A stretch of DNA of 64,000 nt, from sequence record NC_106514.1. The stretch is one strand, 5' to 3'. This stretch comes from Escherichia phage vB_EcoS_ESCO40. The position numbers were made by a program, and so were the translations under genes. The notes under the pieces are model-generated. The model had not been told where the DNA came from. It did no database searches and saw nothing but the letters and a program-made list of their open reading frames with translations. Positions 1 through 64,000 of this stretch are shown here, one piece after another; positions within the stretch are counted from its first letter, which is position 1, and every line of letters begins with the position of its first letter.

Positions 1-834
1 CGTAGATTAATTATTATTAGTGGTGCAGGTTTGAGTGTTGAAAGTGGTGTACGAGCCTTCCGTACTGATACTGCTAGTGGTAAAGCATTGTGGGATGATT
101 ATGATCTAGAAGAGGTGTGTAATATTCATGCCTTTCGTGGTAATTTTTACCATAAAACTCACGCATTTTACAATAAACGTCGTGAAGAGTTAGAAACTGT
201 TGAACCTAATCTTGCACACTTGCGTATTGGTGAATGGTATAAACAATACCCAGGTCAGGTAGTAAACTTGACTACCAACGTTGATGACCTTATTGAGCGT
301 GCTGGTGTTCCGCATAGTGACATTCTGCACATTCACGGATACTTAAAAGAGGTTGTTGTAGCTGATAGCTACAATAGTAGCAATAAACGAATTATTGATG
401 TTGGGTATAGCTCTATTGACCCAGATGATTATAAGTGGGTTAAACCTAATGTAATCTTCTTCGGAGAACATGCTCCAGCATACGCGGAGATGTACAATGT
501 TTTTGATGGTATTACCAGTCAAGATATGATTGTGGTGGTTGGTTGCTCTAACCAAGTAATTAACTTCTACTGGGAATTATTCCCTGTTCTTAATCGGACT
601 GCTGCGAAACTTATGGTAGTTAACTACTACGATAGTGCCTTAGCGGCGGAACCAGGCTATCAAGGTATGACTCGTAGTGATATGTACCAACTGGAAGATC
701 GTGATATTCCTTACTGGAGTAAAGGTGCGGTAGATGCTTTCAGTGACCCTGGTTTTATCGCTCGTGTAGAAGCTCATCTAGAGGGTAGACCTTATATGCC
801 GGAGAGAAGGGGAAACAGATATGTCCATAGTTAA
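1..834 (+). CDS. Sir2-family NAD-dependent protein (sirtuin-like), 5' end outside window
   Basis: Reading frame open to window edge; GAGLSVESGVRAFR glycine-rich NAD motif at codons 8-21, later TTNVDDLIERAG, HIHGYL and PNVIFFGE resemble sirtuin motifs. Confidence 0.7.
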   Translation, partial: RRLIIISGAGLSVESGVRAFRTDTASGKALWDDYDLEEVCNIHAFRGNFYHKTHAFYNKRREELETVEPNLAHLRIGEWYKQYPGQVVNLTTNVDDLIERAGVPHSDILHIHGYLKEVVVADSYNSSNKRIIDVGYSSIDPDDYKWVKPNVIFFGEHAPAYAEMYNVFDGITSQDMIVVVGCSNQVINFYWELFPVLNRTAAKLMVVNYYDSALAAEPGYQGMTRSDMYQLEDRDIPYWSKGAVDAFSDPGFIARVEAHLEGRPYMPERRGNRYVHS

Positions 835-1003
835 ATCTGTATATACACATCCCGATGATATATTTGTATGGGCGGATGGTAGTTGGTGTTATCGTTGTGA
901 GCTATGGGAAATGGACTATAAATCTGATGACTATGGTGTCATATATGTTGATACGGTTGAGTATGATACGTTCTTAGCAAGGGACAAAAATGGAAATAAG
1001 TAA
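821..1003 (+). CDS. hypothetical protein (60 aa)
   Basis: ORF overlapping the upstream stop by 14 nt; purine-rich stretch before ATG; no motif recognised. Confidence 0.35.
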   Translation: MSIVKSVYTHPDDIFVWADGSWCYRCELWEMDYKSDDYGVIYVDTVEYDTFLARDKNGNK

Positions 1004-1496
1004 TACTCCAATTATTTTTCTAGATATTGATGGGGTGCTCAACTCGAGCATCTCTCATCACCATGCACCTGATGATGAAAAGATTTTCTTTGGAAGTGAC
1101 TGGGTTTTTAAACCGCTTCTCAAGGCTTTTCAGGACTTTATTCGTCCTTCTCCAATAATGATTGTTGGGGTATCTTCATGGTTCTCTGTCAGGAATGAGA
1201 TGGAGAACGTTCAGATTATGACCGGATTAGATCTTATCGATCGTTTTCTTGGTACAACGGATTTTACTGGTGGTGGGCTATCTAGGGGTAATTCTGTTCT
1301 TCGCTTCGTTGAAAAGTATAAGCTCAAACATTGGTGTGTGCTGGATGACGCTGGTGCTATGATGTATCAGTATCCAACGGTTATAGTCAATGGTAGAACT
1401 GGAATAAATCTTCAAGATTTAAGAGCTGTTAGCTATATGTTAGAATTTAGTCCAGATCTTGAAATGTGTAAAGCCCTACAACAATTTAAGGTGTAA
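990..1496 (+). CDS. HAD-superfamily phosphatase-like protein
   Basis: FLDIDGVL (HAD motif I, DxDG) near N-terminus and VLDDAG (motif IV-like). Confidence 0.6.
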   Translation: MEISNTPIIFLDIDGVLNSSISHHHAPDDEKIFFGSDWVFKPLLKAFQDFIRPSPIMIVGVSSWFSVRNEMENVQIMTGLDLIDRFLGTTDFTGGGLSRGNSVLRFVEKYKLKHWCVLDDAGAMMYQYPTVIVNGRTGINLQDLRAVSYMLEFSPDLEMCKALQQFKV

Positions 1497-1498
1497 AT

Positions 1499-1927
1499 AT
1501 GTTTAATAATGTATTCTCTAAAGAAGCTAACCCAATATTGGTTAATTTTTGGCGTACTCTTCCAGACAACCTGTACAATGAGGCTATTAATGCCCTGAAA
1601 ATATGGTGTGAGAATAATGAAATCTCCTTTGCTTTTAGAGGTGAGGTTGAAGAATCTCCCTGTATTGGTTTAATTGTGCAGGTAGAGGATGGTTTTGAAG
1701 AGATTGTCGGCTGGAAAGAGTTAGATGAAATGGGCTTGGTTTTTGCATTAAACTATAAGCTGTTTATGCCTAATAAACACCGTATTGTTGTTAACTATAA
1801 AACCAATGAATCTCCTGGTTTTCAAGTTAATGAACATTACGGTTGGTCTTACTCACCGGAAGAGGTAAATGATGGTATCCAGAAACTTCGTCGTTTTGGT
1901 TATCAGATTCCTGGTTTAACTGCCTAA
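1499..1927 (+). CDS. hypothetical protein, paralog of adjacent gene
   Basis: 142-aa ORF; shares SF-F...PC-G...W-EL-MGL-ALN-LF-P...PGL pattern with the 1937-2329 product. Confidence 0.55.
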   Translation: MFNNVFSKEANPILVNFWRTLPDNLYNEAINALKIWCENNEISFAFRGEVEESPCIGLIVQVEDGFEEIVGWKELDEMGLVFALNYKLFMPNKHRIVVNYKTNESPGFQVNEHYGWSYSPEEVNDGIQKLRRFGYQIPGLTA

Positions 1928-1936
1928 GGGGACACA

Positions 1937-2329
1937 ATGGAACAAGTATATTGGCGTCAGATTGATCCTAGTTTGGTGAAGCGTGCGGAGAAGCTGCTAC
2001 AACGTTGGTTGGGGGTAAGACAAGCCTCCTTCACTTTTCCAGAGCAGCAAATAGATGATCCCTGTGTTGGTGTTTTCCTATCAGGCTACGCTAGGGAATG
2101 GGAATTGGATTGGAATGAATTGTCTGCTATGGGTTTAATTGTTGCACTAAATTTCTCTTTGTTCCATCCACGTGGTTTGGCCATATGTCGTGTGCCTGGT
2201 GACGGTTGTTCGCCCCATCTTTTACAGGTGGAAGATGATATTTGGGAGTACACTCCAGGTATTCTCAAAGAAGCTAAAGAACAATTAAATCGTGTTGGAA
2301 TCTATGTTCCGGGACTAAATGATGAATAA
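1937..2329 (+). CDS. hypothetical protein, paralog of adjacent gene
   Basis: 130-aa ORF; tandem duplicate of the 1499-1927 product by shared motif pattern. Confidence 0.55.
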   Translation: MEQVYWRQIDPSLVKRAEKLLQRWLGVRQASFTFPEQQIDDPCVGVFLSGYAREWELDWNELSAMGLIVALNFSLFHPRGLAICRVPGDGCSPHLLQVEDDIWEYTPGILKEAKEQLNRVGIYVPGLNDE

Positions 2330-2513
2330 AGAATATTGGGTATGTTATGGTAAAATTAAAAAGTGGAATAAGGGTCAACTTTCCGCTAAACAAGTAAAAT
2401 TTATGGCGAGATATTTGACTGATCCCACTTTCGATATTAAAAAGTTAAGTAGCTCAAACCGCGCTATTATACTTAAATTTGCTAATACTATTCGTGGTCT
2501 TTTTTATGATTAA
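2319..2513 (+). CDS. hypothetical protein (64 aa)
   Basis: ORF overlapping upstream stop; followed by a hairpin. Confidence 0.4.
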   Translation: MMNKEYWVCYGKIKKWNKGQLSAKQVKFMARYLTDPTFDIKKLSSSNRAIILKFANTIRGLFYD

Positions 2514-2521
2514 TCCGTATA

Positions 2522-2548
2522 ACCGAGTCATTTTGGCTCGGTTTTCTC
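2522..2548 (+). terminator. putative intrinsic terminator
   Basis: Stem AACCGAG/CTCGGTT with 9-nt loop followed by TTCTCT. Confidence 0.4.
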
Positions 2549-2589
2549 TGTACTCAAAGACACTGATAGCACCATCCGGAAAATTTTAC

Positions 2590-2618
2590 TTGCATGATAC
2601 TCAAAATCTTGATATAAT
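2590..2618 (+). promoter_or_regulatory. T5-type early promoter (family member P1)
   Basis: TTGCAT-17 bp-TATAAT followed by conserved initial transcribed sequence ATTTATATTGAATTGAGAGA. Confidence 0.7.
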
Positions 2619-3118
2619 ATTTATATTGAATTGAGAGACATTAGTAAAAATTGGTTTTACTAATTTTTCTTGTTTACAATCCGCGATACGGAACAGTTAG
2701 GCTGCCCCATTAAGGGTTGTTTTAACTGTTACGTGTTAGTTTTTAAACAAATAGTTAATAGAATACTTAGCGATCTGCGTCCCATAGGAACCCTGGTAAG
2801 GCCTCGAAGCAACCTAGTATGAGGTGGTTGTGAAGTGAGATGGGAGGAGTGAAAAACTACCGAGACGTGATTCTGTAAGTTATATTGCATCTAGTATGAG
2901 CTAGTATATGAAGCATTAGGTGAGCAAATCTGGCTTAGCGGCCATCCTCAAGGATTTGTGCGGTATAATGAGGCAGCAGCGCAGCGTGAAAGTGGAAGTT
3001 GCCACCCCACTTCAGTATTTGCGATTAATTTGTTGAGAAATTGACAGTAACAGTTGTTCTATTCTTTCTGAATAGTCCTAAAGAAAACTTATTTCATTTC
3101 CAACACAGGAGTATTGTT

Positions 3119-5908
3119 GTGTTTTCAATCCTACAAGGTCATGCAGGATTTCATCGCGATTTAGCCACAGGCAATTGGCGAGAAGTTAAAGCAGAAGATT
3201 ATCTTTTTGCTAAAAGATTTTCCTCAAAGCATCCTGAAGGTAAACCAGCTTCAATGCCCTTCAAGTTTGATGTAATTGACGAAGTTGATCCTCAAACCCT
3301 AGTAGAAATGCTCCCTCTTATGAGACGTTTAACGTCTGACCCTCATATCGTTGCGGTACGAGGTCGATGTCTTGCACCTAAAAATAATGTGCGGCGTAAG
3401 AAGGGCAACTTTAATGTATCTAATCCAAGTCATATAATCGCAATGGATGTGGATGGTATTGTAGATACAGGAGGTTGTAACAAGTTTGATCTTGTTGGCG
3501 TGGCTCGACATATTATTAGGATGTTAAATAGTATTAGTGAGGATATGTTTCCTCTTGATGCAGGGTTTATCGCTCATGCATCGTCTTCGGCTGGACTAAA
3601 ACCAGGTATCCGAATGCACTTAATACTAGAATCTAATGTTAAAGTTACACAGGGTCAGATCAAGTTCTTATTTACATCTATCAACGAAAGTAGTAGACAA
3701 AAGTATGGCTTTGATATTGCCGACTTAGCTTATTACTCTTCCGTACAGCTCCACTATTTCGCAGATCCTTTATTTATTGATGGTATAGTCGATCCGTTTA
3801 AAGCGGAGGGTGCTTCACGTCTGGTATTTGTTAAAGGCTCAAAAGTAAATTTACCTAATAATCTAGTTGACTATGAAACAACTAGAGGAGAGTTTAAAGA
3901 GGAATTCTACTCTTTACTCGATCAAATTAAAGGTAAAAAAGCTGCCTCTGATAAAGTAGAGGAAACTATCAGTGAGCTAGAAGAGGCTGATGATGGGGTA
4001 TACTTACGTATTATTCCAAAGCTATATCACCGAGCGTTAGAGGATGGGGTAGATTTTGGTTGGCTAGAAAAAGAAATCCGCCCAGCTTTATCAGAATATA
4101 TTGCAACTAAAGATAATAGCCGTAATATTCAGGATTATTTCAATAACGGACGGAAACAGGCATTAAAAGCCTTTGTGAATAACTCTAAGCGTGAGATCCC
4201 TGAAGTATTAAAAGGTATCCCCCTTAAAAAGCTAGAAACTAATTCACTAGAGACTGACAACTTCTTGAAATTAAATACTGTACCACCAGAAGGCTATATG
4301 ACTTTTGTAAAAGCAAGTCTAGGCACAGGTAAAACCACGGCGGTTGTGCGTTGGTTAGATTCAGGGGTTATTAAAGGTAATTTCTTAGCAATTACCAATA
4401 CTAGAGCACTGGTATCTTCAAATGCTAAGAAATTTAGTGCAGGACAATATGATAAGTCTGTAGATATGCTTAATTTTAAGCGTGGTGCTATTGACCGTAT
4501 GTCCACAACTATTCACTCTTTGCATAAATTCAAGAGTTTTATTGGTCAAATTGACGCAATCTTTATCGATGAATGTGATGCAGTAATGAATGACCTATTA
4601 TTCGCTCCGGTTGTTAAGCAACGTCGCGAGTGTATTCAGGTTCTTCGTGATATTCTTGCAACTGCAAAAATAATTATATTATCTGATGGGGATATTAGTG
4701 CAGAAACAATTGAAGCATATGGTTCTTTGATTGAGTTCGATAAACCAGTTGCATTTTACAATCACCACCGTAAAATGCTGTCAAAAGCTCATGCTTATGA
4801 GTTCCCTGATGAATCCAGTATTTGGGTTGCACTTCAGACTTCTCTAGAGATGGGTGAGAAATCTATTCTAGTATCTGATTGTGGCCCGGATGAGCTGAAT
4901 GAGAAAGGTATGGCACTGCGTCGTAATACGGGTGCGTTAGTTAAGGAAATCCATTCAAACTCTACCTCAGATGTGGATATTCGACGTATTCTGGATTACA
5001 CAACTAATGAACTAATTGATCAACAAATTGATTGCTTATTATGTAGTCCATCCGTAACGAGTGGTGTTGACTTTAACTATTTTGATAACGTATTTGTTAT
5101 TACTAGAACTAGTAATCAAGCGCCAAACATGCGTTTTCAAGCAATCAGGCGCGACCGTGGTGCTCAGAATATCTATTATTTTATTGATAAATCCACTAGT
5201 GGGTTCTCTGCTGGTTCTGAACAATATAATATTGATGAAGGTTGGCTGGAGTTAGCACAGCAGTTATATGCGCGTCGCAGGGAGCTAGAATCTAGGAACT
5301 ATACTAGTACTTTACGTTATTACTTGCTTGATCAAGGTGCAACTATTGATATTTTCAGCGAAAGCTGGGGAACTATTGAAGGTGCTGGTAAAGAGTACAC
5401 AGAAGAGCGAATCAAAGCTATTCTGCATTCAACTCCAGATTATTGTGCTCCACGTCATGCGGATGCGTATGAAGCTAAACTACTTCTTGTTCGCTATTAT
5501 CATCTTGAGTCTATTAAAGATGTAACAGTTGAGCATGTTGAACAATATATCAAAGATAAGCCGAATGATCGAGCTGCATTCTTCCATAAGATGCACGAGA
5601 TGTTCTGGGAAGATATTAAGAAGTGTTCAAATGTGACCATTAAACCATTCATAGAAGCTCTGAAAGGTAAGAAGAAGGACTTCTTCCTTAAAACAGGTCA
5701 GAGTGCTAACCCAAAATATGCTAGAATGTATCTTGGTATGATGGGTATTGGTAAAGATATGAACACGGAGAATATCGTAGACTGGTACAGAACCTATTGT
5801 AAAATCGAGTGTATGCCAATTCCTTATAAGTTCATGACTGACGAGGAAAAACATATGCACGATGAAGCAATGTCAGAGCTAGGTGCTAGAAATGACAGTG
5901 AAGAATAA
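3119..5908 (+). CDS. SF2 helicase-domain protein, putative replication initiator / origin-binding-like
   Basis: Walker A GTGKTT and DExD-like IFIDECD in central region; ORF open from 3041 (TTG); GTG at 3119 follows AGGAG by 7 nt; start uncertain. Confidence 0.6.
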   Translation: MFSILQGHAGFHRDLATGNWREVKAEDYLFAKRFSSKHPEGKPASMPFKFDVIDEVDPQTLVEMLPLMRRLTSDPHIVAVRGRCLAPKNNVRRKKGNFNVSNPSHIIAMDVDGIVDTGGCNKFDLVGVARHIIRMLNSISEDMFPLDAGFIAHASSSAGLKPGIRMHLILESNVKVTQGQIKFLFTSINESSRQKYGFDIADLAYYSSVQLHYFADPLFIDGIVDPFKAEGASRLVFVKGSKVNLPNNLVDYETTRGEFKEEFYSLLDQIKGKKAASDKVEETISELEEADDGVYLRIIPKLYHRALEDGVDFGWLEKEIRPALSEYIATKDNSRNIQDYFNNGRKQALKAFVNNSKREIPEVLKGIPLKKLETNSLETDNFLKLNTVPPEGYMTFVKASLGTGKTTAVVRWLDSGVIKGNFLAITNTRALVSSNAKKFSAGQYDKSVDMLNFKRGAIDRMSTTIHSLHKFKSFIGQIDAIFIDECDAVMNDLLFAPVVKQRRECIQVLRDILATAKIIILSDGDISAETIEAYGSLIEFDKPVAFYNHHRKMLSKAHAYEFPDESSIWVALQTSLEMGEKSILVSDCGPDELNEKGMALRRNTGALVKEIHSNSTSDVDIRRILDYTTNELIDQQIDCLLCSPSVTSGVDFNYFDNVFVITRTSNQAPNMRFQAIRRDRGAQNIYYFIDKSTSGFSAGSEQYNIDEGWLELAQQLYARRRELESRNYTSTLRYYLLDQGATIDIFSESWGTIEGAGKEYTEERIKAILHSTPDYCAPRHADAYEAKLLLVRYYHLESIKDVTVEHVEQYIKDKPNDRAAFFHKMHEMFWEDIKKCSNVTIKPFIEALKGKKKDFFLKTGQSANPKYARMYLGMMGIGKDMNTENIVDWYRTYCKIECMPIPYKFMTDEEKHMHDEAMSELGARNDSEE

Positions 5909-6125
5909 AAAATGGGAAACAAGGAAGTTTCCAGTAAAAGAACGTAAGGTTCCTGTTTATGATACTTCGGAAAAGCTATGTAGGGTGGTACCACACAGAT
6001 TAGCTGGTATCCCTAACATATCCGAGTGGTTACTTAAACAACGGAGGACTAGCGTATCCCTCCGCATAGGGTTTGAGTTAGATAAAGTATATGCTGAACT
6101 TTCTTCTTTGCTCAAAGAATCATAA
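5883..6125 (+). CDS. hypothetical protein (80 aa)
   Basis: ORF overlapping the end of the upstream gene; no motif recognised. Confidence 0.35.
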   Translation: MLEMTVKNKKWETRKFPVKERKVPVYDTSEKLCRVVPHRLAGIPNISEWLLKQRRTSVSLRIGFELDKVYAELSSLLKES

Positions 6126-6133
6126 AAAATTAT

Positions 6134-6162
6134 TTGCTTTCAGGAAAAATTTTCTGTATAAT
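6134..6162 (+). promoter_or_regulatory. T5-type early promoter (P2)
   Basis: TTGCTT-17 bp-TATAAT then AGATTCATAAATTTGAGAGAGGAG. Confidence 0.75.
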
Positions 6163-6193
6163 AGATTCATAAATTTGAGAGAGGAGTTTAAAT

Positions 6194-6898
6194 ATGGCTG
6201 GTTCTCGCAGAAAGAAACATATCCATGAAATCCCGGATGAAGTCTTTAAAAAAGTTATAGAGCATCTGGAGAACGGTGGTACTAAGAAAGCAGCATGTGA
6301 AATGCTCGGCGTATCATCCAATCCAACTATGGAAAGGATGATTGAAGAATGGCAAGACCGCCAGATTCAAGTTGCCGAAATGAAGAAAAAGAAACGTGGT
6401 ACACTCATTGAAGGTATTGAGTTGGCCAACGTTATTGAGCAGTATCTATCTGGTGACTCCTTTGAGGAGATTGCCGATCGTAATTATCGTTCTGTAGCAA
6501 TGGTTAAATCTGTTCTGGAACGATATGGTGCTCTACTTCGTTTGAACGATATTGTAGATCCATTGAATCCACCAATTATTCCTGATGATGCTGTAGCAGA
6601 AGAATTTGAGGTAGGCGAGCTTGTTTGGGTTCCTGGATACCAGTGTATCGGTGAAATCAAAAAGGCAATGGATAATCCTGTTGGTTGCTACCGTGTATGG
6701 CTTCTATCAGAAGGCAAACAACAGAACGTTCATTATATGAATTATGAATTAGCTTCTGTAAAGCATTTGGAAAAGTTAGGGGTTGACGTAAAATCTCTGG
6801 GGTACAAGTGGACTCGTGAAGAAGTTATTACGTTGATTAACGAAGCTGTTAAGGCTGCCCTGAAACTTGATAAAGAAAAAGGAAAACGCCGTGAGTAG
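6194..6898 (+). CDS. putative DNA-binding protein
   Basis: GAGAGGAG RBS 7 nt before ATG; N-terminal helix-turn-helix-like segment GGTKKAACEMLGVS. Confidence 0.6.
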   Translation: MAGSRRKKHIHEIPDEVFKKVIEHLENGGTKKAACEMLGVSSNPTMERMIEEWQDRQIQVAEMKKKKRGTLIEGIELANVIEQYLSGDSFEEIADRNYRSVAMVKSVLERYGALLRLNDIVDPLNPPIIPDDAVAEEFEVGELVWVPGYQCIGEIKKAMDNPVGCYRVWLLSEGKQQNVHYMNYELASVKHLEKLGVDVKSLGYKWTREEVITLINEAVKAALKLDKEKGKRRE

Positions 6899-7142
6899 AC
6901 TAACTGATTTACTTAAAGATGGGGAAGTAAAAACACTATATCGCAGAAGCTGGGGTAACGATAATAACGGCTTAGTGTTACTAACTTTAGATGCTGACTC
7001 GGATGTAGCTACCCAGCATACCTGGGTAGCCGGTAACTATCCATATAGCGAGGTCGTTTCATTAACAGTATGCGAAGCTATTGCGGACGATTGGGAGGTT
7101 GCCAGCATTGATGATATGCTCGCTGTTGGCCTGGTGGAGTAA
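6891..7142 (+). CDS. hypothetical protein
   Basis: GTG start preceded by AAGGAAAA, overlapping upstream stop (GTGAGTAG); the ORF track extends to 6867. Confidence 0.4.
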   Translation: MSRLTDLLKDGEVKTLYRRSWGNDNNGLVLLTLDADSDVATQHTWVAGNYPYSEVVSLTVCEAIADDWEVASIDDMLAVGLVE

Positions 7143-7159
7143 CTACTTAAAAATTTCAG

Positions 7160-7188
7160 TTGCTTAATCCTATAATTCTTGATATAAT
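7160..7188 (+). promoter_or_regulatory. T5-type early promoter (P3)
   Basis: TTGCTT-17 bp-TATAAT. Confidence 0.7.
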
Positions 7189-7245
7189 ATTCTCATAGTT
7201 TGAAAGAACTATTCTGTTTAATTCTTAATTAAGGAAATATAAAAT

Positions 7246-7656
7246 ATGACTACTCCAACTCAGTGGACTGATGAACTGTTCGAAAAAATGTCTTCCGAAT
7301 ACGTTGCTCGTATGGAGCAATTCCCAGAGGATGAACGTCCGAGTGTTAGTATGGAAATTGTTAGTGAAATTGCCCAAGAAAATGGTGTAACTCCGAACGG
7401 TTTTCGTATGAAGCTGACTAAAGCAGGTGTGTATATCAAGAAAGCTGCTGGTTCTGCTTCTAAATCTAGCGCATCTACTGGAGAAAAAGCTTCTGGTGGT
7501 TCTCGTACCTCCAAAGCCCAAGCTCATGCCGACCTGCGTTCAGCATTCTCTGATGCTGGCTTAGCACCAGATTTTCTGGATGATGCAATTATCGACAAAC
7601 TGACCGGTAAAGCGGCCGCTCATCTGGCAGAAGCAATCCGAGCTATCACTAAGTAA
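7246..7656 (+). CDS. hypothetical abundant early protein
   Basis: AAGGA RBS; codon usage dominated by host-preferred codons (CTG, CGT, GGT); Ala/Ser-rich. Confidence 0.55.
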   Translation: MTTPTQWTDELFEKMSSEYVARMEQFPEDERPSVSMEIVSEIAQENGVTPNGFRMKLTKAGVYIKKAAGSASKSSASTGEKASGGSRTSKAQAHADLRSAFSDAGLAPDFLDDAIIDKLTGKAAAHLAEAIRAITK

Positions 7657-7693
7657 TATTTAGATAAATCCACCAACAAAAGGAACTACAGTT

Positions 7694-7990
7694 ATGACCA
7701 AAGCTGAAATTATCGCACAGTGTGAAAAATTTGGTGAGTTTTATCTTCATTACGAGAAACTTCGTCAGAAAGGAACCACGTACCTTCAGGGTACAATGGA
7801 ATTTGATCCGGCCCAAGATAAATATCTGGCTGAGCGTATTAAACGTGAACGTATTCGTAAAGCGAAAGATGATGAAATCCTTGTCTTCTCTCGTACTAAT
7901 GATAGCTTCCGTTTTATTCCTGTCGAGAAAGTTCGTCGTGTGACTAGCCTCCAATCAGAGTTAGATCGTGCTTCTCCAGTAGGCCGATAA
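7694..7990 (+). CDS. hypothetical protein (98 aa)
   Basis: AAGGA RBS; followed by a strong intrinsic terminator. Confidence 0.5.
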   Translation: MTKAEIIAQCEKFGEFYLHYEKLRQKGTTYLQGTMEFDPAQDKYLAERIKRERIRKAKDDEILVFSRTNDSFRFIPVEKVRRVTSLQSELDRASPVGR

Positions 7991-8000
7991 GAAAACAATT

Positions 8001-8022
8001 AGCCCCTATATGGGGCTTTTTG
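8001..8022 (+). terminator. intrinsic terminator
   Basis: AGCCCC-TATAT-GGGGCT hairpin followed by TTTTT. Confidence 0.7.
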
Positions 8023-8040
8023 TGTATTTGGGATATGTAA

Positions 8041-8349
8041 ATGAGCGAACAGGTAAATCAAAACTATGAAGGACACGTTGATGACCAGTCCATCATACTT
8101 TGGGAGAAGGAGGGGGAACAAGTAAGATTAACAGTATCTGAATTTCGTGGGAATCTATACATGGGTATTCGTTACTGGCTTCTTGATATTAATGATGAAT
8201 GGTTTCCAACGAAATCTGGCTTCTCTTTTCCTTACACCCTAGAAACAACATCACAGCTTTTCTATGCGTTTACACAGATTCTTAGTGAATCTGAGGTTTT
8301 ACATGAAGTACAGAAACGAGCTGAAGAACTCAAAGCCAAGAATGCCTAG
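8041..8349 (+). CDS. PC4/YdbC-like ssDNA-binding protein
   Basis: LTVSEFRGNLYMGIRYWL...WFPTKSGFSFP resembles the PC4-like fold signature; bracketed by two terminators. Confidence 0.45.
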   Translation: MSEQVNQNYEGHVDDQSIILWEKEGEQVRLTVSEFRGNLYMGIRYWLLDINDEWFPTKSGFSFPYTLETTSQLFYAFTQILSESEVLHEVQKRAEELKAKNA

Positions 8350-8366
8350 TTCTTGGCTTTTTCTTT
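8335..8366 (+). terminator. intrinsic terminator
   Basis: GCCAAGAA/TTCTTGGC stem followed by TTTTTCTTT; overlaps the stop codon. Confidence 0.7.
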
Positions 8367-8376
8367 ATAAATGTAT

Positions 8377-8405
8377 TTGCTTTCAACTCAGTTTTGTTAT
8401 ATAAT
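8377..8405 (+). promoter_or_regulatory. T5-type early promoter (P4)
   Basis: TTGCTT-17 bp-TATAAT then ATTTATATAAATTAATGAGAGG. Confidence 0.75.
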
Positions 8406-8434
8406 ATTTATATAAATTAATGAGAGGATCAATC

Positions 8435-8635
8435 ATGGCAATGACAGTAACACTTCCCAAGATTCAAGCAAAACTTAATCTACTTTCCACAGCACGTATT
8501 AATTATCAAGATAGCATAGGCACAGTAAATCAAAAAGCGTACAAAGATGCGTTTCTGAAAGAATCTGCTGATTTGATGGATATGGTTACACAATATAATA
8601 AAGAACTCAAGATGGAAATCGCCGATGATGAATAA
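8435..8635 (+). CDS. hypothetical protein
   Basis: ATG 8 nt after GAGAGGA; the track ORF from 8420 would start inside the conserved promoter leader. Confidence 0.45.
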   Translation: MAMTVTLPKIQAKLNLLSTARINYQDSIGTVNQKAYKDAFLKESADLMDMVTQYNKELKMEIADDE

Positions 8636-9599
8636 TGTAAAAGGCTTTATTAGGCGTTGTCAAGAAGCATATTATCAAGGCATGTCTTTAATCTCTGATG
8701 AGGAGTATGATTGCCTGGTAAAACGCTTCCCGTTAGAAGAAGAGATCGGGCCTAAAGGTGATATTCCACATCTGTATCGTATGTATTCTTTACAGAAAGT
8801 TTATTATAATCGTGGAGATAAACCCCCATTTAACCCCTTAGGTCAGGTAGAAACTGATAAGTTAGATGGTTGTGCAATTTCTCTGTTATATATTAACGGC
8901 GAATTTGTCCAAGCATTAACCCGTGGTAATGGTATTCTAGGGAATGATGTCACAAGCAACGTAAGATTGCTGAACATTCCTAAAAAGATTTCCCAAAAAG
9001 TACCTACTCAAATCACTGGTGAAGTTCTAATTACAAAAGAAGTAGAAAATAAACGTAACTTTGCCTCTGGTGCTATTAACCTCAAAGATAGTGATGATTT
9101 CGTACAACGCATTGGAGAAGGCGGTTTAATCTTTGTTGCTTACGGTATCCAATGTTCTGCTGAATCTGTAGGTATTACAGAAGCATACTTAAAAGATATG
9201 CTTTGGCTAGAGAATGAGAACTTCTTAACAGTTGTTAATGTGCGTTCCTTCTTTAAATGGATTCCGACGGACGGTAAAGTTGTTCGTATTAATGACAACA
9301 ACAAATTCTTCCGTGAAGGCTGGACTAATAAATTCCCTCGTGGAGCATTCGCTATTAAAGAGGATGAAGAAGGCGAAATTACAACTCTTACTAAAGTTGA
9401 ATGGCAGGTAGGGGCTTCTGGTAAAGTAACTCCAGTTGGTTATTTCGAACCGGTAATTATTGATGATGCTACAATTGTTAAGGCGACTCTTAATAACGTT
9501 GATTATATTAACTCTCTCGATCTAGAGATCGGTTGCCAGATTCGAGTGATTCGTGCTGGTGGTGTAATCCCGTGCATAGTAGAGCGAGTATACGATTAA
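8625..9599 (+). CDS. NAD-dependent DNA ligase, N-terminal fragment (Ia-like, adenylation and OB regions)
   Basis: KLDG adenylation motif (KxDG); SDEEYD Ia-like segment; ends where a Zn-finger would follow in an intact LigA. Confidence 0.8.
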   Translation: MMNNVKGFIRRCQEAYYQGMSLISDEEYDCLVKRFPLEEEIGPKGDIPHLYRMYSLQKVYYNRGDKPPFNPLGQVETDKLDGCAISLLYINGEFVQALTRGNGILGNDVTSNVRLLNIPKKISQKVPTQITGEVLITKEVENKRNFASGAINLKDSDDFVQRIGEGGLIFVAYGIQCSAESVGITEAYLKDMLWLENENFLTVVNVRSFFKWIPTDGKVVRINDNNKFFREGWTNKFPRGAFAIKEDEEGEITTLTKVEWQVGASGKVTPVGYFEPVIIDDATIVKATLNNVDYINSLDLEIGCQIRVIRAGGVIPCIVERVYD

Positions 9600-9649
9600 T
9601 ACATAACCCTTTGCTACCCATCTACCATATCGGAATTATAAAGTGGTTA

Positions 9650-9678
9650 TTGACATTTTCGCCGCTTAGGTATATACT
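9650..9678 (+). promoter_or_regulatory. sigma70 consensus-like promoter in the ligase gap
   Basis: TTGACA-17 bp-TATACT. Confidence 0.6.
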
Positions 9679-9742
9679 ATTATCATTCAGTTGAGGGATA
9701 GAAAGTTATGGCGAGGGTAAGCAAAGTTAGTTAAAATTGTAG

Positions 9743-9771
9743 TTGCTAAATGCTTAAATACTTGCTATAAT
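9743..9771 (+). promoter_or_regulatory. T5-type early promoter (P5)
   Basis: TTGCTA-17 bp-TATAAT then ATTTATATAAATTGATAAGGAAG. Confidence 0.75.
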
Positions 9772-9801
9772 ATTTATATAAATTGATAAGGAAGAAATTT
9801 G

Positions 9802-10581
9802 ATGAAAATCGAAATTCCAACACAATGTCCCTCTTGTGGTTCTAAGCTAGATCTTGTCAACGGACAATTATTCTGTCGTAATAAGTCCAACTGTCCAGCG
9901 CAATCAAGTAAGTTAATTGAGAACTTCTGTACAAAAATGAAGTTAAAGGGCTTTGGCCCGAAAACTATTGAGAAGCTGGAGCTGACGAAGATTTCAGAAC
10001 TATTTTACCTAACCGAAGAAGATTTGGTTAGAGCCGTGGGTAGCAAGGTTGCCGCTAAGTTAATTAGCGAATTAAATACTAAAGTTCGCGGAGACATTGA
10101 CTTTGGTTCAGTTCTCGGTTCTTTAGGAATCCCTCTAATTGGAGAGGTTGCAGCAAAGAAATTGTCCCAAAATTGCACCAGTTTTCAAGATGTGAGAGCT
10201 GATGGCAAAGCTGGAGAAAATTATAAAGCCTGGCTAAATTCCCCACAAGGCAAGGATGTTATCGAATTACCGTGGAAATTCACAACTGGTATTAAAGGTG
10301 CTAAAGCTGGGGTCATCATTACTGATGGTCTAGTAGCCCAGCCAAATGGAATCACGGTGTGTATTACCGGGTCTTTGCAAGATTTTGCAAATAGAACGGA
10401 TGCAACAAATTATTTAGAAGGTCTAGGGTATACTGTTAAAAAATCAGTTACCAAAGACGTTAAATACCTAATCTGTGAGGATGAATCGAAGCGTTCTTCC
10501 TCATCTTATAAGAAAGCCGAAACGAATGGGATAGAAATCCTGTCGATTAAAGAACTATTGGAGAAAAATAATAATGTCTAA
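9802..10581 (+). CDS. NAD-dependent DNA ligase, C-terminal fragment (Zn finger, HhH, BRCT-like)
   Basis: CPSCGS...CRNKSNC zinc finger at N-terminus; ITGSL BRCT-like segment; TAAGGAAG RBS 8 nt upstream. Confidence 0.75.
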   Translation: MKIEIPTQCPSCGSKLDLVNGQLFCRNKSNCPAQSSKLIENFCTKMKLKGFGPKTIEKLELTKISELFYLTEEDLVRAVGSKVAAKLISELNTKVRGDIDFGSVLGSLGIPLIGEVAAKKLSQNCTSFQDVRADGKAGENYKAWLNSPQGKDVIELPWKFTTGIKGAKAGVIITDGLVAQPNGITVCITGSLQDFANRTDATNYLEGLGYTVKKSVTKDVKYLICEDESKRSSSSYKKAETNGIEILSIKELLEKNNNV

Positions 10582-11341
10582 ACTGAACTGGAACGTAGAA
10601 GGTGTAACCGAGTCTCTGAAAGCAAAAGCCACTGCTCTGGGTGTTGATGTAATCTCTCAAGAACAAGTAGCTACTATCGCTGCTGAACTGGCCGCTGAAA
10701 CTGGCAAAGACGTTACCGCTCGCTCTGTTGGCTCTAAGCTGCGTAAAGAAGGTTTCGAAGTACAGAAAGCTAACGAAGTACAGAAATCTCCGTGGACTCC
10801 TGAGCAGGAAGCTGAACTGGTTGATTTCCTGAACGCTCATGCTGGTCAGTATACTTATGCTGAAATCGCTGCTGCTGTAGCTGGTGGTCAATTTGGTGCT
10901 AAGCAGGTACAGGGTAAGATCCTGAGTCTGGAAATGACCGCTTCTGTTAAACCAACTGAAAAAGCTGCTGCTGTTCGTTCCTTCACTCCGGATGAAGAAA
11001 CTGACTTTGTTAATCAGGTTGTTGCTGGTGCTACTATTGAAGCTATCGCTGCTCACTTCGGTCGTAATATCAAGCAGATCCGTGGTAAAGCTCTGAGTCT
11101 GCTGCGTGAAGGTCGTATCGCTGCTATGCCGGTACAGGAAACTTCAAGTGCTAAAACCCGTGAAGATCTGTTAGAAGGTCTGGATCTGGCTAATATGACC
11201 GTTGCTGAGATCGCTGAGAAAACTGGTAAGTCTGAGCGCGGTGTTAAATCTATGCTGTCTCGTCGTGGTCTGGTTGCTAAGGACTATGATGGTGCCGCTA
11301 AGCGTGCTAAACTGGATGCAAAAGCTGCGGCTGCTGAATAA
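10574..11341 (+). CDS. hypothetical abundant protein with internal repeats
   Basis: Three to four internal copies of a TxxE(I/V)AxxxG...SL-R-G module; host-preferred codon usage. Confidence 0.55.
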   Translation: MSKLNWNVEGVTESLKAKATALGVDVISQEQVATIAAELAAETGKDVTARSVGSKLRKEGFEVQKANEVQKSPWTPEQEAELVDFLNAHAGQYTYAEIAAAVAGGQFGAKQVQGKILSLEMTASVKPTEKAAAVRSFTPDEETDFVNQVVAGATIEAIAAHFGRNIKQIRGKALSLLREGRIAAMPVQETSSAKTREDLLEGLDLANMTVAEIAEKTGKSERGVKSMLSRRGLVAKDYDGAAKRAKLDAKAAAAE

Positions 11342-11358
11342 TCTGGTAAATTAAACCT

Positions 11359-11390
11359 AAGGGGAGGGGGCTATGCTCCTTCCCCTTTTT
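11359..11390 (+). terminator. putative intrinsic terminator
   Basis: AAGGGGAGG...CCTTCCCC imperfect hairpin followed by TTTTT. Confidence 0.55.
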
Positions 11391-11423
11391 GCATTTAGAA
11401 GGCACGAAAGCGTGCAAAGGAGA

Positions 11424-12896
11424 ATGACCTTGTTTAACGTGCAAGCTGTAGTGTTGAAGATGCTTCTAGCTTCAGAACAGAAGCAAATAGCATTGGAAAC
11501 ATTCTCAAAACTGCATAAAGATCATTTTAATGACGCTTTCTCCTCAATTTACCAAGCCGTCCAGAATTATTATAAAAAATATAACACAATGCCGTCCATT
11601 GACGCACTGATGCTTGAGGCTAATAGGAACGCCCGCCTTTCTCAAGCTCTAGTCGTTTTAGCTAACACTCAAATTCCAGAAGTTAGCATGGAACAGGCAC
11701 TTGAAGTCTTAGAGGCCGAGTATACACAGGATTTATTCCTGAAGCTTCTAGAAACAGACGTGCTTCAAGATTTAACAATGCTGGATCAGGGAGAAATTCT
11801 TAACCGAGTTGCCTCCCTTCACTTAAAATTAGAAGAGAAAGTAACGAATACTGGAAAAGTATTCAACGCAGATAACATGCGTATTTTCCAGAGAGAAGAA
11901 GATACCAAACTGAACTTAATCGCTCTTGGTATTTGTAATGAGTTCGATGCTCAAATTGGTTTAGCTCGCACAGAAACGTTACTGCTTGGTGGTTGGCGTG
12001 GTACTGGTAAATCCATTATCTGTTCAAACATACAGGTTCAGCAATATTTGAATGGAGATATTGCTCCATACTTCTCAATTGAGATGAAAGAACATGAAGT
12101 ATTTAGACGTAATCTAGCCATGTTAGCTGGTGTATCAGCACTAGCAATGCGTAATAATACTCTAGAAGGTGCAGCTCTGTTGAGATTAGCCAGAACTAGA
12201 GCTAGGATGTTTAATGGTGGTGAGGAGCTTTTCGATAACTTCGTTAAACAGTACACAATGGCTAAGATGAGTGATTTCTACGATATGGAAAGTAAGCTAA
12301 TAGAAGGATATGAGCTACATACTCCTATGATTATTGTTTATGATCCTGAGCTGTCTATTACAACAGTTGACGTAGAATTAAATAAATTAGTTGCTAGATA
12401 TGGGGATAAAGTTACAGTAGCTTTACTGGACTATATTAACCAAACCCGACTTCCAGACTCTAAAACCATTGATATGTATGACTGGAAAGAACAGATGGTT
12501 GTTAGCTCGTCTTTCAAATCTATCTGCCAGAAACATAACGTGGCTGGTGTAGCCCCTTACCAGATTGATCAAGATGGTAGAACACGTATGTCAAAGGGGA
12601 TTCTTGATTCCGCAGACATGGCTGCTAATCTTAATGCTGCTAAAGCTGATAATGGTCAAGGTGCTATTATGTTTGACTTCGTTAAGACCCGTTCTTCTGA
12701 TAGCGTGAAGTTTATGCCTAAAATGAACTGGGAAACCCTGCGAATGGATAACACTACCAACCTAGCAATGGAAGATATATCTCAAATGGAAGCTGAGTTC
12801 GTTATCCCTATTGAGAAGGATAAGCCAGCTCAATCTAAACGTGCTAAGAAAGACAAAGCTGAAAATTCAACAGGTGAACAGGCCAGCGATATATGA
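11424..12896 (+). CDS. DnaB-like replicative helicase
   Basis: Walker A GWRGTGKS and FSIEMKEHEVFRRNLAMLAGVS similar to DnaB motif H1a; start ambiguous (11373, 11424 or 11460). Confidence 0.7.
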   Translation: MTLFNVQAVVLKMLLASEQKQIALETFSKLHKDHFNDAFSSIYQAVQNYYKKYNTMPSIDALMLEANRNARLSQALVVLANTQIPEVSMEQALEVLEAEYTQDLFLKLLETDVLQDLTMLDQGEILNRVASLHLKLEEKVTNTGKVFNADNMRIFQREEDTKLNLIALGICNEFDAQIGLARTETLLLGGWRGTGKSIICSNIQVQQYLNGDIAPYFSIEMKEHEVFRRNLAMLAGVSALAMRNNTLEGAALLRLARTRARMFNGGEELFDNFVKQYTMAKMSDFYDMESKLIEGYELHTPMIIVYDPELSITTVDVELNKLVARYGDKVTVALLDYINQTRLPDSKTIDMYDWKEQMVVSSSFKSICQKHNVAGVAPYQIDQDGRTRMSKGILDSADMAANLNAAKADNGQGAIMFDFVKTRSSDSVKFMPKMNWETLRMDNTTNLAMEDISQMEAEFVIPIEKDKPAQSKRAKKDKAENSTGEQASDI

Positions 12897-13783
12897 GTAG
12901 AATAACAGAACTACTTGATCTGAAAGGCATTGAATATAAAGACACAGGTGGGGACATCCTCATCTGTTGTCTCAATCCAGATCATGACGATAAACACCCA
13001 AGTTTGCGTATTGACCCTGAAACAGGTATTATGCACTGCTTGAGTTGTGGCTTCGGTAAAGGTATACCGAGCATTTACCATTATTTTAATGAGACTCAGT
13101 ACCGACAGTCCCCAAGGCTATCGCAAGTACGTAAAAAGATTTCAGAGATTAGGAATGGATCAACGAATCTTGCAATTCCTGAATCTGCTTACCTTTTCGA
13201 AGGTGATTTCCGGGGTATAAGTTCTAAGACCTTGAAGAAATATTTTGCTTTCCAACACCAAGAGAGCTGGGAAGGCAGAATTGTATTCCCAATCACAGAT
13301 GCTGTTGGACGCAATATCCTATTTTTGGGTCGTTCTATAAACAGTTCTGCCCCTCCTAAATACTTAGTAAAACCAAAACAAGTTTCACCGCCAATTTTTC
13401 CTGTACGATATAATACTCCAGTTCTTATTCTAGTTGAAGGCATCTTTGATATGCTGAACCTAGAGGATAATGGTATAGACTATGCTTCTTGCTGCTTTGG
13501 TACACATCAGTTTACTTCGGATAACATTGCAGATAAGTTCAGTCCTTATATTATTGCTGGGGTAAAAGTTGTTGTTATCTTACTAGATAATGATGCTTCC
13601 GGTAATAAAGCTGCACAAGCACTGGCCAAGCTAATTCGTACAAAAACGCGTTTAACACCTGTAGTTGCTAACTTTCTTCTGCCCGAAGGTAAAGACCCCG
13701 GTGATTTAAATAAAGAAGAGATTGATATGTTAGCAAAACGTATTGAAATTTTAGTTGCTGAATCACTTAAAGATTTGGTATAA
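12893..13783 (+). CDS. DnaG-like DNA primase
   Basis: CHC2-type zinc finger (CCLNPDHDDKHPSL...CLSCGFG); TOPRIM-like LVEGIFD and LLDNDASGNKAA. Confidence 0.8.
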   Translation: MSRITELLDLKGIEYKDTGGDILICCLNPDHDDKHPSLRIDPETGIMHCLSCGFGKGIPSIYHYFNETQYRQSPRLSQVRKKISEIRNGSTNLAIPESAYLFEGDFRGISSKTLKKYFAFQHQESWEGRIVFPITDAVGRNILFLGRSINSSAPPKYLVKPKQVSPPIFPVRYNTPVLILVEGIFDMLNLEDNGIDYASCCFGTHQFTSDNIADKFSPYIIAGVKVVVILLDNDASGNKAAQALAKLIRTKTRLTPVVANFLLPEGKDPGDLNKEEIDMLAKRIEILVAESLKDLV

Positions 13784-13809
13784 TAGTCCTAAATAACTGA
13801 GGAGCTACT

Positions 13810-14139
13810 ATGGAATATGTATATATTTATGAAGATGTTCCAGTATACGATAGTATAACACACGAAGAAGTTAAACTAGAGCTATTTACAGTACTAGAGT
13901 CCCTTAATAAACGAAAGGATTTCCATTTATTTGGTGATCCTAAATTACCTGCATCTTATATTTTCTTTAAAGTAAAAGATACAGGTCAAGAGGTGTATCT
14001 AACTTATGATTGGGCTGTTGTAGAAAATACTGAGCAATCTATGAAAGTGTTAGGTGCTTTTCTGCGTATAGATGAAGAATTTCGGTCACTAGAAAAGCAG
14101 CGCAATGAAATGCGTAAATTACTACATACCTATAAATAG
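13810..14139 (+). CDS. hypothetical protein (109 aa)
   Basis: GAGGAG-type RBS; no motif recognised. Confidence 0.45.
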   Translation: MEYVYIYEDVPVYDSITHEEVKLELFTVLESLNKRKDFHLFGDPKLPASYIFFKVKDTGQEVYLTYDWAVVENTEQSMKVLGAFLRIDEEFRSLEKQRNEMRKLLHTYK

Positions 14140-14142
14140 TAT

Positions 14143-14172
14143 TTGCTATTATCCCAATATTTTTGATACAAT
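14143..14172 (+). promoter_or_regulatory. T5-type early promoter (P6)
   Basis: TTGCTA-18 bp-TACAAT; downstream leader contains the inverted repeat GGTAAGT...ACTTACC. Confidence 0.6.
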
Positions 14173-14233
14173 ATATTGGTAAGTTAGAGAAGAAACACTG
14201 AAGTTATACTTACTTACCAAGAGGAGATTAAAT

Positions 14234-16801
14234 TTGAAAATCGCAGTAGTTGATAAAGCTCTAAATAACACTCGTTATGATAAACATTTCCAGCTATACG
14301 GCGAGGAAGTTGATGTATTCCATATGTGTAACGAGAAGTTGTCCGGTCGTTTGCTCAAAAAGCATATTACTATCGGGACTCCGGAAAACCCATTTGACCC
14401 GAATGATTATGATTTTGTTATACTGGTAGGTGCCGAACCTTTCCTATACTTTGCAGGTAAGAAAGGTATTGGTGATTATACTGGTAAACGTGTAGAGTAT
14501 AATGGATATGCTAACTGGATTGCGAGTATCAGCCCAGCCCAGTTACACTTTAAACCTGAAATGAAACCAGTTTTTGGTGCAACAGTAGAGAATATCCACG
14601 ATATTATCAATGGTCGTGAGAAGATTGCAAAAGCTGGTGATTACCGTCCTATTACTGACCCGGATGAGGCAGAAGAATATATCAAGATGGTGTATAATAT
14701 GGTTATCGGACCTGTCGCATTCGACTCCGAAACCTCAGCACTATACTGTCGAGATGGTTATCTGCTTGGTGTTTCTATGTCTCACCAAGAGTATCAGGGT
14801 GTATATATCGATTCTGATTGTCTCACAGAAGTTGCAGTATATTACCTCCAGAAAATTCTAGATAGTGAAAACCACACTATTGTTTTTCACAACTTGAAGT
14901 TTGATATGCACTTTTATAAGTACCATCTGGGACTTACTTTTGATAAAGCACATAAAGAACGCAGGCTCCATGATACCATGTTGCAGCACTATGTTCTAGA
15001 TGAACGTCGGGGTACTCATGGCTTGAAATCTCTAGCAATGAAGTATACCGATATGGGTGACTATGACTTCGAACTAGATAAGTTCAAAGATGATTACTGC
15101 AAAGCACATAAAATCAAGAAAGAAGATTTCACCTATGATTTAATTCCGTTTGATATTATGTGGCCTTACGCTGCGAAAGATACAGATGCTACCCTACGTT
15201 TACACAACTTCTTCTTACCGAAAATTGAGAAGAATGAAAAACTTTGCAGTCTGTACTATGATGTTTTGATGCCTGGTTGCGTATTCTTGCAACGTGTTGA
15301 GGATCGTGGAGTACCTATCTCTATTGATCGTTTGAAAGAAGCTCAGTATCAATTGACTCATAATTTGAATAAAGCCCGTGAGAAACTGTACACTTATCCA
15401 GAAGTTAAACAGCTAGAACAAGATCAGAATGAAGCATTTAACCCGAACTCTGTTAAGCAACTTCGTGTTCTTCTGTTCGATTATGTTGGTTTGACTCCAA
15501 CTGGTAAGTTAACAGATACTGGTGCAGATTCTACAAACGCAGAAGCTCTGAATGAGTTGGCAACCCAGCATCCGATTGCTAAAACTCTTCTAGAGATTCG
15601 TAAGCTGACTAAGCTGATCTCTACTTATGTTGAGAAGATTCTACTGAGTATTGATGCAGATGGTTGCATTCGTACTGGTTTCCATGAACATATGACTACT
15701 TCTGGTCGTCTGAGTTCTTCTGGTAAACTGAACCTGCAACAGTTACCTCGTGATGAATCTATCATTAAGGGTTGTGTAGTTGCACCACCTGGATACCGTG
15801 TAATCGCATGGGACTTAACAACTGCGGAAGTTTATTATGCTGCTGTTCTATCTGGTGATAGAAATATGCAACAAGTATTTATCAACATGAGAAATGAACC
15901 TGATAAATACCCTGACTTCCACTCTAACATCGCCCACATGGTATTTAAATTGCAATGTGAACCTCGTGATGTTAAGAAGTTGTTCCCAGCTCTACGTCAG
16001 GCAGCTAAGGCAATTACCTTTGGTATTTTGTATGGTTCTGGCCCGGCTAAAGTAGCACATTCTGTTAATGAAGCATTGCTAGAACAAGCAGCCAAAACTG
16101 GTGAACCGTTTGTTGAATGTACTGTTGCAGATGCTAAAGAGTATATTGAGACTTACTTTAGTCAATTCCCACAGCTTAAGCGTTGGATTGATAAGTGCCA
16201 CGATCAGATCAAGAATCATGGATTTATCTATAGTCACTTTGGTCGTAAACGTCGTCTACATAATATCCACTCCGAAGACCGTGGCGTTCAGGGTGAAGAA
16301 ATTCGTTCTGGATTTAACGCAATCATTCAGTCTGCTTCTTCTGATAGTCTCCTTTTAGGTGCTGTAGATGCAGATAATGAGATCATTTCTCTTGGCTTAG
16401 AACAAGAGATGAAGATTGTTATGCTGGTTCATGACTCCGTAGTTGCTATTGTTCGTGAGGATTTGATCGACCAATACAATGAACTTCTGATTCGTAATAT
16501 TCAGAAAGACCGTGGTATCAGTATTCCTGGTTGTCCTATTGGTATTGATTCAGATTCTGAAGCTGGAGGTTCTCGTGACTATTCTTGTGGTAAGATGAAG
16601 AAACAGCACCCATCAATCGCTTGTATTGATGATGATGAGTATACTCGTTATGTCAAGGGTGTATTACTTGATGCAGATTTCGAGTATAAGAAATTAGCTG
16701 CAATGGATAAAGAGCATCCAGACCACAGCAAGTACAAGGATGATAAGTTTATTGCTGTATGTAAAGATCTGGATAACGTGAAAAGGATTCTCGGTGCTTA
16801 A
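14234..16801 (+). CDS. DNA polymerase, family A, with 3'-5' exonuclease domain
   Basis: DSETSALY (Exo I), FHNLKFDMHF (Exo II), RQAAKAITFGILYGSG (motif B), LVHDSVV (motif C); 855 aa; TTG start 8 nt after AGAGGAG. Confidence 0.9.
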   Translation: MKIAVVDKALNNTRYDKHFQLYGEEVDVFHMCNEKLSGRLLKKHITIGTPENPFDPNDYDFVILVGAEPFLYFAGKKGIGDYTGKRVEYNGYANWIASISPAQLHFKPEMKPVFGATVENIHDIINGREKIAKAGDYRPITDPDEAEEYIKMVYNMVIGPVAFDSETSALYCRDGYLLGVSMSHQEYQGVYIDSDCLTEVAVYYLQKILDSENHTIVFHNLKFDMHFYKYHLGLTFDKAHKERRLHDTMLQHYVLDERRGTHGLKSLAMKYTDMGDYDFELDKFKDDYCKAHKIKKEDFTYDLIPFDIMWPYAAKDTDATLRLHNFFLPKIEKNEKLCSLYYDVLMPGCVFLQRVEDRGVPISIDRLKEAQYQLTHNLNKAREKLYTYPEVKQLEQDQNEAFNPNSVKQLRVLLFDYVGLTPTGKLTDTGADSTNAEALNELATQHPIAKTLLEIRKLTKLISTYVEKILLSIDADGCIRTGFHEHMTTSGRLSSSGKLNLQQLPRDESIIKGCVVAPPGYRVIAWDLTTAEVYYAAVLSGDRNMQQVFINMRNEPDKYPDFHSNIAHMVFKLQCEPRDVKKLFPALRQAAKAITFGILYGSGPAKVAHSVNEALLEQAAKTGEPFVECTVADAKEYIETYFSQFPQLKRWIDKCHDQIKNHGFIYSHFGRKRRLHNIHSEDRGVQGEEIRSGFNAIIQSASSDSLLLGAVDADNEIISLGLEQEMKIVMLVHDSVVAIVREDLIDQYNELLIRNIQKDRGISIPGCPIGIDSDSEAGGSRDYSCGKMKKQHPSIACIDDDEYTRYVKGVLLDADFEYKKLAAMDKEHPDHSKYKDDKFIAVCKDLDNVKRILGA

Positions 16802-17291
16802 TTTCAAATTGCCCGTCTATGCGTTACGGGCGTTTGTATCAATTGAGCAAGAAGGTGATTATTCCGTAATTACAACAAGATATAATAAATATGTGCTAGA
16901 TAACAGGAAGTTGCCTGGCACGTTTTCTCAACGTAGGCTTATTCTATTTGAGAAACGGAAAGAATTACCATACAAGCTTTATCCTATTAGGGGTAGAATA
17001 TCAATGTTGTCTCAATTAGTTGGGTCAAAGCGTGACCAATTTATAGATTCTGATGGAAATCTTATTAATTGGAAGAAAACTACGTTCTATGATGTTGTCA
17101 CCTCTAAAGTTTTGCATTCAGCTAGAATTTATAATGGAAAATACCAATGCTATGTGGCTAAAGTCCCTTATCCATTTGTACTATCCTATGTTCCAGCTTA
17201 TATAAGCTATATTCTGGTAAATAATAGCCCTGTTATTTATCAAGCCCATCAAGAGGAGCCTGAAATTCCTAGACTTAGAATAAAATTATGA
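16794..17291 (+). CDS. hypothetical protein (165 aa)
   Basis: ORF overlapping polymerase stop; no motif recognised. Confidence 0.45.
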   Translation: MLNFKLPVYALRAFVSIEQEGDYSVITTRYNKYVLDNRKLPGTFSQRRLILFEKRKELPYKLYPIRGRISMLSQLVGSKRDQFIDSDGNLINWKKTTFYDVVTSKVLHSARIYNGKYQCYVAKVPYPFVLSYVPAYISYILVNNSPVIYQAHQEEPEIPRLRIKL

Positions 17292-18640
17292 AGGTTGTTA
17301 TATCTAATAAAGCCTATTTCAAGCCCGATGATGAACTTTGGGATTATTGTAGTAAGCAAACCACTTATCACATAGAGACAATGACTAGTAAATACCCTAT
17401 TATGTATAAGAATAGTGGTGTTGTTGCCAAAGAGATTAAGTGGATTCCTATTACGCGTCTGGACTTACTAGATGCTAAAGGAGTAAAATACGAATTAGTC
17501 GATAAACGCACATTAGCTCCGGTAGATATACCAAAACCTAAGTTCAAACTGCGTGAAGAAGATCAGCTTCCAATATACGAAGAATGCGATGATACCTGTA
17601 TTATTAATGGTAAGCCTGGATTTGGTAAAACTATCCTAGCCCTTGCACTTGCGTATAAATTTGGCCAGAAAACTTTGGTAATCTGTACGAATACATCCAT
17701 TCGTGAAATGTGGGCGGCAGAAGTTCGTAAATGGTTTGGGTTTGAACCAGGCATCATAGGTTCTGGGAAATACAATATTGATCCACCAATTGTAGTTAGT
17801 AATATTCAAACAGTGAATAAACATGCGAATAATCTTTCTAAAGTATTCGGTACTGTTATAGTTGATGAAGTTCACCATTGTGTAGCTACAACTTTCACTA
17901 ACTTCCTAGAAATATCATGTGCTCGCTATAAAATTGGACTATCCGGTACACTAAAACGAAAAGATGGTTTGCAAGTTATGTTCAAAGATTTCTTTGGATA
18001 TAAAATCTTTAGTCCTCCAGTTAATAATACTGTTGCTCCTACAATCCACAGGTACTCCGTACCAGTTGAATTGTCTGGAAACCAAAACGTACCGTGGGCA
18101 TTACGTGCTAACGATGTGTATAATCATCCTGAATATCGAGAGACCATTATAAACCTAGCACATTTATATGTGAATATGGGACATAAAGTACTCATTGTAA
18201 GTGATAGAACAGAGTTAATCCAAACAGTACTAGAAGCACTATCTCAGAGAGGAGTCACAACCTATGAGATTATTGGCGCAACCCACTTAGATGACCGATT
18301 AAAAATTCAGGAAGATATAGCAAAAGGTGGGTCTTGTGTACTTGCAGCAGCTCAAAGTATCTTCTCTGAAGGTATTTCCCTTAACGAGCTGTCTTGTTTA
18401 ATAATGGGAAGCCTCATTAATAATGAATCTCTCATCGAACAGCTTGCAGGCCGTGTTCAACGTATTGTCGATGGTAAACTCGACCCTATTGTTGTAGATC
18501 TAATTATGAAAGGTGGCACTGGGTTAAGGCAGGCTTCTGGACGTATGGCAGTATATCGTAACAACGGGTGGAAAACTATTACTATGACTCCGGAGAAAGC
18601 AGTTCAATTAGCTAAAATTGCATTTGGCAACAGCTCATAA
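17288..18640 (+). CDS. SF2 DNA helicase (DEVH-box)
   Basis: Walker A GKPGFGKT, Walker B VIVDEVHH, C-terminal helicase motifs (QLAGRVQR). Confidence 0.75.
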   Translation: MKVVISNKAYFKPDDELWDYCSKQTTYHIETMTSKYPIMYKNSGVVAKEIKWIPITRLDLLDAKGVKYELVDKRTLAPVDIPKPKFKLREEDQLPIYEECDDTCIINGKPGFGKTILALALAYKFGQKTLVICTNTSIREMWAAEVRKWFGFEPGIIGSGKYNIDPPIVVSNIQTVNKHANNLSKVFGTVIVDEVHHCVATTFTNFLEISCARYKIGLSGTLKRKDGLQVMFKDFFGYKIFSPPVNNTVAPTIHRYSVPVELSGNQNVPWALRANDVYNHPEYRETIINLAHLYVNMGHKVLIVSDRTELIQTVLEALSQRGVTTYEIIGATHLDDRLKIQEDIAKGGSCVLAAAQSIFSEGISLNELSCLIMGSLINNESLIEQLAGRVQRIVDGKLDPIVVDLIMKGGTGLRQASGRMAVYRNNGWKTITMTPEKAVQLAKIAFGNSS

Positions 18641-18652
18641 ATGATGTATAAT
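18624..18652 (+). promoter_or_regulatory. T5-type early promoter (P7)
   Basis: TTGGCA-17 bp-TATAAT then ATATACATAAATTTGAGAGAGAAAG; overlaps the helicase gene end. Confidence 0.65.
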
Positions 18653-18723
18653 ATATACATAAATTTGAGAGAGAAAGTTTCGGATTGATAAGAAAGTCCG
18701 AAGCAGAAAAATAAAAATTTTAG

Positions 18724-18753
18724 TTGCTAAATTCTCTCGAAATCTAGTATAAT
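18724..18753 (+). promoter_or_regulatory. T5-type early promoter (P8)
   Basis: TTGCTA-18 bp-TATAAT then ATATACATAAATTCGAGGAGAAAAC. Confidence 0.7.
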
Positions 18754-18860
18754 ATATACATAAATTCGAGGAGAAAACAAAAATTAAATTCTTCGATTAT
18801 GAAAAGCTATACTTACTAGCTAGAGGAAATTCTGACCTAATTATTAAGCTATTCAAAAGA

Positions 18861-19145
18861 ATGCTTACAGAGCCTGATGCTCACCAATTATTGGTCGGTT
18901 CCTCATTTATTTTGAATGAATCAACAATAGTTGATAATCCAAATAAATTGTCTAATAGACAACTGGCAGAATATCTAGGAATTTTAAGTCTACGAAATTA
19001 TGCCGAATACAAGTTTACAAACGATCCTAGTTTGGACATACAATATGTTCCAGTATGGATACCACGTTTAGTAATCGACACTAACCCACTAATCGCAATT
19101 AACAAATCGAAATTAATCTTTAAAGAGGAAATAAAATATGGCTAA
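18861..19145 (+). CDS. hypothetical protein (94 aa)
   Basis: ORF with weak RBS; ends at the start of the next gene. Confidence 0.35.
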   Translation: MLTEPDAHQLLVGSSFILNESTIVDNPNKLSNRQLAEYLGILSLRNYAEYKFTNDPSLDIQYVPVWIPRLVIDTNPLIAINKSKLIFKEEIKYG

Positions 19146-19911
19146 GTCTTGGGGCGAAACTACTGGCGGTTCTAACGATAAAATCGAATTCCTGAAGTTC
19201 AACAACGGTATCACTCGTGTTCGTATCGTTTCTGGTGTTCTTCCACGTTATGTCTATTGGCTGACTAATAAAGAGGGTAGCGTAGCTCCTTTCGAATGTC
19301 TCCGTTTTAACCGCGACAAAGAGAGCTTTGTTCGTGGTAAAGCTGATCCGGTTCATGAGATGGGTTTCTTTGAGAAAGAGCTGGATAAAGATGGTAATCG
19401 CGTTCCGCTGAAACCGAAGAAAAACTATATCGCTTTTGTTATCGACCGTTCTGATAACAAACTGAAAGTAATGGAAGTCAAGGCTACTATTCTGAAAGGC
19501 ATCCAGTCTATCATGAAGCAGTTGAATCTGGCGACTCCGTTTGATATTGATATTTCTATTGAGAAGAAGGGTAAAGGTTTCGATACCGAGTATGATGTAC
19601 AGCAGATTGCTGCTATGCAGTTCCAAATTAAGCTGCAAGATCCTAACAGCGCAGAATCTAAGCAATATGCTGCGGATGTAGATCTGATCGGTGAAGCTAT
19701 GTGTGATGAAGATGGCGACATCATCAAGTTCGAAAAAGTTCCTTCTCTGGAACAAACATATCCGGTTCCTACCTATGAAGAGCAGAAAGAAGCAATTCAA
19801 GCCTTCATGGAAGGTCGTGAGAATAAAGATGATGATGCCAAATCTGGTAACAGCAATGCTGGTTCCCAGAAAGGTATTGACCAAGAAGCTGCAAGCGATC
19901 TGGACGACTAA
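19138..19911 (+). CDS. putative ssDNA-binding protein (abundant early protein)
   Basis: AAGAGGAAA RBS; host-preferred codons; acidic C-terminal tail EAASDLDD typical of SSB-type proteins; not confirmed by motif. Confidence 0.4.
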   Translation: MAKSWGETTGGSNDKIEFLKFNNGITRVRIVSGVLPRYVYWLTNKEGSVAPFECLRFNRDKESFVRGKADPVHEMGFFEKELDKDGNRVPLKPKKNYIAFVIDRSDNKLKVMEVKATILKGIQSIMKQLNLATPFDIDISIEKKGKGFDTEYDVQQIAAMQFQIKLQDPNSAESKQYAADVDLIGEAMCDEDGDIIKFEKVPSLEQTYPVPTYEEQKEAIQAFMEGRENKDDDAKSGNSNAGSQKGIDQEAASDLDD

Positions 19912-19918
19912 TAAATAG

Positions 19919-19942
19919 AGGGGCTTCGGCCCCTTTCTTTTT
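19919..19942 (+). terminator. intrinsic terminator
   Basis: GGGGC-TTCG-GCCCC hairpin followed by TTTCTTTTT. Confidence 0.75.
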
Positions 19943-19947
19943 AACTT

Positions 19948-20478
19948 ATGAGAAATAAGCTATATTCCTTATTTTTGGAAGACCCTAAAAAATTCATTTT
20001 ATTAGTAAATAAATTCAGAGAAAGATTTTCTTATGATCCTGAGTCCGGCCTACTCTCTAGGAAAGTAGGAACGGGTGGTCAGTTAGCAGGATCTATAGTA
20101 GGCACGGATAATGGAAAAGGGTATTTAAGAACCTCATTTAATAATGAGCAGTATCTTGTACATTTAATTATTTATGCCATGCAGACTAATGAAATGGCAG
20201 AAGTAGTAGACCACAAAGACTTAGATAAGAAGAATAATAGATGGAATAATCTAAGACCAACTAATAAATCAGGTAATGAAAGAAACACAAGCGTAAGATC
20301 TAATAGTACCACAGGTGTTAAAAACGTATATTGGATACCTGGGAGACATAAGTATAGGGTTCAGTTTAAAATCCACGGAGAAACAAAATACTTTGGATAT
20401 TATGATACTATTCAAGAAGCAGAAGTAGTAGCTGATAGGGAACGTAGGCGACTACACGGAGAATTTGCCAGATCATGA
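19948..20478 (+). CDS. HNH homing endonuclease with AP2-like DNA-binding domain
   Basis: VDHKDLDKKNNRWNNLR HNH motif; C-terminal GVKNVYW...YRVQFKIHGETKYFGYY AP2-like segment. Confidence 0.8.
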   Translation: MRNKLYSLFLEDPKKFILLVNKFRERFSYDPESGLLSRKVGTGGQLAGSIVGTDNGKGYLRTSFNNEQYLVHLIIYAMQTNEMAEVVDHKDLDKKNNRWNNLRPTNKSGNERNTSVRSNSTTGVKNVYWIPGRHKYRVQFKIHGETKYFGYYDTIQEAEVVADRERRRLHGEFARS

Positions 20479-21452
20479 AAATACTCTTTAGTGCTGATCA
20501 CCATATAAAACTTGGGCAAGATAAAATTCCCAAAGAATGGCAGAAGAAAAGATTCTTAATGCTGGGAGACCGTCTAAATGATATATTCCATAATCATAAC
20601 TGTGATTTGCATATTATTGGTGGTGATTTATTTGATCATTCCGACCCGTCGTCGGAAGAAGTAGAACTTCTAGAAAAATTTATGTCTAGGCTAGATCATA
20701 TAGGAATGGTATTTACAGGTAATCATGAATTAATAACTAAAACCATTTCGTGCCTATATCATTATGCGGGGGTTATTAACAAAGTAACTAGTGGGAAGTG
20801 GGAAGTAATTACCAAACCATATCGTTCCCCTGAATTTGATATTGTTCCGTATGATGAGATCCATAAATCTAAGTGGAAACCTCCTGTATCAAAACTATGT
20901 TTCACGCATGTTCGTGGTGAAATCCCTCCGCATGTAAAACCAGAAATTGATCTAACTAAGTACAACTGTTATGATACTGTAATTGCTGGCGATTTACATT
21001 CTTATACTAATAGCCAGACTATCGGATCTACTAGACTTCTCTACCCAGGCTCTCCATTAACTACATCGTTCCATAGAGAACGCACAAAAGGTACAAATGG
21101 TTGCTTTATCATTGATACCGACACATTAAAAGTAGAATGGATTGAACTAGGTGATTTACCACAACTGATTCGTAAAACAATCGGAGCAGGTGAAGAGATG
21201 GAACCTAGTGATTATGATCGTGTAGTCTACGAAGTTACTGGTGACGTTGTTCAATTAAAGTCTATTAAAGACTCTGATTTATTAGATAAGAAGATTAACC
21301 ATCGAGTTACTAAAGATGCTAAGTTAAATCTTGTTGATCTTGATATGTTGGGCGAACTTGAACTTTACTTCCGTGAAGTCGAGAAGCTATCTCAAGGCGA
21401 CATTGATAGAATCTTGGCTAGAGCTGCGAAATATGTCAAAGATTACAATTAA
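20475..21452 (+). CDS. SbcD/Mre11-like nuclease
   Basis: Calcineurin-like phosphoesterase motifs SADHHI, GGDLFDH, TGNHE. Confidence 0.8.
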   Translation: MKILFSADHHIKLGQDKIPKEWQKKRFLMLGDRLNDIFHNHNCDLHIIGGDLFDHSDPSSEEVELLEKFMSRLDHIGMVFTGNHELITKTISCLYHYAGVINKVTSGKWEVITKPYRSPEFDIVPYDEIHKSKWKPPVSKLCFTHVRGEIPPHVKPEIDLTKYNCYDTVIAGDLHSYTNSQTIGSTRLLYPGSPLTTSFHRERTKGTNGCFIIDTDTLKVEWIELGDLPQLIRKTIGAGEEMEPSDYDRVVYEVTGDVVQLKSIKDSDLLDKKINHRVTKDAKLNLVDLDMLGELELYFREVEKLSQGDIDRILARAAKYVKDYN

Positions 21453-23271
21453 GACACTAAAATTTAGTAACGTTATGTCTTACGGTAAGGACATCGTAAT
21501 TCATTTCGATAAGAATCCAGTTACTCAACTAATTGGTGGCAATGGGCTAGGGAAATCCACCATCGCTACGGTTATCGAGGAATTGTTTTATAACAAGAAC
21601 TCTCGAGGTATCAAGAAGGATGCTCTATTCTCCTGGGCTTCTCCGAAGAAAGAATACGATATGCACGCTTACTTTTCAAAAGATGATGATGAGTATGAGC
21701 TGCATAAAGTTGTCAAGTCAACTGCTAAAGTAACGTTGATTAAGAATGGGGAAGATATTAGTGGGCACACGGCAACCCAAACATACAAGATGATTGAAGA
21801 GATTATGGGTGGTGACTTTCAAACATTCACCAAACTGATTTATCAATCAGTGGGTTCTAATCTAGATTTTCTAAAAGCAACAGATGCAACACGTAAGGCT
21901 TTTCTTGTTAACTTGTTCAATCAGGAACAATACAAAGAAATGTCGGAAACTATTAAGGCCGACCGTAAAGAAATAGCAAATACCTTAAATAATTTGCAGG
22001 GCCAAATGGCTGTAATTACGAAAATCCTTAATGGAAAAAATAATCTAGGAACTTTGCAGGAACCTGTAGAGGTGCCGGAGTTTGATGAAGAGCCATTAGC
22101 GCAAGAACTTACTGAATCGAAAATTAAGGCGGCATTAGCCAAGTCTCAAGAGGCTAATATTACTAAGTTGCGTAATTTGGACAAAGCTGTACAAGTTGCC
22201 GAACAATCTTTCGAACCTTTCAAAAATTTGCCCGCGCCCACCGACCAAAATGAAGAGATCTCGAGTGTTACGCGTGACCTAACGATTGTGACCTCACGTG
22301 CGAGCGAAGTTAAGAAACGTTATCAGAAGTTCAAGCAAGAGGCTTCGAATACTGAATGCCCTACTTGCGGTACTCATCTAGATACAACTGCTGCTCAAAA
22401 AGCAATGGATATGGCTAGAGTAGAATATGATCCTCTGTTCAAAGAGAAGCAATCTCTTGAAGCTAAGCTAGAACAGTTGAAGAAAGAACAACTTGAGTAC
22501 GTTGCGTATACTAGAGCAAAAGATGCTCTTGATAAAGCGGTGGTAGCTAGAGACGAGTTCAAAAATTCAATGAGTGATGCTTCTTTTGAAGAACTCAATG
22601 TGCAAATCCTACAGGTGCAAATCCGACAATTAGAACAGGCAATCGCTGATGGACGTTCTAAGGTTGCAATTGCCAAAGAGCATAATGCAAATGTAGAATT
22701 AGCCAATGCAAAATATAAAGCAAAGTTAGAACAGATTGAGAAAGCAGAAGCAGAAATGACTGAGATTACTTCCAAACTGAATGGAGTAGCCGAAGCTGTA
22801 GCTGATCTTGATATTCTAATTGCTGCTTTGAAAAATCTGGTGGGGTATAAACTAGAGCATAGTGTGAAAGTATTTGAAGAACTAATTAATAAATACCTTT
22901 CCATTATGACTGGAGGTAAATTCGCACTTGGATTTGAACTGGATGAAACGAAGTTACAAGTAGTAATCTTCAATGATGGAAACCGTACCAGTATGGAGAA
23001 CTGCTCTACTGGTCAGCAAAGTCGAATTAATCTAGCAACCCTGTTAGCTATTCGGATGCTGTTAACATCTATTAGTAAAGTTAATATTAATCTTCTATTC
23101 CTTGATGAAGTAATTAGCTTTATTGATACGAAAGGACTTGATACTCTCGTTGAACTATTAAATGAGGAAGAAAGTCTAAATTCTATCATTGTTTCTCATG
23201 GGCATACGCATCCATTAGCTCATAAGATTACTGTCAAAAAAGATGCAGAAGGATTTTCCTACTTAGAATAA
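21433..23271 (+). CDS. SbcC/Rad50-like ATPase
   Basis: N-terminal Walker A GGNGLGKST, central coiled coil with CPTCG zinc hook, C-terminal LLFLDEVISFID Walker B/D-loop; start taken at ATG 21433 (MSKITIK). Confidence 0.8.
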   Translation: MSKITIKTLKFSNVMSYGKDIVIHFDKNPVTQLIGGNGLGKSTIATVIEELFYNKNSRGIKKDALFSWASPKKEYDMHAYFSKDDDEYELHKVVKSTAKVTLIKNGEDISGHTATQTYKMIEEIMGGDFQTFTKLIYQSVGSNLDFLKATDATRKAFLVNLFNQEQYKEMSETIKADRKEIANTLNNLQGQMAVITKILNGKNNLGTLQEPVEVPEFDEEPLAQELTESKIKAALAKSQEANITKLRNLDKAVQVAEQSFEPFKNLPAPTDQNEEISSVTRDLTIVTSRASEVKKRYQKFKQEASNTECPTCGTHLDTTAAQKAMDMARVEYDPLFKEKQSLEAKLEQLKKEQLEYVAYTRAKDALDKAVVARDEFKNSMSDASFEELNVQILQVQIRQLEQAIADGRSKVAIAKEHNANVELANAKYKAKLEQIEKAEAEMTEITSKLNGVAEAVADLDILIAALKNLVGYKLEHSVKVFEELINKYLSIMTGGKFALGFELDETKLQVVIFNDGNRTSMENCSTGQQSRINLATLLAIRMLLTSISKVNINLLFLDEVISFIDTKGLDTLVELLNEEESLNSIIVSHGHTHPLAHKITVKKDAEGFSYLE

Positions 23272-23274
23272 AAC

Positions 23275-23757
23275 ATGGCTGTAGATAGTAGAGAGAAAGG
23301 TAAACGTGGTGAATATCAGGTAAGAGATATTTTACGTGAGCGTACAGGTCTTGAGTGGGAACGTGTTCCTGGCTCTGGTGCTTTTGGCCAGAGCCACGGA
23401 CTGAAAGGTGACATCTACCTTCCACCACAAAGCGGACACATTAGTAAATACTGCTTCGAAGTTAAGTGGTATAAAGATGATAATATATCAAGTAATTTAT
23501 TTAATGTTGGTGAATCCACTCTAGAGAAGTGGTGGCAGCAGTGTTCACGTGAAGGTGAGCAGATGAACTCCAAACCTGCATTAATATTCAAAAAAGACAG
23601 AGGACAGTGGTTAATAGCTTTGGATAGCTCAGACCCGATGGTTGACAACTTAATGAGTCGTACCCATATGGTCTTAAATAAGAAAGGCATGGAAATCGTA
23701 ATCGGTTTATTTGAGCCGTGGCTACATAATGCATCTGTTGAGGACTTAATTAAATAA
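23275..23757 (+). CDS. putative PD-(D/E)xK nuclease (Hjc/VRR-NUC-like)
   Basis: GEYQVRDIL ... GDIYL ... FEVKW spacing consistent with E...D...EVK catalytic pattern. Confidence 0.4.
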   Translation: MAVDSREKGKRGEYQVRDILRERTGLEWERVPGSGAFGQSHGLKGDIYLPPQSGHISKYCFEVKWYKDDNISSNLFNVGESTLEKWWQQCSREGEQMNSKPALIFKKDRGQWLIALDSSDPMVDNLMSRTHMVLNKKGMEIVIGLFEPWLHNASVEDLIK

Positions 23758-24632
23758 TGAGTAAATCCTGGGGAAAATTTATTGAAGAAGAGGAAGCTGA
23801 AATGGCTTCCCGTCGTAACCTAATGATTGTCGATGGAACTAACTTAGGCTTTCGCTTCAAACATAACAACAGTAAAAAACCATTTGCCTCAAGTTATGTT
23901 TCAACTATTCAATCTCTGGCAAAATCCTACTCTGCAAGAACCACGATTGTTTTAGGCGATAAAGGGAAGTCTGCATTTCGCCTAGAGCATCTTCCGGAGT
24001 ATAAAGGGAATCGAGACGAGAAATACTCTCAGCGTACGGAAGAGGAGAAAGCGTTAGATGAGCAGTTCTTCGAGTATTTGAAAGATGCTTTCGAACTATG
24101 TGAAACTACATTCCCAACCTTCACTATTCGTGGCGTAGAAGCAGATGATATGGCAGCTTATATTGTTAAGCTCATCGGGCATCTATATGATCACGTTTGG
24201 TTGATTTCTACTGACGGTGACTGGGATACCTTATTAACTGATAAAGTTTCTCGCTTCTCTTTCACAACACGTCGTGAATATCATCTTCGTGATATGTACG
24301 AGCATCATAATGTTGACGATGTAGAGCAGTTTATCTCTCTGAAAGCAATTATGGGTGATTTAGGGGATAATATCCGAGGTGTTGAAGGTATCGGGGCAAA
24401 ACGCGGGTATAACATTATTCGTGAATTCGGTAACGTTCTGGATATTATTGATCAGCTTCCATTGCCTGGAAAACAGAAATATATACAGAATTTAAATGCT
24501 TCGGAAGAGTTGCTTTATCGAAACCTAATTCTGGTTGATTTACCTACCTACTGCGTGGATGCTATTGCTGCTGTAGGTCAAGATGTATTAGATAAGTTCA
24601 CAAAAGATATTTTGGAGATTGCAGAACAATGA
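23757..24632 (+). CDS. D15: flap endonuclease / 5'-3' exonuclease
   Basis: 291 aa; N-terminal MIVDGTNLGFRF and central GVEADDMAAY motifs of FEN/5' nuclease family; matches the T5 D15 exonuclease as recalled. Confidence 0.9.
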   Translation: MSKSWGKFIEEEEAEMASRRNLMIVDGTNLGFRFKHNNSKKPFASSYVSTIQSLAKSYSARTTIVLGDKGKSAFRLEHLPEYKGNRDEKYSQRTEEEKALDEQFFEYLKDAFELCETTFPTFTIRGVEADDMAAYIVKLIGHLYDHVWLISTDGDWDTLLTDKVSRFSFTTRREYHLRDMYEHHNVDDVEQFISLKAIMGDLGDNIRGVEGIGAKRGYNIIREFGNVLDIIDQLPLPGKQKYIQNLNASEELLYRNLILVDLPTYCVDAIAAVGQDVLDKFTKDILEIAEQ

Positions 24633-25075
24633 TTAAAATTAAATTAACTCACCCAGATTGTATGCCTAAGATTGGTTCCGAAGATGCCGCAGGTATGGAT
24701 CTGCGAGCATTCTTTGGTACAAACCCTGCCGCAGATTTACGTGCTATTGCGCCAGGCAAATCCCTAATGATTGACACCGGTGTCGCGGTAGAAATTCCGC
24801 GAGGTTGGTTCGGTTTGGTGGTTCCTCGCAGCTCTTTAGGTAAGCGCCATTTGATGATTGCAAACACCGCTGGAGTGATCGACTCAGACTATCGTGGTAC
24901 TATTAAGATGAACCTTTATAACTACGGTTCTGAAATTCAAACTCTGGAGAATTTTGAAAGACTTTGCCAGTTAGTGGTACTACCGCATTACTCAACCCAT
25001 AATTTTAAAATCGTTGATGAACTAGGGGAGACTGATCGTGGAGAGGGTGGATTTGGAAGTTCAGGAAGCAAATAA
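24629..25075 (+). CDS. dut: dUTPase
   Basis: AAGMDL, VVPRSSLG and GVIDSDYRG dUTPase motifs. Confidence 0.85.
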   Translation: MIKIKLTHPDCMPKIGSEDAAGMDLRAFFGTNPAADLRAIAPGKSLMIDTGVAVEIPRGWFGLVVPRSSLGKRHLMIANTAGVIDSDYRGTIKMNLYNYGSEIQTLENFERLCQLVVLPHYSTHNFKIVDELGETDRGEGGFGSSGSK

Positions 25076-25301
25076 TTTTACTGATCCTAATATGGTAGGT
25101 ATTGATACTAATGTGTCAACTTATCAGACTAAAACTACAGAACCGGAAAGATTTGTACTAAAAACAGACAAAGAAGGTAATGTTACTTTCTGGGATCCTG
25201 AAGGTTTTGTAGAGCTTTGTACTAATACAGATAATGAGCAGTTAAAATTACTATTAACTATTTATAATCTTGGTATTATAGAAGGTTGTAGAAGAGAATA
25301 G
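25038..25301 (+). CDS. hypothetical protein (87 aa)
   Basis: ORF overlapping the dUTPase 3' end; weak start signals. Confidence 0.3.
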   Translation: MERVDLEVQEANNFTDPNMVGIDTNVSTYQTKTTEPERFVLKTDKEGNVTFWDPEGFVELCTNTDNEQLKLLLTIYNLGIIEGCRRE

Positions 25302-25307
25302 TAGAGA

Positions 25308-25338
25308 AAACCCCAGTGGACAAAATCCGCTGGGGTTT
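25308..25338. terminator. bidirectional terminator between convergent early and late units
   Basis: AAACCCCAG/CTGGGGTTT stem with 13-nt loop; T-rich flank on both strands. Confidence 0.6.
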
Positions 25339-25686
25339 CTTATTATGATATTAGCTTATTAGCTAATATTTTTAGTTTGTCCCTATTTGAGTGGGTTATT
25401 TAGATGTTTTTAGTGCCACTATCCCTGCCCCCAAATCCTACGTTTGTTTACTTAGATACTAGACAAATCCTAGTAGACCACAAGGGTTGGGGCCTACTAA
25501 AGGCCTATCTCTATCCTACCAGTATCACGAGTGTCCTTTTAAGCTCCATTGCTATATTTGGTATATTAAGATGCTATACCCTCCCGTTGGCAATAACACC
25601 GAAGTTGGTAGGACTATGTACGCACAACATCAGAATAGGGTAGAAAATTCTACATCTGCAGAATTTTTAGAGGAATCCAGGTGGCG

Positions 25687-27366
25687 TTACTTCTGTACCA
25701 TTAGATTGACCAGTTCTCTGAGTTCAGCCAATTCAGCTTTCATCTCAGCCAACTCCCTATCCTGCTCCTGTACCACTGCCACGATATCTGCTAGTATCGC
25801 ACGATCGTTCAGGTTGAGCATTCCAGACATGCTACCGGAAAACGCGTAAATCTCATCCGCTTCTTTAGCTTCCTGAGCAACAAATCCGCGATCTTTGCGC
25901 CCATCTGATAGCCATTCAAACTCACGCGCAACAAGGCGGTTAATACGGTCACGTGGGGTGTTGCCTTCCGTATTGGTGGTGTCTGTGATCTTGTCTTTGA
26001 GGCGACGATCTGAACCGCCAGGTTGGATAAGGCCTAAATTAGTGTCGATACATGAATTTTCCCATTTAAACGCCCAATATTTATTACCTCCTACGGCTCT
26101 ATTAATATTTAGTTGTACGGCTCTAAATTGTGTATTACCTTCACGTATGCCACCAAATTCCCACCTATCGTCATACCAATGACCACGAATAATATTTACA
26201 TAGGTATTACCTTCGCTACTAGGAGTAACATTGAAAAACTCGATGGCATTGGGTTCTCCTGTATTACCTACGAAAAAACCACCTCTCCCTGGTACTGTTA
26301 CCACACCAATTGAGTTAACAGACATTACCTCCCGCAACGTACCTTCTTGTCCTTTTACTTCTAGTGCAGAATAAAAATCTGTCCCAAAAAGAATCTTGGT
26401 ACGCAATTGTGAGACATATGCTTCCGCGCCAGCAATATTGTATACAGATCGCACAGCACCGCCATAGGCCATTACGCCGTTAGATGGACTTGTCGCATCA
26501 CCATTAATAACACTCCACGAGGTATTCGCAGCCACGAACCCCCCAGAAGCACGGATTACCCAGACGCCGACAAAGTTTCGTGTAAGGATTTCGTCCCTTG
26601 ATGCCCCGTAGATAGGGCTTGAGCGTGAGGCGTCAAAATTTAATGTATTATAGCGCCCAGCTACTGCAATATTTCCTGTACTTGGAATTGCATCCCCATC
26701 CCCATTAGGAAAAATCGCATTATCAACAAAGAAAGCACCGCTAGCAGCAGAACCAAATACCTGAGCGTAACTACCCCCTGAGTAACTAGGAACAGCAGCA
26801 GTAATATTAGGCGCAGCGGATTCAAATAGCTGGCCATTTGCACCACTATTCCCACCATCACCACGACCGTAGAGAGCACGTATTGATCCTTGTTGCACAC
26901 CGTTCCTATCTGGCACACGGAAAGTAGTTGTACCGTCACCCAATGAGTATCTGCCACGCTGAAATTTATCTGCTAACCAAACTGAATCATCTATAGCCCC
27001 AACCATTTGTGCATACGCCCAAAGTTCAGGCCAGTCAGCCCTATTAAGAAGCTGTCCGTCAGAAACGACTTCGTATGGTTGAATATACGCACGACTATCT
27101 CGAAGGTGGAAATCACCAACACCGTAATTCATAACACCATTCATAGTGGGACCGACTGTACCGGTGTTAATCTTATTCTCTACCCAACGTTTAGTTGCGG
27201 CATCATAGTCCCCAACAGGATCCCCCGCAAGAGGGGTGGACCCAATAGGACGCACATTTAACCATGCTGCTGCACGGTCTGCAAGATCGGATAAATTGTT
27301 GTTTTTATCCATCTTTTCGTCTTTAAGTTTTGTAATATCCTGGGGGATATTAGTATAAGTAGTCAT
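25687..27366 (-). CDS. L-shaped tail fibre protein, distal part, with C-terminal intramolecular chaperone domain
   Basis: Gly/Ser/Asn-rich fibre-like sequence; C-terminal GGSDRRLKDKI...AELAELRELV resembles the autocleaving S74-type chaperone domain. Confidence 0.7.
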   Translation of the reverse strand: MTTYTNIPQDITKLKDEKMDKNNNLSDLADRAAAWLNVRPIGSTPLAGDPVGDYDAATKRWVENKINTGTVGPTMNGVMNYGVGDFHLRDSRAYIQPYEVVSDGQLLNRADWPELWAYAQMVGAIDDSVWLADKFQRGRYSLGDGTTTFRVPDRNGVQQGSIRALYGRGDGGNSGANGQLFESAAPNITAAVPSYSGGSYAQVFGSAASGAFFVDNAIFPNGDGDAIPSTGNIAVAGRYNTLNFDASRSSPIYGASRDEILTRNFVGVWVIRASGGFVAANTSWSVINGDATSPSNGVMAYGGAVRSVYNIAGAEAYVSQLRTKILFGTDFYSALEVKGQEGTLREVMSVNSIGVVTVPGRGGFFVGNTGEPNAIEFFNVTPSSEGNTYVNIIRGHWYDDRWEFGGIREGNTQFRAVQLNINRAVGGNKYWAFKWENSCIDTNLGLIQPGGSDRRLKDKITDTTNTEGNTPRDRINRLVAREFEWLSDGRKDRGFVAQEAKEADEIYAFSGSMSGMLNLNDRAILADIVAVVQEQDRELAEMKAELAELRELVNLMVQK

Positions 27367-27376
27367 TGATCACCTC

Positions 27377-27643
27377 TTATGCCCATTTGCGTACATCAGG
27401 ATTCTTAATAATGAATTGTTCGATGTCTGACAAGTCTATATTATCTCCTACTATCCTTATATTTATGTAATAACCTTCTTTACCAATAATAGCAGGGGTT
27501 TTACTTTTAGGGTCGTCTACCACAGGGATAAAACCAATTTCATCTATAAACACGTTACCGTAGTTTGTCTTAAGCCACCCACTATCAACGACAACATCCA
27601 GATAATGTTTTTCATCCTTGAATTGTAAATTAATATCTTTCAC
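27377..27643 (-). CDS. hypothetical protein (88 aa) between fibre genes
   Basis: Tightly packed between the two fibre ORFs. Confidence 0.45.
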   Translation of the reverse strand: MKDINLQFKDEKHYLDVVVDSGWLKTNYGNVFIDEIGFIPVVDDPKSKTPAIIGKEGYYINIRIVGDNIDLSDIEQFIIKNPDVRKWA

Positions 27644-30091
27644 TTAAACTTTCTCCCGCATTTGACTATCTGTTAATACTCTATTCCATATTCTAAGGTT
27701 ACGAATATGACCATACAATTTAGTTGAATCTGAAAGTCTACCGCCTATTTCTACTAGTGCGTCCGCGTCCGTTCCTTTCCATGTAAAACCGTGTGAGGTC
27801 TCACCCCTATTACCATTAACAAACGAGGTGACCTCTACATCGCCACGGAGAATAAAACCAAATACATGTGGAGAAAATTGTTTTTCAAATGAATAACCTC
27901 TGGACAGTATAGTTGATCCATCCTCAGTTACCACATACGTGTAAGGTGTAACGGAGGTTCTGTCAAATTCCGCAACAAATGCTTTTCCTCTTACGAAGTA
28001 GTGGTTGTTATCCACTATCATTGGGTATATATTATCTAAGTGAAAGCTATCCCAGTTAACACTTACCTCAGCAAGTAATGAAATATTTGTCCCGAAGAAA
28101 TTATTCCTTGCTGGTATAGTAACATAGTCTAGAGCCCTTGTTGCAGGCGTGCTTCCCGTAATAATGAAGGAGGATGCACAAAAACCCTTTTCAAATTGCG
28201 GGTTACAAAATGATATTTCATCCCCAACTTGTAAAGGCTGACCATCCACCCGACAATAATTCACCGAACCAATAGAATTTCCGCCAATCTCCACAAATTT
28301 ACACATAGCTTCAACTTTCAACCATCCGTTGTCTTCTCTATATATTCTATGTGCTATAGTCCCGCTCCCTTCTACTACAGAAGAAATTTCGCCGGTTCCG
28401 CAACTTATGACAGATCTAGCGCCGAGAATAAGTCCTCCGTCCTCACCTACTAAATAAAATTGAGGGGTAATATAGATATCCTGGCCTGCTTTTACTCGTA
28501 TGGATAAAGAGACATATTCATTTTTCTGACAGTTAATCGCATTTGCTGTTTCACAATAAAATAGGTTTGGCGTATCACCTTGACCATTTTGGTTTACAGT
28601 TGCCGTTGTGTATGTAAAACCATACTTATCAACACCATATGTAACATCGATACGATGTCTATCCGTATTTAAAGAAGCCGGGTCGTTACTGAAAGTAATG
28701 TGATTTGTCCTCTGCCCTTCAATCAAGAGTCCTTGCTTTTCAAATCTAGGCTCATCGATATTGGCAATACAAAACTCACCGTGTTTGTTTATATATGTTG
28801 CATTTGATGCGCGGGAGAAACTGACAACCTTATCCGAGGGCATTGTAATAACATCTTCACCAACTGTTATTTTCTTGTATCCTGGCGAGTAACCTGCAAG
28901 CATATCAAGCGAGTCATTAAAGGGAATCCATACGTCAGGGAATGGTTGAAGATCCGGAGCCCTGTTAGCTGCAATTTCCGCACGGTCTGCTTCTGCTTTT
29001 GCACGGTCTGCCTCTACTTTAGAGCTATTTGCACTACCAGCAGCATTGCTAGCTTGTTGCCCGGCCTCAACAGCACTATTACCTGCTTGTGTAGCAGAAG
29101 CAGCAGCTTGGTTTTTTAAAGTTGTTGTCTCAGATACCGCGCTATCCTTAATACCTTGTGTATCTGTTTTTAATTGCTCAACCTCTGCTTTTAAAGCTGT
29201 TGTCTCTGTTACAGCACTATTTTTAATGGCCTGGGTATCAGATTTTAACTGTTCGACATCCGCTTTTAAAGCTGTTGTCTCTGTTATAGCACTATTTTTA
29301 ATGGCCTGGGTATCAGATTTTAATTGTTCAACATCTGATTTAAGTCCTTGAATAGTAGTTACAGATTGGTTGGCGGAGGCTGCAGACCCTGCCGCATTAG
29401 TTTCGCTAGCCTTAGCTTTTGTTTCCGAGGTTTTTGCATTGGTTTCAGAGATTTTTGCCGCAGATGCCGATGCAGCAGCTTGCCCAGAAAATATTTCCGC
29501 CTCATTCCTAAAACCGCTAGAATCAGCTGCTGATTGAGCTGCATTAGTCTCACTGACCTTTGCATTACCCTCGCTAAGTTTTGCATCAGTAGCTGATTGA
29601 GCTGCATTAGTCTCACTTGCCTTTGCATTAGTCTCACTAATTTTTGCAGCAGCAGCTGATGCGTCAGCATTAGTTTCACTAGTCTTCGCATTAGTTTCAC
29701 TAGTCTTCGCATTAGTTTCACTAGTCTTCGCATTAGTCTCGGATATTTTAGCTGCGGCAGCGGACTCTGCAGACTTATTGGCTGACGCTGCGGACTGAGT
29801 AGCAGAGGTAGCAGACTGAGTAGCAGAAGCTTCTGAAGCTCCAGCAGAAATAGCAGCTTCCTGTTCAGAGTTCTTAGCATTAAGCTCTGAAGTCTTAGCT
29901 GCTATTTCAGAATCTTTTGCAGCCGCAGCAGACTTAGCAGCGGCCTCTATAGAGGATACTAACTCATTAGCAGTAATAGAGCTAATAGAATTTCCAAGAG
30001 TTACTGTGTATCTAGGAAATTTACTAGCAGTAGCTTTAGTATCATCAATATTTAATATTTGTTGTACAATAATCTTAGTAGTTATTGCCAT
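27644..30091 (-). CDS. L-shaped tail fibre protein, proximal part (repeat-rich shaft)
   Basis: N-terminal MAITTKII... then SETNAK heptad repeats and 24-aa DVEQLKSDTQAIKNSA repeats. Confidence 0.7.
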   Translation of the reverse strand: MAITTKIIVQQILNIDDTKATASKFPRYTVTLGNSISSITANELVSSIEAAAKSAAAAKDSEIAAKTSELNAKNSEQEAAISAGASEASATQSATSATQSAASANKSAESAAAAKISETNAKTSETNAKTSETNAKTSETNADASAAAAKISETNAKASETNAAQSATDAKLSEGNAKVSETNAAQSAADSSGFRNEAEIFSGQAAASASAAKISETNAKTSETKAKASETNAAGSAASANQSVTTIQGLKSDVEQLKSDTQAIKNSAITETTALKADVEQLKSDTQAIKNSAVTETTALKAEVEQLKTDTQGIKDSAVSETTTLKNQAAASATQAGNSAVEAGQQASNAAGSANSSKVEADRAKAEADRAEIAANRAPDLQPFPDVWIPFNDSLDMLAGYSPGYKKITVGEDVITMPSDKVVSFSRASNATYINKHGEFCIANIDEPRFEKQGLLIEGQRTNHITFSNDPASLNTDRHRIDVTYGVDKYGFTYTTATVNQNGQGDTPNLFYCETANAINCQKNEYVSLSIRVKAGQDIYITPQFYLVGEDGGLILGARSVISCGTGEISSVVEGSGTIAHRIYREDNGWLKVEAMCKFVEIGGNSIGSVNYCRVDGQPLQVGDEISFCNPQFEKGFCASSFIITGSTPATRALDYVTIPARNNFFGTNISLLAEVSVNWDSFHLDNIYPMIVDNNHYFVRGKAFVAEFDRTSVTPYTYVVTEDGSTILSRGYSFEKQFSPHVFGFILRGDVEVTSFVNGNRGETSHGFTWKGTDADALVEIGGRLSDSTKLYGHIRNLRIWNRVLTDSQMREKV
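29115..29335. repeat. 72-bp tandem repeat (about 3 copies) inside the fibre gene
   Basis: Near-identical units CTTTTAAAGCTGTTGTCTCTGTTA...CAGATTTTAA read directly. Confidence 0.8.
29667..29742. repeat. 21-bp tandem repeat (3.5 copies) inside the fibre gene
   Basis: GCATTAGTTTCACTAGTCTTC repeated head to tail, encoding TSETNAK heptads. Confidence 0.85.
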
Positions 30092-30513
30092 TATCTAGTT
30101 ACCCCATCACTGATAAATACTTTACCCTCCATTATACGAAAAGAGCTAATAGCTGATCCTATGACATCTCGTGTCATAATTATATCATAGTATCCTGCAA
30201 AACGTTGGCGAGGGTTATACTTATCTCTCTCTTTGGTAGCTTTTTCACCAATATTATCTACCGCCTCTACAGGTAAACTTATAGCTATGGCACCCTGAGC
30301 AGCATCAATAATTTTAGTAGTAAAAGATGCCAAAGTTTCCGCATTCTCATCAAGCCCGGCCTTTATAGTACCCCTTAGGGAATACCCTGTTAAGTTAACA
30401 GGGGTATTTGTAGGTGGATAAGTACTATCATCAACATCTAAGAATTGCATCATTAGACCATAAGGTACTTTCTCATCTATCACTAAGTCTATAACTCTAT
30501 TTTCAGTACTCAT
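30091..30513 (-). CDS. tail collar / fibre-attachment protein (p132-like)
   Basis: 140-aa ORF between the pb4-like and fibre genes; assignment by position and size only. Confidence 0.4.
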
Positions 30514-30519
30514 TATTTA

Positions 30520-32592
30520 TTACCTTATATGGATATACCCACTATTTAGGTCTATCTTCATCTTGTAGTATGCCTCAGGGTTTCCTGATAACGCAGCGTT
30601 CCTATCATAAATGATGTTAACACCGATCTGAGATAAGAAAGCATTTCCTGCTACAATTTTATCTGCCGTCACCGTTCCGTTAACAATCATGTTTCCATGG
30701 AGAACCATTGCAGGGTTAACCCAACCAGACCCATTCCATTGCCTTGTAAATGCTGATTGTGGGGCATTACTATTAAATTCAGTTAATACATCGTATTTAA
30801 CTGGTGGAGAACCGAAGTTACTTTGAAAGAAGGAATTAGCTTGTCCATCATCCCAACCACCTAAACCTGCTATACCTACAGAATACATCCCAGGACCACG
30901 TTGTCCATCATGCCCTATAGTACCTTCAGTACCACTCCACTGAACTACATCCGACCAGCTAGTACCCTCTAATAACCTATTAGTAACTGGATCAAGCGTA
31001 CCTGTAGTGGCATAGATATTTTGTGTCATATCTGTACGGTTAGGTGGAGTTTTTGACCAACCAGGAGGTGGATAATCTTGTTCTAGTGGTTTAGCCGGTA
31101 GAGATGTTGCTAACTTATAAACAAATACTGTCTGTTTACCTTGTAAACCAGTTTCAATATCTACGTCACCATTTGGTGTTCCAATTACTACACCACTAGA
31201 GATACGCAAAGTAGTACCATCATAACGTATCCATTGTGTAGCATTACCAATGTCTAATTTAGCTTTGGCAGAGGTATTATCCATACCCATCCAAATACCG
31301 GAGTTATTATCCCCCCAAGATTTACCTTGAGTGTAAATTGCTGGGTTATCCTTACCAGATAAGTTAGTCATGATAAAGTTCGCAGCATTAATATCCCTAG
31401 TAATTACTTTACCATCAACGTTAACAACACGGTTTATAGGATCAAAAGAAATAGGTGCTTTTCCTTCTTCATCTAGCAGACCAATGTTAATAGCACCAGT
31501 AGCTGCGTCGATTAAGAATGTCTGTCTCCAGATTTCTCCATCTTTCATGCTGCCCTTAATAAAGGCATAATTAACATCAATACCCGTCTCATTGACAAAG
31601 CTGTTGTCTAGAGGAGTATCTTCATTCAATATAAATGTTACAGGAGCTGATTCTGTTATATCTTGCTTATTTGGTCCCCAGGCAATTGATGATACCTTAA
31701 AAGTATGCTCAACTTTCCATGGGAATGATATAATCGTTGCAGCTCTAGCAGCCCCAACGTTTATCTTTTGAGCTTTAGCCCAACCAGTCTTAGCGTATTC
31801 TTCAGAGTTTATATAAGTAACCAGAAATTCACGGACATTAGCACCCGCACCACGTTCCCAGTCCCACTCTATTCTAACATCATATCGTTCCTTACCATCT
31901 GCGATTCGTGCAGCTTTAAAGGCAATGTTAGTAGGTGCAGTAGGTGGTACGAAATTATAAGCTACAGTGAAAATGCTAGGATATTCATAATAGCCAGATG
32001 AGTCAACTGTAACACCATCTGGCATAGTAACTTGACCAGATATTCTGATCTTATAGTTGCCAACAGGAACACCACCAAATTTGATAGTAGGTCCCAGCGC
32101 GCCTATATAATATTTAACCCATTCACTATCTTCTGATGCAGTACTTTTTAATTCAATAGTGCAGTAACTAGCTTCACCAGCAGTCTCTACAACAACTATT
32201 GGAGCACCAACACCAACATCAACGGGTTCTGATTCAGATCTTGCTGCAGTAATTATTGGCTTTTCCTTTGTTCTAAAGTTAGTTTCATTAGAGAGGTTGA
32301 TACCAATTTTTGCATTTAAAAGCTCTGAGTCGATAATTGAGTCATAGAAAGCCCCCTGAATCTCATAGGAGGTAGAGGGGGTTAGATTATTAATCATTAC
32401 GAAGAAAGTATCTATACCGGTGTAATCACGTCTATCTATACTTTCTCCTATTTTTAACCAAAAAGATCTACCAATAACATCATAATCAGTATAAATGGAG
32501 TGCTGGACATAAGCCAAAGTATATCCAGTCATTATACTATTTAAGACCATTTTGGCTGGTGCATTATTTGAAATCATTAAATGGATGCCCAC
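30520..32592 (-). CDS. baseplate / central fibre protein (pb4-like)
   Basis: 690 aa; position downstream of the hub gene. Confidence 0.6.
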   Translation of the reverse strand: MGIHLMISNNAPAKMVLNSIMTGYTLAYVQHSIYTDYDVIGRSFWLKIGESIDRRDYTGIDTFFVMINNLTPSTSYEIQGAFYDSIIDSELLNAKIGINLSNETNFRTKEKPIITAARSESEPVDVGVGAPIVVVETAGEASYCTIELKSTASEDSEWVKYYIGALGPTIKFGGVPVGNYKIRISGQVTMPDGVTVDSSGYYEYPSIFTVAYNFVPPTAPTNIAFKAARIADGKERYDVRIEWDWERGAGANVREFLVTYINSEEYAKTGWAKAQKINVGAARAATIISFPWKVEHTFKVSSIAWGPNKQDITESAPVTFILNEDTPLDNSFVNETGIDVNYAFIKGSMKDGEIWRQTFLIDAATGAINIGLLDEEGKAPISFDPINRVVNVDGKVITRDINAANFIMTNLSGKDNPAIYTQGKSWGDNNSGIWMGMDNTSAKAKLDIGNATQWIRYDGTTLRISSGVVIGTPNGDVDIETGLQGKQTVFVYKLATSLPAKPLEQDYPPPGWSKTPPNRTDMTQNIYATTGTLDPVTNRLLEGTSWSDVVQWSGTEGTIGHDGQRGPGMYSVGIAGLGGWDDGQANSFFQSNFGSPPVKYDVLTEFNSNAPQSAFTRQWNGSGWVNPAMVLHGNMIVNGTVTADKIVAGNAFLSQIGVNIIYDRNAALSGNPEAYYKMKIDLNSGYIHIR

Positions 32593-35426
32593 TCCACAGA
32601 CTGTTCTCCATCATCCCCTTCAGCTCTAATACGAAAATACAATTTTCTATTTATACCTAGAGCACCGCTGTTTTGGAGAGCAAAATCTGCCTTATTATAC
32701 GTTAATAAATAGTCATAAGTATACTGATTTTCAATACGTACACTTCTTAACATCCTATTTTGTGAATCGTGTATTTCAAGTGTATAAAATATACTCTCTA
32801 TTATATCTTCTTCAGGTATTCTATCCCAGGCTAGTTTCACATCTGGGCCAACAAACTCAGTTACATCTCCAGAAGCCGTATTAGTTACTCTAAAATTAGA
32901 TACTACACTAAGGTTTTTAGCAGAGTTAAGCTCTATGGACAGAGTCACCGGGGAACTTCTTCTACCATTAATATCTACTGCCCTTATCTCAAATATAGCC
33001 AGACCTGCTGGTTCCCCAATTATTTCTTGGATCATACGTTCATTAGGGTTGGTCTCTAACTGTTGTACTATGTAAGGTTCGGCATGGCCTGAGTGCACAA
33101 TAGAGTAATAAACTACATTATTGGTTAGACTCGGAAGCCAAGATAACTCACCATTTTTACCTATAGAGCCTACTAAACCGCCAGGAGTAGGGGTATACTT
33201 AAAGTCTCTAGGAGGAAGGACATTATTACTAATATCGGGAATATCATTACCGCTATTATCAACCTGCTCAGAGTTGATGAATACATCTTCTCCATACTCC
33301 TGTAGAGTAACATTTATCTTTCCTTCCCTAGAGTTTTCCACTTCGTCTACTAGGAAGTACTTCTTATCCCATCCGTAACGGTCATACGTGAATGCAATAG
33401 CATCATTGGGTTCAATCCCTATGAACTGGTATGGTAATGAGAAAGAAAGTGTTCTTGAGTATCTGGATTTCTTAAGTTCCCTATCAGCAAAACTTCTTGC
33501 AGTATAGTAATTAGTAATATTAGCAAAAGATAGTTGTAATTTTTTATCTAGGTTCTTGTCCTGTTCCTTATACTTGGAATTATAGAATGTAATAGAATTA
33601 GTTTTCCAGCTAAGGGCGGGATCTACGATAGATGCTTGAACTGAGTTGAATTTATTTCTACCAGTAGTATCTGATAGCTCCAAATCACCGTAAGTATCTA
33701 GAAAATTAATCTCTAAGGGAGTATTAGAGTATTTTTCTACAGTAACCCTATACTGGCCAGATAAATTGTTAATAGCCCCACCATAGGACTCTAACAAACC
33801 TTGCACATTTTTAAATACTGATTCAGATGTATCCAGAATAGTATTCATTTGTACTATTTGTCTATTTTCTGCTAGTGGATCAGTCCACCCAACGTATCTC
33901 CAATATGGCTGCCAAGATACCTGATAGGATTCATCTATAATATCTAAAATAGCTGCCTCCTGTATTAATTGCTGAAGAGGAAACTGATCAATGGTAATAT
34001 TAGCGCCATATCTATCAGAGGTTAAGTAATCAAGTGTTTGCCAAATACCATTTAAACTAGTACTATTAGCAGTTACTCTACCATCAGAATGATAGACTTT
34101 TACTTTTTTACCTTGAATTTCAGCACTAACTTCTGGAATCTCAGTCCTATTTTCATTAATAGTGAAGCGCACCACTGCGTATGCAGTATCTAGTAGCTTA
34201 TATCTAGCATCCCAGTACTCCGGCCCATTGCCATTCATATTCTGAAGGTAGAATCCACGTTCTTTAGCTATATCTACTAGTACTTCAGAGGCTGTTTGAT
34301 CAGATTTTCCGTGATAAGTCCAAATCCTTATGTCACCATTTCCATCATTATACTTATACTCTTGACCATGGACGGATGGACTACTAGAAGAGGTTCCAGA
34401 TGCTATCCTCTGCATTGTATCTCCTGCTATTTTTTTAGTACCAAAGCAGGTTCTAGCGGAGCTGTCATTAGCATCTACGCAGATCATAGGGTTATCACCA
34501 AAGGAGAAATCAAGAAAACCATCAATCTCCCCCTCAGCAAAGGCGTATACGACATAAACTATGTTGGGATTGTGTAGTTCTGTATCAGCAAAAATGGGTA
34601 TTCCAGGAATTTTTTGAACTCCATAAACCACCGGTATGTATTTAGCAGCAAGGTTAAAATCTATATCCACTTCCTTAGTGACAGTTTCATAGTATTTTTT
34701 AAGGCTGTAGCTTCTAGATAAACCAAATAATTTTTTCTTTGATTTTAGCTTGTATCTTTCTTCTTGAACCTGATATTTTGCTAGGATAGAGATACTTTTA
34801 TTAGAGTGGAAGAACCCATAGTCTTCTTGGTACTCAGGTCTTTTAGCCCCGTTAGATGGAACTAATTGTCCTGCTACAACTTCAAGCCCTCTATGGGAGG
34901 CGTCATCAGTATATCTACCGTTAACTCTATCAAAGTCATAGAATTGGTTAGAACAATTCCAGGTAATTGTAGAGGTTCCTACCCCAGAGGTACTAATATT
35001 ATCTTTAATGCCCCCTCCAGTAATCCTCCCCCTAAAGTATAGTAAAGGACCATTTGTATCTGGGTCTACTGGTAGAATAGAACCATCTTCGGTAATAATT
35101 GCTTGATGAATTGATACGGTTCTATCTAAGAAGGATACACCATTTTGCACTAGTTTTAGTACTTCATCCTGTGCTGTACCAGTAATAGTAAAAGATAGAC
35201 TACCAATAGATAAATCTCTATTTTGTTTGTGTGAGCTAATAGACTTAACTTTACCTGCCTGGTATAAGATGCCATTATATAGTACATCCCTAAAATAATC
35301 AGTTAAATAAATAAAAGCAGTACTAGTACCAGTAGAGCCAGGTAACTCTAGAGAAATTAGACTAGCAGTTTTTATTCTGCTATTATTTTTTAAGTAGTTT
35401 CTAGCACTATCTAGTATTTTTTTCAT
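32577..35426 (-). CDS. baseplate hub protein (pb3-like)
   Basis: 949 aa; position between distal tail protein and pb4-like genes. Confidence 0.65.
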   Translation of the reverse strand: MKKILDSARNYLKNNSRIKTASLISLELPGSTGTSTAFIYLTDYFRDVLYNGILYQAGKVKSISSHKQNRDLSIGSLSFTITGTAQDEVLKLVQNGVSFLDRTVSIHQAIITEDGSILPVDPDTNGPLLYFRGRITGGGIKDNISTSGVGTSTITWNCSNQFYDFDRVNGRYTDDASHRGLEVVAGQLVPSNGAKRPEYQEDYGFFHSNKSISILAKYQVQEERYKLKSKKKLFGLSRSYSLKKYYETVTKEVDIDFNLAAKYIPVVYGVQKIPGIPIFADTELHNPNIVYVVYAFAEGEIDGFLDFSFGDNPMICVDANDSSARTCFGTKKIAGDTMQRIASGTSSSSPSVHGQEYKYNDGNGDIRIWTYHGKSDQTASEVLVDIAKERGFYLQNMNGNGPEYWDARYKLLDTAYAVVRFTINENRTEIPEVSAEIQGKKVKVYHSDGRVTANSTSLNGIWQTLDYLTSDRYGANITIDQFPLQQLIQEAAILDIIDESYQVSWQPYWRYVGWTDPLAENRQIVQMNTILDTSESVFKNVQGLLESYGGAINNLSGQYRVTVEKYSNTPLEINFLDTYGDLELSDTTGRNKFNSVQASIVDPALSWKTNSITFYNSKYKEQDKNLDKKLQLSFANITNYYTARSFADRELKKSRYSRTLSFSLPYQFIGIEPNDAIAFTYDRYGWDKKYFLVDEVENSREGKINVTLQEYGEDVFINSEQVDNSGNDIPDISNNVLPPRDFKYTPTPGGLVGSIGKNGELSWLPSLTNNVVYYSIVHSGHAEPYIVQQLETNPNERMIQEIIGEPAGLAIFEIRAVDINGRRSSPVTLSIELNSAKNLSVVSNFRVTNTASGDVTEFVGPDVKLAWDRIPEEDIIESIFYTLEIHDSQNRMLRSVRIENQYTYDYLLTYNKADFALQNSGALGINRKLYFRIRAEGDDGEQSVEWASI

Positions 35427-36037
35427 AAACTTTCCCGTAAATTTAATGAGATGCCGGAATATGTTCCGTTATTGTTTAATGTAGATCCGAAAGCATCACC
35501 ATTCATGAGTTTTGTTCTAAACAGTATCCCATTAAATACTGGTTTTTCAGCTCCAGTAGTCGTTACAAATAAATCAGGGTATAGATTTATAGACCATGTA
35601 TTGCCTGATTTGTTAAATGATGTTATTTTGTAAACTTTTGGGTGATTGGATAATTTAAATAAATCACCTGGTTTAGGGATACCGGTAAGAACACCTTTTG
35701 TATCCATAGTAATATTGGAACCTTTTTGTCCTGCTGGTATATTTACTAAGTTAGTATTACCCCTAACCCTAAAAGCCTCATACTGAGGTAATATAACATC
35801 AATGTAGCCTCCTGTCCTCTTATACTCTAGAATAAAGGAATCTAGAACACTATATTCATCAGGAAACAATTCTGGGTAAGAAATATTTATACCCCAGTAC
35901 TGAGCAGATACCTTAACTTCGTTAACTTTACCATTAGGTAACTCATCACGAATTACTGGGTCATTATCAATCAGGTTAACACTTTCGAATCCTAATCCTG
36001 AAAGTTCTGGATTCGTGTATGGGTCTGGTAATCTCAT
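35423..36037 (-). CDS. distal tail protein (pb9-like)
   Basis: 204 aa; immediately downstream of the tape measure gene; AAGAGGAG RBS. Confidence 0.6.
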   Translation of the reverse strand: MRLPDPYTNPELSGLGFESVNLIDNDPVIRDELPNGKVNEVKVSAQYWGINISYPELFPDEYSVLDSFILEYKRTGGYIDVILPQYEAFRVRGNTNLVNIPAGQKGSNITMDTKGVLTGIPKPGDLFKLSNHPKVYKITSFNKSGNTWSINLYPDLFVTTTGAEKPVFNGILFRTKLMNGDAFGSTLNNNGTYSGISLNLRESL

Positions 36038-36064
36038 AGTTAATTTCTCCTCTTAGATACAATT

Positions 36065-36093
36065 ATTATAATAGTATTAGAAAATTTTATCAA
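36065..36093 (-). promoter_or_regulatory. sigma70-like promoter for the distal-tail/baseplate operon
   Basis: On the minus strand TTGATA-17 bp-TATAAT about 25 nt upstream of the RBS. Confidence 0.55.
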
Positions 36094-36111
36094 GAAATTT
36101 TTATTTTTCCA

Positions 36112-36139
36112 TAAAGAAAAGGAGGACTCAAAGTCCTCC
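36112..36139 (-). terminator. intrinsic terminator after the tape measure gene
   Basis: GGAGGACT-CAA-AGTCCTCC hairpin followed on the minus strand by TTTTCTTT. Confidence 0.6.
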
Positions 36140-36146
36140 TCCAGTT

Positions 36147-39100
36147 TTAAGAATTTCCTAGTGTTTTTAGGCTAGCACCATTCTCATTCAGAGCTAATTC
36201 TACTGCATCCCTCAGAGCACCGCTATTACTAGAGGCGAACTCTCTAAAACTAGCAGCATCCATAGCACTAATATTCAGGATGATAGGTCTTCCTGAGGTT
36301 GAATTAGAGGAATTTTTTAACTCATCATTAGGTGTAGCTTTCATAGGAATCATAGGTGTAATTACTTCTGTACCATGTTCTCCCATCTGGTAGCTAACCC
36401 CTGGGTACATATTACCACCTTCGGCACGAGGCACAAATGAATTAGCATTACCAATACCTTGATCACCACGTACATAGGATAGTTCCCCAGCATTAGCAGA
36501 CATAGATACATCAATGTTCTTCTGACGCTCCCCAAGAGTTAAATAACTAGTAGTATCCGCTCCAGAATCTGCAATACTTGACATACTAGAGGCAGAGGAT
36601 GCCTGCGCTAATGCCAGAGCACCTGCTAATCCTGCCGCTACCATTAGAGGGATAGAGAACGGGTATGGTACAGCTGTTGCTGCCTGCATAACTGCTACTG
36701 CAGTTTGGATGATAATCTGCTTCTTAGCTGCATCTTGTTGAATCTTCAGCTTTTCAGCTTCTAGCTTCTTCAATTTAGCTTTAGATGCCTCAGATTTACC
36801 ATCACGTTTCTGTTCGGCGGCGATAGCCTGATCAATGGCACTAACCTGCTGACTAGTACTATATTGAATCATGGAAGCCACAGTCTGCATACCAACTGCA
36901 ATAGTAGAAGTGGTATCTAGAGATCCCTGGGAGAACTGAATCATAGCATTGGCTAAGTTACCCATACTTTGTGCTACCGCAGTTGCTTCGGAGTTTAGCT
37001 CGGACAGCTTAGAGATTGCTTGGTCATAAGAAGCCAATTGATTTCCCATATCTGCAAATTTCTTATCTTCTCCAGATAACCCAGTAGTAGGGGTGTATAC
37101 AGCACCTAAAGAAGATCCAACAGAAGCTTGCATTTGAGCATTACGTTGCGCTGTTAAAGCAGACATTTGAGCCCTTGTCTTAGCTATTTCAGCATTCCAG
37201 CGCATCTGCTCATTAGCATTACCTTTAGTAAGTTCCTTCATCTGAGTATAAAAATCTAGCTGCATTTCCATTTTCTGCATTTCCCCAGCCAGAGGGAACA
37301 TGGAAGTTAGTGTATTTTCAAAGGCTTCTTGCCTTTTGCGGGTCATTTCAGCTTGCTGATCTTGGCGGAATTTCCAGATTTCACGCTCTATCTGTGCTTG
37401 AGCACGCCTAGATTGTTCAGCCTCTTTTTGTTTATCTGCCTGTTTTGTGTACCACTCATACTTTTCCTTTTCAATAGTCAGCTCTAGATTTAACTGCGCC
37501 AGACGATACTGAGTATCAGTCATAGTACGGTTATTCAAGAGAGCAATCTCACGATCTACACCAAGAATTTTATCTGTGTAATCCTTGACCTTCTTCTGAG
37601 CTTCCATACCCTGATTGGTAAGTTTAAGTTTCTCCAGCTGAATTTTTTCAATTTCTTTCTCAACAGCTTTATTCCCCTGGTTTGTTTTAAGAACACGGCG
37701 TAAAGCAGCTTCTTGCTCTTCTAACTGTTGCAACTCTAAACGTCTACCAGCTTCCTGAGCCTTTTCCTTATCCTTAGTTTGATTATACACATCAGCTATT
37801 TTCTGTTGAACTGCTAACTGATTTTTAGTTTCATTACCAGTTAGTTTAACATACTCAGATAGAGCCTGAGATGCAGTTTTCATTTCAGACAGGGTGTTAT
37901 AGCCCAGGTTAAGGTTTTTAACATATTCATCGGCACTCTTACCAGTGCCTAAGGATAGAGATTCTATGTTTTTTATAGCATCTGCTAAAGTAGCACTAGT
38001 TTTAGCAGCAGTATCTGTATTCTGAGCAACGTTCTGTATATCATTAGCTAAGTCACTAGCAGTTTTCTTAGTTTGATTATATGCTTTCTGTTGTTCAGTT
38101 AGCCCTTTTAATACTGTGGAGTTAAAGTCATATACAGCACCAGGATCAGTAGTATCCCTCTGTAGATTAATCTGTTTTTGGAATTCTGGATTAGCTTTTG
38201 CAGCAGCAGCACCCGCAGCTTGATAGGCTGACTTCCAAGCATTAAGGTTTTCAGTAGAATCTTCTACCTCCTTACCTAGTCTGGTTACTTGTAGACCCAT
38301 AGCTGCAGTTTCTTCTACGAACTTTTTATTAGCTTCGGAAGCACCAGCAGCAGCAAGACCAACAGGAATACCTTCACCAACTTGACGTATGGCTAATCTT
38401 GTATAGAAATCCGCTTGCTCCATTCGTTTATCGAATTCGGATTTTAGCTTATTACGCTTATCAAGAGATTCCTTATACATATCTAGAGCTTTATTATAGC
38501 CTTCTTCAGAAGCGGCCAAACTTAAAGCAACAGCACCAACGTTGGTAGGATCTATCTGTCTATTAGTTTTTTCTTGAGCTCTAGCTGCTTCAGCAGATAC
38601 AGAAGCCTGAGAAGTATAAAATACTGTGTTGATAGCATCAATTACTGGTCCTAAGTACTTAGCAGCAGCTTGTTGTATTGTTCTTAATGCAGCATCAGCA
38701 TTAGCAGCAAACTGCTCCCATGGAGTAGCACGCAGAACTTCATCTAGATACCCGAATTGTTTAGTAGATTCTGCTATAGCAGCCTTAGCGTATGCCTGCT
38801 GTTTCTGGAAAGTAGTAAGACTATTAATGTTATAAGTTATACCCGTGTTAGCAGCATTTAGCTGTTTAACATAGTCAGCATAAGCATCGTTAAGACGAAT
38901 AGTAATACCAAGTTCATCCATAAGTTCGATTTCTTGTTTAGATATACCCTTAATTACACGGTTAAGTGCATCAGTCATATCAACACCAAGAACAGCAGCC
39001 GCACGACGTGCTATCAAACCAAACTGCTCCAGTTGTTCAGCATCAAATCCGTACGCAGAAGCAGAGGATGCTTGTCTCATTGCTTCTTCAAAGGAGATAG

Positions 39101-39830
39101 CATATCCGGCAGCTTCTTGTAGTGATCTAGCAAGAGACTGAACAGGAGTACCTGTCTGAGTACCTACTATAACACCAAATTTTTCTAGACGATTTAGCTG
39201 GTCACCTAGTTTAAGTTGTTCGAATGCAGATTGCAAAACGAAGATGTTGGAAGCAAGAGCTGCGTACATAATAGGTAAACTACCACCTATCTTAGCCATT
39301 GCTGCAAAATCACGAGTTGCACCGCGTGCTGAACCAGAAGTATTACCAATAGCTCTAGAAGCCCTACCAGCAGCACCAGTAGTATCATTAAAGCCTTTAG
39401 TTGTACCACCTAAAGCTCTATTAGTATCGTATAACCTATCTTGAACTTTCTCTGTTGCAGATGCAACATCATTACCCATTGCTTTAACAGATCTAGAAAC
39501 CCCATCGAATCCAATTTCTAGCTTATCTGTTACTTCAATAAGTTGAATAGCCAGGTAATCTAGCTTATCACCAATACCCTCAATGGATTTAGTGATACCA
39601 GCCATACCCCTACTAGCTTGCATTTTAGTAAGACTTTTTGCTGCCCTGTCTGCTGCCCTCTCAATGGAGTATAGAGTTTTGGGCATTTTACCTAACTGTT
39701 CATTTGTCAGTTCGGAAGCAGCAGCAGCATTTTCTAATGCATCAGATACGTTTTCAATAGACTTCGCAGTACGGGTTGCCCCTTTCTGTTTAACGTCTAT
39801 TAGTAATTCTCGTATTAGCTTATCAGTCAT
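36147..39830 (-). CDS. tail tape measure protein (pb2-like)
   Basis: 1227 aa, largely coiled-coil/Ala-Gln-rich with Gly-rich C-terminal region; position between tail tube and distal tail genes. Confidence 0.8.
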   Translation of the reverse strand: MTDKLIRELLIDVKQKGATRTAKSIENVSDALENAAAASELTNEQLGKMPKTLYSIERAADRAAKSLTKMQASRGMAGITKSIEGIGDKLDYLAIQLIEVTDKLEIGFDGVSRSVKAMGNDVASATEKVQDRLYDTNRALGGTTKGFNDTTGAAGRASRAIGNTSGSARGATRDFAAMAKIGGSLPIMYAALASNIFVLQSAFEQLKLGDQLNRLEKFGVIVGTQTGTPVQSLARSLQEAAGYAISFEEAMRQASSASAYGFDAEQLEQFGLIARRAAAVLGVDMTDALNRVIKGISKQEIELMDELGITIRLNDAYADYVKQLNAANTGITYNINSLTTFQKQQAYAKAAIAESTKQFGYLDEVLRATPWEQFAANADAALRTIQQAAAKYLGPVIDAINTVFYTSQASVSAEAARAQEKTNRQIDPTNVGAVALSLAASEEGYNKALDMYKESLDKRNKLKSEFDKRMEQADFYTRLAIRQVGEGIPVGLAAAGASEANKKFVEETAAMGLQVTRLGKEVEDSTENLNAWKSAYQAAGAAAAKANPEFQKQINLQRDTTDPGAVYDFNSTVLKGLTEQQKAYNQTKKTASDLANDIQNVAQNTDTAAKTSATLADAIKNIESLSLGTGKSADEYVKNLNLGYNTLSEMKTASQALSEYVKLTGNETKNQLAVQQKIADVYNQTKDKEKAQEAGRRLELQQLEEQEAALRRVLKTNQGNKAVEKEIEKIQLEKLKLTNQGMEAQKKVKDYTDKILGVDREIALLNNRTMTDTQYRLAQLNLELTIEKEKYEWYTKQADKQKEAEQSRRAQAQIEREIWKFRQDQQAEMTRKRQEAFENTLTSMFPLAGEMQKMEMQLDFYTQMKELTKGNANEQMRWNAEIAKTRAQMSALTAQRNAQMQASVGSSLGAVYTPTTGLSGEDKKFADMGNQLASYDQAISKLSELNSEATAVAQSMGNLANAMIQFSQGSLDTTSTIAVGMQTVASMIQYSTSQQVSAIDQAIAAEQKRDGKSEASKAKLKKLEAEKLKIQQDAAKKQIIIQTAVAVMQAATAVPYPFSIPLMVAAGLAGALALAQASSASSMSSIADSGADTTSYLTLGERQKNIDVSMSANAGELSYVRGDQGIGNANSFVPRAEGGNMYPGVSYQMGEHGTEVITPMIPMKATPNDELKNSSNSTSGRPIILNISAMDAASFREFASSNSGALRDAVELALNENGASLKTLGNS

Positions 39831-39847
39831 AATTTATTTTTCCCAAT

Positions 39848-39878
39848 AAAAAAGGCTCTGGGCAAATCACCCAGAGCC
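39848..39878 (-). terminator. intrinsic terminator / hairpin module
   Basis: GGCTCTGGG/CCCAGAGCC stem followed on the minus strand by TTTTTTATTGGGAAAAATAAAT and then the tape measure ATG. Confidence 0.65.
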
Positions 39879-39912
39879 AAGCCTCATCGTGGAACGCCCA
39901 TTGGAGGAAACC

Positions 39913-40281
39913 TTACCGTGCTCGAGATTTGGCATGTGGCTTAACGTTAGGTATTCTACCGTTTTGCGGCTTATGCTTCTCAGCACGTTTACGTGCAGCG
40001 TCTACAGCTTTAGCATCAAATATATTGATAATGTGTAGAACAAATTCTTTTTCTATAGGATCAGTAATCCCATAAATATCAAATAAAACACCTAAAGCAG
40101 CTTTGTCTTTACCTATAAAGATAGGGAAGTCACCAGGTATGAAACAGTCAACTAGACTATTATAAATATTCATACTAATAGCTACAATAGGTGGAAAGTC
40201 TTCAAGTTCAACAGGCATAGCCTTAGGATCAGGTTCTATACCCATTGACTCACAAAGTATTAGATATTGTTGTTTAGTCAT
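39913..40281 (-). CDS. hypothetical tail assembly protein (122 aa)
   Basis: Position immediately upstream of the tape measure gene. Confidence 0.4.
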   Translation of the reverse strand: MTKQQYLILCESMGIEPDPKAMPVELEDFPPIVAISMNIYNSLVDCFIPGDFPIFIGKDKAALGVLFDIYGITDPIEKEFVLHIINIFDAKAVDAARKRAEKHKPQNGRIPNVKPHAKSRAR

Positions 40282-40342
40282 TTTAGATGCTGAGCTTTTA
40301 ATACACTTATCTGCAAAATCAGCAACAGCATCTAGTAATTCT

Positions 40343-40762
40343 TTACGCTTTTGAGCTACGAAAAGTATCTAAGTGGAACACTGTCTGGTTGATCCAAGAA
40401 TCAAACGCAGCAGAGTTCTGCATAAGCATTACAGCATTATCACGACTAAATGGAACTTCAGTAGCAGGATCAGCATCTGTTTCAATCAGCATCAGTTTTT
40501 CAACGTCACCTACAGTCAAACCAGTCCAACCTTTAATTGCAGCATCAACGAAAGCTTCGATAAACTTATCGTCATCCTGTACTTGAATTAGAGTACCATT
40601 AACCCACTCATCGCGTTTGGCAGAAGAGACAACACGTTTAGAAGTAGCACGAGACATGTAGTTAAGCTCTAGCTTAAAGTTTGGCATACCTGGGTATGAA
40701 AGAGTAATAGTACGGGTATCAAGAGTAATATCTTTTAAATTAATCATTTTTAATTTCTCCAA
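40343..40762 (-). CDS. hypothetical tail protein (139 aa)
   Basis: Position between tail tube and tape measure genes. Confidence 0.4.
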   Translation of the reverse strand: MEKLKMINLKDITLDTRTITLSYPGMPNFKLELNYMSRATSKRVVSSAKRDEWVNGTLIQVQDDDKFIEAFVDAAIKGWTGLTVGDVEKLMLIETDADPATEVPFSRDNAVMLMQNSAAFDSWINQTVFHLDTFRSSKA

Positions 40763-41642
40763 AGAAATCTATTCTCACTGGGTCTGAAGAAGCAGTAGGT
40801 ATAATATCCCACTCAACTTTATACACATCTGAGAAATCTAGGCGTTTTGTAATACGTGCTAAAGGAAAATCTATAGAAATATTATTATTTCTTATATTTA
40901 AAGGTACATCGGTTTCTGGTTCAATATTGTAAACCATATCTCCAGCAAAACGTTTTAAGTAATATAGAGAAATGGTTGCTGAAGCATTCATTTCATTTAC
41001 ATAGGCTCTTTTATTATTATAGATTTTATTTATATCAAAAACACTCTTATCTTCTCTCCAAGAGCATTGCTGTTGAAAAGATAAAGAAGCGGAAATAAGG
41101 CCAGGTAAGATGCTACCGTTAGTAGAAACTATTACCGGGCTATAAGACATTGCTTCACCTTGTATAATAGAAGCTGCTTCTCTATATGTAGATACCTCGG
41201 AAAATTTCCCTGATTCAATACCAACGTTAAGAATTGGTATATTCTTATCTAAAGAAAAATCTACAGTAGATACATAGCAGTTCTCAAAGTATACACAGTT
41301 ATTATCTTTATTTACTATATAGATATTAAACATAATAGGTTCAATATTGTTACTATATAGTGGTAGTAAGAAAGTATTACCTTTTCTATCAAAACCTAGC
41401 CATTCGAAAAAATTAGCTTCAGTAAGCGTATTACTAAAATTTACTGCTAGAGAGATAGAAGAAGGAGTTTGAGCATTTATAATAGAGTCTGCATAGTTAG
41501 TTCTACGATGAATAGTCCTACGAAGGGTCTTAAATTCTTCGTAGGAGGTTTGTACATCATAGTTTGATAGGGCATCAAAATGAAATGCCCTACCATCATA
41601 CTCAACTATAACTTTTGACTCTCGCATTAGAGAGTAGTACAT
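40740..41642 (-). CDS. hypothetical tail protein (300 aa)
   Basis: ORF directly downstream of the tail tube gene. Confidence 0.45.
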   Translation of the reverse strand: MYYSLMRESKVIVEYDGRAFHFDALSNYDVQTSYEEFKTLRRTIHRRTNYADSIINAQTPSSISLAVNFSNTLTEANFFEWLGFDRKGNTFLLPLYSNNIEPIMFNIYIVNKDNNCVYFENCYVSTVDFSLDKNIPILNVGIESGKFSEVSTYREAASIIQGEAMSYSPVIVSTNGSILPGLISASLSFQQQCSWREDKSVFDINKIYNNKRAYVNEMNASATISLYYLKRFAGDMVYNIEPETDVPLNIRNNNISIDFPLARITKRLDFSDVYKVEWDIIPTASSDPVRIDFFGEIKND

Positions 41643-41646
41643 TTAT

Positions 41647-43053
41647 TTATTCACCAGCACTAACTGTGATAGTTTTAGTACCTTTTACGCCAGAACCGTC
41701 TTTAGCTACAGCCTTCACAATAACTTCGCCCGTTTTAGAAACATCAGCAGTTAATAGTCCAGATTCGGCATCAATCGTAGCGGCATCACCACTAGAAATA
41801 GACCAAGTCACAGCCTTATTAGTAGCTTCTGGAGGGGTTACCTCAACAGACATCTGTAAAGTATTACTATTTGTTACAGAAGTAGCATCAGCAGCAGATT
41901 TAACTGTGATTGATTCGACCAGTTTTGGTGGAGTTTTAGCACCATCCCCCGTAGCAATCAGATTAGCCACAGTAGTTTTTGTATACTTGTTAGAAAATCC
42001 AAGATAACCTTCGTCACCAGTATCCAAATCTGTAGGAATAGCCTTAAACTCTACTGAAGTACCAAGTACATCATCAGTCTCAATAGTAGGAATGTTAACG
42101 TGCGCCTGTTTAGCAACTAACACAGCTGCCGGACGTTCATCATCATATTCACCACCAAGGATAAGTGCAATCTCAAACCTGTTAACTACCTTAAGAGTTT
42201 TAATTAGATCTTTATATAATTCCATAGATCCTAGAGCTTTATCGTTAAGGTATGCTGTTAGAGAACCAGTTAATTCAAATGCACCCGTAAATGAGCCGAT
42301 TGGAATATTTACACGTGACATAATATTCGGGGTTAGATACGTGATGTTGTTATTAATGGTAAAAGTACCACCAGTAATAGGAATATCATATGCCTTATCA
42401 GAATCCATATCCTTAATTTTTAGGATAGTTAACTTGTTCTTAATGTAAGAACTCTGAATAGTCATGTAGGTTTCATCATCAATACCTAATGCATCTGGAT
42501 CAAATGGTTGGCTATCTAACGGAATGAGCTGATTACCATTACCAGACCAAGTTACACGACCAATATCTTCAATATCAACGTTAACTTCTGCCTGGTTGAT
42601 CTGGCAAGAGTCAATATAGCTCCATGCTTTGTCAGTAAGAATGTAGATGTGCAGCATAGCCAACTCATGATAAGAGTTATCTTTAAAGTTAACCATGAAG
42701 TTAGCTTCATTATTATGCGCACCTGTGTCTCCCTCAAGGTTTAACGCTTTACCACTAGAAAGAGCATGCCATAACATGTAGTCGGGAACAATCTGTTTAT
42801 TAGAGGTTTTATCCTTGTATGGCAGGATATAAGTAGAAAAACTCCACTCAGCCGCATTCAAGGAATCGTTAAAACGTTTAGAACCACGAGTAGGACGCGG
42901 ACCAGCTTCGTTAACAGTAATATCTGTTGAGTTGCTGTCCTGACCCCAAGAAATATCATCCTGAACTAGAATCTCTTGCGTGTTGGTCTTATTGTGACCA
43001 GTCTTAACCGTAGACACGAAGATTCGAGTATTACGTAATAGTTGTAAAGACAT
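41647..43053 (-). CDS. major tail tube protein (pb6-like) with C-terminal Ig-like domain
   Basis: 468 aa; C-terminal TVKSAADATSVTN...VTWSISSGDAATID...GEVIVKAVAKDGSG BIG2-like segment. Confidence 0.75.
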   Translation of the reverse strand: MSLQLLRNTRIFVSTVKTGHNKTNTQEILVQDDISWGQDSNSTDITVNEAGPRPTRGSKRFNDSLNAAEWSFSTYILPYKDKTSNKQIVPDYMLWHALSSGKALNLEGDTGAHNNEANFMVNFKDNSYHELAMLHIYILTDKAWSYIDSCQINQAEVNVDIEDIGRVTWSGNGNQLIPLDSQPFDPDALGIDDETYMTIQSSYIKNKLTILKIKDMDSDKAYDIPITGGTFTINNNITYLTPNIMSRVNIPIGSFTGAFELTGSLTAYLNDKALGSMELYKDLIKTLKVVNRFEIALILGGEYDDERPAAVLVAKQAHVNIPTIETDDVLGTSVEFKAIPTDLDTGDEGYLGFSNKYTKTTVANLIATGDGAKTPPKLVESITVKSAADATSVTNSNTLQMSVEVTPPEATNKAVTWSISSGDAATIDAESGLLTADVSKTGEVIVKAVAKDGSGVKGTKTITVSAGE

Positions 43054-43079
43054 TTAATTATTTTCTCCTAATCTGTAAC

Positions 43080-43565
43080 TTATCTGCGAAGTGACCTACG
43101 TGGAGGCTGATACCTCACTGTTACATTTATTTCTGCTAAACCATATGGGGCCAGTAGACCCTCATCTGTACTAACTGATGTAATGCTCATATCAGTCGCC
43201 TCACATGGGAAGGTCGATCCATTAGGTTTACTAACAGTATATTCTAAATTTCCACCTGTGTCAATAACGGTTTTTATATCCGCTACGAGTTTTTCAAGTT
43301 GCTCTTGAATGTCTGTTTTCTCTTTATCGTACACCAGGATTGGAAGTTCTAAAAACATCCACTGTTGGCCTGAAGGAAGATACTGCCCAGTTTCAGTTCC
43401 GATATGAACTGCAACATAAGGAAACTCTCGTATCTCCTCAAACTTATAAGTTTGACGTGAGACGTTTCCATACAAGTTATTAAAATATTCATCTGGTTGA
43501 GAGCCATCCATTTGTTTGGCTATTCGGTCAACCAGAGCTTGTGCTATACTTGTTCTGTGATCCAT
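43080..43565 (-). CDS. tail completion protein
   Basis: 161 aa; position between neck and tail tube genes. Confidence 0.45.
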   Translation of the reverse strand: MDHRTSIAQALVDRIAKQMDGSQPDEYFNNLYGNVSRQTYKFEEIREFPYVAVHIGTETGQYLPSGQQWMFLELPILVYDKEKTDIQEQLEKLVADIKTVIDTGGNLEYTVSKPNGSTFPCEATDMSITSVSTDEGLLAPYGLAEINVTVRYQPPRRSLRR

Positions 43566-43568
43566 TTA

Positions 43569-44336
43569 TTAGGTTCCTTGATTAACCTTAATTTTGTATC
43601 TGGAGTGAATTAAGTCTCTTGCAGCTTTAGCTATCGCCTCTCCAATTAGTCTTTGAGGATTTCTAGCACCTGGGTAGGGTCGTAATGACAATCTTCGATA
43701 TGTAGATACTGCAGGATTAAATACTGAATATGGACGTACCATATAATTATATGTAACATTTAATTCAGGAGCACCTTTGCTAGTTCCAGCATCTCTAAGC
43801 ATAACATCTTTAACTTTTAGAGAATTTGCAAAACGACCTGTTCTAAATTTAAGTGGAGCTCCTGCTTTTTTCATATCCTTTATTAAGTATTCTTTAGCAA
43901 CCAACTCCAGAATAACCTTCATATTACTATTTGACACAAAACGACCAGAAGCACCGGTTACTGCACCAGAATATCCGTCTTCTACATCTCTAGGATCCCC
44001 AAAGTTTACCTCTACTCTACCAGTAGAGCGTTTTTTACCTACAGAAGATTTCTTGCCTGCGGTTGATTGAATAAGGCTTTCTAAAGCCCCTAGATCTCCT
44101 GTTAGGTCTAAGCTAGAAGAAACTGCTTTTAGAATAGAGGCTGTCCTAACACTAAGGAGATCCTGTGATACCGGTTTTGAGAATTTAAAAGATACTTGAG
44201 CAACAGTACCATCTCTAGTGGGATCTTTTAATCCTGTTTCAACAGAATATACAACAGTATTCTTATTGTTCTCGGAACGTCCAACATTATCTAGCTGCTC
44301 CTTAATAATTTGTGTAGCTAAATCAGAAAGAGACAT
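43569..44336 (-). CDS. neck / tail terminator protein
   Basis: 255 aa; position in the head-tail joining cluster. Confidence 0.4.
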   Translation of the reverse strand: MSLSDLATQIIKEQLDNVGRSENNKNTVVYSVETGLKDPTRDGTVAQVSFKFSKPVSQDLLSVRTASILKAVSSSLDLTGDLGALESLIQSTAGKKSSVGKKRSTGRVEVNFGDPRDVEDGYSGAVTGASGRFVSNSNMKVILELVAKEYLIKDMKKAGAPLKFRTGRFANSLKVKDVMLRDAGTSKGAPELNVTYNYMVRPYSVFNPAVSTYRRLSLRPYPGARNPQRLIGEAIAKAARDLIHSRYKIKVNQGT

Positions 44337-44848
44337 TATACTCTCCTGTAAACTTCAATAATAGTACGAATATGCTCTGGAATACCAGACTTAGTATTAT
44401 TAAAGGTAACTGTTTCTCCGCCAATTGTTTTAGCTTGACGGTAATCCTGTTTATGCCAATGATCTACTAGCATACATGCTGCAAGTTTGAGATCTTCAGG
44501 AATTGGGTTAAATCCACCTTGTGTGTATTCTACATCCATATAACCTTCCGGAGGATTAAATTTAAGAAGTATAACCCCATCAGAATACAACTTATACTGT
44601 TTGGGATCTATCTCCTTATCATTAATAGTCATTTTAGTTACTGAAGTAGCCGAGGGAGAACTTAAGAAGTATTTTTTACGAGTAGGTTTTGTATTGATTA
44701 ACTGGTCTACCGCATCAGCATCATCCATACCTAAGAGGCTAGTAATCAGCGCGTTGGCAGCAGTAATCATCATCTCTACTCCAGATTCTAGTTCCGGTCG
44801 TTTTAACCCGCCGTATAGTCTATAGTCTTCAGCTGTGATTATTTGCAT
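44336..44848 (-). CDS. head completion protein
   Basis: 170 aa; first gene after the capsid terminator module. Confidence 0.4.
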   Translation of the reverse strand: MQIITAEDYRLYGGLKRPELESGVEMMITAANALITSLLGMDDADAVDQLINTKPTRKKYFLSSPSATSVTKMTINDKEIDPKQYKLYSDGVILLKFNPPEGYMDVEYTQGGFNPIPEDLKLAACMLVDHWHKQDYRQAKTIGGETVTFNNTKSGIPEHIRTIIEVYRRV

Positions 44849-44862
44849 TTATTTTTCCCAAT

Positions 44863-44889
44863 AAAAAAGGAGAGCCGAAGCTCTCCTTA
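44863..44889 (-). terminator. intrinsic terminator / hairpin module after the capsid gene
   Basis: GGAGAGC-CGAA-GCTCTCC hairpin followed on the minus strand by TTTTTTATTGGGAAAAATAAAT and then ATG. Confidence 0.7.
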
Positions 44890-44907
44890 TCGGCTGAAAA
44901 GCCTGTA

Positions 44908-46284
44908 TTAAGATGCAGCGTAAGTACCAGATACAACGCCATTATTAAAGTAACGTTGCAGGTTAACACGCTGAGTAACGTAGTATGCATCACGCTGTTT
45001 ACCAGCTTGGCGCTCACGTTCAACAGTAACAGCACGCTGACGCGGCATTACGAAGTTATCTTTATAAACAATAACTGCGAACTCTGCTGAGTTAGCTTTA
45101 GCTGGGAAGAATTCAGAAACTACAACCGGCAGACCGTAAATACGACCAACTTGACCTTGCAGTTTAACAGCATCGTTACCAACCTGTGCAACATCCTGCC
45201 ATTCTTCATCTTCCAGCAGATCGTAGTAAGCATCCATAGATACGATCAGTACCAGCTTGCTTAGTTTCAGACCATGACGGCCCAGTTTACGACGCAGTTT
45301 AGAGATAGTCTTAGCGGTTACCTTTACGGAACCGTCAGCTTTAGCTTCTGTGACAACCTTAGCACTATCTTCACTAGCAAGGGTCAACAGACCTTTCGGC
45401 TTACCAGAACCATCACCAGTCATAAATGCTTCTTCGATAGAAACAGCGTGTGCTTCAATCAGACGTTTACGCAGCAGCGGTAGCAGAGAGAAGATTGCAT
45501 CTTCTTCAGTTTCATCAGTAATAAAGGACTTAGCAGCCAGTTTGTAGGTTTTAAAACTAATTTCAGTTAATGTACCTTTAACTTCGTTACCAGTAGTATT
45601 GTCAGTACCATAAGCGGAAGCATCTACCCAAGTAGCTTTACCAGCTTCTGGTTCAACCAGCATAGTAAGAATCTTACTAGACATCGGCAGTTCTTCGAAC
45701 AGTGCGCCAACTACCAGTTCTTTCTGCAGGTCACGAATGATACGGGTAGAGAAAATAGTTTCGTAGTTTTCGCTAGAAACCTGAACTGAGGAAGAAGAGT
45801 TTACAGCTTTAAGGTGATTCTGACCATGTTCAGTTTCGAATACGCCTTTTTCCATTACATAAGATAACAGAACCAGTTTTTCAACTTCATCTTCAAAGGC
45901 TTCCTGAGTACCGTACAGTGCTTTAGCAACACTATCACCAACGAAGGAACGACCTTCACGAGCTGTCAGCAGGGATTTGATTTCGTCCTGAAGACCAACA
46001 ATAGTTTCCTGCTGTTTTTCTACAGTTTGTGCAAACAGTTCTGCGCTCTTCTTAGATTTTTCATCCAGGGATTTAACCAGTTCCAGAGCTTCTTCCAGAC
46101 GCTTACGGTCTTCGCCAACTGCTTTAGAAACCAGGTCATTCATACGAGCCAGTTCTTTTTCTTCCTGCTCTTTACGCATACGTTCAGCTTCCTGAGCTTT
46201 CTGAGCAGCGGTCAGACCTTCCAGAGATTTAGCCAGATCACCCAGACCAAGTTCTTCTTTCAGCTTATTAATATCAATAGTCAT
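44908..46284 (-). CDS. major capsid protein precursor (pb8-like)
   Basis: 458 aa; N-terminal coiled-coil scaffold-like domain then HK97-fold-like body; host-preferred codon usage. Confidence 0.85.
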   Translation of the reverse strand: MTIDINKLKEELGLGDLAKSLEGLTAAQKAQEAERMRKEQEEKELARMNDLVSKAVGEDRKRLEEALELVKSLDEKSKKSAELFAQTVEKQQETIVGLQDEIKSLLTAREGRSFVGDSVAKALYGTQEAFEDEVEKLVLLSYVMEKGVFETEHGQNHLKAVNSSSSVQVSSENYETIFSTRIIRDLQKELVVGALFEELPMSSKILTMLVEPEAGKATWVDASAYGTDNTTGNEVKGTLTEISFKTYKLAAKSFITDETEEDAIFSLLPLLRKRLIEAHAVSIEEAFMTGDGSGKPKGLLTLASEDSAKVVTEAKADGSVKVTAKTISKLRRKLGRHGLKLSKLVLIVSMDAYYDLLEDEEWQDVAQVGNDAVKLQGQVGRIYGLPVVVSEFFPAKANSAEFAVIVYKDNFVMPRQRAVTVERERQAGKQRDAYYVTQRVNLQRYFNNGVVSGTYAAS

Positions 46285-46301
46285 TTTTAAATAATTCTCC
46301 G

Positions 46302-46934
46302 TTATTCTTTAACGTAGCCTAAAGCTATCGCAAGTTTTTCTAGTTCAGAAAGATTACGTTCTTGAGCTGGGACAGCTTTAGAACTTATTGCAGTAAAAGA
46401 TTTACGCCATTCAGTATAATCATGACCATTCATGCTCTTAGCGAGATTGAACGTTGAGTCCTGATTACAAGGTACAGAAACTACCGAAACTTCGTATAGT
46501 TCTAAATCTTTAATAATAAATATATCAGTAGCTTCATCCCACTCTGCATCTAGGCAGCGGAATCCGATACTAAAAGTTTTCAGTACACCGTTTTTAATTA
46601 GTGAAAAGATAGCCGGGTCAGAACTTTCATAGATCTCGCATTCGATTTCGAGACCCATTTCAGTAGGGTTAAGATCAATACACTTGCCGATTGGACGACG
46701 ATGATCGTGTCCGAAAAGAATAATCGGGTTTTTCATGTAGTTAGCAAGTGCATTAGATGTTTTCCACGCAGAAGCAGGAATTACATCACCAGCGCGATCT
46801 TTACTAATTGTGTTAGCGAATCCACGGATTTTTACAACACCTTCTTTGGATTCGCTATCAATAGATTTAATATAAGCATCTAAATGAACGGGTGCTGATT
46901 TTAACTTGTTATAGTCAATAGCAGCTTGTGTCAT
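46302..46934 (-). CDS. prohead protease
   Basis: 210 aa; ILFGHDH segment; position between decoration/portal and capsid genes. Confidence 0.7.
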   Translation of the reverse strand: MTQAAIDYNKLKSAPVHLDAYIKSIDSESKEGVVKIRGFANTISKDRAGDVIPASAWKTSNALANYMKNPIILFGHDHRRPIGKCIDLNPTEMGLEIECEIYESSDPAIFSLIKNGVLKTFSIGFRCLDAEWDEATDIFIIKDLELYEVSVVSVPCNQDSTFNLAKSMNGHDYTEWRKSFTAISSKAVPAQERNLSELEKLAIALGYVKE

Positions 46935-46937
46935 TTA

Positions 46938-47432
46938 TTAGCCTCCAGGAACAGTAGGATTAACTGTCACAGCACATGTAGTAGAGTCCTTGCTTACTTG
47001 CTTACTATCTGTTACAGTTACTTTATAGGCTCCAGAATCCTCCGTAGCTGCTGCAGGCTTAGTATAGGTAGCTCCTGAAGCATCCGGAATAGGAGAACCA
47101 TCTTTAGTCCATGCATAAGTATATGGACCAGTACCACCAGTTGCAGTAACAGAAAGTGTTAATGCTGTTCCCTCTTCAACGGACATGCTAGCAGTTAAAT
47201 CTTTAGAAAGAGTTAACGGTGGGGCCGGTGGAGCAGGAGGAACTGCTTTACCATAAGCCTCTACAAATTTCTTCCATACTTTACGGTTAGTATGCGCAGA
47301 TGAAAGTCCTAGTTCTCTACGCAGAAAAGCATAGCTAGGAACATATTTATGCGCAGCAACCGTAGCAAAGAAGATATGAGATTCTGGCAGTTTTTCACCA
47401 AAAATGGTCTTTAGACCATTATAATCAATCAT
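46938..47432 (-). CDS. capsid decoration protein with Ig-like domain (pb10-like)
   Basis: 164 aa; C-terminal LTLSVTATGGTGPYTYAWTKDG...YKVTVTD Ig-like (BIG2) signature. Confidence 0.6.
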   Translation of the reverse strand: MIDYNGLKTIFGEKLPESHIFFATVAAHKYVPSYAFLRRELGLSSAHTNRKVWKKFVEAYGKAVPPAPPAPPLTLSKDLTASMSVEEGTALTLSVTATGGTGPYTYAWTKDGSPIPDASGATYTKPAAATEDSGAYKVTVTDSKQVSKDSTTCAVTVNPTVPGG

Positions 47433-48646
47433 TCTTTATCTCCCTCGGTGGAACCTTGAGGTCTACCACCTTCTTGACCAGATACACCTGTTGCAGAACC
47501 AGCAACGTTAGCAGGAATACGAATCTTATCCATCTGCTCATCATCTAAAGGTTCAAGGTTCAGCTCTAAACGAGCTTCGTTACCAGTCATAATACCATTA
47601 TTAACCAATGAGGTTAAATGTTTAGCCTCAGCTTCTTTATCTGGGGTTAATGCAGCTACCTCCTTAGTATTAGGGGTAATCTTATAACCAAAAAAGAAAG
47701 TAAGAGAACTAGTCAGTTTGTTCAGCATAGGAATGATAGTCATATAATAGAACAATTCGATGTTTGGTCGAATATTCGCATTATTACCACCATCAAGCAG
47801 TACTTGCGGAACACCAAAGGCTAGACAGATAGATTTATTAAATCCTTCGATGTCTTCCTTAAAGTCTAGATCTTTAAAAGAGGATATTTGGGAGTACGGT
47901 TTAGCTTTCATACCACCATCTAGAATCAGGACAGAAGACTGACCCGTACTAGGATTATAATCGAGTTGTAATTCTTCTTGTTTACGCTCACGCAATTTCT
48001 TGTTCAGGATTTCATCCGTCTCAAGAATAAGACCAATCACGGTACCGTTATCGAGGAATTTCTCTTTAAAGTTAAGCATTTTAGAACGCTTCTCGAGAGA
48101 ATCAATAACAGTAGCAACACGAGATTGTCCAGAAATTTGAGAATTTGTGCCACACACGTAACTGTTATCCTTTATAAAGATAATCTCATCTACGCGATAG
48201 TCTATCTGATTATTAAATATAAATTTTTTGATAAACTTATTGGCATCTGCCTCGACCTGCATAAGAGCGGCCGGGACATGGTAAAGCGATGTGCCATCCC
48301 AATAGATGTATGCACAACCTTCAAAAAGTAGGTCAGTGACTACAAGTCTACGGAATGTGCTTATATCCATGAATGGATTAGGTCGTACATTTAAGAGAGT
48401 GTCTAGAGTCTTTGTCTTGATGCCATTGGCATACGTGACAATATTATATTTATCTCCGACAGTATAAGAACACTCCGCCGCACTATCTATAACCATATTG
48501 GCAGTTCGATTGAGAATCTCAATCTTGCTATAGGCTTGTCCAGTGGTAAAAGGCTTACGGTTAGTGCGATGACTAACTGGTTCCATGTCTCTTATAATAC
48601 GTTGACCCGGATTTAACTTTTCAGTAATCCAGCTTTTTAAACCCAT
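47429..48646 (-). CDS. portal protein
   Basis: 405 aa; position between terminase and protease; acidic Gly-rich C-terminus. Confidence 0.75.
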   Translation of the reverse strand: MGLKSWITEKLNPGQRIIRDMEPVSHRTNRKPFTTGQAYSKIEILNRTANMVIDSAAECSYTVGDKYNIVTYANGIKTKTLDTLLNVRPNPFMDISTFRRLVVTDLLFEGCAYIYWDGTSLYHVPAALMQVEADANKFIKKFIFNNQIDYRVDEIIFIKDNSYVCGTNSQISGQSRVATVIDSLEKRSKMLNFKEKFLDNGTVIGLILETDEILNKKLRERKQEELQLDYNPSTGQSSVLILDGGMKAKPYSQISSFKDLDFKEDIEGFNKSICLAFGVPQVLLDGGNNANIRPNIELFYYMTIIPMLNKLTSSLTFFFGYKITPNTKEVAALTPDKEAEAKHLTSLVNNGIMTGNEARLELNLEPLDDEQMDKIRIPANVAGSATGVSGQEGGRPQGSTEGDKE

Positions 48647-49083
48647 TATAAGAACCTTGCGAATCCTGATTTTATTTCAGTCTTGACTTGTGTCTTTTCT
48701 TGAGGATTCTGTAATTTGTCTTTCTGCTTTTGAACCCACACTTTTTGCTTATTAGCAGAAAATAAAGGAGGTTCTTTTGTGTAAACCTTATGTAATAGTT
48801 GGTGATGGTGTACACAAAGGGTAACAGTGTCTTCTACCAGCTCATGCCTATATCGATCATAGAATGCCGTCCTATTTGAAAGGACTGTTTCTTCGTCAGT
48901 GAAATCCAATTGGAGTTCTTTAGCAAATTTTTTAACTAGTAGAGACACCGTATGGTAATGATGAAGCTCTAATTCTTCAGCACAACCGCAGATAGCACAT
49001 TGAGAGTCTTTTTTATATTGACTTTTTATTCCGTCTCTCATAAGGGATATAGCATCGCGTTTATATTTTATATTGCTTGCCAT
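48646..49083 (-). CDS. HNH-type endonuclease-like zinc-finger protein
   Basis: CAICGC...HHYH...CVHHHQLLH Cys/His cluster; start taken at ATG preceded by GAGGAG (track ORF extends to 49170). Confidence 0.5.
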   Translation of the reverse strand: MASNIKYKRDAISLMRDGIKSQYKKDSQCAICGCAEELELHHYHTVSLLVKKFAKELQLDFTDEETVLSNRTAFYDRYRHELVEDTVTLCVHHHQLLHKVYTKEPPLFSANKQKVWVQKQKDKLQNPQEKTQVKTEIKSGFARFL

Positions 49084-49197
49084 AGTGTTCTCCTCAACTG
49101 TATGAATATAGTATACATAATCGTATCGAATTTGTAAAGGGGATTTTAAAATACAGGAATGGGATACCAACTGAGTAGTATCCCATCCTATACTTAT

Positions 49198-50514
49198 TTA
49201 TTTACCACGGGAAATAGAGTAAATTCCATAGCGGAGCGCATCACAAAGGTGAGAGTTAGCATCATGACGTGGTTTTTCACGTGATAATTTCTCTTCACCT
49301 TCTTGGAAATCCCACTTATAGTTCTGCAGTGCATGGATTAATGAGGAACATGAAGCATCTACAATAATCTTACCCTGTTGGAATAGTGCCTGCAGACATG
49401 CTAGGCCATCTAGGACAGATTTTTTAGCTGGAGCCGATGCGATTTCATGCTCATAAGCTAAGTCCTGTCGGAACTGAGCTGCTGCAGAGTCAACAAAAAT
49501 ACGATCAACTTTATAACGATCTATACAGTGCTGAATATAAGCAGCATGCTGAGCTGTAGTTTTCTCCGCCTGCTGGTACTCTTCTAATACATAGTAAGTA
49601 TCCGTATCGTAATGATATTTAATAGTAAGAACTGCTGTAGGATCACGATAACCAACGTCAATACCAAGCAACGTTTCGAATGCTTCATCATCTTTAAAGA
49701 AGTGACGCATACCTTTGAGGTCTTTAACATGATCGATAGCATTAAAGGTATCAAAGATCTGGCCCTCGAATACAGAGAAGTCAGCCTCGTATTCTTGGCG
49801 GAAGTAGTTTTTACTAACTGTACGGCGTGCTTCCTCAATATCATTCAAGTCAGCACGTGGGTTATCACGATATGTACCATGAATAGATACCCAGTTAGGC
49901 AACGTATCATCAAATCCGTAGGCGTAAAACTCTTTAAACCAGTTACCTCCACGAGGGGTGGAAATAAATAGAGCCTTAGAATTAGGTTTATCCAGAGTAG
50001 GACGCAGCTGAACCCTGAAAGCATCACCACCCACGTCGGAAATTGCCGCTTCGTCAAAGATGATAAAATCATATGAACGTCCAACTGCGGAGTCAGCCTG
50101 CGCCGCAGAAGCTAGTTTGAAGAGCGAGCCGTTTGCCAGCTCAATCTCTTTATCTTTGGCGTTTTCACGTTCGGTTTGTAGGCCATACTTCTTGATAAGA
50201 CCACGAATCTGTGACCAACCAATGTTAGCCAGTGAGTAGTTAGGGGCAACTACTAGTACCTTCACATTAGGTTCCAGCAATTTTAGGAACCCAAGTGTGT
50301 ATGCTATAAAGGACTTGCCTACACGGCGTGATACACACGCCGTTACAAAACGATGTCTAGGGTCTTCTAGGGCATTGATAATTGCTATTTGAGGGCCATT
50401 AGGCGTGATACCCTCTTGTGCTAGTATTCCGGAAACAGGTAAACGAAAGAAACGCTTATCTATTCCGAAATCAATAACATCTACTGTGTTAACATAGGGT
50501 CTTGATACTTCCAT
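49198..50514 (-). CDS. terminase large subunit
   Basis: 438 aa; Walker A-like VSRRVGKS, Walker B FIIFDEAA, C-terminal nuclease-like IDVGYRD. Confidence 0.85.
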   Translation of the reverse strand: MEVSRPYVNTVDVIDFGIDKRFFRLPVSGILAQEGITPNGPQIAIINALEDPRHRFVTACVSRRVGKSFIAYTLGFLKLLEPNVKVLVVAPNYSLANIGWSQIRGLIKKYGLQTERENAKDKEIELANGSLFKLASAAQADSAVGRSYDFIIFDEAAISDVGGDAFRVQLRPTLDKPNSKALFISTPRGGNWFKEFYAYGFDDTLPNWVSIHGTYRDNPRADLNDIEEARRTVSKNYFRQEYEADFSVFEGQIFDTFNAIDHVKDLKGMRHFFKDDEAFETLLGIDVGYRDPTAVLTIKYHYDTDTYYVLEEYQQAEKTTAQHAAYIQHCIDRYKVDRIFVDSAAAQFRQDLAYEHEIASAPAKKSVLDGLACLQALFQQGKIIVDASCSSLIHALQNYKWDFQEGEEKLSREKPRHDANSHLCDALRYGIYSISRGK

Positions 50515-50996
50515 TACTTTTTACCTCCAGTAGCTAGGGAAGTAATTAAGTCCATGTAGTTTTGGTCCCCAGCTCCAGCAATAATGTTATTCTGGATATT
50601 GGTCTGATTAGCAGGAGCACGGACAGCAGCTTTAGCTTTCTCTAACTCTACCATCATCTTCATTTCTTCCATCTTCATTTTGTGTGCCTTCCAGAGAATA
50701 TCCATAATATCTTGGTCAGAACCCATGCCAGTTTCTTCTAGCTCTTCTAGCTTACGCTTAATAACCTCATCTAGAACACCAAATAAACGATCCCTATTAC
50801 GGAATCCACTCTCCATAAAAATATCGTTTAAGTAGTTCTTAACTTCACTACGATTCATAATATCTCGAAAAGCAATTTCGGACATTCCAAGGCTACGTGC
50901 GGCAGAAGGCACATCGCTACCACACTGTAAATAAGCTTCAATCACATCCATCCCTTCAGGGGACATAAGATCTGGTACTAATACATCATTTGCCAT
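50514..50996 (-). CDS. putative terminase small subunit / DNA-binding protein
   Basis: 160 aa immediately upstream of terminase large subunit; HTH-like [16 protein letters not shown]. Confidence 0.4.
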
Positions 50997-51006
50997 ATTT
51001 CCTCCT

Positions 51007-52764
51007 TTAGGTAAGGCGCTGAACTGTTACTCTTAATCTAGGTAGGAAAACTGCGCTACCCAAACTCACGTGCATAACTACTCCTAACTCTACATTTCCA
51101 TTTCCTAAATTTTTAACAGTGTATATAAAACTGTTCCTACTTAGAGCATTGTTAGGTGTATATCTAAAAGCAGATGTAGTATGAAAAGGTACTAGATAAC
51201 CCACAGGTAGCGTTAAAATCTGGTGGAATATTGCATCTCCATTACTATAACTATGCGCTTTTCTTCCTTGTACTTGAAACACACCATTATTCCATGTATT
51301 AGCTGGAACACCCGCACAATTAAGATTACCTGATATAACTTCAGTAGTAAGAATTACTGTAGCATTTCCGCCTGGTATACCTAGCCCAATAGTTGATAAA
51401 CCAACGTATCTGTCCCCAGTTCCTGGATAGTGGGGTGTAATATCATCTCCCATATAAGAACTACCTACATTTCCACTAAAAAGTCGAAGTGGAACTGCTG
51501 ATGGTCCCCAAACAACCCCATGTTCATTACCAATAGTATTATTATTTGAGTTTACGTACCATTGTTTACCGGCCCCAAATTTATAAATGCTAATCTGTGA
51601 TTTAGCTCCCCCATAATCTACAGGAGACCACAACCCTCCGTTACTAGATCCTACAAGTTCACACCTTGCAGTGGTGTCCCCAAAAACCCCAGTATACGCT
51701 GCGTTATTCCCTATATACTCCATATCAGGACGATAACCTAGGTTACCAAAGGCATTCTGATTTATAAATTTATATCCGGTATTAGGGAGACTTACCCCTT
51801 TAATTATGAAATTAGAAGGAGATATAAGAATATCAGAACCAGTAAAGGGATTGCCGGAAATACTCATTCCACCATTAGAGTACCTTAAATTAAGAACATA
51901 CCAAATAACCTTAGTAGGAGTTATATTATACCAGTCCTGTAGTATTGTAGAGTCACCCGACTGGTTGGCCAGATTAGTAGTAGATCCCCTACAAACAAAT
52001 CTGTTCCCGCCGTCGTGGTACATAGTATTTACACTACCTGGGAGCCCTTGCCTAACCCCACCATACCCACGTATATTAGAATTACAAACATAAAACCAAT
52101 CATGCCCTCTATGCGCTGCCCCTAGGGGTGACATCCATCCAGGATCCCAATAGTACTGGTTATTCCCATCTACAGGTACTGTGCTACTATTAGTAGGAAA
52201 ACCTAATTGTGCAAAGGCTTCTGCAACAGTAACACCTACAGGAGCTCCCGCACCGGGCCTAACTATACCATGGTATGTACTATGTAACGTAGTACCCCCT
52301 GTGCCACTCCTAGAGATAGATTCTTCGTGCCCTATCGAGGGATTATAATTATAAGTTCCAGATGCTAGACTATTACCGAAGGCAAATCCACTGGTTTGAG
52401 AAACACTAGCAAAAGATCTAAAGGGATCTGCCTGGGTGGCAACTATAGTTTGACCAACTTTACTCTGAGTACCATTAAGAAAAGCTCTGTGAGTACCATT
52501 AATTTCAATAGCAGTTAGTATAACTCTACCAGGATCGTTAGATTTAATATTTACTATATCAGAAGGCATTTGACATACAAAAAACCCATTCCCGGCATTG
52601 CCTAATCCTGCCTCATAAGTACCATCAACTAGAACAAATGGCATATCACTATGAAAAATACTATTATTGTTTGGACTATAGTGACGATTAATGTCACCAC
52701 CAGATTCAGTATTTAAAGATAGTACGGTCTTACCATCGCTATATTTTCCAGCGAAAAAACCCAT
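51007..52764 (-). CDS. receptor-binding tail protein (pb5-like)
   Basis: 585 aa, Gly/Asn/Ser-rich; N-terminus MGFFAGK and C-terminus VQRLT resemble T5 pb5 as recalled; divergent from the lipoprotein gene. Confidence 0.7.
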
Positions 52765-52789
52765 ATAATCTCCTATTATAAAAATGTAT

Positions 52790-52818
52790 TTGCTTTCATC
52801 CCTCTATTTTGCTATAAT
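52790..52818 (+). promoter_or_regulatory. T5-type early promoter (P9)
   Basis: TTGCTT-17 bp-TATAAT then AGACTCATAAATTAGAAATGGAGAG. Confidence 0.75.
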
Positions 52819-52849
52819 AGACTCATAAATTAGAAATGGAGAGATAAAT

Positions 52850-53116
52850 ATGAAAAAGTTTGTAATTGCACTAGTTGCCACAGTTATGTTATCTGGTTGT
52901 GCACCTGCTCCCAAACCATTTTGTACGGGATTTGTAAAATCTTTTGGCGGTGCGGGAGAAGAACATTACGGTCTCAAGGTTCAAAAAGTTCGTATTAAGG
53001 GAGATCGCTTTCCAGTAGTACAGCTCCGTACTAAATTTGGGTGGTGGGATCTCAGTCAGTTTGACCTTAAATATGGTGATTGTAAATTTAAACTAGAGCA
53101 ATCTAATTACCTGTAA
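52850..53116 (+). CDS. llp: lipoprotein, Llp-like (receptor-blocking superinfection exclusion)
   Basis: Signal peptide with lipobox MLSGC; divergent arrangement next to the receptor-binding protein gene. Confidence 0.7.
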   Translation: MKKFVIALVATVMLSGCAPAPKPFCTGFVKSFGGAGEEHYGLKVQKVRIKGDRFPVVQLRTKFGWWDLSQFDLKYGDCKFKLEQSNYL

Positions 53117-53291
53117 TTAGTATAAAGCAAAAATACATCCAAGTAAACTAAATTTTTTATTTCTTGGATGGTATACTGGCAGAAAACACTATATAAAAAA
53201 GTAGAAGTCCTTCTAGGAGTTCACAGGCACGGTCGGTTATGCACAAATTGTAGAATATTTTAAATACCACACTTATAGGAGCATGAAAGAT

Positions 53292-53420
53292 ATGTCAAAC
53301 AAAAGAAAGAGCAGGCGTGGAGAAGTGTATGAAAGTTGGATAAATAGTTTTGGGTTCGGAACTATCCTATTCTTTATTTTCGTAGGTTTTTGGTTGGCAG
53401 CTATGGCGGGGTGGATTTAA
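53292..53420 (+). CDS. small membrane protein (42 aa)
   Basis: ATG 10 nt after AGGAG; basic N-terminus then one hydrophobic helix (FGTILFFIFVGFWLAAMAGW); not in the ORF track because it is under 60 aa. Confidence 0.45.
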   Translation: MSNKRKSRRGEVYESWINSFGFGTILFFIFVGFWLAAMAGWI

Positions 53421-53527
53421 TGGAATGGGTAATTATTGCACTGCTAGGGGTTGTTATTATCGGACAATGTATTTTAGATAATCACTTAGCTAGAATTGAA
53501 ACTTTACTAACGGAGAAACGTAAATGA
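53420..53527 (+). CDS. small membrane protein (35 aa)
   Basis: Start overlaps upstream stop (TAATG); hydrophobic helix WVIIALLGVVIIGQCIL. Confidence 0.4.
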   Translation: MEWVIIALLGVVIIGQCILDNHLARIETLLTEKRK

Positions 53528-53718
53528 TGGAAGTAGTAGCTACACTAATAGTAATACTAGTCTGGGCAACTTTCATTGTTTCTTATAACGCGTATGTTCG
53601 CCTAAAAACTCTAGAGGCTCAAGTAAAACAGCAACAATTTGCTATAGAAAAATTAGTAGAACTCCAACGTTGTGATAGTACCCGTATTCTGCAAATTGAG
53701 AGGGAATTAGATGTTTAG
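53524..53718 (+). CDS. small membrane protein (64 aa)
   Basis: Start overlaps upstream stop (ATGA); hydrophobic helix VVATLIVILVWATFIV then charged coiled-coil-like tail. Confidence 0.5.
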   Translation: MMEVVATLIVILVWATFIVSYNAYVRLKTLEAQVKQQQFAIEKLVELQRCDSTRILQIERELDV

Positions 53719-53950
53719 TATTATAGTTGCTTTTATTATCGGGATAATCGCGGGAGTTTTCGGAATGACTGCGGCTATTAACAAGCATCGTAAGTATACT
53801 GCGGAAGTATCGCGGGAGATTGCGGAAAGAGAGCGAAAGTTTGACGAGAAACGTGCGGAGTTTGACGAGAAACGTGCGGAGTTTGAGCGGGAGTGGAATG
53901 ATGGTTCAAGAAGTTCTCGGAGGAGATTCAAGATAAATGGCAAATCATAA
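53711..53950 (+). CDS. small membrane protein (79 aa)
   Basis: Hydrophobic helix IIVAFIIGIIAGVFGMTAAI then charged tail with duplicated FDEKRAE. Confidence 0.5.
   Translation: MFSIIVAFIIGIIAGVFGMTAAINKHRKYTAEVSREIAERERKFDEKRAEFDEKRAEFEREWNDGSRSSRRRFKINGKS
53838..53879. repeat. 21-bp direct duplication inside the small membrane-protein gene
   Basis: GTTTGACGAGAAACGTGCGGA occurs twice in tandem. Confidence 0.8.
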
Positions 53951-54434
53951 ACCTCTTCTATCATTAGAAGAATATAAGAAAAAATATGACTATGATCCAG
54001 AGGCAGGTATATTTACTTGGAGTTCAGGGAGTCGTAAAGGTAAACCAGCAGGTAGTAGAAATAGTTCAGGAATATCCCTATCAATGGGTAGTAATGGGTT
54101 GTATAAGGCTCATCGGGTAGCGTATCTATACATGACAGGAGAAGACCCGGGTGAGTTTCTCATTGACCACAAAGATCAAGACCCCTTTAACAATAGATGG
54201 AATAACTTACGTAAAGCAACAAATGCAGAGAATGGAAAAAACTCTTCGGGATGGAAGAATGAGTCTACAGGGGTTAAGGGAGTATATAAACGCGGAGAGG
54301 GAAAGTTCGAAGCAAAACTACGTGTAAATGGTAATAGAATTACCATAGGAACTTTTAAAACTCTTGAGCAGGCTGAAAAAGAACTTAGAAAAGCCAGGGA
54401 GCATTACCACGGTGAGTTTGCAAACCATAATTAA
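53937..54434 (+). CDS. HNH homing endonuclease with AP2-like domain
   Basis: IDHKDQDPFNNRWNNLR HNH motif; GVKGVYKRGEGKFEAKLRVNGNRITIGTF AP2-like segment; paralog of the 19948-20478 product. Confidence 0.8.
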   Translation: MANHKPLLSLEEYKKKYDYDPEAGIFTWSSGSRKGKPAGSRNSSGISLSMGSNGLYKAHRVAYLYMTGEDPGEFLIDHKDQDPFNNRWNNLRKATNAENGKNSSGWKNESTGVKGVYKRGEGKFEAKLRVNGNRITIGTFKTLEQAEKELRKAREHYHGEFANHN

Positions 54435-54554
54435 TTAGCACTAAAATGACTTTTGCCAAATTTCATAAGATTACACATGGAGGTGTGCTCACTGCCTCCG
54501 GCGAAAATACTTAGTCTCCTAACCGCCACCCCCGTTACTATTACTCTGCTAACT

Positions 54555-54591
54555 GTTTCACCCTGCAACCATTTTAATTGCAAGGTGAAAC
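54555..54591. terminator. long hairpin between convergent genes
   Basis: 14-bp stem GTTTCACCCTGCAA/TTGCAAGGTGAAAC (one mismatch) with 9-nt loop; no clear U-tract. Confidence 0.35.
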
Positions 54592-54608
54592 AATTTCAAC
54601 TTTAATTG

Positions 54609-55343
54609 TTAGGCAACTTTTAATTTCTCGATGTACTGTTGCGGGCTGCAACTATATTCTGCGCGTTCTTCCTCGGTCATACTTTCCCAGCATAATTTTA
54701 AACGGTCGGCTAGAAATTGATAATCATTATCATCCTCAAGAGATTCATCAATAAAGGTTTCACCTATCAATGTGACACCGATTGATAGAATATCGTTAAT
54801 AGCTTGCGCGTCCAGCGTTTTAAATCCGTATGATGCCGCCGCTGATAGCACGCCTTTATGATCATCAATCATAGTAAAATCAGCGTTCGGATAAAGCTGT
54901 TTAAATAACTCAAAGTAATGGCTTTTATATATAGCGTCTTTACTGTGGTATATTTCGCTAACTTTATCAGCTTCAAAATATTTGTGCAGTGTATCGCGGG
55001 AAAATACGCGGATATTACTATCCCCACGCCCTCGCAGTCCTTGCTTGCGTAGGTAATAATAATCGGACTTGCTCATCAGTCGAGCGGTGCAGATAATGTT
55101 TAACGTGTTAACGTCATTCATACATTGGCGCATATATGTAACAAGCGGCAAGAGTGTATCTTGCATTATTAAATCGTGTTTACATGCTTCATTCTTGTAC
55201 TTATTTAGATCTAGATTGCCGTCGCTATCAAAGCAAGGCGCTACGCGATGGAATGAATTAACGATAGTGCCATCTAGATCCCAAATCATGACGCGGGAAA
55301 TATGCGGGAAATTACGGGTAATATTCGTTTTAACTTGATTCAT
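54609..55343 (-). CDS. dmp: HAD-family deoxyribonucleoside 5'-monophosphatase-like protein
   Basis: 244 aa; MIWDLDGTI HAD motif I; position next to A2-like and A1-like genes. Confidence 0.6.
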   Translation of the reverse strand: MNQVKTNITRNFPHISRVMIWDLDGTIVNSFHRVAPCFDSDGNLDLNKYKNEACKHDLIMQDTLLPLVTYMRQCMNDVNTLNIICTARLMSKSDYYYLRKQGLRGRGDSNIRVFSRDTLHKYFEADKVSEIYHSKDAIYKSHYFELFKQLYPNADFTMIDDHKGVLSAAASYGFKTLDAQAINDILSIGVTLIGETFIDESLEDDNDYQFLADRLKLCWESMTEEERAEYSCSPQQYIEKLKVA

Positions 55344-55417
55344 TTTGTTACGTTCTCCTTTTAAGGGATTAAATTAAATTAATCCAGCCCACTGGATGGG
55401 CTGGACTATTCCAGCTA

Positions 55418-55813
55418 TCAAAGACCATAAGCCAACGCATCGGCGATGACGGTAATATCCTCGCCCGATACATCGGAACGAATGCCCGCGCATGTAAATA
55501 CCTTCGCACTCATTAGCTGATCATCCAGACAAGCGGGGCAAGGCGCGACAACTGCGAAAGCTAAACCTGATTTTACGGCGTCGATGATAGTCGTTTCCTG
55601 CTTCACTGTGTCAATATAAACGCCTTTCGCCTTGATGCGGCTGGATAGTTTGCCCGTGGTATAGGCGAAAGTCGTGATCTGTAGCGCCTCGTTAAACTCG
55701 ATTAAATCATCGACAACGTGACCGGCCTCAACGTGATACCGCTCACCATTTGAATAAACTAGGACGATGGAAGAACGAGCGCGATCGAATGGAATACGGT
55801 TAGAAATAGCCAT
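55418..55813 (-). CDS. pre-early protein, A2-like
   Basis: 131 aa; assignment by size and position between dmp-like and A1-like genes. Confidence 0.4.
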   Translation of the reverse strand: MAISNRIPFDRARSSIVLVYSNGERYHVEAGHVVDDLIEFNEALQITTFAYTTGKLSSRIKAKGVYIDTVKQETTIIDAVKSGLAFAVVAPCPACLDDQLMSAKVFTCAGIRSDVSGEDITVIADALAYGL

Positions 55814-55885
55814 GTTTATAGCTCCAATTAATTTAATAAACTTTTATAGCGGCTATATTTCAAGCCGCCAACCTGATTTATTGGC

Positions 55886-57559
55886 TTACTGTACAAAAAA
55901 TTTGCCGTTCTTAAAGTCGATCAAAGTGCGCTGGCCGTTCGCATAGGTAATAACATGCGTTTGCGTCCAGCTCGACGCGCCAACGTTATAGCCCATGTCC
56001 AGACTACCAGATACGCCAGCGGTATAAACGCCGCCGTAAATGCTGGCGGTGTGAGTGTGCCCCGTGTTTAATTTGCCCAATTTCTTAAATTGCTTCGGAT
56101 TGCCACGGCTCCCGTTAATGCCATTGTGACCGTGTACACCGCACTCAATGCCTGCAATCTTGAAAGATTGATCAGTGGTCAGGAAAATAGCGTTAAATTC
56201 ACAACCTGCAACCTTGCGCAGCGCATAATCCAGCACGTTGAAAGTATCGTCTTTTTCTGCAATAGCTCCGTAAATCGCAGCATTAAGGCGGTGATATAGT
56301 TCCGCGTTGGCTGGATCGTCTTTAATGTTAGCATTACGATCATCAAGCCAACGGGATAACGCCAGATCATGGTTAGATTCAACAATGATCGTTTGAGCAA
56401 AATCGCGCTCCATTGATTCCAGTACGCGCCCGGTATCGATAAGGTCATCCAGAACTTTATCACGTCCGGCGGCGTATTGTTTTGCTAGGAATACACCAGA
56501 AGCGCGGTTGTGATGATTGCGCGATGTAAAATCATGCACGTCATGCACGAATTGATATTTTGGTTTAAGAATATCAACAAGCCCGTAGGTATCACCATGC
56601 CCCCACGACGCAGCGGCGCACTCCTCATCCAATTTTTCGGCGTGTATGTCGCCATATTGCAAGCCTAAAACATGATCGGACGTTTCAAAGCATCCGGCGG
56701 GAGTGGCGCAAATATTCAAATCGTAAAACATGCCGCTTTCGTCCATCGTTTCAAGCTGGCGAACAAAAAATTCACCGTCCTCGTCAAACTCAACAATCAG
56801 CGCACCAAAATTATGTAGCGCCTCGGCCTTTTGCCCTGCCTTTTGCTGAATGTAGTTTTTGAGCGTTGCCGTTCCGGTCGAGTACATACGGCGCACTACT
56901 TCACCTTTTAAAGCTGGGACGCTTTCGGCGGTGATTTTAGCCGCTCCAATTGCCAGACCTTCCAGATTAAGCGCGGTTGCAGTTTCAGCGAATCCAGAAA
57001 GCGGATAATCTGCAGTTGGTAACACGTTAATCTCAGCCATGAAAGCAAAACGGCGATTATTCAAAAACACGTTTTTATTGCAGATATATTTATCAAACGC
57101 AGAATCATATTTGATTCCGTCCGCGCCCTCACCATTTTGAAAACCGTTTTTATTATAAATATACTTGCTAACCAGCAAATCAGCGCCAATAAATTGGGCA
57201 TATTGTTCAAGCGAGGATAAAAAGTTTTTATGCGGGAAAGTATTATTCTGAATCGATGTAATAATAAAGCGTTTACCTTGTTTTACTTCCCAGCTTTCCA
57301 CCGTGCTAGAAATAACTCCAGCGGCTTCAGGGCGGTCATCGTTTTTAATAGCTTTTACAGTTTTTGCCGCTTTTGGTTTCGCTGGTTTATTTGCTTCCAG
57401 CCAATCACAAATAGCGGTGGAATGCTTTGGAGTATCGTAAACCATTTTAGAAATATCGTCACATACTTCCAATTTAGTGGCGCGCAGACGTTTACCATAG
57501 AAATTAAAGTCAGCGGCCATTTTCAGGATAACGGTTTGTTTTTCTGCGGAAATAATCAT
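55886..57559 (-). CDS. A1: pre-early protein A1-like (metallophosphoesterase-type)
   Basis: 557 aa; calcineurin-like motifs GDIHAE, GHGD, NHD, GHTH in the C-terminal half; position and size match T5 A1. Confidence 0.6.
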   Translation of the reverse strand: MIISAEKQTVILKMAADFNFYGKRLRATKLEVCDDISKMVYDTPKHSTAICDWLEANKPAKPKAAKTVKAIKNDDRPEAAGVISSTVESWEVKQGKRFIITSIQNNTFPHKNFLSSLEQYAQFIGADLLVSKYIYNKNGFQNGEGADGIKYDSAFDKYICNKNVFLNNRRFAFMAEINVLPTADYPLSGFAETATALNLEGLAIGAAKITAESVPALKGEVVRRMYSTGTATLKNYIQQKAGQKAEALHNFGALIVEFDEDGEFFVRQLETMDESGMFYDLNICATPAGCFETSDHVLGLQYGDIHAEKLDEECAAASWGHGDTYGLVDILKPKYQFVHDVHDFTSRNHHNRASGVFLAKQYAAGRDKVLDDLIDTGRVLESMERDFAQTIIVESNHDLALSRWLDDRNANIKDDPANAELYHRLNAAIYGAIAEKDDTFNVLDYALRKVAGCEFNAIFLTTDQSFKIAGIECGVHGHNGINGSRGNPKQFKKLGKLNTGHTHTASIYGGVYTAGVSGSLDMGYNVGASSWTQTHVITYANGQRTLIDFKNGKFFVQ

Positions 57560-57655
57560 AGTAATAAAACTCCATTAAAGGGATTAAAAACGTTTGTTAT
57601 TGGCAATATTGCCAGATATAACGCCGCAAATGAGTGGCGTTATAATTTGCAACAT

Positions 57656-57853
57656 TTAACTAATAGGCATTAGGCTGGCACTAACCCCACAAGCAACGGC
57701 GGCGATTAAGCAAAGTAAACCCAACCGCCTTGCTAAATTAGCCTTGCGTTTAAAATAATATGAATCCAGATCATTTTGAAAATAAGCAAACAATAATGAG
57801 GCGGCCATAATAAATAAGCCTAGAATGAGGGATTCAGTAGGGTAAAAGATCAT
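57656..57853 (-). CDS. small membrane protein (65 aa)
   Basis: Two hydrophobic segments (LILGLFIMAASLLFAYF and LGLLCLIAAVACGVSASLM). Confidence 0.5.
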   Translation of the reverse strand: MIFYPTESLILGLFIMAASLLFAYFQNDLDSYYFKRKANLARRLGLLCLIAAVACGVSASLMPIS

Positions 57854-57909
57854 TTTAAAACTCCAGTCAAAGGGAAATTATAGTGGGGAATAATCCCCAC
57901 TAATTAAAT

Positions 57910-58326
57910 TTATTCGCCAGCGGCTTGTTTTACTTCATCGGCAACGCCTAACAGTTGCGCCACGGCGTCCAGCGTTTCCAATTTTGCACTTTCCAGCGAG
58001 GCCAGATCATCGGCGTCTTTGATAATACCGGAATCGATCGCATGTTTTGCAATAACGCGCACATAATGCGCTTTACGAATGGAACTACCGCCGCCAACCT
58101 TGCGAGGTTTATCGCTTTTCTGATACGCTTTCGCGCTGGTCAATTTTGAGCGAACAGACACGGGAGAAGTCGCGCCAACTGTTTTAGCAATCTCTTTCAG
58201 GCCGTCGCTGTTGGCGAACTCTAATCCATTTTCATTGATTAGCTGTTGATACATAGTAACAGCCTGTTGGGTGTTTTCTTCATTCCATGCGAATTTTGCA
58301 GATTTTTCGGTTTTAACGTTAGCCAT
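57910..58326 (-). CDS. hypothetical protein (138 aa)
   Basis: ORF in the leftward pre-early operon; no motif recognised. Confidence 0.5.
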   Translation of the reverse strand: MANVKTEKSAKFAWNEENTQQAVTMYQQLINENGLEFANSDGLKEIAKTVGATSPVSVRSKLTSAKAYQKSDKPRKVGGGSSIRKAHYVRVIAKHAIDSGIIKDADDLASLESAKLETLDAVAQLLGVADEVKQAAGE

Positions 58327-58422
58327 GATTATAACTCCTATTGAATTAATTTAAGGGATAAGATTAACATAATGTTAATCGTTATATCCCCCGAACTACT
58401 GGGGGATATAAAAGTAACACTA

Positions 58423-58674
58423 TTACGCTACAGCTTCAAATTTTTCGTTCCGCTGGACAACCTTTACAACGTCGCCGGATTTAACCCGAACGTTATAAAT
58501 AGTTTTCCCGTTGTTACTCCGTTCCGTTTCAGCATATACCGCATCAATCACATCGAACGGCATAAGCGCCGCGCCTTTGATGCGTTCGGCCTTTCCAGTT
58601 GCCTCATCCGTTTTAGTAACGAAAGGAATAAAAACGGATTGACCAATTTTAGGCGCGGTAATAACGTTTTTCAT
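58423..58674 (-). CDS. hypothetical protein (83 aa)
   Basis: ORF in the leftward pre-early operon. Confidence 0.45.
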   Translation of the reverse strand: MKNVITAPKIGQSVFIPFVTKTDEATGKAERIKGAALMPFDVIDAVYAETERSNNGKTIYNVRVKSGDVVKVVQRNEKFEAVA

Positions 58675-58901
58675 AGTATAAACTCCTAGTTATTTGGGGA
58701 TTGTTCCGCATTACCTGCTAGAAAGTAGCAGGTAATAAGAAAAAATCCGCTCGCCAATATAATCAATTTAAAGAACTCCACTCAGGCCGCTATATCCCAG
58801 TTAGGGGGCGGGACACATTATGGTAAGTGCCGACCGTCAAATTGTATCAAGTTATCGCTCTTATCGAACTGGGTACATCTTAAAGCCTATCGGCTAGGGT
58901 G

Positions 58902-59105
58902 TCAAACAATTTTTTGCAGTTTTTTATGATTTTCTTTCAGGTCAATCATAATATTTCGCCAGATCATTTCCAGACCTTGCTGGCGGCCTTTCTTGTACTG
59001 CGTGAATCTATATCTTACGGATTGTTGAGCTATTGTCAACAATTTTTTAGTATTGCCATCCAATTTTTTGGCTGGTTTACCAGTTATCAAAAGCGTTTGT
59101 TTCAT
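58902..59105 (-). CDS. hypothetical basic protein (67 aa)
   Basis: Lys/Arg-rich ORF; AAGGA RBS 9 nt upstream on the minus strand. Confidence 0.45.
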   Translation of the reverse strand: MKQTLLITGKPAKKLDGNTKKLLTIAQQSVRYRFTQYKKGRQQGLEMIWRNIMIDLKENHKKLQKIV

Positions 59106-59725
59106 ATCTGCGATTCCTTATATAATTGATAAGTTTACCGCCGATAGACTTTAAGATATACCCAATTTTTAAAGAGCGCGGCGGTAAACTTCCCGCCGTT
59201 GTAGTCCGTTGCCGTCCTACGAGATAAATAATAGCAAATACCAAAAATGGCGCAACCTTATTTTTGTAAAGAAACGTAAAGAAAGCAACACGTCCGGCGT
59301 TCACCTAAGTTTAAAGGAAACGGGCGCGCGAATACCACAAAACACAGCAGATAGGCAAGTAATTTTTTCATTTATATTTGCCTTGCCCTACTTGACAAAA
59401 CTTAAAAAGCTCAAGGCGACGATAAACGGCTTATCCCTTTATGATGGCATACCTGAAAATTTTACCGCTTTCTAGGACGTTTTAGGCGGCTTATTTTCGA
59501 CTTAACAAATATTTAACAAAAGCAAAATTGAAAAATAGTTTGAAAAGATATTGACTTTTTAAAATCAAGATTAAACGAGTTATTTTATAAAATTAATTAA
59601 TTGACTTTTATTTGACGTTGTGTATTAGAAAGATAGCAGACTAATAATTGCTAGGATGATAATCATGCTGGTGGATTGTAACAGCCTGAACTATTAGCAG
59701 ACTATTAATCACGGAAAATCTCATT

Positions 59726-59754
59726 AGCCAACTAACTATTTCCTGAGTTATAAT
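59726..59754 (+). promoter_or_regulatory. promoter-like element with T5-type downstream leader (P10)
   Basis: TATAAT followed by ATAAGCATAAATTAATGAGAT matching the conserved leader of the early promoters; weak -35 (AGCCAA). Confidence 0.45.
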
Positions 59755-59805
59755 ATAAGCATAAATTAATGAGATAATAATAATTATAAGAAATCGTAAC
59801 CAATA

Positions 59806-59897
59806 GAAATAATAACTATAAAAATAATAACTATAAAAATAATAACTATAAAAATAATAACTATAAAAATAATAACTATAAAAATAATAACTATAAG
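59806..59897. repeat. 15-bp tandem repeat, about 6 copies
   Basis: AATAACTATAAAAAT repeated head to tail. Confidence 0.9.
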
Positions 59898-59934
59898 AAA
59901 CTATCGGCCTAAGTGAGAACCACTATCATTTAAG

Positions 59935-59943
59935 TTATCCACA
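59935..59943 (+). promoter_or_regulatory. DnaA box (perfect 9-mer)
   Basis: TTATCCACA. Confidence 0.5.
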
Positions 59944-59994
59944 AGTTTATTAACAGCACTTTTTGACTTGACACGATAGGCGGCGATATAAGGG

Positions 59995-60044
59995 CTTATC
60001 CACAGACTTATCCACAGGTTATCCTACTGTATAAATATACAGGG
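59995..60044 (+). promoter_or_regulatory. composite element A: two tandem DnaA boxes plus a LexA-box-like palindrome
   Basis: TTATCCACA at 59996-60004 and 60008-60016, then TACTGTATAAATATACAGGG (CTGT-N8-ACAG) at 60025-60044. Confidence 0.55.
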
Positions 60045-60308
60045 TAGAAAGGTAGTGTTAACAACTGCAATCAATTTTAAGCGGCCTAAATCGCTTTCTA
60101 ACGAGCTAAATGCAGTGGGGTAATATTAAAGTAAAGCCTTCACCCGCCGCCCTGGTGGCTTCGCCGTGTTTTGCTCTTTACTATACCGCTGCGCGGTTAG
60201 CATAAAACTAGGCGTTAGGCAAGGAAAATAAAAAGGTAAAATAATATTTGCCCCTAGAAAGAAAATACCCTTATCATTCACTCACCGATTAACGAGGGAG
60301 TCCAACAA

Positions 60309-61286
60309 ATGAGGCTGTATAAACCAGATAATGCCACCGTCTTAAAAGGTGCGCTGCGCAACCTGCTGGACGGTAGCAGAACAACCAGCATTAAGCACTT
60401 TGTTAACAAGGCCGAAGATATTCACCAAAATTTTTTTGATGATTTCGATGCCTATGATATGAGTAGTTTTTTGCAATTGTATAAGCAAGGGGCAACGCTT
60501 GTTTTGTATAATCGAGATAATCACCTGCTTACTAGTAGGGGGCCGGATACTGATTTTATAATTGTAAAAGGTAGCACAGTAAAAGCCTATGACACTGGGG
60601 CGGGCTTAGAAGTTTTTTCAATAGAAAACTATGAAGCCAACCCCAATGATCTTTATGACGTTGAAAACTTTCTTGATTCATTTTGGCGTTATTTATCAGT
60701 TGGCTGGAATCGGTCAATTGGTGACGGTTATCGTCTGGCGGCTGTAATGGCTTTTGATGATGATGGCAATTTTTTGCTACCGTCGGAAATATACCCTTAC
60801 GTATATGATGGGGATATAGAAAGCGCGGGCTTTTCTTTCTGGAAGGAGGAAGATCAGCCTATTGACAATATAGAAAAACATGCGGTAAATTCTAACGCTC
60901 AAACCATTGAAAACAAAGGAAAAAATACCATGACCAAGATCGCTAATATCGTTGCCGCTAATAAGTCTGCCGTTGTAAATGCTGCAAAATTGGAAGCGGG
61001 TAAAATTGCACTGACTCAAATCACGAAAGTAGCGGCTAAAAAAGCGCCGTTTATGATTAAAGGCTATATTGATACGCCTATCGGTCGGGTAGTGATTGCT
61101 AACCTGCTTAGCGTGGTGGTTGACCAGTATGCCCCTAGCAACCAGAAAGCGAAAGCGGTAGCGGGTGCAGCTATGGAAGCGGCTATGTTAGAAATGGTGC
61201 AAAGTTTTAACATTGCTGAAATGATTGACGAAATGGTGAAAGGTATTGATATTTCTACTTTTACCGTTAACACCGAAAACGAGTAA
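60309..61286 (+). CDS. hypothetical protein (325 aa)
   Basis: GAGGGAG RBS 9 nt upstream; no motif recognised; first gene of the rightward cassette. Confidence 0.6.
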   Translation: MRLYKPDNATVLKGALRNLLDGSRTTSIKHFVNKAEDIHQNFFDDFDAYDMSSFLQLYKQGATLVLYNRDNHLLTSRGPDTDFIIVKGSTVKAYDTGAGLEVFSIENYEANPNDLYDVENFLDSFWRYLSVGWNRSIGDGYRLAAVMAFDDDGNFLLPSEIYPYVYDGDIESAGFSFWKEEDQPIDNIEKHAVNSNAQTIENKGKNTMTKIANIVAANKSAVVNAAKLEAGKIALTQITKVAAKKAPFMIKGYIDTPIGRVVIANLLSVVVDQYAPSNQKAKAVAGAAMEAAMLEMVQSFNIAEMIDEMVKGIDISTFTVNTENE

Positions 61287-61313
61287 TAGTTAACCTAGTG
61301 TAAAGTTTTGTAA

Positions 61314-61340
61314 AGGTCGCCATAATCGGCGGCCTTTTTT
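61314..61340 (+). terminator. intrinsic terminator
   Basis: GGTCGCC/GGCGGCC hairpin (one G-U pair) followed by TTTTTT. Confidence 0.6.
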
Positions 61341-61348
61341 GTTATAAT
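61340..61348 (+). promoter_or_regulatory. extended -10 promoter element
   Basis: TGTTATAAT (TGn-TATAAT) directly after the terminator T-tract. Confidence 0.4.
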
Positions 61349-61405
61349 GCCTTTACACCAAAACGGTGGATTGAAAATTTTCCCAAAAAATTTTGGAGGC
61401 TTAAA

Positions 61406-61636
61406 ATGGTTGCTTACTCTTCTTCTGACGCTCTTTTCACTGGAAAAGGCTGGGTATCAAATCGCTGGATCATTCAAGAAATGGTGCAAGAATATGGCAT
61501 TGCTAAAACTTACACTACCATTCAGGCGCTTTATGATAATGATCAAATCGATCAGCAAACGGCGGGCTTTTTGCTGGATACCCTAAAAGCGGAACATTGT
61601 ACTAAAAAACAAGCCGCAAAAATTATTTTAATGTAA
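61406..61636 (+). CDS. hypothetical protein (76 aa)
   Basis: GGAGG RBS 7 nt before ATG. Confidence 0.55.
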   Translation: MVAYSSSDALFTGKGWVSNRWIIQEMVQEYGIAKTYTTIQALYDNDQIDQQTAGFLLDTLKAEHCTKKQAAKIILM

Positions 61637-61682
61637 TTAATAACGGGGCGTTATTTTCGCCCCGCTAACTAGGAGAATGAAA

Positions 61683-61832
61683 ATGGTTATTTTTCGAGCT
61701 ATTCTGGCGGGTATCTTGGGCGCTATTTTATCACTTTTTGCCATAGCTTTCGGCGTTCACGCGGTTATTGTTGGCGCGGGTATCGCTGTATTTTCTTATC
61801 TGCTGGGCTGCATGACTAGTAAAGGAGAATAA
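61683..61832 (+). CDS. small membrane protein (49 aa)
   Basis: AGGAG 7 nt upstream; almost entirely hydrophobic (two predicted helices); not in the ORF track because it is under 60 aa. Confidence 0.45.
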   Translation: MVIFRAILAGILGAILSLFAIAFGVHAVIVGAGIAVFSYLLGCMTSKGE

Positions 61833-61834
61833 AA

Positions 61835-62047
61835 ATGATTCGTAACGTTTCCCTTGCTCGTTCAAAGGGTTTTAGGCTGGTGGACGTTAACACGTTCGAG
61901 CGGGAAGACTGTAAAATCGAATATGTAGCACGGAATAAAAACGCCTTCCGTGTTACAGAAAAGAAATTCGATAAGCGCGGCAACGTGATCGCTGAAACGG
62001 TTAAATATTTTGCCACCTTTTACGCTGCGTTTCGTGGGGTACTATGA
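61835..62047 (+). CDS. hypothetical protein (70 aa)
   Basis: AAGGAGAA RBS; Lys/Arg-rich. Confidence 0.55.
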   Translation: MIRNVSLARSKGFRLVDVNTFEREDCKIEYVARNKNAFRVTEKKFDKRGNVIAETVKYFATFYAAFRGVL

Positions 62048-62178
62048 AAAACGTTATTATTATTATTATCCTTGCAATGGTTGGCGGTTTTACCGCCACC
62101 TTGTTTAAGAATGACCCCCTTTTACTGGGGGTTTTTATGCTTTTATCAGGCTATCTGATCGGGAGGATATGCAAATGA
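62044..62178 (+). CDS. small membrane protein (44 aa)
   Basis: Start overlaps upstream stop (ATGA); hydrophobic VIIIIILAMVGGFTATLF and LLLGVFMLLSGYLIG; under 60 aa. Confidence 0.4.
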   Translation: MKNVIIIIILAMVGGFTATLFKNDPLLLGVFMLLSGYLIGRICK

Positions 62179-62519
62179 TCATTTACGAGGGCAATCGTTT
62201 TGTTACTAATTGCCGCCCAGCATTATTAGCAAACTATTTAAACCAGCTTTCGCCAGCTTATAAGGGCGTTATTAATATTTATGAAGGCAAGGCGCACTAT
62301 AAAATCAATGCGGTCGTTGCCCGTGAACTAGCGTTTCAATTTTTGACCTTTGCATCTTGCGACGTTCAGGTTATGGGTGAGGCATTAATCGCAGAAAATG
62401 AAGATGATTTTATTAATATTTTCCGTAAGGTGTGCACCGAGCGCCTGATAATGAAAGGCGCATATATTCAATCCACGGCTGATAGTATTGAAACAGCGTT
62501 TCGAAAGGTGGCGCAATGA
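62169..62519 (+). CDS. hypothetical protein (116 aa)
   Basis: GGGAGG RBS upstream; no motif recognised. Confidence 0.55.
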   Translation: MQMIIYEGNRFVTNCRPALLANYLNQLSPAYKGVINIYEGKAHYKINAVVARELAFQFLTFASCDVQVMGEALIAENEDDFINIFRKVCTERLIMKGAYIQSTADSIETAFRKVAQ

Positions 62520-62611
62520 GATTATATATTTTCGCGGGCAATGTTGAGGCTGCAAATGATTCCGCTGGTGGCGATAACGTTCGCCACTACTGGCAAAAAT
62601 ATATTTACTAG
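62516..62611 (+). CDS. hypothetical small protein (31 aa)
   Basis: Start overlaps upstream stop (ATGA), fills an otherwise empty 100-bp gap. Confidence 0.3.
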   Translation: MRLYIFAGNVEAANDSAGGDNVRHYWQKYIY

Positions 62612-62619
62612 GGGTTACT

Positions 62620-62814
62620 ATGAGCAATAAAATTATTGTGACCAAAACCACCACAACGGTTGACGTTTTTTATGTGCCCGATACGCCGGAAAACCGGCAA
62701 GCGGTCGAACGTGGTGAATATGATAGCGTAATTTATGACGCTGATGGTTATTATCAGCATTTGGTCGATTCCTATGGGGAAGAGGAGAAGATCACGCATC
62801 AATTACCAGACTGA
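62620..62814 (+). CDS. small acidic protein (64 aa)
   Basis: About 14 Asp/Glu against about 5 Lys/Arg; last gene before a terminator. Confidence 0.55.
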   Translation: MSNKIIVTKTTTTVDVFYVPDTPENRQAVERGEYDSVIYDADGYYQHLVDSYGEEEKITHQLPD

Positions 62815-62820
62815 CAACAA

Positions 62821-62844
62821 ACGGGGAGCAGATCCCCGTTTTTC
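62821..62844 (+). terminator. intrinsic terminator
   Basis: ACGGGGA-GCAGA-TCCCCGT hairpin followed by TTTTCAC. Confidence 0.7.
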
Positions 62845-62954
62845 ACACCTGCAACCAGATAACCCCTTGTTTTAGTATCCCCGCCAAAATTAAACGCGTT
62901 AGAATGCGATCTAGGACGTTTTAAGCCTATATTAGAATTATTCACTGCATAGGA

Positions 62955-63064
62955 ATACTGTATAAATATACAGTAGAATAACCTGGGGATAAGTCTGTGG
63001 ATAACGCTTCAAAATGGCTAGGATTCTGTCAAGGCAAATCGTGCTGTTGATAAGTCTGTGGATA
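62955..63064 (-). promoter_or_regulatory. composite element B: LexA-box-like palindrome plus two DnaA boxes, inverted relative to element A
   Basis: TACTGTATAAATATACAGTA at 62955-62974 (one mismatch to the SOS-box consensus as recalled); TGTGGATAA at 62995-63003 and 63056-63064. Confidence 0.55.
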
Positions 63065-63093
63065 ACCTAAATAACAGTGTTTCTCACTTCCAT

Positions 63094-63290
63094 TCTTAAA
63101 TGAGAATCATTATCATTCGCATTCCACTATCTAACCGATAATCATTTCCTTTCTTAAATGAGAATCATTTCACTTTTTGAATAGTTCTCATTCTCTTTCT
63201 TAAATGAGAATCAATCTCATTTCATTTTCTAAATGCGAATTATTATCATTCTCATTCCGCTTTTTAAATGATAATGATTCTCATTATCAT
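63094..63290. repeat. array of about 5 AT-rich direct repeats (TCTTAAATGAGAATCAT-type)
   Basis: Copies at about 63094, 63153, 63198, 63227 and 63262; the last contains GATAATGATTCTCATTATC, 17 of 19 matches to the Fur-box consensus as recalled. Confidence 0.7.
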
Positions 63291-63328
63291 TCGCATTCAG
63301 GCGAGCAGGGCAATTGCCCTGCGCTTTT

Positions 63329-63929
63329 GTGCAAATCCGACAATTGCTCCAAGGGTTACGTGCTGGCGTGTATGTGCAAATCCGACAATTTTTGGTAGTG
63401 TGCAAATCCGACCCGAAAAATTTTTATAGTGTGCGAATCCGACAATGAATTTTCCTAAAAACTCCAGCAATCACGAACTGCGTTCGAATCCTGTGGGATA
63501 TGTGCAAATCCGACACGGTTTTTCTAGGATTAAGATGTGCGAATCCGATGAAGTTTTTGTGAGTTCGATTGGAAGGTGTGTGATTGTATGGGTTTGTGGA
63601 GAAGGTGAGAGAGCGAGAGAAATTTGGTGGGCTAGAAGGATGTGGTCGCAGGATTGGTGTGGAGCACCTGGTTTGCGGGGATTTTGGGGAAGAGTTGAGA
63701 TAATTTGGGGAAATTTGAGATAGGTGCAGAAAAAGTAAAATTTTATTAGCAAAATGGGGCAAAATAGCTTGACAAGTGAAAATTCTTGTGGCTCTAAAAA
63801 CTCAGGCAATCATGGGCCTTCGGCCCGAAATAATGCTGCTATTTTCAGGAGAGTAAGAGTTCCTAAAAACTTAGGCGTTTGTGCAAATCCGACCATAAAT
63901 TTCTAGAAACACAATGTGCGAATCCGACA
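63329..63929 (+). repeat. eight dispersed direct copies of a 14-bp motif GTGC(A/G)AATCCGA(C/T)
   Basis: Copies at 63329, 63374, 63400, 63431, 63502, 63537, 63881 and 63916, all in the same orientation, each followed within 12 nt by a T-run. Confidence 0.85.
63575..63730 (+). other. G+T-rich strand-asymmetric tract
   Basis: About 150 nt almost devoid of C on the plus strand (GGTGTGTGATTGTATGGGTTTGTGGAGAAGGTGAGAGAGCGAGAG...). Confidence 0.7.
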
Positions 63930-63970
63930 GTAATTTCTGGAAATGTGTTTTCAAAAAATGTCTTCTAGAA

Positions 63971-64000
63971 ATAACCGCCCTCCCTATAACCGCCCTCCCT
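63971..64000 (+). repeat. 15-bp direct repeat, 2 copies, at window edge
   Basis: ATAACCGCCCTCCCT twice in tandem. Confidence 0.8.

Follow-up and report, generated by a model that had tools for sequence, protein, structure and literature searches.

The closest described counterparts of the region analysed here lie in the terminal repeats of phages T5 and BF23. In T5, an IRC-spacer-IRD element in Repeat Region 2 is mirrored by IRD'-spacer-IRC' in Repeat Region 3, the presumed injection stop signal, and each repeat contains eight DnaA or DnaA-like boxes arranged in pairs 3 bp apart (Davison, bioRxiv 10.1101/866236). The same preprint proposes that membrane-bound DnaA holds the incoming DNA until A1 and A2 act, and it describes a minor first-step-transfer (FST) band in old experiments that ended near the Region 2 element, here called the R2 arm. 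An origin role is disputed there because T5 origins map mid-genome, and the T5 replication genes are not on the first-step DNA (bioRxiv 10.1101/866236). The BF23 genome paper repeats the T5 layout and gives the role of DnaA as a hypothesis (PMC10644984), and a 2026 PNAS paper makes the same statement. A 2026 preprint reports a T5 mutant, "DLDR", deleted "from hegG to 017", which is viable and forms small plaques.

The window is the whole 64,000-nucleotide stretch of Escherichia phage vB_EcoS_ESCO40 (NC_106514.1) that was analysed. An initial annotation had singled out positions 59106-60308, the interval, as a divergent control region whose repeats, DnaA boxes and promoter-like elements suggested recruitment of host DnaA as an origin, a transcription roadblock or a DNA-transfer checkpoint. 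The layout and the checkpoint idea are in print for T5 and BF23, and therefore both the observation and the checkpoint reading had already been published.

A right-hand T5-type terminal repeat

The phage is T5-like and belongs to the Demerecviridae. A sequence search with the interval matched 527-541 phage records, nearly all of them from T5-like phages that infect Salmonella, Escherichia and Klebsiella; identity reaches ~90% in the top matches, and 366 records span at least 80% of the interval. Nucleotide identity to T5 and BF23 is 82-93%, and position 1 of the terminal repeat of both phages aligns with window position 54487. The alignment, combined with family matches, shows that the order dmp, A1, A2, hdi, untranslated region, gene 011 is kept. 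The leftward dmp-A1-A2-hdi operon and the rightward pre-early cassette flank the interval within the long terminal repeat, and the genes for the receptor-binding and receptor-blocking proteins lie just upstream of the repeat, as at the right end of T5. Gene order, the T5/BF23 alignment and the upstream receptor genes therefore place the right terminal repeat in the window. The genes and sites bordering the interval are as follows.

58902-59105, minus strand: homologue of hdi (T5.008), first gene of the leftward pre-early operon (PHROG 4718, Pfam DUF7416); the counterpart T5.008, matched by position, lies at 4715-4918 in T5
59039-59012 and 58905-58877, minus strand: TTGACA-16/17-TAAGAT sites from the promoter scan
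60309-61286, plus strand: gene 011 homologue of the rightward cassette

Sequence comparison thus identifies the interval as the central untranslated region of a T5-type terminal repeat, right-hand copy. It is homologous to T5 Repeat Regions 1 and 2 and occupies the same place, from hdi to gene 011, as in T5/BF23 (AY587007, Wang et al. annotation; Davison 2020). The two regions are fused in this phage because the hegG homing-endonuclease insert that separates them in T5 is absent. The description as a divergent control region is broadly right, except that the two characterised leftward promoters sit to the left of the interval: the homologues of P-H22 and P-D/E20 overlap the hdi homologue and are found inside or beside it. 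The region is an ordinary member of an already described element, and its identity with the T5/BF23 repeat regions was already known.

Coding potential and conservation across the interval

Substitution patterns were compared in 32 distinct relatives. A2, hdi and gene 011 have strong 3-periodicity of substitutions (p<1e-30), and none was detected in these relatives for 59351-59600, the inverted-repeat arm or 60043-60308. Positions 59106-59350 have a weak codon-phase skew only (226/291/195, p=4e-5), and indels are frequent across the whole interval in the alignment. The interval is untranslated. Three candidate genes were rejected, because any codon-phase skew in them is weak and far below that of the flanking genes, indels are common and the start codons vary among relatives. 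They are the 39-aa ORF at 59252-59371 (minus strand), the T5.009 homologue, which has lost its start codon in the window, and the ORF at 59209-59475 (plus strand), which has no skew at all. An Rfam scan of 58600-64000 returned no match near threshold.

Conservation across relatives divides the interval into four parts.

59106-59600, no strand assigned: conserved untranslated block, homologue of T5 Repeat Region 1, with identity of 0.65-0.92 to 32 relatives
59601-59910, no strand assigned: variable segment, the site of hegG (HNH gene) in T5, where coverage by relatives falls to 0.2-0.7
59911-60044, plus strand: R2 arm, IRC-spacer-IRD, the most conserved part of the interval
60045-60308, plus strand: leader and promoter region of the gene 011 homologue

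The first block accumulates 0.097-0.18 substitutions per site per sequence, compared with 0.125-0.135 in the neighbouring genes, and its left half (0.097 substitutions per site) is more conserved than those genes. It contains two promoter-like sites with hexamers that are invariant and spacers that vary in the alignment. T5 positions 5419-5941 are absent from the window. T5 has an annotated promoter upstream of T5.011, and the promoter scan places two sites in the corresponding leader of the gene 011 homologue.

59398-59393 / 59376-59371, minus strand: conserved promoter-like site TTGTCA / TATAAA
59255-59250 / 59233-59228, minus strand: conserved promoter-like site TTGCGC / TATTAT
59180-59198: hairpin within the conserved block
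60216-60245 and 60248-60277, plus strand: promoter-like sites upstream of the gene 011 homologue

Repeats and promoter-like sequences beside the R2 arm

The variable segment contains most of the elements named in the initial annotation.

59667-59674, plus strand: Chi (GCTGGTGG)
59725-59730 and 59749-59754, plus strand: rightward promoter-like site, TAGCCA and TATAAT with the ATAAATTA leader, 10/12 as a sigma-70 site
59776-59896: tandem array of a 15-bp unit (Tandem Repeats Finder; period 15, 7.9 copies, 88% matches)

The array is real and is longer than the approximately six copies at 59806-59897 first assigned to it; six 15-mer copies are in register across 59788-59907. Copy number ranges from 0 to 7 in 23 sequence variants, with the maximum in this window, and T5 has no counterpart of the 7-8-copy array. 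The array behaves like a slippage-prone repeat derived from sequence beside the promoter-like site. Chi is present in 9 of the 23 variants only, and its start is 59667 rather than 59666. The TATAAT and its leader were located as described, with TAGCCA 18 nt upstream, and the TTGAC(A/T) hexamers are indeed numerous (5 on the plus strand of the interval versus ~1.5 expected from density). The promoter-like block TAGCCAACTAACTAT...TATAAT...ATAAATTA is kept immediately upstream of the R2 arm in most relatives, whether or not hegG is present.

Two mirrored arms around the pre-early cassette

The R2 arm is one half of a 132-nt inverted repeat (59911-60042 and 62958-63089, 78% complementary). The repeat does not figure in the initial annotation, nor do the TTATTAACA box at 59947 and the CTGT-N8-ACAG palindromes described below. 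The two arms bracket the rightward pre-early gene cassette.

62956-63089, minus strand: R3 arm, IRD'-spacer-IRC', in the injection-stop region
59968-59973, plus strand: invariant TTGACA in the R2 arm
63027-63032: TGTCAA in the R3 arm
60019-60024, plus strand: TTATCC in the R2 arm

The R3 arm lies ~8.5 kb into the repeat, is the counterpart of the T5 iss annotation, and is downstream of the cassette terminator near 62821-62845. T5 and BF23 have the same 131/132-bp mirrored partner in the injection-stop region and likewise four boxes in each arm. In T5 the IRC part of this arm is degraded, in contrast to the window arm with its three perfect boxes plus TTATTAACA. The T5 iss (Repeat Region 3) and the R2 arm have in common the entire module array, with DnaA boxes, TTGACA and palindrome D. 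Unlike the T5 iss, the R2 arm lies ~5.4 kb into the repeat rather than at the ~8% transfer boundary, has neither the major nick nor the DRC, DRD and DRE repeats, and can be dispensed with in T5.

Arm conservation was analysed in 62 distinct copies (31 R2 and 31 R3) collected at 40 A2-homologue loci and, in addition, from the window, T5 and BF23. Both arm types follow one module order: AGTGAGAAnCACT; box 1, 3 nt, box 2; GCAC; TTGACA; ~21 variable nt; box 3, GAC, box 4; GGTTATCC; and a 20-bp palindrome. Sequence inspection found no -10 element at a usable distance from the TTGACA in either arm, and it was rejected as a -35 element. The two arms of one genome are 0.743 identical and arms of the two types from different genomes are 0.741 identical, compared with 0.83 and 0.905 for orthologous arms. 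Between arms the shared modules are 0.8-0.98 identical and the spacer 0.40. The equal identity within and between genomes and the low spacer identity therefore indicate neither a pairing constraint nor gene conversion. Judged from these alignments, the "inverted repeat" is best described as two diverged copies of one protein-site array that share modules rather than pairing potential.

These measurements bear on the idea that the arms pair (in DNA, as a cruciform or loop; in RNA, as a panhandle) or recombine to invert, excise or exchange the cassette. The 132-nt length and 78% complementarity are what such an idea builds on, together with a cassette that varies widely in genes and length among relatives. 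The identity values count against it, the terminator before the R3 arm makes a common transcript unlikely, and the arm types keep their order and orientation in every locus examined. Pairing or recombination of the arms is thus very unlikely.

Conservation of the DnaA boxes

The three perfect boxes of the initial annotation, TTATCCACA at 59935, 59996 and 60008, are present on the plus strand, and two more occur on the minus strand at 62996 and 63057, so that all five lie in the terminal repeat. The enrichment held up when its statistics were checked: five occurrences in 64 kb compare with 0.6-0.7 expected, five were reached in 0 of 100 shuffles, and the maximum in 200 more was four. The complete set is listed below.

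59935-59943, plus strand: R2 box 1, TTATCCACA
59947-59955, plus strand: R2 box 2, TTATTAACA, the fourth, near-consensus box
59996-60004, plus strand: R2 box 3, TTATCCACA
60008-60016, plus strand: R2 box 4, TTATCCACA
62984-62992 (TTATCCCCA), 62996-63004, 63045-63053 (TTATCAACA) and 63057-63065, minus strand: R3 boxes

Each arm has four boxes in pairs with 3-bp gaps, and the start-to-start distance between pairs is 61 bp in both arms. Boxes 1, 3 and 4 of the R2 arm fit TTWTNCACA in 27-29 of the 31 distinct copies, and box 3 alternates among TTTTACACA, TTATCCACA and TTTTGCACA. Across the 62 distinct arm copies, departures from TTATCCACA fall mainly at positions 3, 5 and 6. The DnaA consensus TTWTNCACA is itself degenerate at positions 3 and 5, and substitutions there form the pattern expected if DnaA binding is selected. 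Box pairs persist in relatives with an A1 protein only 31-42% identical. In the stop-proximal (R3) arm the boxes are mostly one-mismatch forms across copies (TTATCAACA, TTATTAACA and TTATCCCCA). The comparison bears out the earlier suggestion of host DnaA recruitment, which for the arms is a well supported prediction.

Like E. coli oriC, datA and DARS, the window has closely spaced TTATCCACA-type boxes in the same orientation, and it adds a neighbouring AT-rich stretch. The array at 59776-59896 is very AT-rich and only 40 bp from the high-affinity box cluster, an arrangement that could fit an oriC-type replication origin in which the 15-mer array unwinds and the boxes recruit DnaA. The window cluster differs from oriC, datA and DARS in having no conserved unwinding element, in existing as two mirrored copies, in being nonessential, and in lying on DNA that is not replicated at that stage. 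The absence of the array from T5 and its 0-7 copies among the 23 variants mean that an unwinding element is not conserved, the box-bearing arm is present twice in each repeat as mirrored copies, and in the literature the T5 origins are near the genome centre and the replication genes are not on first-step DNA. The viability of the arm deletion described next also stands against origin use, and that part of the initial annotation is scarcely credible.

Loss of the R2 arm in T5

The published primers for DLDR were mapped on AY587007 and define a deletion of 5393-9081, which corresponds to roughly 59580-62800 in window coordinates. Lost with it are the cassette, the complete R2 arm and the rightward promoter-like site; Region 1 and the R3 arm stay in place. 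Since DLDR is viable, the R2 arm is dispensable in T5 with every motif highlighted in it. The viability of DLDR is strong evidence that the R2 arm is neither an origin nor essential for transfer. It also leaves a single arm, R3, to mutate.

A candidate LexA operator

Each arm has at its inner end the palindrome known in T5 as palindrome D. A LexA position weight matrix was built from the 18 E. coli SOS boxes in PMC3009722. The genuine E. coli sites score 6.6-24.5 bits with this matrix (18 sites, leave-one-out), and the two palindromes of the window score as follows.

60025-60044, plus strand: LexA-operator-like palindrome TACTGTATAAATATACAGGG of the R2 arm, 21.9 bits
62956-62975: LexA-operator-like palindrome TACTGTATAAATATACAGTA of the R3 arm, 26.3 bits

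The R3 site exceeds all 18 E. coli sites, and the next best site in 64 kb scores 13.9 bits. Both palindromes have the CTGT-N8-ACAG core (at 60027 and 62958) and resemble the 20-bp E. coli SOS box TACTGTATA(A/T)(A/T)TATACAG(TA/GG); the window palindrome equals or exceeds the scores of the sbmC, umuD, recN and istR2 boxes. Unlike E. coli SOS boxes, it abuts DnaA boxes, sits in a virulent phage, and overlaps a candidate promoter in only some of its copies.

This core is intact in 29 of the 31 R3 copies and 26 of the 31 R2 copies. Palindrome positions 2-9 and 12-18 are almost invariant in the 62 copies; variation is confined to the central two bases and, in R2 arms only, the last two. Of seven sequences tested, six have two or three sites of at least 18 bits in the pre-early region and the seventh, an 8-kb PG07 stretch, has one, compared with 0.003-0.03 expected per locus. 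Sites of this strength extend to Serratia, Erwinia, Klebsiella, Proteus and Vibrio phages with A1 identity down to 31%, where most of them lie ~10-30 bp from DnaA box pairs. A search of IMG/VR for the composite DnaA-LexA motif recovered T5-like contigs only. The same search of 185,579 bacterial genomes gave a single match on a 3-kb metagenome-bin contig, and therefore the composite motif has no chromosomal counterpart.

These patterns make it possible, as a tentative proposal, that each arm is a composite landing pad for host DnaA plus LexA and that palindrome D is a near-consensus LexA operator in the sampled Demerecviridae. The Davison preprint (bioRxiv 10.1101/866236) mentions neither LexA nor SOS. 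No LexA link to T5-like phages was found in the accessible literature; paywalled T5 papers were outside its scope and priority is uncertain. The LexA-type site is thus a modest new lead, a candidate operator absent from the accessible literature.

A phage protein was also considered as the owner of the palindrome. A LexA-like role for the phage DNA-binding protein A2 is not supported: it has no Pfam or PDB sequence match, and its AlphaFold model (pLDDT 83) is all-helical with no significant fold match and none to LexA. JSS1_004, which binds the recA and lexA promoters, was set aside as irrelevant because it is a kinase/shutoff protein, which we take to be T7 gp0.7-like, and not a T5 pre-early protein.

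The R2 palindrome coincides with a further promoter-like site.

60061-60034, minus strand: promoter-like TTAACA-16-TATATT overlapping the R2 palindrome, 10/12 in the promoter scan

This site enters into the main rival explanation, in which DnaA and/or LexA on the arm would control transcription and the arms would insulate the toxic rightward cassette. The bound arm could be a roadblock between the TATAAT promoter-like site at 59749 and gene 011, or LexA could repress the leftward promoter, the -10 element of which is inside the palindrome. The toxicity of the cassette genes gives such control a rationale. Most relatives keep the rightward promoter-like block directly before the arm, and in most of the 31 distinct R2 copies the leftward 10/12 site, with its TTAACA retained, shares bases with the LexA-type box. 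That a DnaA/DnaA-box complex can block RNA polymerase is well established, with the asnC terminator as an example. Against this explanation, the TTAACA -35 element is missing in T5 and several relatives, the known gene 011 promoter is ~200 bp to the right of the arm, and the R3 palindrome, which has no convincing overlapping promoter in the R3 arm copies, is downstream of the cassette terminator. Transcription control, including the roadblock use put forward in the initial annotation, is possible though rather improbable.

Discussion

The comparison favors, at slightly better than even confidence, a function of the arms as DNA-level landing pads for host DnaA, and probably LexA, that help to pause or anchor transfer of the entering DNA. 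As the first-step-transfer DNA enters, the arms would most likely be loaded with host DnaA and probably with LexA. They would act as protein-binding DNA and not as a pairing structure, and the nucleoprotein complexes formed on them may help to pause the entering DNA or anchor it, along the lines of Davison's model. Of the two arms, the stop-proximal one would be the principal site and R2 an auxiliary that laboratory growth does not require. The other features of the interval would be pre-early promoters and leaders plus a slippage-prone AT-rich array, with no replication origin among them.

The landing-pad reading fits the site conservation, the family-wide co-occurrence of the motifs, and the minor first-step fragment near the R2 arm. 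The match to the T5 region, the anatomy, the way the sites are conserved and the dispensability of the R2 arm in T5 are established; DnaA or LexA occupancy and any effect of it on DNA transfer are our inference. Two observations were counted against landing pads, namely the growth of DLDR without the R2 arm and the predominance of one-mismatch boxes in the R3 arm copies. Counted against a pause is the setting itself, with pressure-driven entry opposed to cytoplasmic proteins on DNA that is already inside the cell. Because T5 plates on recA strains, second-step transfer cannot depend on LexA cleavage.

The interpretation offered in the initial annotation is partly supported. Its checkpoint use matches the hypothesis published for exactly these two repeats (bioRxiv 10.1101/866236; PMC10644984) and has the standing of a hypothesis here as well.

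Why T5 DNA halts after ~8% of its length has entered has been a question since the 1960s. The interval itself adds nothing beyond the published T5/BF23 description. The comparison sharpens the stop question by describing the arms as protein-site arrays, by identifying a DnaA-like substitution pattern in their boxes, and by adding LexA as a second host candidate. If the composite landing pad is real, LexA occupancy would be part of the injection stop or of pre-early control, and the two-step DNA transfer or the pre-early programme of these phages would be coupled to the host's SOS state.

A LexA-type operator in the repeat arms and its flanking motif

The two DnaA-box arrays bracketing the rightward pre-early cassette, the R2 arm (59911-60044) and its mirror image, the R3 arm (62956-63089), each have, at their inner end, a predicted LexA (SOS) operator close to the consensus.

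60025-60044, R2 arm, LexA-type operator, 21.9 bits
62956-62975, R3 arm, LexA-type operator, 26.3 bits

This operator is T5 palindrome D. It is kept across the sampled Demerecviridae, with DnaA boxes adjoining in most cases, and no report of a LexA operator in T5-type repeat arms was found in the accessible literature. The palindromes are bordered on their outer side by the motif CTAGGACGTTTTA(A/G)G, which corresponds to T5 IRB/IRB′.

59474-59492, CTAGGACGTTTTA(A/G)G
approximately 60076-60095, CTAGGACGTTTTA(A/G)G, inverted
62911-62927, CTAGGACGTTTTA(A/G)G

Distant phages of Vibrio and Proteus carry a block related to this motif, AATCGCTTAGAA...GCGTTTTAGAG, beside LexA-like sites that have no adjacent DnaA boxes (relatives' loci L043 and L092-L094).

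The conserved block and the divergent reading frames

The untranslated block homologous to T5 Repeat Region 1 (59106-59600) contains a hairpin and overlaps the remnant of a small gene, and a perfect 20-nt inverted repeat lies at the starts of two divergent ORFs.

59180-59198, hairpin CGGCGG-GAAGTTTA-CCGCCG
59102-59209, - strand, stretch homologous to T5.009
58659-58678 and 62040-62059, inverted repeat TACTATGAAAAACGTTATTA
58423-58674, - strand, ORF with TACTATGAAAAACGTTATTA at its start
62044-62178, + strand, ORF with TACTATGAAAAACGTTATTA at its start

Two relatives (loci L018 and L033) have, in place of the hairpin's central 12 nt, the exact reverse complement of that stretch (GGGAAGTTTACC to GGTAAACTTCCC), a swap that resembles a hairpin-mediated inversion. 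T5.009 is still present in the minimal T5 mutant, and most relatives retain its ATG start; in ESCO40 the start codon has become ACG and the reading frame is also lost. The TACTATGAAAAACGTTATTA repeat spans the ribosome site to codon 5 in both ORFs, which start MKNVI.

The cassette end and the injection-stop region

An intrinsic terminator ends the rightward cassette directly before the R3 arm; it rates as good and is absent from the list of the terminator scan. The injection-stop region (63084-64000) is crowded with further repeats, and the window's right edge falls inside one of them.

62821-62845, terminator ACGGGGA-GCAGA-TCCCCGTTTTT
63328-63936, TGTGC(A/G)AATCCGAC repeat, at least seven copies
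63084-64000, TCTTAAATGAGAATCATT-type units, five copies
63971-64000, ATAACCGCCCTCCCT, two copies

Among the database records, a 3-kb contig in a "Clostridia bacterium" MAG bin (L046, RZZU01000077.1) bears the T5-type composite motif, and T5-like sequence is matched by several records whose titles name a Listeria or Campylobacter phage. Contamination or mislabelling is the probable explanation.

Chi sites

The window holds five Chi octamers against 0.83 expected, three of them within the terminal repeat.

9555, 10880, 59667, 61876 and 62564, + strand, Chi octamers

Terminal-repeat loci of relatives have 62 Chi sites in the same orientation versus 9 in the opposite one, counts that are not independent. 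By the standard rule, this orientation is read by leftward-moving RecBCD, which would enter either at the right genome end or at a break located rightward of the first-step DNA, the portion that enters before the transfer pause.

Follow-up and report, generated by a model that had tools for sequence, protein, structure and literature searches.

The closest described counterparts of the locus analysed here are the inverted repeats of phage T5 in its Repeat Regions 2 and 3, whose DnaA boxes were reported in 1987. Published work covers these repeats with their DnaA boxes as well as the variable operon that they enclose, and the repeats have been proposed to form part of the injection stop signal (Davison, 2020, bioRxiv 10.1101/866236), which the T5 RefSeq record annotates as iss at 9140–10149. 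In the published descriptions consulted, the inner end of each repeat figures as a repeat or palindrome only, with no mention of LexA. The arms described below share with the T5 repeats the position in the terminal repeat, an outer arm of ~131 bp, DnaA/DnaA* pairs 3 bp apart and a variable rightward pre-early operon between them; here, in contrast, the homology extends ~100 bp further inward, and the composite can be followed into phage genera of Proteus and Vibrio.

Host LexA sites occur on temperate phages and mobile elements such as CTXphi, GIL01 and coliphage 186 (tum), where LexA controls a lysis–lysogeny or antirepressor promoter and the signal is LexA cleavage. The T5-like arms also carry host LexA sites, as predicted here, but with neither lysogeny nor a promoter context. 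Likewise, they share the 20-mer palindrome TACTGTAT-N4-ATACAGTA with the canonical Escherichia coli SOS boxes (recA, sulA, umuDC, tisB and others), and their heterology index (HI) equals or lies below that of the strongest chromosomal sites in a 28-site table. Unlike those boxes, however, they overlap no validated or conserved promoter, reside in a strictly virulent phage and come without exception with a DnaA-box pair at a distance of about one helical turn.

Setting and anatomy of the two arms

Judged by sequence similarity, the end of the window (the whole analysed stretch of 64,000 nucleotides from Escherichia phage vB_EcoS_ESCO40, NC_106514.1) is terminal-repeat, or first-step-transfer (FST), DNA of a BF23/T5-like phage: a database sequence search matched the region to 530 phage records, with BF23 at 92% in its left terminal repeat. 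Two elements at this end, A and B, had been singled out in the original prediction as DnaA boxes joined to LexA-box-like palindromes, and the window sequence contains these motifs where they had been placed. The elements are the inner halves of T5-type inverted repeats, IRC-spacer-IRD and IRD'-spacer-IRC' (Table 1). Their inverted arrangement was recognized correctly, but not their extent. A repeat search returned a single inverted repeat of 132 nt with 78% complementarity (59911–60042 versus 62958–63089), and gapped alignment carries the homology ~100 nt further inward past the palindrome, so that each arm measures ~260 bp and the palindrome lies in mid-arm rather than at the tip.

The arms are conserved non-coding motifs of ~260 bp each. 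In both, two DnaA-box pairs are followed by about one helical turn, a predicted consensus LexA box, a conserved block of ~100 bp and a terminator-like hairpin. The spacing is 3 bp within a pair and 61 bp from pair to pair in both arms, and the arm coordinates and DnaA-box layout agree with the published description of T5 (Davison, 2020). Exact copies of TTATCCACA number five in the 64 kb, all within the arms, against 0.70 expected, a count that none of 100 shuffles reached.

As an FST inverted-repeat pair of ~131 bp, the arms flank the rightward pre-early open reading frames at 60309–62814, as had been noted, and are syntenic with their BF23 and T5 counterparts; their position is fixed in 533 records. 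A1 and A2 are encoded at 55886–58326 on the minus strand, and the arm pair lies on the 5' side of both genes. Arm B is located just left of the first-step shear point and inside the injection-stop region, the iss feature of the T5 record spanning the box B homolog. The published T5 shear point (9618) corresponds to about position 63270 of the window, roughly 300 bp past box B, and a second first-step band, at ~5846, falls close to arm A (Davison, 2020).

Table 1. Arms, operon and neighbouring features in window coordinates (HI values are on the scale explained in the text)
Feature	Position	Strand	Basis or remark
Arm A, outer part (published IRC-spacer-IRD), up to palindrome	59911..60044	+	Inverted repeat; T5 6022–6152 of Davison (2020)
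DnaA box pair 1: TTATCCACA (59935–59943), agt, TTATTAACA (59947–59955)	59935..59955	+	Outer pair, published spacing
DnaA box pair 2: TTATCCACA (59996–60004), gac, TTATCCACA (60008–60016)	59996..60016	+	Sequence match
Third TTATCC, after DnaA pair 2	60019–60024	+	Sequence
LexA-box-like palindrome A, TACTGTATAAATATACAGGG	60025..60044	.	HI 3.33; kept in relatives
Arm A inner conserved block, CCTAAATCGCTTTCTAACG ... GGTAATATTAAAGTAAAG	60045..60175	+	Both arms of three phages aligned
Hairpin and T-run closing arm A inner block	60153–60175	+	Terminator-like
Homolog of T5 pre-early promoter P11, TTGCCC-18-TATCAT	60248..60277	+	T5 record comparison, promoter scan
Rightward pre-early operon, homologous to T5.011–T5.017; first gene DUF7566	60309..62814	+	
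Intrinsic terminator of operon, CGGGGAgcagaTCCCCG then TTTTT	62820..62845	+	Sequence; BF23 and T5 annotations
Arm B inner conserved block	62846..62955	-	Arm alignment
DnaA-like TTATTCACT within arm B inner block	62938–62946	-	
LexA-box-like palindrome B, TACTGTATAAATATACAGTA	62956..62975	.	HI 0.61; inside iss of T5 record
Arm B, outer part (published IRD'-spacer-IRC')	62956..63089	-	Inverted repeat; T5 9332–9462 of Davison (2020)
DnaA box pair 3: degenerate TGGGGATAA (62984–62992), gtc, consensus TGTGGATAA (62996–63004)	62984..63004	-	
DnaA box pair 4: degenerate TGTTGATAA (63045–63053), gtc, consensus TGTGGATAA (63057–63065)	63045..63065	-	
Rest of injection-stop repeat region	63084..63934	+	Repeats, T5 record
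TTCTTAAATGAGAATCATT-type repeats, five copies	within 63084..63934		
TGTGC(A/G)AATCCGAC repeats, at least nine copies	within 63084..63934		
Hairpin in injection-stop repeat region	63305–63322		
Homolog of T5 7.9% nick	~63324/63325		

The palindrome as a candidate LexA box

As a LexA box, the palindrome CTGTATA-WW-TATACAG ranks in the top class, in keeping with the near-consensus match claimed originally. On an index built from 28 E. coli LexA sites, whose values are not on the published scale, box B reaches an HI of 0.61, better than all 28 of these sites, and box A 3.33, while the next best site in the window has 8.7 and the minimum in random 64-kb sequences averages 9.5. Both boxes thus combine a low HI with the 16-bp CTGT-N8-ACAG palindrome of an SOS box, a pattern found four times in the window against 0.62 expected. 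The searchable literature yielded no account of LexA sites in the pre-early DNA of T5-like phages, as the original prediction had supposed, although older T5 papers may hold a mention. With repeats and DnaA boxes already known, the match of the palindrome to a LexA box seems to be the new part.

Across 76 unique arms, the palindrome is the most conserved stretch in both arms: conservation is at least 90% at each of its 14 outer positions, 70–90% in the DnaA boxes and ~60% at the central dinucleotide, which is AA or TT in either orientation. Such freedom at the centre is expected of a symmetric dimer with the known tolerance of LexA, and the conservation profile as a whole looks like that of LexA.

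The palindrome accompanies a DnaA-box pair in every T5-like lineage checked, comprising phages of E. coli, Salmonella, Klebsiella and Proteus and several Vibrio phage genera. The layout DnaA-3nt-DnaA, ~9–11 nt, CTGTAT-N4-ATACAG recurs in Klebsiella phage Sugarland, Proteus phage 1 and the Vibrio phages VPT02, PG07, Gary and 70E34-1a, although the A1 proteins of the Proteus and Vibrio phages are only 31–44% identical to that of the window. In addition, divergent metagenomic contigs, found by an IMG/VR scan with N4 between the half-sites, contain both the module and an A1 homolog. When loci of 13–21 kb were chosen by their A1 protein alone and not by the box, a box with HI <6.5 was present in all 31 T5-like loci having enough upstream DNA, and at least two boxes in 28 of them. 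Relative to A1, the boxes lie at about -2 to -4.4 kb and -4.1 to -8.3 kb, and the rest of these loci contains none. None of 40 contigs with only a truncated A1-like gene has a box, and neither T5-type arms nor DnaA-box pairs were found on A1-like contigs from probably non-gammaproteobacterial hosts. Across the Demerecviridae, the T5-like family, a predicted LexA box stands at either border of the rightward pre-early operon. Three T5-like loci lack a good arm-A box, as do "Type 4" phages (Davison, 2020), so two boxes are not obligatory. The arms keep their place, whereas the genes that they enclose vary and, in Sugarland, are inverted. Loss of the palindromes from all relatives that retain the cassette would have refuted the original prediction; what is seen is the reverse, with the palindromes kept throughout and the cassette content changing.

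The rightward operon and its promoter

The promoter of the cassette is the P11 homolog; in T5, P11 itself is validated by primer-extension evidence and drives pre-early transcription when the infection is an ordinary one (Klimuk, 2020). Box A ends 200 bp upstream of its -35 hexamer, and box B lies ~110 bp past the operon terminator. As originally described, element A does lie between the first gene and a promoter-like site near 59749, but the P11 homolog from which that gene is transcribed is located downstream of the element. A comparison of T5 with BF23-type arms revealed no conserved promoter over either box: TTAACA-16-TATATT (60061..60034, minus strand) exists in BF23-type arms and is absent from T5, and arm A contains nothing equivalent to the leftward TTTATA-18-AATAAT of box B.

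Two further candidate products of the arms were rejected. The minus-strand open reading frame 62799–62945 makes a poor LexA-controlled toxin peptide, since its 48 residues are not hydrophobic, its start is GTG and no ribosome-binding site is obvious. As for a small RNA under LexA control, the inner block shows no conserved fold (alifold -0.58 forward and -3.03 reverse versus -1.14 ± 1.17 for column shuffles, within the shuffle range), and Rfam gave only three weak matches, all below the gathering score and outside the arms.

Candidate roles of the arms

The original observation is confirmed, whereas its interpretation is only partly supported. The reading that we tentatively prefer, and hold as a serious possibility rather than a settled view, is that LexA and DnaA of the host assemble on the two arms, in the injection-stop region, into a complex with an architectural role. 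Each arm would be bound by DnaA and a dimer of LexA upon its entry into the cell, and the target of their complex would be the partly injected DNA. This DNA could be arrested or paused at the two points at which first-step fragments terminate; alternatively, the complex might bridge both arms or block read-through towards the DNA still outside. It would not be an SOS switch for the operon, as the phage would exploit LexA binding and not LexA cleavage. To our knowledge, no architectural role of this kind has been described for LexA, and a protein bound to DNA that has already entered does not by itself explain why entry stops. A bolder version appears decidedly unlikely: LexA together with DnaA would be the trans-acting factor still missing from accounts of the T5 injection stop, the LexA box of each arm would hold or pause the entering DNA, and removal of LexA, by A1/A2 or by RecA-stimulated cleavage after A1-driven breakdown of host DNA, would help to time second-step transfer.

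An unlikely but credible alternative is that the palindrome is recognized by a phage protein, either the dimeric DNA-binding A2 or an A1–A2 complex that cuts or releases the DNA there, as put forward for the palindromes of the region by Davison (2020), and that its match to LexA is incidental or competitive. A2 is a double-stranded DNA-binding dimer and, like A1, is required for second-step transfer; moreover, palindromes of the region (PalD and others) have been suggested as cleavage sites (Davison, 2020). A2 is also kept in the same lineages as the palindrome, with 41–42% identity to its Proteus and Vibrio phage homologs, and its predicted structure is all-helical with faint matches to helix-turn-helix-like folds. 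However, it would be remarkable for the site of a phage protein to coincide precisely with the LexA consensus of the host and its flanking TA, and the palindrome varies only where the E. coli LexA sites of the index vary. Nor is any similarity of A2 to the LexA N-terminal domain or to a solved DNA-binding protein detectable: no match appeared in a Pfam search or among PDB sequences (its precomputed family tag is PF26822), and the AlphaFold model (pLDDT 82), considered as a LexA-like winged-helix protein, gave no Foldseek match better than E = 0.86.

It is very unlikely that each arm carries a weak promoter occluded by LexA and DnaA and giving an inward transcript of ~120 nt that ends at the arm hairpin. 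A -10 hexamer (TATAAA or TATATT) can be read inside the box and a -35 hexamer (TTATCC) in the adjacent DnaA box, 16 nt apart, and in both arms the inward end is a hairpin at a similar distance; the hexamer spacing, too, speaks for this reading, as it follows from the DnaA box–LexA box distance conserved in all lineages. Against it, the -35 hexamer is poor (3/6 matches), the inner block lacks a conserved RNA structure or Rfam family, and in most lineages an A-run on the inward side of the hairpin suits termination of an outward-moving rather than an inward transcript.

The original prediction that LexA represses or gates the 2.9-kb cassette until SOS induction is highly doubtful. In its favour, the predicted strength of the boxes as LexA sites is very high, they bracket the operon, and the rapid breakdown of host DNA on T5 infection could plausibly lead to RecA activation. 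Against this, P11 lies downstream of box A and works from the outset of a normal infection, a terminator-like hairpin intervenes between the two, box B is past the terminator, promoter hexamers overlapping the boxes are not conserved, and in Sugarland both boxes remain in place around the inverted operon. T5 also plates on recA1 cloning strains, in which LexA cleavage is impossible.

We regard as extremely improbable an oriC-like, DnaA-dependent replication or unwinding element with LexA as modulator. Like oriC-type arrays, the arms have clustered, precisely spaced DnaA boxes, four per arm, by AT-rich repeats, and ATAAAAATAATAACT, an AT-rich 15-mer in six tandem copies (59803–59907), directly adjoins arm A. 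Arm B, however, adjoins no comparable array, and the arms, unlike oriC-type arrays, form a duplicated inverted pair with an embedded LexA box (predicted) in first-injected DNA, away from the T5 origins, which map near the genome centre, the replication genes lying outside the first-step DNA (Davison, 2020). Finally, although the arms are inverted around gene content that varies and is flipped in Sugarland, they are almost certainly not the terminal inverted repeats of a mobile cassette, as also proposed originally, because they occupy the same syntenic position in all relatives, show homology on both sides of the palindrome unlike transposon or insertion-sequence ends, and enclose no protein that matches a transposase or recombinase family, while ordinary homologous recombination between 260-bp inverted repeats suffices for the inversion and gene shuffling.

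Why T5 halts after 8% of its genome has been injected, and how it restarts, has been a question since the 1960s, for which the DnaA boxes are the only current proposal (Davison, 2020). Conserved next to these boxes in phages ranging from coliphages to those of Vibrio, the predicted consensus LexA site adds another specific host protein as a candidate. If LexA and DnaA do dock on the arms, LexA would serve a strictly virulent phage, and would do so away from any promoter, which is unusual for this protein. Should LexA fail to bind, the conservation of the palindrome would mark it as the key recognition site of a phage protein such as A2, an outcome equally useful for understanding how the stop signal operates.

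Arms bordering the pre-early operon

The final 10 kb of the window corresponds to the first-step-transfer (FST) region, in the terminal repeat, of a T5-like phage. In a DNA search, 530 phage records matched 59400-63400, the best matches (~90-92% identity) lying within the annotated left terminal repeats of BF23-like Tequintavirus phages. Here, a rightward pre-early operon, the cassette, is bordered by a left (A) and a right (B) inverted arm, each containing a palindrome that resembles a LexA box (boxes A and B in the table). The original prediction described each border as a palindrome with two DnaA boxes; these sequences were found exactly at the positions proposed, but the structure is larger, with two pairs of DnaA boxes per arm. 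A repeat search delimited an inverted repeat of 132 nt with 78% complementarity, and when both arms of the window, T5, and Klebsiella phage Sugarland were aligned with gaps, homology ran ~100 nt further inward past the palindrome, to a hairpin. The arm motifs exceed chance: exact TTATCCACA occurs five times in the 64 kb, always within the arms (0.70 expected), and CTGT-N8-ACAG four times (0.62 expected).

Features of the pre-early region, in window coordinates
Feature	Coordinates	Strand	Remarks
Protein A1	55886-57559	minus	557-aa ORF
Protein A2	57910-58326	minus	138-aa ORF
AT-rich 15-mers	59803-59907		six tandem copies
Inverted repeat	59911-60042; 62958-63089
Box A	60025-60044
Inward extension of repeat	60045-60175; 62815-62955
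P11 homolog	60248-60277		TTGCCC-18-TATCAT
T5.011-T5.017 counterparts	60309-62814		rightward ORFs
Operon terminator	62820-62845
Extra DnaA-like box	62938-62946
Box B	62956-62975
Repeats of the injection-stop region	63084-63300; 63328-63934		two families
Perfect hairpin	63305-63325		followed by GCGC

The inward extension follows the consensus CT..AACGC.TTCTAACG ... TAyTAAAGTAArG, then the hairpin; its conservation spans coliphages through Klebsiella phages, and traces can still be recognised in those of Vibrio and Proteus. The block showed no conserved RNA fold, and a small RNA encoded in the arms was rejected, as no Rfam family reached gathering score either. The extra DnaA-like box, TTATTCACT, lies ~10 nt inward of box B, which is thus flanked on both sides by DnaA-type sequences, and is conserved in Tequintavirus B arms. 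The AT-rich 15-mers (ATAAAAATAATAACT) adjoin arm A and its DnaA boxes in an arrangement resembling an origin-type unwinding element. The palindrome centre is asymmetric (AAA) and has the same orientation in 60025-60042 and 62956-62973 despite the inversion of the arms, making these 18-mers direct repeats; as the centres of other phages are AAA or TTT in either arm, their orientation appears unconstrained.

The inverted repeats, DnaA boxes, and variable operon are already known. Davison (bioRxiv 10.1101/866236) described IRC-spacer-IRD at T5 6022-6152 and IRD'-spacer-IRC' at 9332-9462 (131 bp each), with eight DnaA/DnaA* boxes across the repeat pair, paired 3 bp apart, and attributed the first DnaA box to work from 1987. 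The same work proposed that both repeats are part of the injection stop signal (iss) via membrane-bound DnaA, a proposal that is experimentally untested according to the BF23 genome paper. With a coordinate offset of 78, derived in this analysis, the end of the published repeat coincides exactly with each palindrome's outer edge; the palindrome had thus already been seen as part of IRD/IRD'. Neither "LexA" nor "SOS" appears in that comparative study, and the LexA-box reading, its Demerecviridae-wide conservation, and the fixed coupling to a DnaA pair were not found in the searchable literature, although priority is uncertain.

Resemblance to LexA boxes and conservation across T5-like phages

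We scored the palindromes with a Lewis-type heterology index (HI) derived from a table of 28 LexA sites of E. coli compiled for this purpose; its absolute values are therefore not on the published scale. Box B (HI 0.61) beats every site in the table and box A (3.33) falls within the sulA/recA range, while the next-best site in the window reaches 8.7 and the minimum in random 64-kb sequences matched for composition averages 9.5. The box variants CTGG, CTGTAC, ACACAG, AAACAG, and ATCCAG all also occur in genuine E. coli sites of the table.

The palindrome is present twice, once per operon border, in T5, BF23, DT57C, and Sugarland. The layout DnaA box-3 nt-DnaA box-~9-11 nt-CTGTAT-N4-ATACAG is kept in Proteus phage 1 and Vibrio phages 70E34-1a, PG07 (here cTTATCCACAcagTTATCCACAgcttatacCACTGTATAAATAAACAGTA), and Gary, which were found solely via their A1 proteins (31-44% identity to the window A1), and likewise in Vibrio phage VPT02, found by a weak DNA match. 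In a survey of loci chosen on A1 alone and then scanned for boxes at HI <6.5, each of the 31 T5-like loci with sufficient upstream sequence had at least one box and 28 of them had at least two, at ~-2 to -4.4 kb and -4.1 to -8.3 kb from A1; elsewhere in the surveyed 13-21 kb none was detected, nor in any of 40 contigs with only an N-terminally truncated A1-like gene at the same threshold. The boxes lie 1.6-4.1 kb apart, depending on the locus; what the arms enclose thus varies while the boxes are constant. A pattern scan of IMG/VR yielded 119 further loci, many of them divergent and with an A1 homolog.

In a profile of 76 unique arms anchored on the box, conservation reaches at least 90% at the 14 outer box positions and ~60% at the central dinucleotide (AA or TT, with the DnaA boxes facing either way), with DnaA boxes at 70-90% and the remaining arm lower. 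Judged by sequence, this profile and the observed variants are what a symmetric dimer of LexA specificity would impose, and LexA probably binds the predicted boxes. The main rival explanation is that A2 may recognise the palindrome; this phage protein binds DNA as a dimer and is required for second-step transfer (bioRxiv 10.1101/866236), and it is 41-42% conserved over the lineages that keep the palindrome. A structure search with the predicted all-helical fold of A2 gave no informative match.

Nine metagenomic phage contigs of ~7-46 kb from IMG/VR (L036, L040, L050, L051, L067, L074, L114, L117, and L122) have a DnaA-box pair directly abutting a LexA-type box, for example TTATCCACAggTTATCCACAaCTGTATAGACATACAG; in several, DnaA pairs flank the box on both sides, and neither A1 nor A2 genes were found within the stretch examined. 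At the A2-proximal box of Vibrio phage 70E34-1a (8939-8990) and Proteus phage 1 (7911-7975), the box is followed by a common ACGCATACGC...TCTATT motif, and the former also carries TTGGCACgcttaTTGCT, a fit to the -24/-12 consensus of sigma-54.

Cassette expression and mobility

The suggestion that LexA gates the 2.9-kb cassette is not borne out by the position of the boxes. Virtually invariant among BF23, T5, and the window, the homolog of the T5 pre-early promoter P11 sits 200 bp downstream of box A, and box B lies ~110 bp past the operon terminator. Hexamers overlapping the boxes are conserved neither between T5- and BF23-type arms nor between arms A and B. In T5, primer extension validated P11 as one of the pre-early promoters, active during ordinary infection (Klimuk 2020).

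The alternative suggestion, that the arms are the ends of a mobile module, fares no better, given the fixed syntenic position, the homology on both sides of the palindrome, and the lack of transposase or recombinase family matches among the cassette proteins scanned. The module-like look of arms and cassette reflects an inverted operon in Sugarland (2070-6022, relative to window 60025-62975), in which the T5.011 homolog (3972-4937; 37% identity, E = 3e-43) lies between both boxes on the opposite strand. This inversion could have arisen by homologous recombination between the inverted arms of 260 bp.

The arms and the injection stop signal

Predicted recognition sequences for two host proteins are densely arrayed in each arm and conserved throughout the family, alongside additional conserved blocks. 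The iss annotated in the T5 RefSeq record (9140-10149) includes the box B homolog. The mapped T5 shear point (~63270 in the window) lies ~200-315 bp beyond arm B, and the 7.9% nick homolog is ~260-370 bp away from this arm. This nick is placed at ~63324/63325 on the minus strand by the perfect hairpin GCAGGGCAATTGCCCTGC, which aligns with the T5 "major DNA single-chain interruption" (9748/9749). The surrounding injection-stop region contains five copies of a TCAyTTCCnTTCTTAAATGAGAATCATT repeat and at least nine of TGTGC(A/G)AATCCGAC. An older report, as quoted in bioRxiv 10.1101/866236, gives a second first-step band near 5.8 kb, which places a second pause near arm A.

Given arm B near the shear point and nick, and the second band near arm A, we favour an architectural role, in which LexA and DnaA would bind the arms upon their entry into the cell and hold, pause, or insulate the partly injected DNA, perhaps through a bridge between the two arms. 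Since T5 plates on recA1 strains, LexA cleavage cannot be essential; the phage would instead exploit LexA binding. The participation of the LexA boxes in the injection stop is a tentative proposal, which we regard as rather unlikely at present. It would open the injection-stop problem to direct tests with lexA mutants of the host and point-mutated boxes.

Follow-up and report, generated by a model that had tools for sequence, protein, structure and literature searches.

The segment at positions 60309-62814 lies in a T5-like phage, in whose terminal repeat it very probably forms the rightward pre-early operon, with T5 genes 011-017 as its orthologues. The window, by which we mean the whole analyzed stretch of 64,000 nucleotides, belongs to a T5-like phage (Markadamsvirinae), for which vB_EcoS_ESCO40 is the nearest record, at a 100% match; the 325-aa protein of the segment corresponds to ESCO40_00166 at 100% identity. 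A megablast search with the segment matched 439 T5-like phage records, the top one being BF23 (92% over 100% of the query), and the BF23 match falls within the annotated left terminal repeat of that phage.

Gene by gene, the segment is collinear with T5 (NC_005859), BF23 and HdH2, and its open reading frames (ORFs) are 67-100% identical to the homologues in these phages. The gene order is that of T5 011-017 (NC_005859 6495-9157, in the left and right terminal repeats) and of BF23_00010-00018. In addition, the window matches T5 and BF23 in the strand arrangement, in the promoter and the two terminators, and in the location of these genes, which have hdi and its repeat region on one side and the injection-stop repeats on the other. 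The identity to the T5 proteins is 76% for 011, 97% for 012, 67% for 013, 97% for 014, 92% for 015, 94% for a 31-aa ORF and 94% for 017. The gene contents differ in several respects: two T5 features, T5.016 and the homing endonuclease hegG, have no counterpart in the window, which carries a 44-aa membrane ORF that is missing in T5, while the extra 165-aa gene that follows 011 in BF23 is missing in the window.

Where does the operon lie in the genome? Homologues of dmp (54609-55343), 002, A1 (55886-57559), 005, A2 (57910-58326), 007 and hdi (58902-59105) occupy the minus strand 5′ of the segment. The segment is divergent from this dmp-A1-A2-hdi operon and upstream of injection-stop-like repeats that begin at about 62950, which is the location expected within the long terminal repeat. 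The preliminary description had placed the segment in the first-injected DNA, and the terminal repeat, together with the minus-strand homologues just upstream, bears this out; by analogy with T5 and BF23, it would be first-step-transfer DNA. Pre-early transcription is likewise probable, judging from T5, BF23 and the related phage Bas33, where transcripts as well as ten proteins of the pre-early class have been observed (PMC13250531), and the conserved promoter-like sites described below agree with it.

The cassette is already known, and is textbook T5 biology. T5 genes 011-017 have been annotated since the T5 genome, and were subjected to functional screens in 2021 (PMC8201957) and 2026 (bioRxiv 10.64898/2026.04.02.716235); the segment thus belongs to the T5 host-takeover gene set, as the preliminary description had supposed, but it is not “undescribed”. 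The term “uncharacterised” also fails for 015, the orthologue of a characterized enzyme, and for 011 and 013, whose toxicity is published, while it holds for the remaining genes. All of the functions considered here for the window products are transferred from the T5 orthologues, and should be read as predictions.

Transcription signals and bracketing repeats

Upstream of the 011 homologue, a sigma-70 promoter-like site lies at 60248..60277 on the plus strand, with the hexamers TTGCCC and TATCAT separated by 18 nt and an A-rich tract in front. T5, BF23, HdH2, SSP1 and STG2 retain the two hexamers, and the T5 record annotates a promoter at the equivalent position. The 011 gene is followed by an intrinsic terminator (61312..61343, plus strand), which consists of a 10-bp G+C-rich stem and a T6 run; its hairpin (61312-61337) has a folding energy of -16.4 kcal/mol (z -3.9), and a terminator is annotated after 011 in T5 and HdH2 as well. 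Directly after it, the extended -10 promoter-like element TGTTATAAT (61340..61348, plus strand) is invariant in six T5-like phages, and the BF23 record predicts a promoter here. The consensus match and the conservation suggest that TGTTATAAT is the start of the 012-017 transcript. A stable hairpin between 012 and 013 (61644..61664, plus strand; -14.8 kcal/mol) lacks a U-run. The operon is closed by a second intrinsic terminator at 62819..62843 on the plus strand (hairpin 62819-62841, -14.3 kcal/mol, z -3.8), and the BF23 record annotates a terminator at the equivalent place. The two terminators first proposed for this unit are therefore both stable hairpins with U-runs, and the operon also has its own promoter or promoters.

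The segment is bracketed by inverted repeats of the IRC-spacer-IRD / IRD′-spacer-IRC′ type, with 132-nt arms that are 78% complementary. The left arm (59911..60042) contains DnaA boxes TTATCCACA at 59935, 59996 and 60008 and the palindrome TACTGTATAAATATACAG, and corresponds to the “IRC-spacer-IRD” of T5 (Davison, bioRxiv 10.1101/866236). The right arm (62958..63089) contains two DnaA-box pairs on the minus strand. The paired boxes, which are 3 bp apart, are located at 59996/60008, 62984/62996 and 63045/63057. Five exact DnaA boxes are found within 3.2 kb here, whereas the remaining 60 kb of the window contain no such box. The bracketing regulatory elements of the preliminary description are thus conserved DnaA-box inverted repeats on either side of the genes. 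An Rfam scan of 58000-64000 detected no RNA family.

Coding content and selective constraint

The eight ORFs previously proposed all stand on the plus strand, with their boundaries unchanged. Each belongs to its own PHROG family (E 1e-23 or better), and the pN/pS values of 0.06-0.34, obtained from 7-24 distinct homologous coding sequences per gene in T5-like loci, indicate purifying selection on all eight, including the 31-aa ORF (0.17) and the 44-aa ORF (0.34). Searches of the products against Pfam, NCBIfam and PADLOC gave no match apart from DUF7566, a PDB sequence search with the 325-, 114-, 70-, 64- and 76-aa products gave none, and no PHROG family of any product has a functional label, save the mislabelled phrog_4227 discussed below.

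The 76-aa 012 homologue (61406-61636, plus strand; phrog_5145) corresponds to a T5 protein without toxicity in both screens (PMC8201957; bioRxiv 10.64898/2026.04.02.716235). A 32-nt direct repeat had hinted that 012 might resemble the end of 011, but BLASTP gave no match. The 44-aa hydrophobic peptide (62044-62178, plus strand; phrog_19184) is encoded in BF23, HdH2, DT57C and about half of the relatives. The 31-aa ORF (62516-62611, plus strand; phrog_22819) goes under the name “ORF017” in a further T5 record and is BF23_00017 in BF23. Only some of the relatives have it, and in some it is joined in frame to the 017 homologue, creating 99-aa proteins. The overlapping starts and stops noted earlier were confirmed, as ATGA-type junctions, between 014 and the 44-aa ORF, the 44-aa ORF and 015, and 015 and the 31-aa ORF; the 44-aa ORF is accordingly predicted to be translationally coupled to both 014 and 015.

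The putative Ung-dependent nickase and its neighbor

The 114-aa ORF (62175..62519, plus strand; 116 aa when started from 62169) is the T5.015 orthologue by homology. The alignment with T5.015 spans residues 1-114, the full length, and the gene is the most constrained of the set (pN/pS 0.06). T5.015 binds Ung, nicks Ung-generated abasic sites and is toxic in E. coli, and its K85A/K94A/K111A mutant loses the toxicity (PMC8201957). All three lysines, K85, K94 and K111, are retained in the window ORF. Together with the 92% identity, this suggests that the window protein is an Ung-dependent AP-site nickase.

The preceding gene, 014 (61835..62047, plus strand), encodes a basic 70-aa protein with a pI of 10.0 and a pN/pS of 0.07. 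The T5.014 family bears the label “endonuclease nicking abasic sites generated by host Ung” in RefSeq and in PHROG 4227. This label is a mis-assignment: the nickase is the 114-aa T5.015 family, because the inactive mutant K85A/K94A/K111A identifies the enzyme as the 114-aa protein. The mislabelled nickase name is a new by-product of our analysis, and the annotation error is spreading, so that mining databases for the nickase returns the wrong protein, a member of the T5.014 family.

Do 014 and 015 act together? The co-distribution, the translational coupling and the strong constraint of 013, 014 and 015 could reflect joint work of these three, against independence within the core. In its explicit form, this alternative unites 013, 014, 015 and, in phages that have it, the 44-aa ORF in one module, in which a membrane protein, the nickase and a basic partner that binds DNA would act together, with 014, for example, tuning, targeting or neutralizing 015 and the other genes as accessories. 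The 014 and 015 genes occur in nearly equal sets of phage records (435 and 436), are present in all 33 loci that we compared and in the minimal DT57C cassette, show the strongest constraint, and are linked via overlapping stop and start codons; the basic nature of 014 also suits such a partner. However, T5 015 needs no 014 for its toxicity, for Ung binding or for AP-site nicking in vitro (PMC8201957), T5 014 alone has no phenotype (PMC8201957; bioRxiv 10.64898/2026.04.02.716235), and low divergence within the Markadamsvirinae could by itself account for the co-distribution. We therefore consider the module unlikely.

A mosaic of probably separate effectors

The products look like separate effectors rather than one machine, because the gene content is mosaic: the presence and absence of the cassette genes vary across the 33 loci. 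The DT57C cassette consists only of 013, 014, the 44-aa ORF, 015 and the 31-aa ORF, and thus lacks 011, 012 and 017, and the number of phage records with a match is 503 for 011, as compared to 294 for 017. A single “system”, as proposed initially, is not consistent with this variation among close relatives.

The toxicity data from T5 concern individual genes. In Mahata 2021, 008, 011 and 015 were toxic (PMC8201957), and in Annor 2026, 011, 013 and 015 were toxic, with nucleoid, lysis and septation phenotypes (bioRxiv 10.64898/2026.04.02.716235). T5 011 disorganizes the nucleoid (PMC8201957; bioRxiv 10.64898/2026.04.02.716235). The two screens disagree on 013, which was non-toxic in the former (PMC8201957), while in the latter the over-expression of T5 gp013 caused a lysis-like loss of integrity (bioRxiv 10.64898/2026.04.02.716235). 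The window 013 homologue (61683..61832, plus strand; phrog_5607) has 49 aa, or 51 aa when started from 61677, and is a short allele with about 10 residues fewer than the T5 form. Within this length of less than 60 aa, it has two hydrophobic, transmembrane helices (maximum 19-residue hydropathy 2.54), and the T5.013 record also notes two transmembrane domains. Over-expression toxicity does not prove a natural role for any of these proteins.

A different explanation holds the coding content to be incidental: the cis architecture, with its two DnaA-box inverted repeats and the injection stop, would be what matters, and the genes would be exchangeable passengers (morons) of little benefit to the phage. 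Among T5-like phages, the repeats and the paired DnaA boxes are more conserved than the enclosed genes, and the distance between the inverted repeats ranges from 1.85 to 4.26 kb (bioRxiv 10.1101/866236). The concentration of exact DnaA boxes around the cassette, its mosaic content and its inversion in the more distant relatives My1 and Klebsiella phage FZ41 point in the same direction, and the T5 mutant DLDR, in which dmp, 002, 003, 005 and 007 are deleted along with hegG-017, is viable (bioRxiv 10.64898/2026.04.02.716235). Nevertheless, the plaques of the same mutant are smaller (bioRxiv 10.64898/2026.04.02.716235), purifying selection acts on all of the ORFs, two genera share 014 and 015 at about 90% identity, and several products exert strong, specific effects on E. 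coli. On this balance, mere passengers are very improbable, and we favor separate effectors.

The acidic protein and anti-defence

The 64-aa 017 homologue (62620..62814, plus strand; phrog_6973) is acidic, with a pI of 4.4, 13 acidic versus 5 basic residues and a net charge of -8, and its family has invariant Asp and Tyr residues. The family is narrow; its members come from T5-like phages, and Pectobacterium phage My1 carries a relative at 47% identity. T7 Ocr, ArdA, PBS2 Ugi and phi29 p56 are likewise small acidic proteins made at the start of infection, and the 64-aa protein may have a charge density like that of Ugi. The cassette might then be a dedicated anti-defence unit, with the 64-aa protein as a DNA mimic behind the long-known insensitivity of T5-like phages to restriction, CRISPR or RecBCD, or as an inhibitor of Ung. 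Consistent with such a role, the Tequintavirus pre-early anti-restriction function is still without an assigned gene (PMC10644984; bioRxiv 10.1101/866236), and the cassette is dispensable in the laboratory host, as anti-defence genes would be.

The other evidence stands against it. Pfam, NCBIfam and PDB sequence searches with the 64-aa protein were all negative. A Foldseek search against the PDB with its AF2 model returned nothing at E <= 0.001, and hence no Ugi, Ocr, ArdA or p56, although the mean pLDDT of 50 makes the model too poor to exclude a mimic fold. Thus, at the level of this low-confidence model, no sequence or fold similarity to the four known proteins is detectable, and the mimic idea put forward in the preliminary description lacks support. 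Furthermore, the distribution of 017 does not follow restriction insensitivity. No member of the family occurs in the terminal repeat of DT57C, which belongs to the restriction-insensitive Tequintavirus panel, and about 40% of the phage records with 011 lack it, while the complete cassette, including 017, is present in Epseptimavirus (STG2; Bas29 SuperGirl), which is reported to be restriction-sensitive (PMC10644984). A dedicated anti-defence unit is accordingly highly unlikely. The natural deletion in DT57C and the full cassette in Epseptimavirus make 011, 012 and 017 poorer candidates for the anti-restriction gene. Of the initial proposal that the cassette was the best candidate for an anti-defence or host-takeover function, the host-takeover part stands, while the comparative evidence speaks against the Tequintavirus anti-restriction function. 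The logic is shared with the anti-defence clusters in the leading regions of conjugative plasmids and with the T7 early genes (0.3 and others), in which small genes that enter first are expressed at once and disarm the host; the difference is that the only activities demonstrated for this gene set are host-damaging (nickase, nucleoid and membrane toxicity).

Proposed course of host takeover

On the preferred reading, the segment would enter the cell in the first-step transfer, as in T5 and BF23, with the DnaA-box inverted repeats around the block thought to be part of the injection-stop apparatus. The host sigma-70 RNA polymerase would transcribe it at once, as two units. The first would run from its promoter through 011 to the terminator, and the second from the extended -10 promoter through 012, 013, 014, the 44-aa ORF, 015, the 31-aa ORF and 017 to the closing terminator, with probable translational coupling from 014 through the 31-aa ORF.

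The products would then act separately, as individually dispensable host-takeover effectors. The 114-aa protein would bind the host Ung and nick the Ung-made abasic sites in uracil-containing host DNA, leading to the arrest of host replication, as has been shown for T5.015. The 325-aa DUF7566 protein may disturb the nucleoid organization, as its T5 orthologue does, and the 49-aa two-helix protein may perturb the inner membrane, in line with the lysis-like phenotype of T5 gp013. The block as a whole would be a mosaic accessory compartment. Its placement between the DnaA-box inverted repeats and its reversed orientation in more distant relatives are a further new by-product of our analysis.

Two-part architecture of the DUF7566 protein

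The 325-aa 011 homologue (60309..61286, plus strand) matches Pfam DUF7566 (PF24450) with an E-value of 2e-108 and 363 bits, against a gathering cut-off of 27, over model positions 5-335 of 336; together with phrog_4263, its own family, and phrog_16673, this is a full-length match. In the structural model, which is poor (mean pLDDT 58), a variable alpha/beta N-domain (residues about 1-160) is followed by a disordered linker and a conserved helical C-module (about 205-320). Between Tequintavirus and Sugarlandvirus, the C-terminal 110 aa are nearly invariant, whereas the N-domains are about 20-25% identical. The window N-domain is of the BF23/HdH2 allele type (95-96% identical) and differs from the T5 allele. 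An interpretation of this domain as a divergent HIRAN was ruled out by an hhalign probability of 0.1%. The allele type does not track the genus or the restriction phenotype, as Bas33 HildyBeyeler, a Tequintavirus, has the 56%-identity 011 allele type seen in Epseptimavirus phages.

The DUF7566 model treats the protein as one unit, whereas our data reveal a C-module of about 110 aa joined to unrelated N-domains in hundreds of phage-like proteins. Searched alone, the C-module yields 677 clusters at 50% identity, and is C-terminal every time. Elsewhere it is joined to HIRAN, to an ExoX-like C-terminal domain or to none: HIRAN is present in 23 to 26 of 148-149 representatives, the window-type N-domain in 12, and 18 are stand-alone. 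A PDB search with the C-module profile gave no match. Because other phages join the C-module to HIRAN DNA-binding domains, we infer from the architecture that the C-module is the effector or anchor part and that the swappable N-domain chooses the target.

Two further readings, taken jointly, are speculative, and we hold them with limited confidence. First, the DUF7566 C-module may define a large, unrecognized family of phage early effectors, in which a constant helical effector or anchor is combined with exchangeable domains for targeting, of the HIRAN, ExoX-like or T5 N-domain type, so as to attack or reorganize the host nucleoid. Second, the strictly co-inherited 014-015 pair, rather than 015 alone, may be the Ung-dependent DNA-damage unit, or even part of the long-sought means by which T5 DNA is protected from nucleases.

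The two-part DUF7566 architecture with its HIRAN fusions, as read from the sequences, is another new by-product, and this modularity offers an entry to a protein that the T5 field has said to “resist functional prediction”. Among cultured phages, a tblastn search for the HIRAN fusions gave the C-module only, and a scan of viral contigs was empty; their genomic context is represented by one metagenomic 52-kb phage-like contig that we recovered.

The cassette is the rightward pre-early operon of the terminal repeat

The eight plus-strand ORFs at 60309-62814 constitute the rightward pre-early operon of the terminal repeat. The cassette region matches 439 phage records, which are T5-like without exception, and the best of them, BF23, aligns over the whole query at 92% identity, within its annotated left terminal repeat. 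Directly upstream, on the minus strand, lie the homologues of dmp, 002, A1, 005, A2, 007, and hdi in the T5 order, and the repeats of the injection-stop region start downstream of the cassette. These matches, together with the upstream gene order and the downstream repeats, identify the operon, and the preliminary description was correct in reading this region as first-injected, host-takeover DNA. The same description considered the system to be undescribed. This is not the case: the T5 orthologues have been described and partly characterized (PMC8201957; bioRxiv 10.64898/2026.04.02.716235), and the feature is already known.

The T5 genes 011, 012, 013, 014, 015, and 017 have one-to-one counterparts among the cassette ORFs, and the 325-aa product is 100% identical to an Escherichia phage vB_EcoS_ESCO40 protein. 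The 31-aa ORF is named ORF017 in another T5 record. The 44-aa ORF is lacking in T5, but it is annotated in BF23, HdH2, and DT57C, and T5.016 and the hegG endonuclease of T5 are missing from the window cassette.

Coding capacity and sequence constraint

All eight ORFs agree with those listed from the sequence alone. They encode a mildly acidic 325-aa protein, a 76-aa product, a 49/51-aa peptide with two hydrophobic helices, a basic 70-aa protein (pI 10.0), a hydrophobic 44-aa peptide, 116/114-aa and 31-aa products, and an acidic 64-aa protein (pI 4.4; 13 Asp+Glu versus 5 Lys+Arg). The starts and stops overlap as had been noticed, with ATGA-type junctions joining four successive genes. We pooled pN/pS for each ORF over 7-24 distinct homologous coding sequences from T5-like loci. 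The values are 0.25 for 011, 0.19 for 012, 0.20 for 013, 0.07 for 014, 0.06 for 015, and 0.14 for 017, and those of the two smallest ORFs, the 44-aa (0.34) and 31-aa (0.17) ORFs, rest on low counts. All eight ORFs are constrained at the protein level. Some relatives encode the 31-aa ORF and the 017 homologue as single in-frame 99-aa proteins (P0186, P0190, and P0196), which argues for the translation of the 31-aa ORF. At 62516-62814 of the window, the two are split by a TAG stop and a frame offset of one base. Expression data exist for the related Tequintavirus Bas33, whose pre-early region gives rise to transcripts; mass spectrometry revealed ten pre-early proteins (PMC13250531).

Promoters and terminators

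The two terminators proposed earlier are real. Each is a G+C-rich hairpin with a U-run behind it, the first (61312-61337) with -16.4 kcal/mol and z -3.9 and the second (62819-41) with -14.3 kcal/mol and z -3.8; both are far more stable than shuffled controls. The stem of the former, the 011 terminator, shows compensatory differences among phages. Upstream of the 011 homologue, a promoter is predicted at 60248-60277 (TTGCCC-18 nt-TATCAT, after an A-rich tract); this site is kept from T5 to Epseptimavirus, and its position is that of the annotated T5 promoter. Directly abutting the 011 terminator, TGTTATAAT at 61340-61348 is invariant in six phages and is predicted to be a textbook extended -10 element. 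The compact terminator-promoter junction after 011 is likewise conserved in the six phages. We infer two transcription units, with 011 alone in one and 012 through 017 in the other. Another hairpin (61644-61664, -14.8 kcal/mol), between the 012 and 013 homologues, has no U-run, and could serve in RNA processing or stability.

Inverted repeats flanking the operon

The operon is enclosed by a 132-nt inverted repeat, with arms at 59911-60042 and 62958-63089 that are 78% complementary. Each arm contains paired DnaA boxes 3 bp apart, and exact TTATCCACA DnaA sites occur five times within 3.2 kb and nowhere else in the 64-kb window. The arms are the IRC-spacer-IRD and IRD'-spacer-IRC' elements, which are parts of the injection-stop signal in Davison's proposal (bioRxiv 10.1101/866236). 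In the Pectobacterium phage My1 and the Klebsiella phage FZ41, comparable inverted repeats (2020-2176 and 5940-6096 in record L035; 463-530 and 4217-4284 in record L034) flank a segment with an 011-like gene, accompanied in My1 by a 017-like gene. The orientation of the bracketed segment relative to A1 and A2 is reversed in both phages, and we therefore infer that the segment flipped as the family evolved, presumably when the repeats recombined.

Other repeats surround the operon. Between hdi and the left arm, the non-coding stretch 59776-59896 consists of about eight tandem copies of the 15-bp unit AATAATAACTATAAA, each similar to a minus-strand -10 region. In the injection-stop region, about eight copies of TGTGC(A/G)AATCCGAC are scattered over 63320-63935, and repeats of the 15-nt unit ATAACCGCCCTCCCT lie at the extreme end of the window. 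The latter two are probably T5 DRD-type repeats.

Functions of the T5 orthologues and the misplaced nickase name

What do the T5 orthologues do? Of 13 functionally unassigned T5 genes cloned by Mahata et al. (2021), 011-017 among them, 008, 011, and 015 were found to be toxic; the 015 product is an Ung-binding protein that nicks Ung-generated abasic sites, leading to replication arrest (PMC8201957). Annor et al. (2026) observed toxicity for 011, 013, and 015, along with dmp, A1, hdi, and hegG: 011 disorganizes the nucleoid, 013, with two transmembrane helices, yields lysis-like cells, and 015 produces elongated cells with trapped nucleoids. Their DLDR phage, in which a hegG-017 deletion is added to T5 lacking dmp, 002, 003, 005, and 007, keeps only A1, A2, hdi, and 009, and is viable with smaller plaques. 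In their words, 011 "resists functional predictions", and they note a possible role for the dispensable genes on defence-carrying hosts (bioRxiv 10.64898/2026.04.02.716235).

The nickase name is attached to the wrong gene in the databases. In the RefSeq T5 record and several RefSeq relatives, the 70-aa T5.014 family (window 61835-62047; T5 8086-8298) is called [quoted passage not shown]. PHROG 4227 puts the same name on this family, which is an "endonuclease" in at least one GenBank record. However, the inactive mutant is 015 K85A,K94A,K111A (PMC8201957), and a 70-aa protein is too short to contain those residues. The 114-aa T5.015 protein (T5 8300-8644) and window ORF 62175-62519 have lysines at exactly 85, 94, and 111. 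The enzyme name therefore belongs to the 114-aa T5.015 family, and the T5.014 label is erroneous. As the mutated residues fit only the 114-aa protein, the window protein is the orthologue of the T5.015 nickase, with nickase activity predicted from the sequence. The DT57C record equates T5.014 with T5p013 and ORF015, and T5.015 with T5p014 and ORF016, which suggests that the slip arose from three competing numbering schemes.

Probably separate effectors and a coupled core

The cassette had been proposed to form one system, and the gene content does not bear this out. Close relatives vary in the 44-aa ORF, the 31-aa ORF, 012, 017, and extra inserted genes, and the numbers of phage records differ among the genes (503 for 011, 435 for 014, 436 for 015, and 294 for 017). 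These differences fit independently acting accessory effectors. The core 013-014-015 is the exception: these genes are never apart, are translationally coupled, and are the most constrained, the 70-aa basic protein being one of the two most constrained in the cassette. A reasonable rival hypothesis would have 014 and 015 functionally linked. The residual interest lies in the architecture of the DUF7566 protein, the roles of 012, 014, and 017, the erroneous annotation, and the question of T5 anti-restriction.

Architecture of the DUF7566 protein

Pfam DUF7566 covers the full length of the 325-aa protein. In an alignment of Tequintavirus and Klebsiella Sugarlandvirus homologues, the C-terminal ~110 residues are nearly invariant and the N-terminal half is weakly conserved. 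We searched 1.84 billion cluster representatives (50% identity clusters) with the C-terminal 121 residues alone (window 60921-61283). At E <= 0.001, the search yielded 677 proteins, of which 348 reach E <= 1e-10; in all 677 matches, proteins of 84-544 aa, the module is C-terminal. In the top 148-149 representatives, an N-terminal HIRAN domain, a domain that binds DNA ends, is present in 23 (Pfam) to 26 (jackhmmer); 18 are the bare module, only 12 have an N-domain like that of the window protein, and one has an ExoX-like C-terminal domain. One HIRAN fusion, on a 52-kb phage-like metagenomic contig (9981-11381), resides amid HNH, NinX, RdgC, and SNF2 helicase genes, which are early-type neighbors. 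The HIRAN fusions and the published nucleoid phenotype of T5 gp011 suggest, but do not prove, that host DNA or the nucleoid is the target of this family, in which a constant C-module would be joined to swappable targeting domains. The window N-domain itself was considered as a divergent HIRAN domain and rejected (hhalign probability 0.1%).

Some homologues carry stray GenBank names, "DNA N-6-adenine methyltransferase" or "37 kD pre-early protein" (STG2 3489-4490; LmqsSP1; L034 1584-2582). Pfam detected no methyltransferase domain.

The 64-aa acidic protein and anti-restriction

The 017 family is narrow, with 28 clusters from T5-like phages, all at least 81% identical, and a relative in My1 at 47% identity. 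The suggestion that the 64-aa protein is a DNA mimic found no support: the sequence has no match in Pfam, NCBIfam, or the PDB, and a Foldseek comparison of its low-confidence AF2 model (pLDDT 50) with the PDB gave no hit at E <= 0.001. On structural grounds, a DNA mimic is therefore unsupported but conceivable.

The comparative data weigh against this protein as a general anti-restriction factor. DT57C, a Tequintavirus in the restriction-insensitive panel (PMC10644984), lacks 011, 012, and 017 in its terminal repeat, whereas the full cassette, including 017, is present in STG2 and Bas29 SuperGirl, members of Epseptimavirus, whose phages are described as restriction-sensitive (PMC10644984). This evidence points the T5 anti-restriction question away from 011, 012, and 017. 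The minimal cassette of DT57C (5966-6917) comprises 013, 014, the 44-aa ORF, 015, and the 31-aa ORF, and this natural deletion could help to sort the cassette functions.

Follow-up and report, generated by a model that had tools for sequence, protein, structure and literature searches.

Fur-box-like sites in the repeat block of a T5-type injection stop signal region

Here, we address the question of why a short AT-rich repeat array in a T5-like phage carries sequences that resemble binding sites of the host regulator Fur. A reading made from the sequence alone had described five copies of a repeat within ~200 bp, the last of which matched the 19-bp Fur-box consensus at 17 positions, and had suggested a Fur-titrating or Fur-regulated element, which would fit the receptor use of such phages; as alternatives, it named iterons for a phage DNA-binding protein and a chance match in AT-rich DNA. 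The locus touches on an old problem. The stop of T5 DNA transfer after 8% of the genome has been a question since the 1960s; the pause does not need phage protein synthesis, and the phage DNA-binding protein A2 is needed for the second-step transfer.

Location of the array in the T5 map

The 64-kb window (the whole stretch of DNA that was analysed) represents the right half of a T5-like (Tequintavirus) genome, and its first gene is Sir2-like with a T5 counterpart at 56.4 kb. The final 1.2 kb of the window is 92.7% identical to BF23 and 88.5-88.7% identical to T5, and the features annotated under this alignment read 'left terminal repeat', 'injection stop signal (iss)' and 'major DNA single-chain interruption', together with named repeats and palindromes. 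Aligned to T5, the terminal repeat extends in the window from ~54485 to ~63793. Positions 63084-63298 are orthologous to copies 1-4 of T5 direct repeat C, to DRE and to palindromes E-I of the iss region; DRE is Davison's name for the T5 repeat block (Davison 2020, bioRxiv 10.1101/866236). The parts also follow each other as in T5, i.e. palindrome D, DnaA boxes, repeat block, palindrome J with the 7.9% nick, D repeats and the end of the terminal repeat. Judged from homology, from this order of parts and from the right end of the terminal repeat lying beside the 7.9% nick, the array is the repeat/palindrome block of a T5-type injection stop signal region, a link that the sequence-only reading had not made.

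The features of this region and of its surroundings are as follows (window coordinates, with the strand where one applies; scores in bits are from the Fur matrix described below):

54718-54732: perfect 7-1-7 Fur motif TGATAATCATTATCA, with 19-mers of 23.6 and 17.1 bits
62956-62975: LexA/SOS-box-like palindrome TACTGTATAAATATACAGTA, which is T5 palindrome D; 19/20 to the consensus
62984-63065, minus strand: two pairs of DnaA boxes (reverse complements), TGGGGATAA at 62984 with TGTGGATAA at 62996, and TGTTGATAA at 63045 with TGTGGATAA at 63057
63084-63298: whole array, AT-rich (28% G+C), with five direct units and one inverted partial unit
63096-63120: unit 1, a pair of Fur-like 19-mers at 63096 and 63102, offset by 6 bp, 18.0 bits each
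63154-63172: unit 2, a weak Fur-like site, 10.7 bits
63177-63195: inverted partial unit TTGAATAGTTCTCATTCTC, a weak Fur-like site, 11.3 bits
63200-63224: unit 3, sites at 63200 (12.7 bits) and 63206 (10.8 bits), offset by 6 bp
63229-63259: unit 4, sites at 63229 (12.7 bits), 63235 (19.2 bits) and 63241 (8.3 bits), in 6-bp steps
63264-63294: unit 5, with the Fur box flagged originally, sites at 63264 (14.5 bits), 63270 (26.0 bits) and 63276 (12.1 bits)
63301-63325, plus strand: GC-rich hairpin GCAGGGCAATTGCCCTGC, which is T5 palindrome J; terminator-like shape, GCGC at 63321-63324
63328-63928, plus strand: T5 direct repeat D, eight dispersed copies of TGTGC(A/G)AATCCGA(C/T), i.e. TGTGCAAATCCGAC, starting at 63328, 63373, 63399, 63430, 63501, 63536, 63880 and 63915

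Palindrome D has the CTGT-N8-ACAG core and matches the 20-bp LexA consensus TACTGTATATATATACAGTA at 19 positions, with 0.01 such matches expected by chance; a second LexA-like copy is present at 60025-60044 in the inverted partner region, and palindrome D is conserved in T5, EPS7 and the Pantoea, Proteus and Vibrio relatives. The stretch of DnaA boxes is the IRD'-spacer-IRC' of Davison (Davison 2020, 10.1101/866236), and the hairpin GCAGGGCAATTGCCCTGC corresponds to the major nick of T5 at 7.9%. By the sequence of its neighbors, the array stands in a row of near-consensus boxes (LexA, DnaA) for abundant host proteins. It is positioned between convergent transcription units, the pre-early and the early genes.

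The iss of T5 (Repeat Region 3; AY587007, AY543070; Heusterspreute 1987; Davison 2020, 10.1101/866236) is the same locus, with 88.5% identity over 1.2 kb; the array is its orthologue and shows no structural difference from it. Our contribution is to read the repeat block as Fur boxes and palindrome D as a LexA box. While the block has been annotated for decades, this reading as a cluster of operator-grade Fur boxes with a LexA box has, as far as the literature could be searched, apparently not been proposed before: the accessible literature on the T5 iss mentions neither Fur nor LexA, we found no paper tying Fur or LexA to T5, and papers from 2023 and 2026 describe the stop signal only as repeats, palindromes and DnaA boxes.

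Repeat units and their likeness to Fur boxes

We found a 28-nt repeat family with five copies, starting at 63084, 63142, 63188, 63217 and 63252 and sharing 75-100% identity. Thus, the five-copy repeat described before is real, while its span is wider than first drawn and reaches from ~63084 to 63298. The 17-mer TCTTAAATGAGAATCAT is present exactly at 63094 and 63152, with one mismatch at 63198 and with three at 63262, giving a total of four matches compared with 0.57 expected; the fifth copy, at 63227, differs at still more positions. Periods of 23, 29 and 35 nt were detected by Tandem Repeats Finder. The units are spaced irregularly (58, 46, 29 and 35 nt) and occur in both orientations.

The units follow a common grammar, in which runs of GNNAAT/ATTNNC hexamers in an F-F-x-R-R layout generate overlapping 19-mers at 6-bp offsets. 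The array contains 16 such hexamers compared with 3.0 expected, and unit 5 has the layout F-x-R-R-R (GATAAT g ATTCTC ATTATC ATTCGC). The resulting runs of sites at 63096/63102, 63200/63206, 63229/63235/63241 and 63264/63270/63276 have the hexamers and the spacing of Fur sites. A 6-bp step between sites is reported for genuine E. coli Fur clusters (Chen et al. 2007, PMC2189734), which likewise consist of multi-hexamer runs, and the phage scores equal or exceed the native ones. Two matches to the 7-1-7 motif are present in the array, each with one mismatch; unit 1 includes TGAGAATCATTATCA, which differs from this motif at one position.

The site GATAATGATTCTCATTATC at 63270-63288 matches the 19-bp Fur consensus at 17 of the 19 positions on the plus strand, as noted before, and even at 18 on the minus strand (GATAATGAGAATCATTATC). 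In the whole window, five matches to the consensus with at most three mismatches were found compared with 0.06 expected. For scoring, we built a symmetric matrix from 12 Fur-controlled promoter regions, of which 11 are from MG1655 (fepA-fes, fepD-entS, fepB-entC, fhuA, fur, tonB, cirA, exbB, ryhB, fecI and fhuF) and one is the iucA region of a ColV-type plasmid. The best sites in these 12 native regions match the consensus at 12-17 of the 19 positions, compared with 18 in the phage site. With 26.0 bits, the flagged site has the highest score in the 64 kb, and the native operators, scored by leave-one-out, all lie below it (9.3-22.2 bits). The last copy is also not alone in being Fur-like: three further sites in the array score 18-19 bits, a stretch of 200 bp contains four sites that reach 15 bits or more and eight that reach 12 bits or more, and overall thirteen overlapping 19-mers reach at least 8 bits. 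Altogether, the sequences of the array score like the best natural Fur sites.

In 54.8 kb of other E. coli DNA, the matrix gave only two matches of at least 12 bits (maximum 14.6). Dominance of the matrix by iucA was considered and rejected, because the site still scores 25.0 bits once iucA is omitted. The likeness to the iucA region is close. A 42-nt sequence, which we take to be the aerobactin Fur operator, was found ~20 bp upstream of iucA on 791 plasmids, and the 19-mer GATAATGAGAATCATTATT upstream of iucA on ColV-type plasmids is identical to the phage site at 18 of the 19 positions. The array itself had no blastn match in E. coli genomes, a result that is not informative.

Because the region is repetitive and has a G+C content of 28%, a single Fur-like unit could have arisen by chance and been multiplied by duplication. 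However, when the score was set against shuffled AT-rich controls, as had been suggested, none of 5000 local dinucleotide shuffles of the region attained the maximum, any of the site counts or the sum of scores seen in the array, and only two of 3000 column-permuted matrices equaled the observed maximum. In addition, the likeness persists across subfamilies and recurs in an unrelated phage (see below). A chance match is thereby contradicted, and we regard this explanation as so improbable that it can be set aside.

All matches of at least 15 bits across a T5-type genome lie inside the terminal repeat. They include the perfect 7-1-7 motif TGATAATCATTATCA, which is located inside the 3' end of a dmp-like ORF, with the left boundary of the terminal repeat ~230 bp away. 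This motif encodes DDNDYQ, is weakened in EPS7 by a synonymous change and is missing in My1. We therefore downgraded it as independent support; it may be a by-product of coding for DDNDYQ, and its membership in the system is uncertain.

The units also depart systematically from the Fur consensus. In 78% of them, position 9 is G instead of T, giving GAGAAT or GCGAAT rather than GATAAT. Positions 1-2 also differ, with TT in place of GA; moreover, the flanks of the units are conserved beyond any Fur box. When AAATG, rather than the matrix, was used as the anchor for picking units, these equaled the consensus at 8.8 of the 12 non-anchor positions compared with 3.7 expected. Because of the systematic departures and the conserved flanks, the true binder could prefer a site that is related to, but different from, the Fur box.

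Conservation in T5 relatives and in Phapecoctavirus

To follow the array in other phages, we compared 33 distinct arrays from 37 viral-contig loci and five GenBank phages. Fur-like sites are present in all 33 arrays, and in 32 of these, the best site reaches at least 15.6 bits and three to eight sites reach at least 12 bits each. The best sites score 20.7 bits in T5, 15.6 bits in EPS7, 19.2 bits in a Klebsiella phage, 21.7 bits in Pectobacterium phage My1, which belongs to another subfamily, and 19.8 bits in Pantoea phage AAS21. Weaker arrays were found in Proteus phage 1 (15.2 bits) and in Enterobacter phage KKP_3711, which has only one weak unit (13.0 bits). My1 and several Tequintaviruses also have a unit-like palindrome, TGAGAAT-N-(A/G)TCTCA, at the very left end of their genomes.

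The T5-like phages of Vibrio keep the LexA box, the DnaA boxes, the GCGC hairpin and the D-type repeats, but the slot of the array is occupied by unrelated repeats. In VCPH, these are CAACTGTTGCG units of 15 nt, present ten times, and in D30, there are four AT-rich units of ~50 nt each. Vibrio Fur recognizes the same box. Because these phages have refilled the slot while the box recognized by the host's Fur is the same, the function of the slot does not depend on Fur as such, and the Vibrio relatives are a real counter-argument to Fur as the selected partner.

In blastn searches, the array also matched 150-kb myoviruses of the genus Phapecoctavirus. In Phapecoctavirus nepoznato, three to four units with a spacing of 29 nt, e.g. 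CTAAATGAGAATGATTATCATTTAC (20.9 bits), are located in an 800-bp gap between convergent genes, and another unit is located in a second large non-coding region. The likeness does not extend beyond the array. None of the ORFs of the terminal repeat, including A2, has a homologue in nepoznato at an E value of 1e-4 or better, and the proteins that the two phages have in common according to blastp with all ORFs are Sir2, NrdA/B/D, PhoH, phosphatases, HNH nucleases and a few short hypothetical ORFs. This list contains no evident DNA-binding protein, and a phage-encoded binder common to the T5-like phages and Phapecoctavirus was rejected on these grounds. Because nepoznato has the same units without sharing a protein of the terminal repeat, a host factor accounts for its units, as far as sequence comparison goes, more readily than a common phage protein would.

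Possible functions of the array

Given boxes of operator quality, the array could be, as suggested at the outset, a Fur-regulated promoter or operator, or a sponge that derepresses host iron uptake for phages that use siderophore or vitamin receptors. By our own rough estimate, two arrays per genome with ~10 dimers each on hundreds of genomes could approach the Fur pool late in infection. However, native Fur operators overlap the promoter of a gene that they repress, while the phage array has neither a promoter nor a gene: a promoter scan gave five promoter-like sites, all weak, compared with 3.6 in shuffles, i.e. no excess, and no downstream ORF or Rfam RNA was found at the array. A promoter or small RNA in the array was rejected on this basis, and the location between convergent transcription units also speaks against such a role. 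We conclude that the array is not an operator for an iron-regulated gene. Moreover, host DNA is degraded during the injection pause; titration of Fur to raise receptor expression therefore makes little sense, as nothing would be left for derepression. Finally, the array is also present in EPS7, whose receptor is BtuB, in an unrelated myovirus and in phages that infect Klebsiella, Pectobacterium and Pantoea, and thus does not track the use of siderophore receptors; the proposed link to these receptors was rejected. Both the operator and the sponge are, in our view, very unlikely. Of the original Fur proposal, the resemblance stands, being beyond chance and conserved, while the rationale from regulation and receptor use does not.

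It is also conceivable, but highly improbable, that the block is part of a plasmid-like replication origin formed by the DnaA boxes, the AT-rich block and the TGTGCAAATCCGAC iterons. The layout, in which DnaA boxes at 62984-63065 are combined with an array of 28% G+C and with eight dispersed 14-mers, is reminiscent of oriC and of plasmid origins, a resemblance that was also noted by Davison. Against this idea, the origins of T5 have been mapped near the center of the genome and the replication genes lie outside the first-step DNA (Davison 2020, 10.1101/866236). In addition, the irregular spacing of the units and their occurrence in both orientations, with one unit inverted, differ from the phased iterons of such origins, and no initiator gene is nearby.

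An unlikely, though more serious, explanation is that the array acts as DNA structure, i.e. that hairpins, cruciforms or a bend beside the nick stall the DNA within the tail or the channel or, alternatively, give the packaging machinery a mark at the terminal-repeat end, in which case the Fur likeness would be incidental. As single-stranded DNA, both strands fold far better than shuffles (z = -7.1 and -6.6), units 1 and 5 form a perfect 19-nt inverted repeat, the iss has classically been viewed as a region of repeats and palindromes, and other repeats occupy the slot in the Vibrio phages. However, strong folding follows automatically from repeated palindromic protein sites. A conserved long-range hairpin between units 1 and 5 was rejected, because the pairing is lost in the close relative L013 and there is no covariation. 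Structure alone also explains neither the identity of the hexamers with those of Fur operators, for which the column-permuted matrices served as control, nor the presence of the same unit sequence in an unrelated phage.

The iteron alternative of the sequence-only reading has fared better and is a live rival, to which we lend some, albeit limited, credence. In its general form, the units are iteron-like sites for a different dimeric protein, from the phage (e.g. A2) or the host, that recognizes a site close to TAAATG(A/C)GAAT-N-ATT(A/C)TCATT, which overlaps the Fur box. The conserved departures from the Fur consensus and the conserved flanks of the units argue in its favor. The lineage-specific replacement of the array in the Vibrio relatives is as expected if a phage protein and its sites co-evolve, and the A2 homologue of Vibrio phage D30 is annotated as a DNA binding protein. 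A further argument is the palindrome at the left genome end in My1 and several Tequintaviruses, which points to a phage-specific function at either end of the first-step DNA. On the other hand, a chance overlap that gives an 18/19 match and 6-bp phasing of the Fur type is improbable. As for a binder from the phage, Phapecoctavirus has the same units without a homologue of the terminal-repeat proteins at the E value cutoff given above, and Pfam searches with ten pre-early ORFs returned only DUF7566 and no DNA-binding domain.

We suggest, with a rough probability of 0.45 and thus slightly short of even odds, that the array is a loading platform for multiple dimers of host Fur within a composite of sites for host proteins at the boundary between the first-step and the second-step DNA, and that its role is architectural rather than regulatory. 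This suggestion builds on the sequence grammar of the units, their statistical strength, their position and their conservation. According to this model, several Fur-Fe2+ dimers of the host would load on the array, which is immediately preceded by the LexA-type box and the four DnaA boxes and immediately followed by the nick hairpin and the TGTGCAAATCCGAC repeats. We infer that host proteins already present in the cell would bind this stretch on its arrival in the cytoplasm, and that the nucleoprotein complex would help to hold the boundary between the two portions of the DNA, or to insulate it, until A1 and A2 of the phage relieve it. Alternatively, the complex may act as a roadblock that keeps apart the pre-early and the early transcription units, which converge here. 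Fur-like sites at this location suggest that host DNA-binding proteins may help to make the pause; however, it is not obvious how a cytoplasmic binder of internalized DNA would stop DNA that has yet to enter the cell. Fur also cannot be essential for the growth of T5, as the phage plates normally on fur mutants. In a bolder version, which we consider rather improbable, LexA, DnaA and a Fur polymer on adjacent boxes in the part of the first-step DNA that enters last would be the long-sought host component of the pause, A1 and A2 would dismantle it to restart transfer, the iron, SOS and replication state of the host could tune two-step injection, and Phapecoctavirus would use host Fur in a similarly non-transcriptional manner.

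If the reading with Fur and LexA is true, the vague 'host component' of the T5 pause would become three named proteins and, thus, testable, and a virulent phage would be using a cluster of transcription factor sites for a non-regulatory purpose. If Fur is not the binder, the search is narrowed to a dimeric protein that recognizes TAAATG(A/C)GAAT-N-ATT(A/C)TCATT. A cluster of sites without regulatory function has a precedent in E. coli datA, which titrates DnaA. Like the phage array, datA is a cluster of high-affinity transcription factor sites without a gene; it differs in the protein and in the purpose, titration being that of datA. Closest in concept is the model proposed by Davison for the T5 stop, in which consensus boxes for an abundant host protein in the iss, i.e. 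the DnaA boxes, hold the DNA; the proposal made here differs in that the protein is Fur and the sub-region is the one adjoining the DnaA boxes. Finally, Fur boxes are also carried by phage genomes upstream of the sitABCD morons of lambdoid prophages (PMC6969025). The sitABCD box is an ordinary operator of an iron-transport gene in a lysogen, while the array described here is present in a virulent phage and controls no gene.

Array-type units beyond the window

Array-type units, here spaced 29 nt apart, also occur in an unrelated phage, the Phapecoctavirus nepoznato. They are found in two of its large non-coding regions, and one of the two is flanked by convergent genes, the same placement as in T5. 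Similar matches came from ESCO13, ukendt, iGC_PHA_EC001, and Klebsiella ZCKP1. A unit-like palindrome (16-19 bits on the Fur matrix) lies at the extreme left terminus of the genome in My1 and several Tequintaviruses, and a degenerate version is found at this place in the window (~54500) and in T5. Array-type units can therefore mark the first-step DNA, the part of the genome injected before the pause, at its two ends. The Vibrio T5-like phages retain the LexA box, the DnaA boxes, the GC hairpin with GCGC, and the D-type repeats; the array slot in VCPH and D30 is occupied by other repeats.

Array-type units and array-slot repeats in related and unrelated phages
L054:2486-2605 (NC_052658 ~73690-73805), array-type units of nepoznato
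NC_052658 ~63950-63985, array-type units of nepoznato, other location
L014, L016, L024, L034, and L048, nt ~18-38, unit-like terminal palindrome TGAGAATGAGTCTCA, read in the same direction as the window
L057 (My1), nt 14-38, My1 form of the terminal palindrome, TGAGAATAAGTCTCA
L055:2620-2800 (VCPH), ten 15-nt CAACTGTTGCG units in the array slot
L063 ~10790-11020 (D30), four AT-rich units of ~50 nt each in the array slot, read as reverse complement

Fur-like sites outside the array

Fur-like sites outside the array
L050:1001-1031 (EPS7), extra Fur-like site GATATTGATAATCATTCTC, 23 bits
Window 54718-54732, 7-1-7 Fur motif with no mismatch, TGATAATCATTATCA, 23.6 bits (19-mers at 54713 and 54719)

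The extra site, present in Epseptimavirus-type relatives (EPS7, L022, L042, and L043), is accompanied by a 17-bit site 6 bp apart. It falls between genes of the rightward pre-early operon, ~700 bp ahead of the array, and in that position could serve as a true operator. The 7-1-7 motif is located within the 3' end of a dmp-like ORF on the minus strand (54609-55343); the left end of the terminal repeat is ~230 bp away. Close relatives conserve the motif, whereas it is weaker in EPS7 and missing from My1; it may simply result from the coding of DDNDYQ.

Palindrome D and other repeats

LexA/SOS-box-like palindromes in the window
62956-62975, TACTGTATAAATATACAGTA, the T5 'palindrome D', 19/20 matches to the consensus
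60025-60044, second copy, in the inverted partner region, 17/20 matches to the consensus

Palindrome D is kept in T5, EPS7, and the Pantoea, Proteus, and Vibrio relatives; we found no mention of its LexA/SOS-box likeness in the accessible iss papers. A 15-nt tandem repeat, AATAATAACTATAAA (59776-59896; 7.9 copies, 88% matches), adjoins the DnaA boxes of IRC/IRD (59934, 59997, and 60008). The 20-nt direct repeat TTTGGGGAAGAGTTGAGATAA, present twice at 63683-63722, is T5 direct repeat A, which a TTTGAGATAAT motif 3' of the nepoznato array (L054 ~2822-2860) loosely resembles. Finally, ATAACCGCCCTCCCT forms two tandem copies at 63971-64000; because this run is cut by the window end, further copies may follow.
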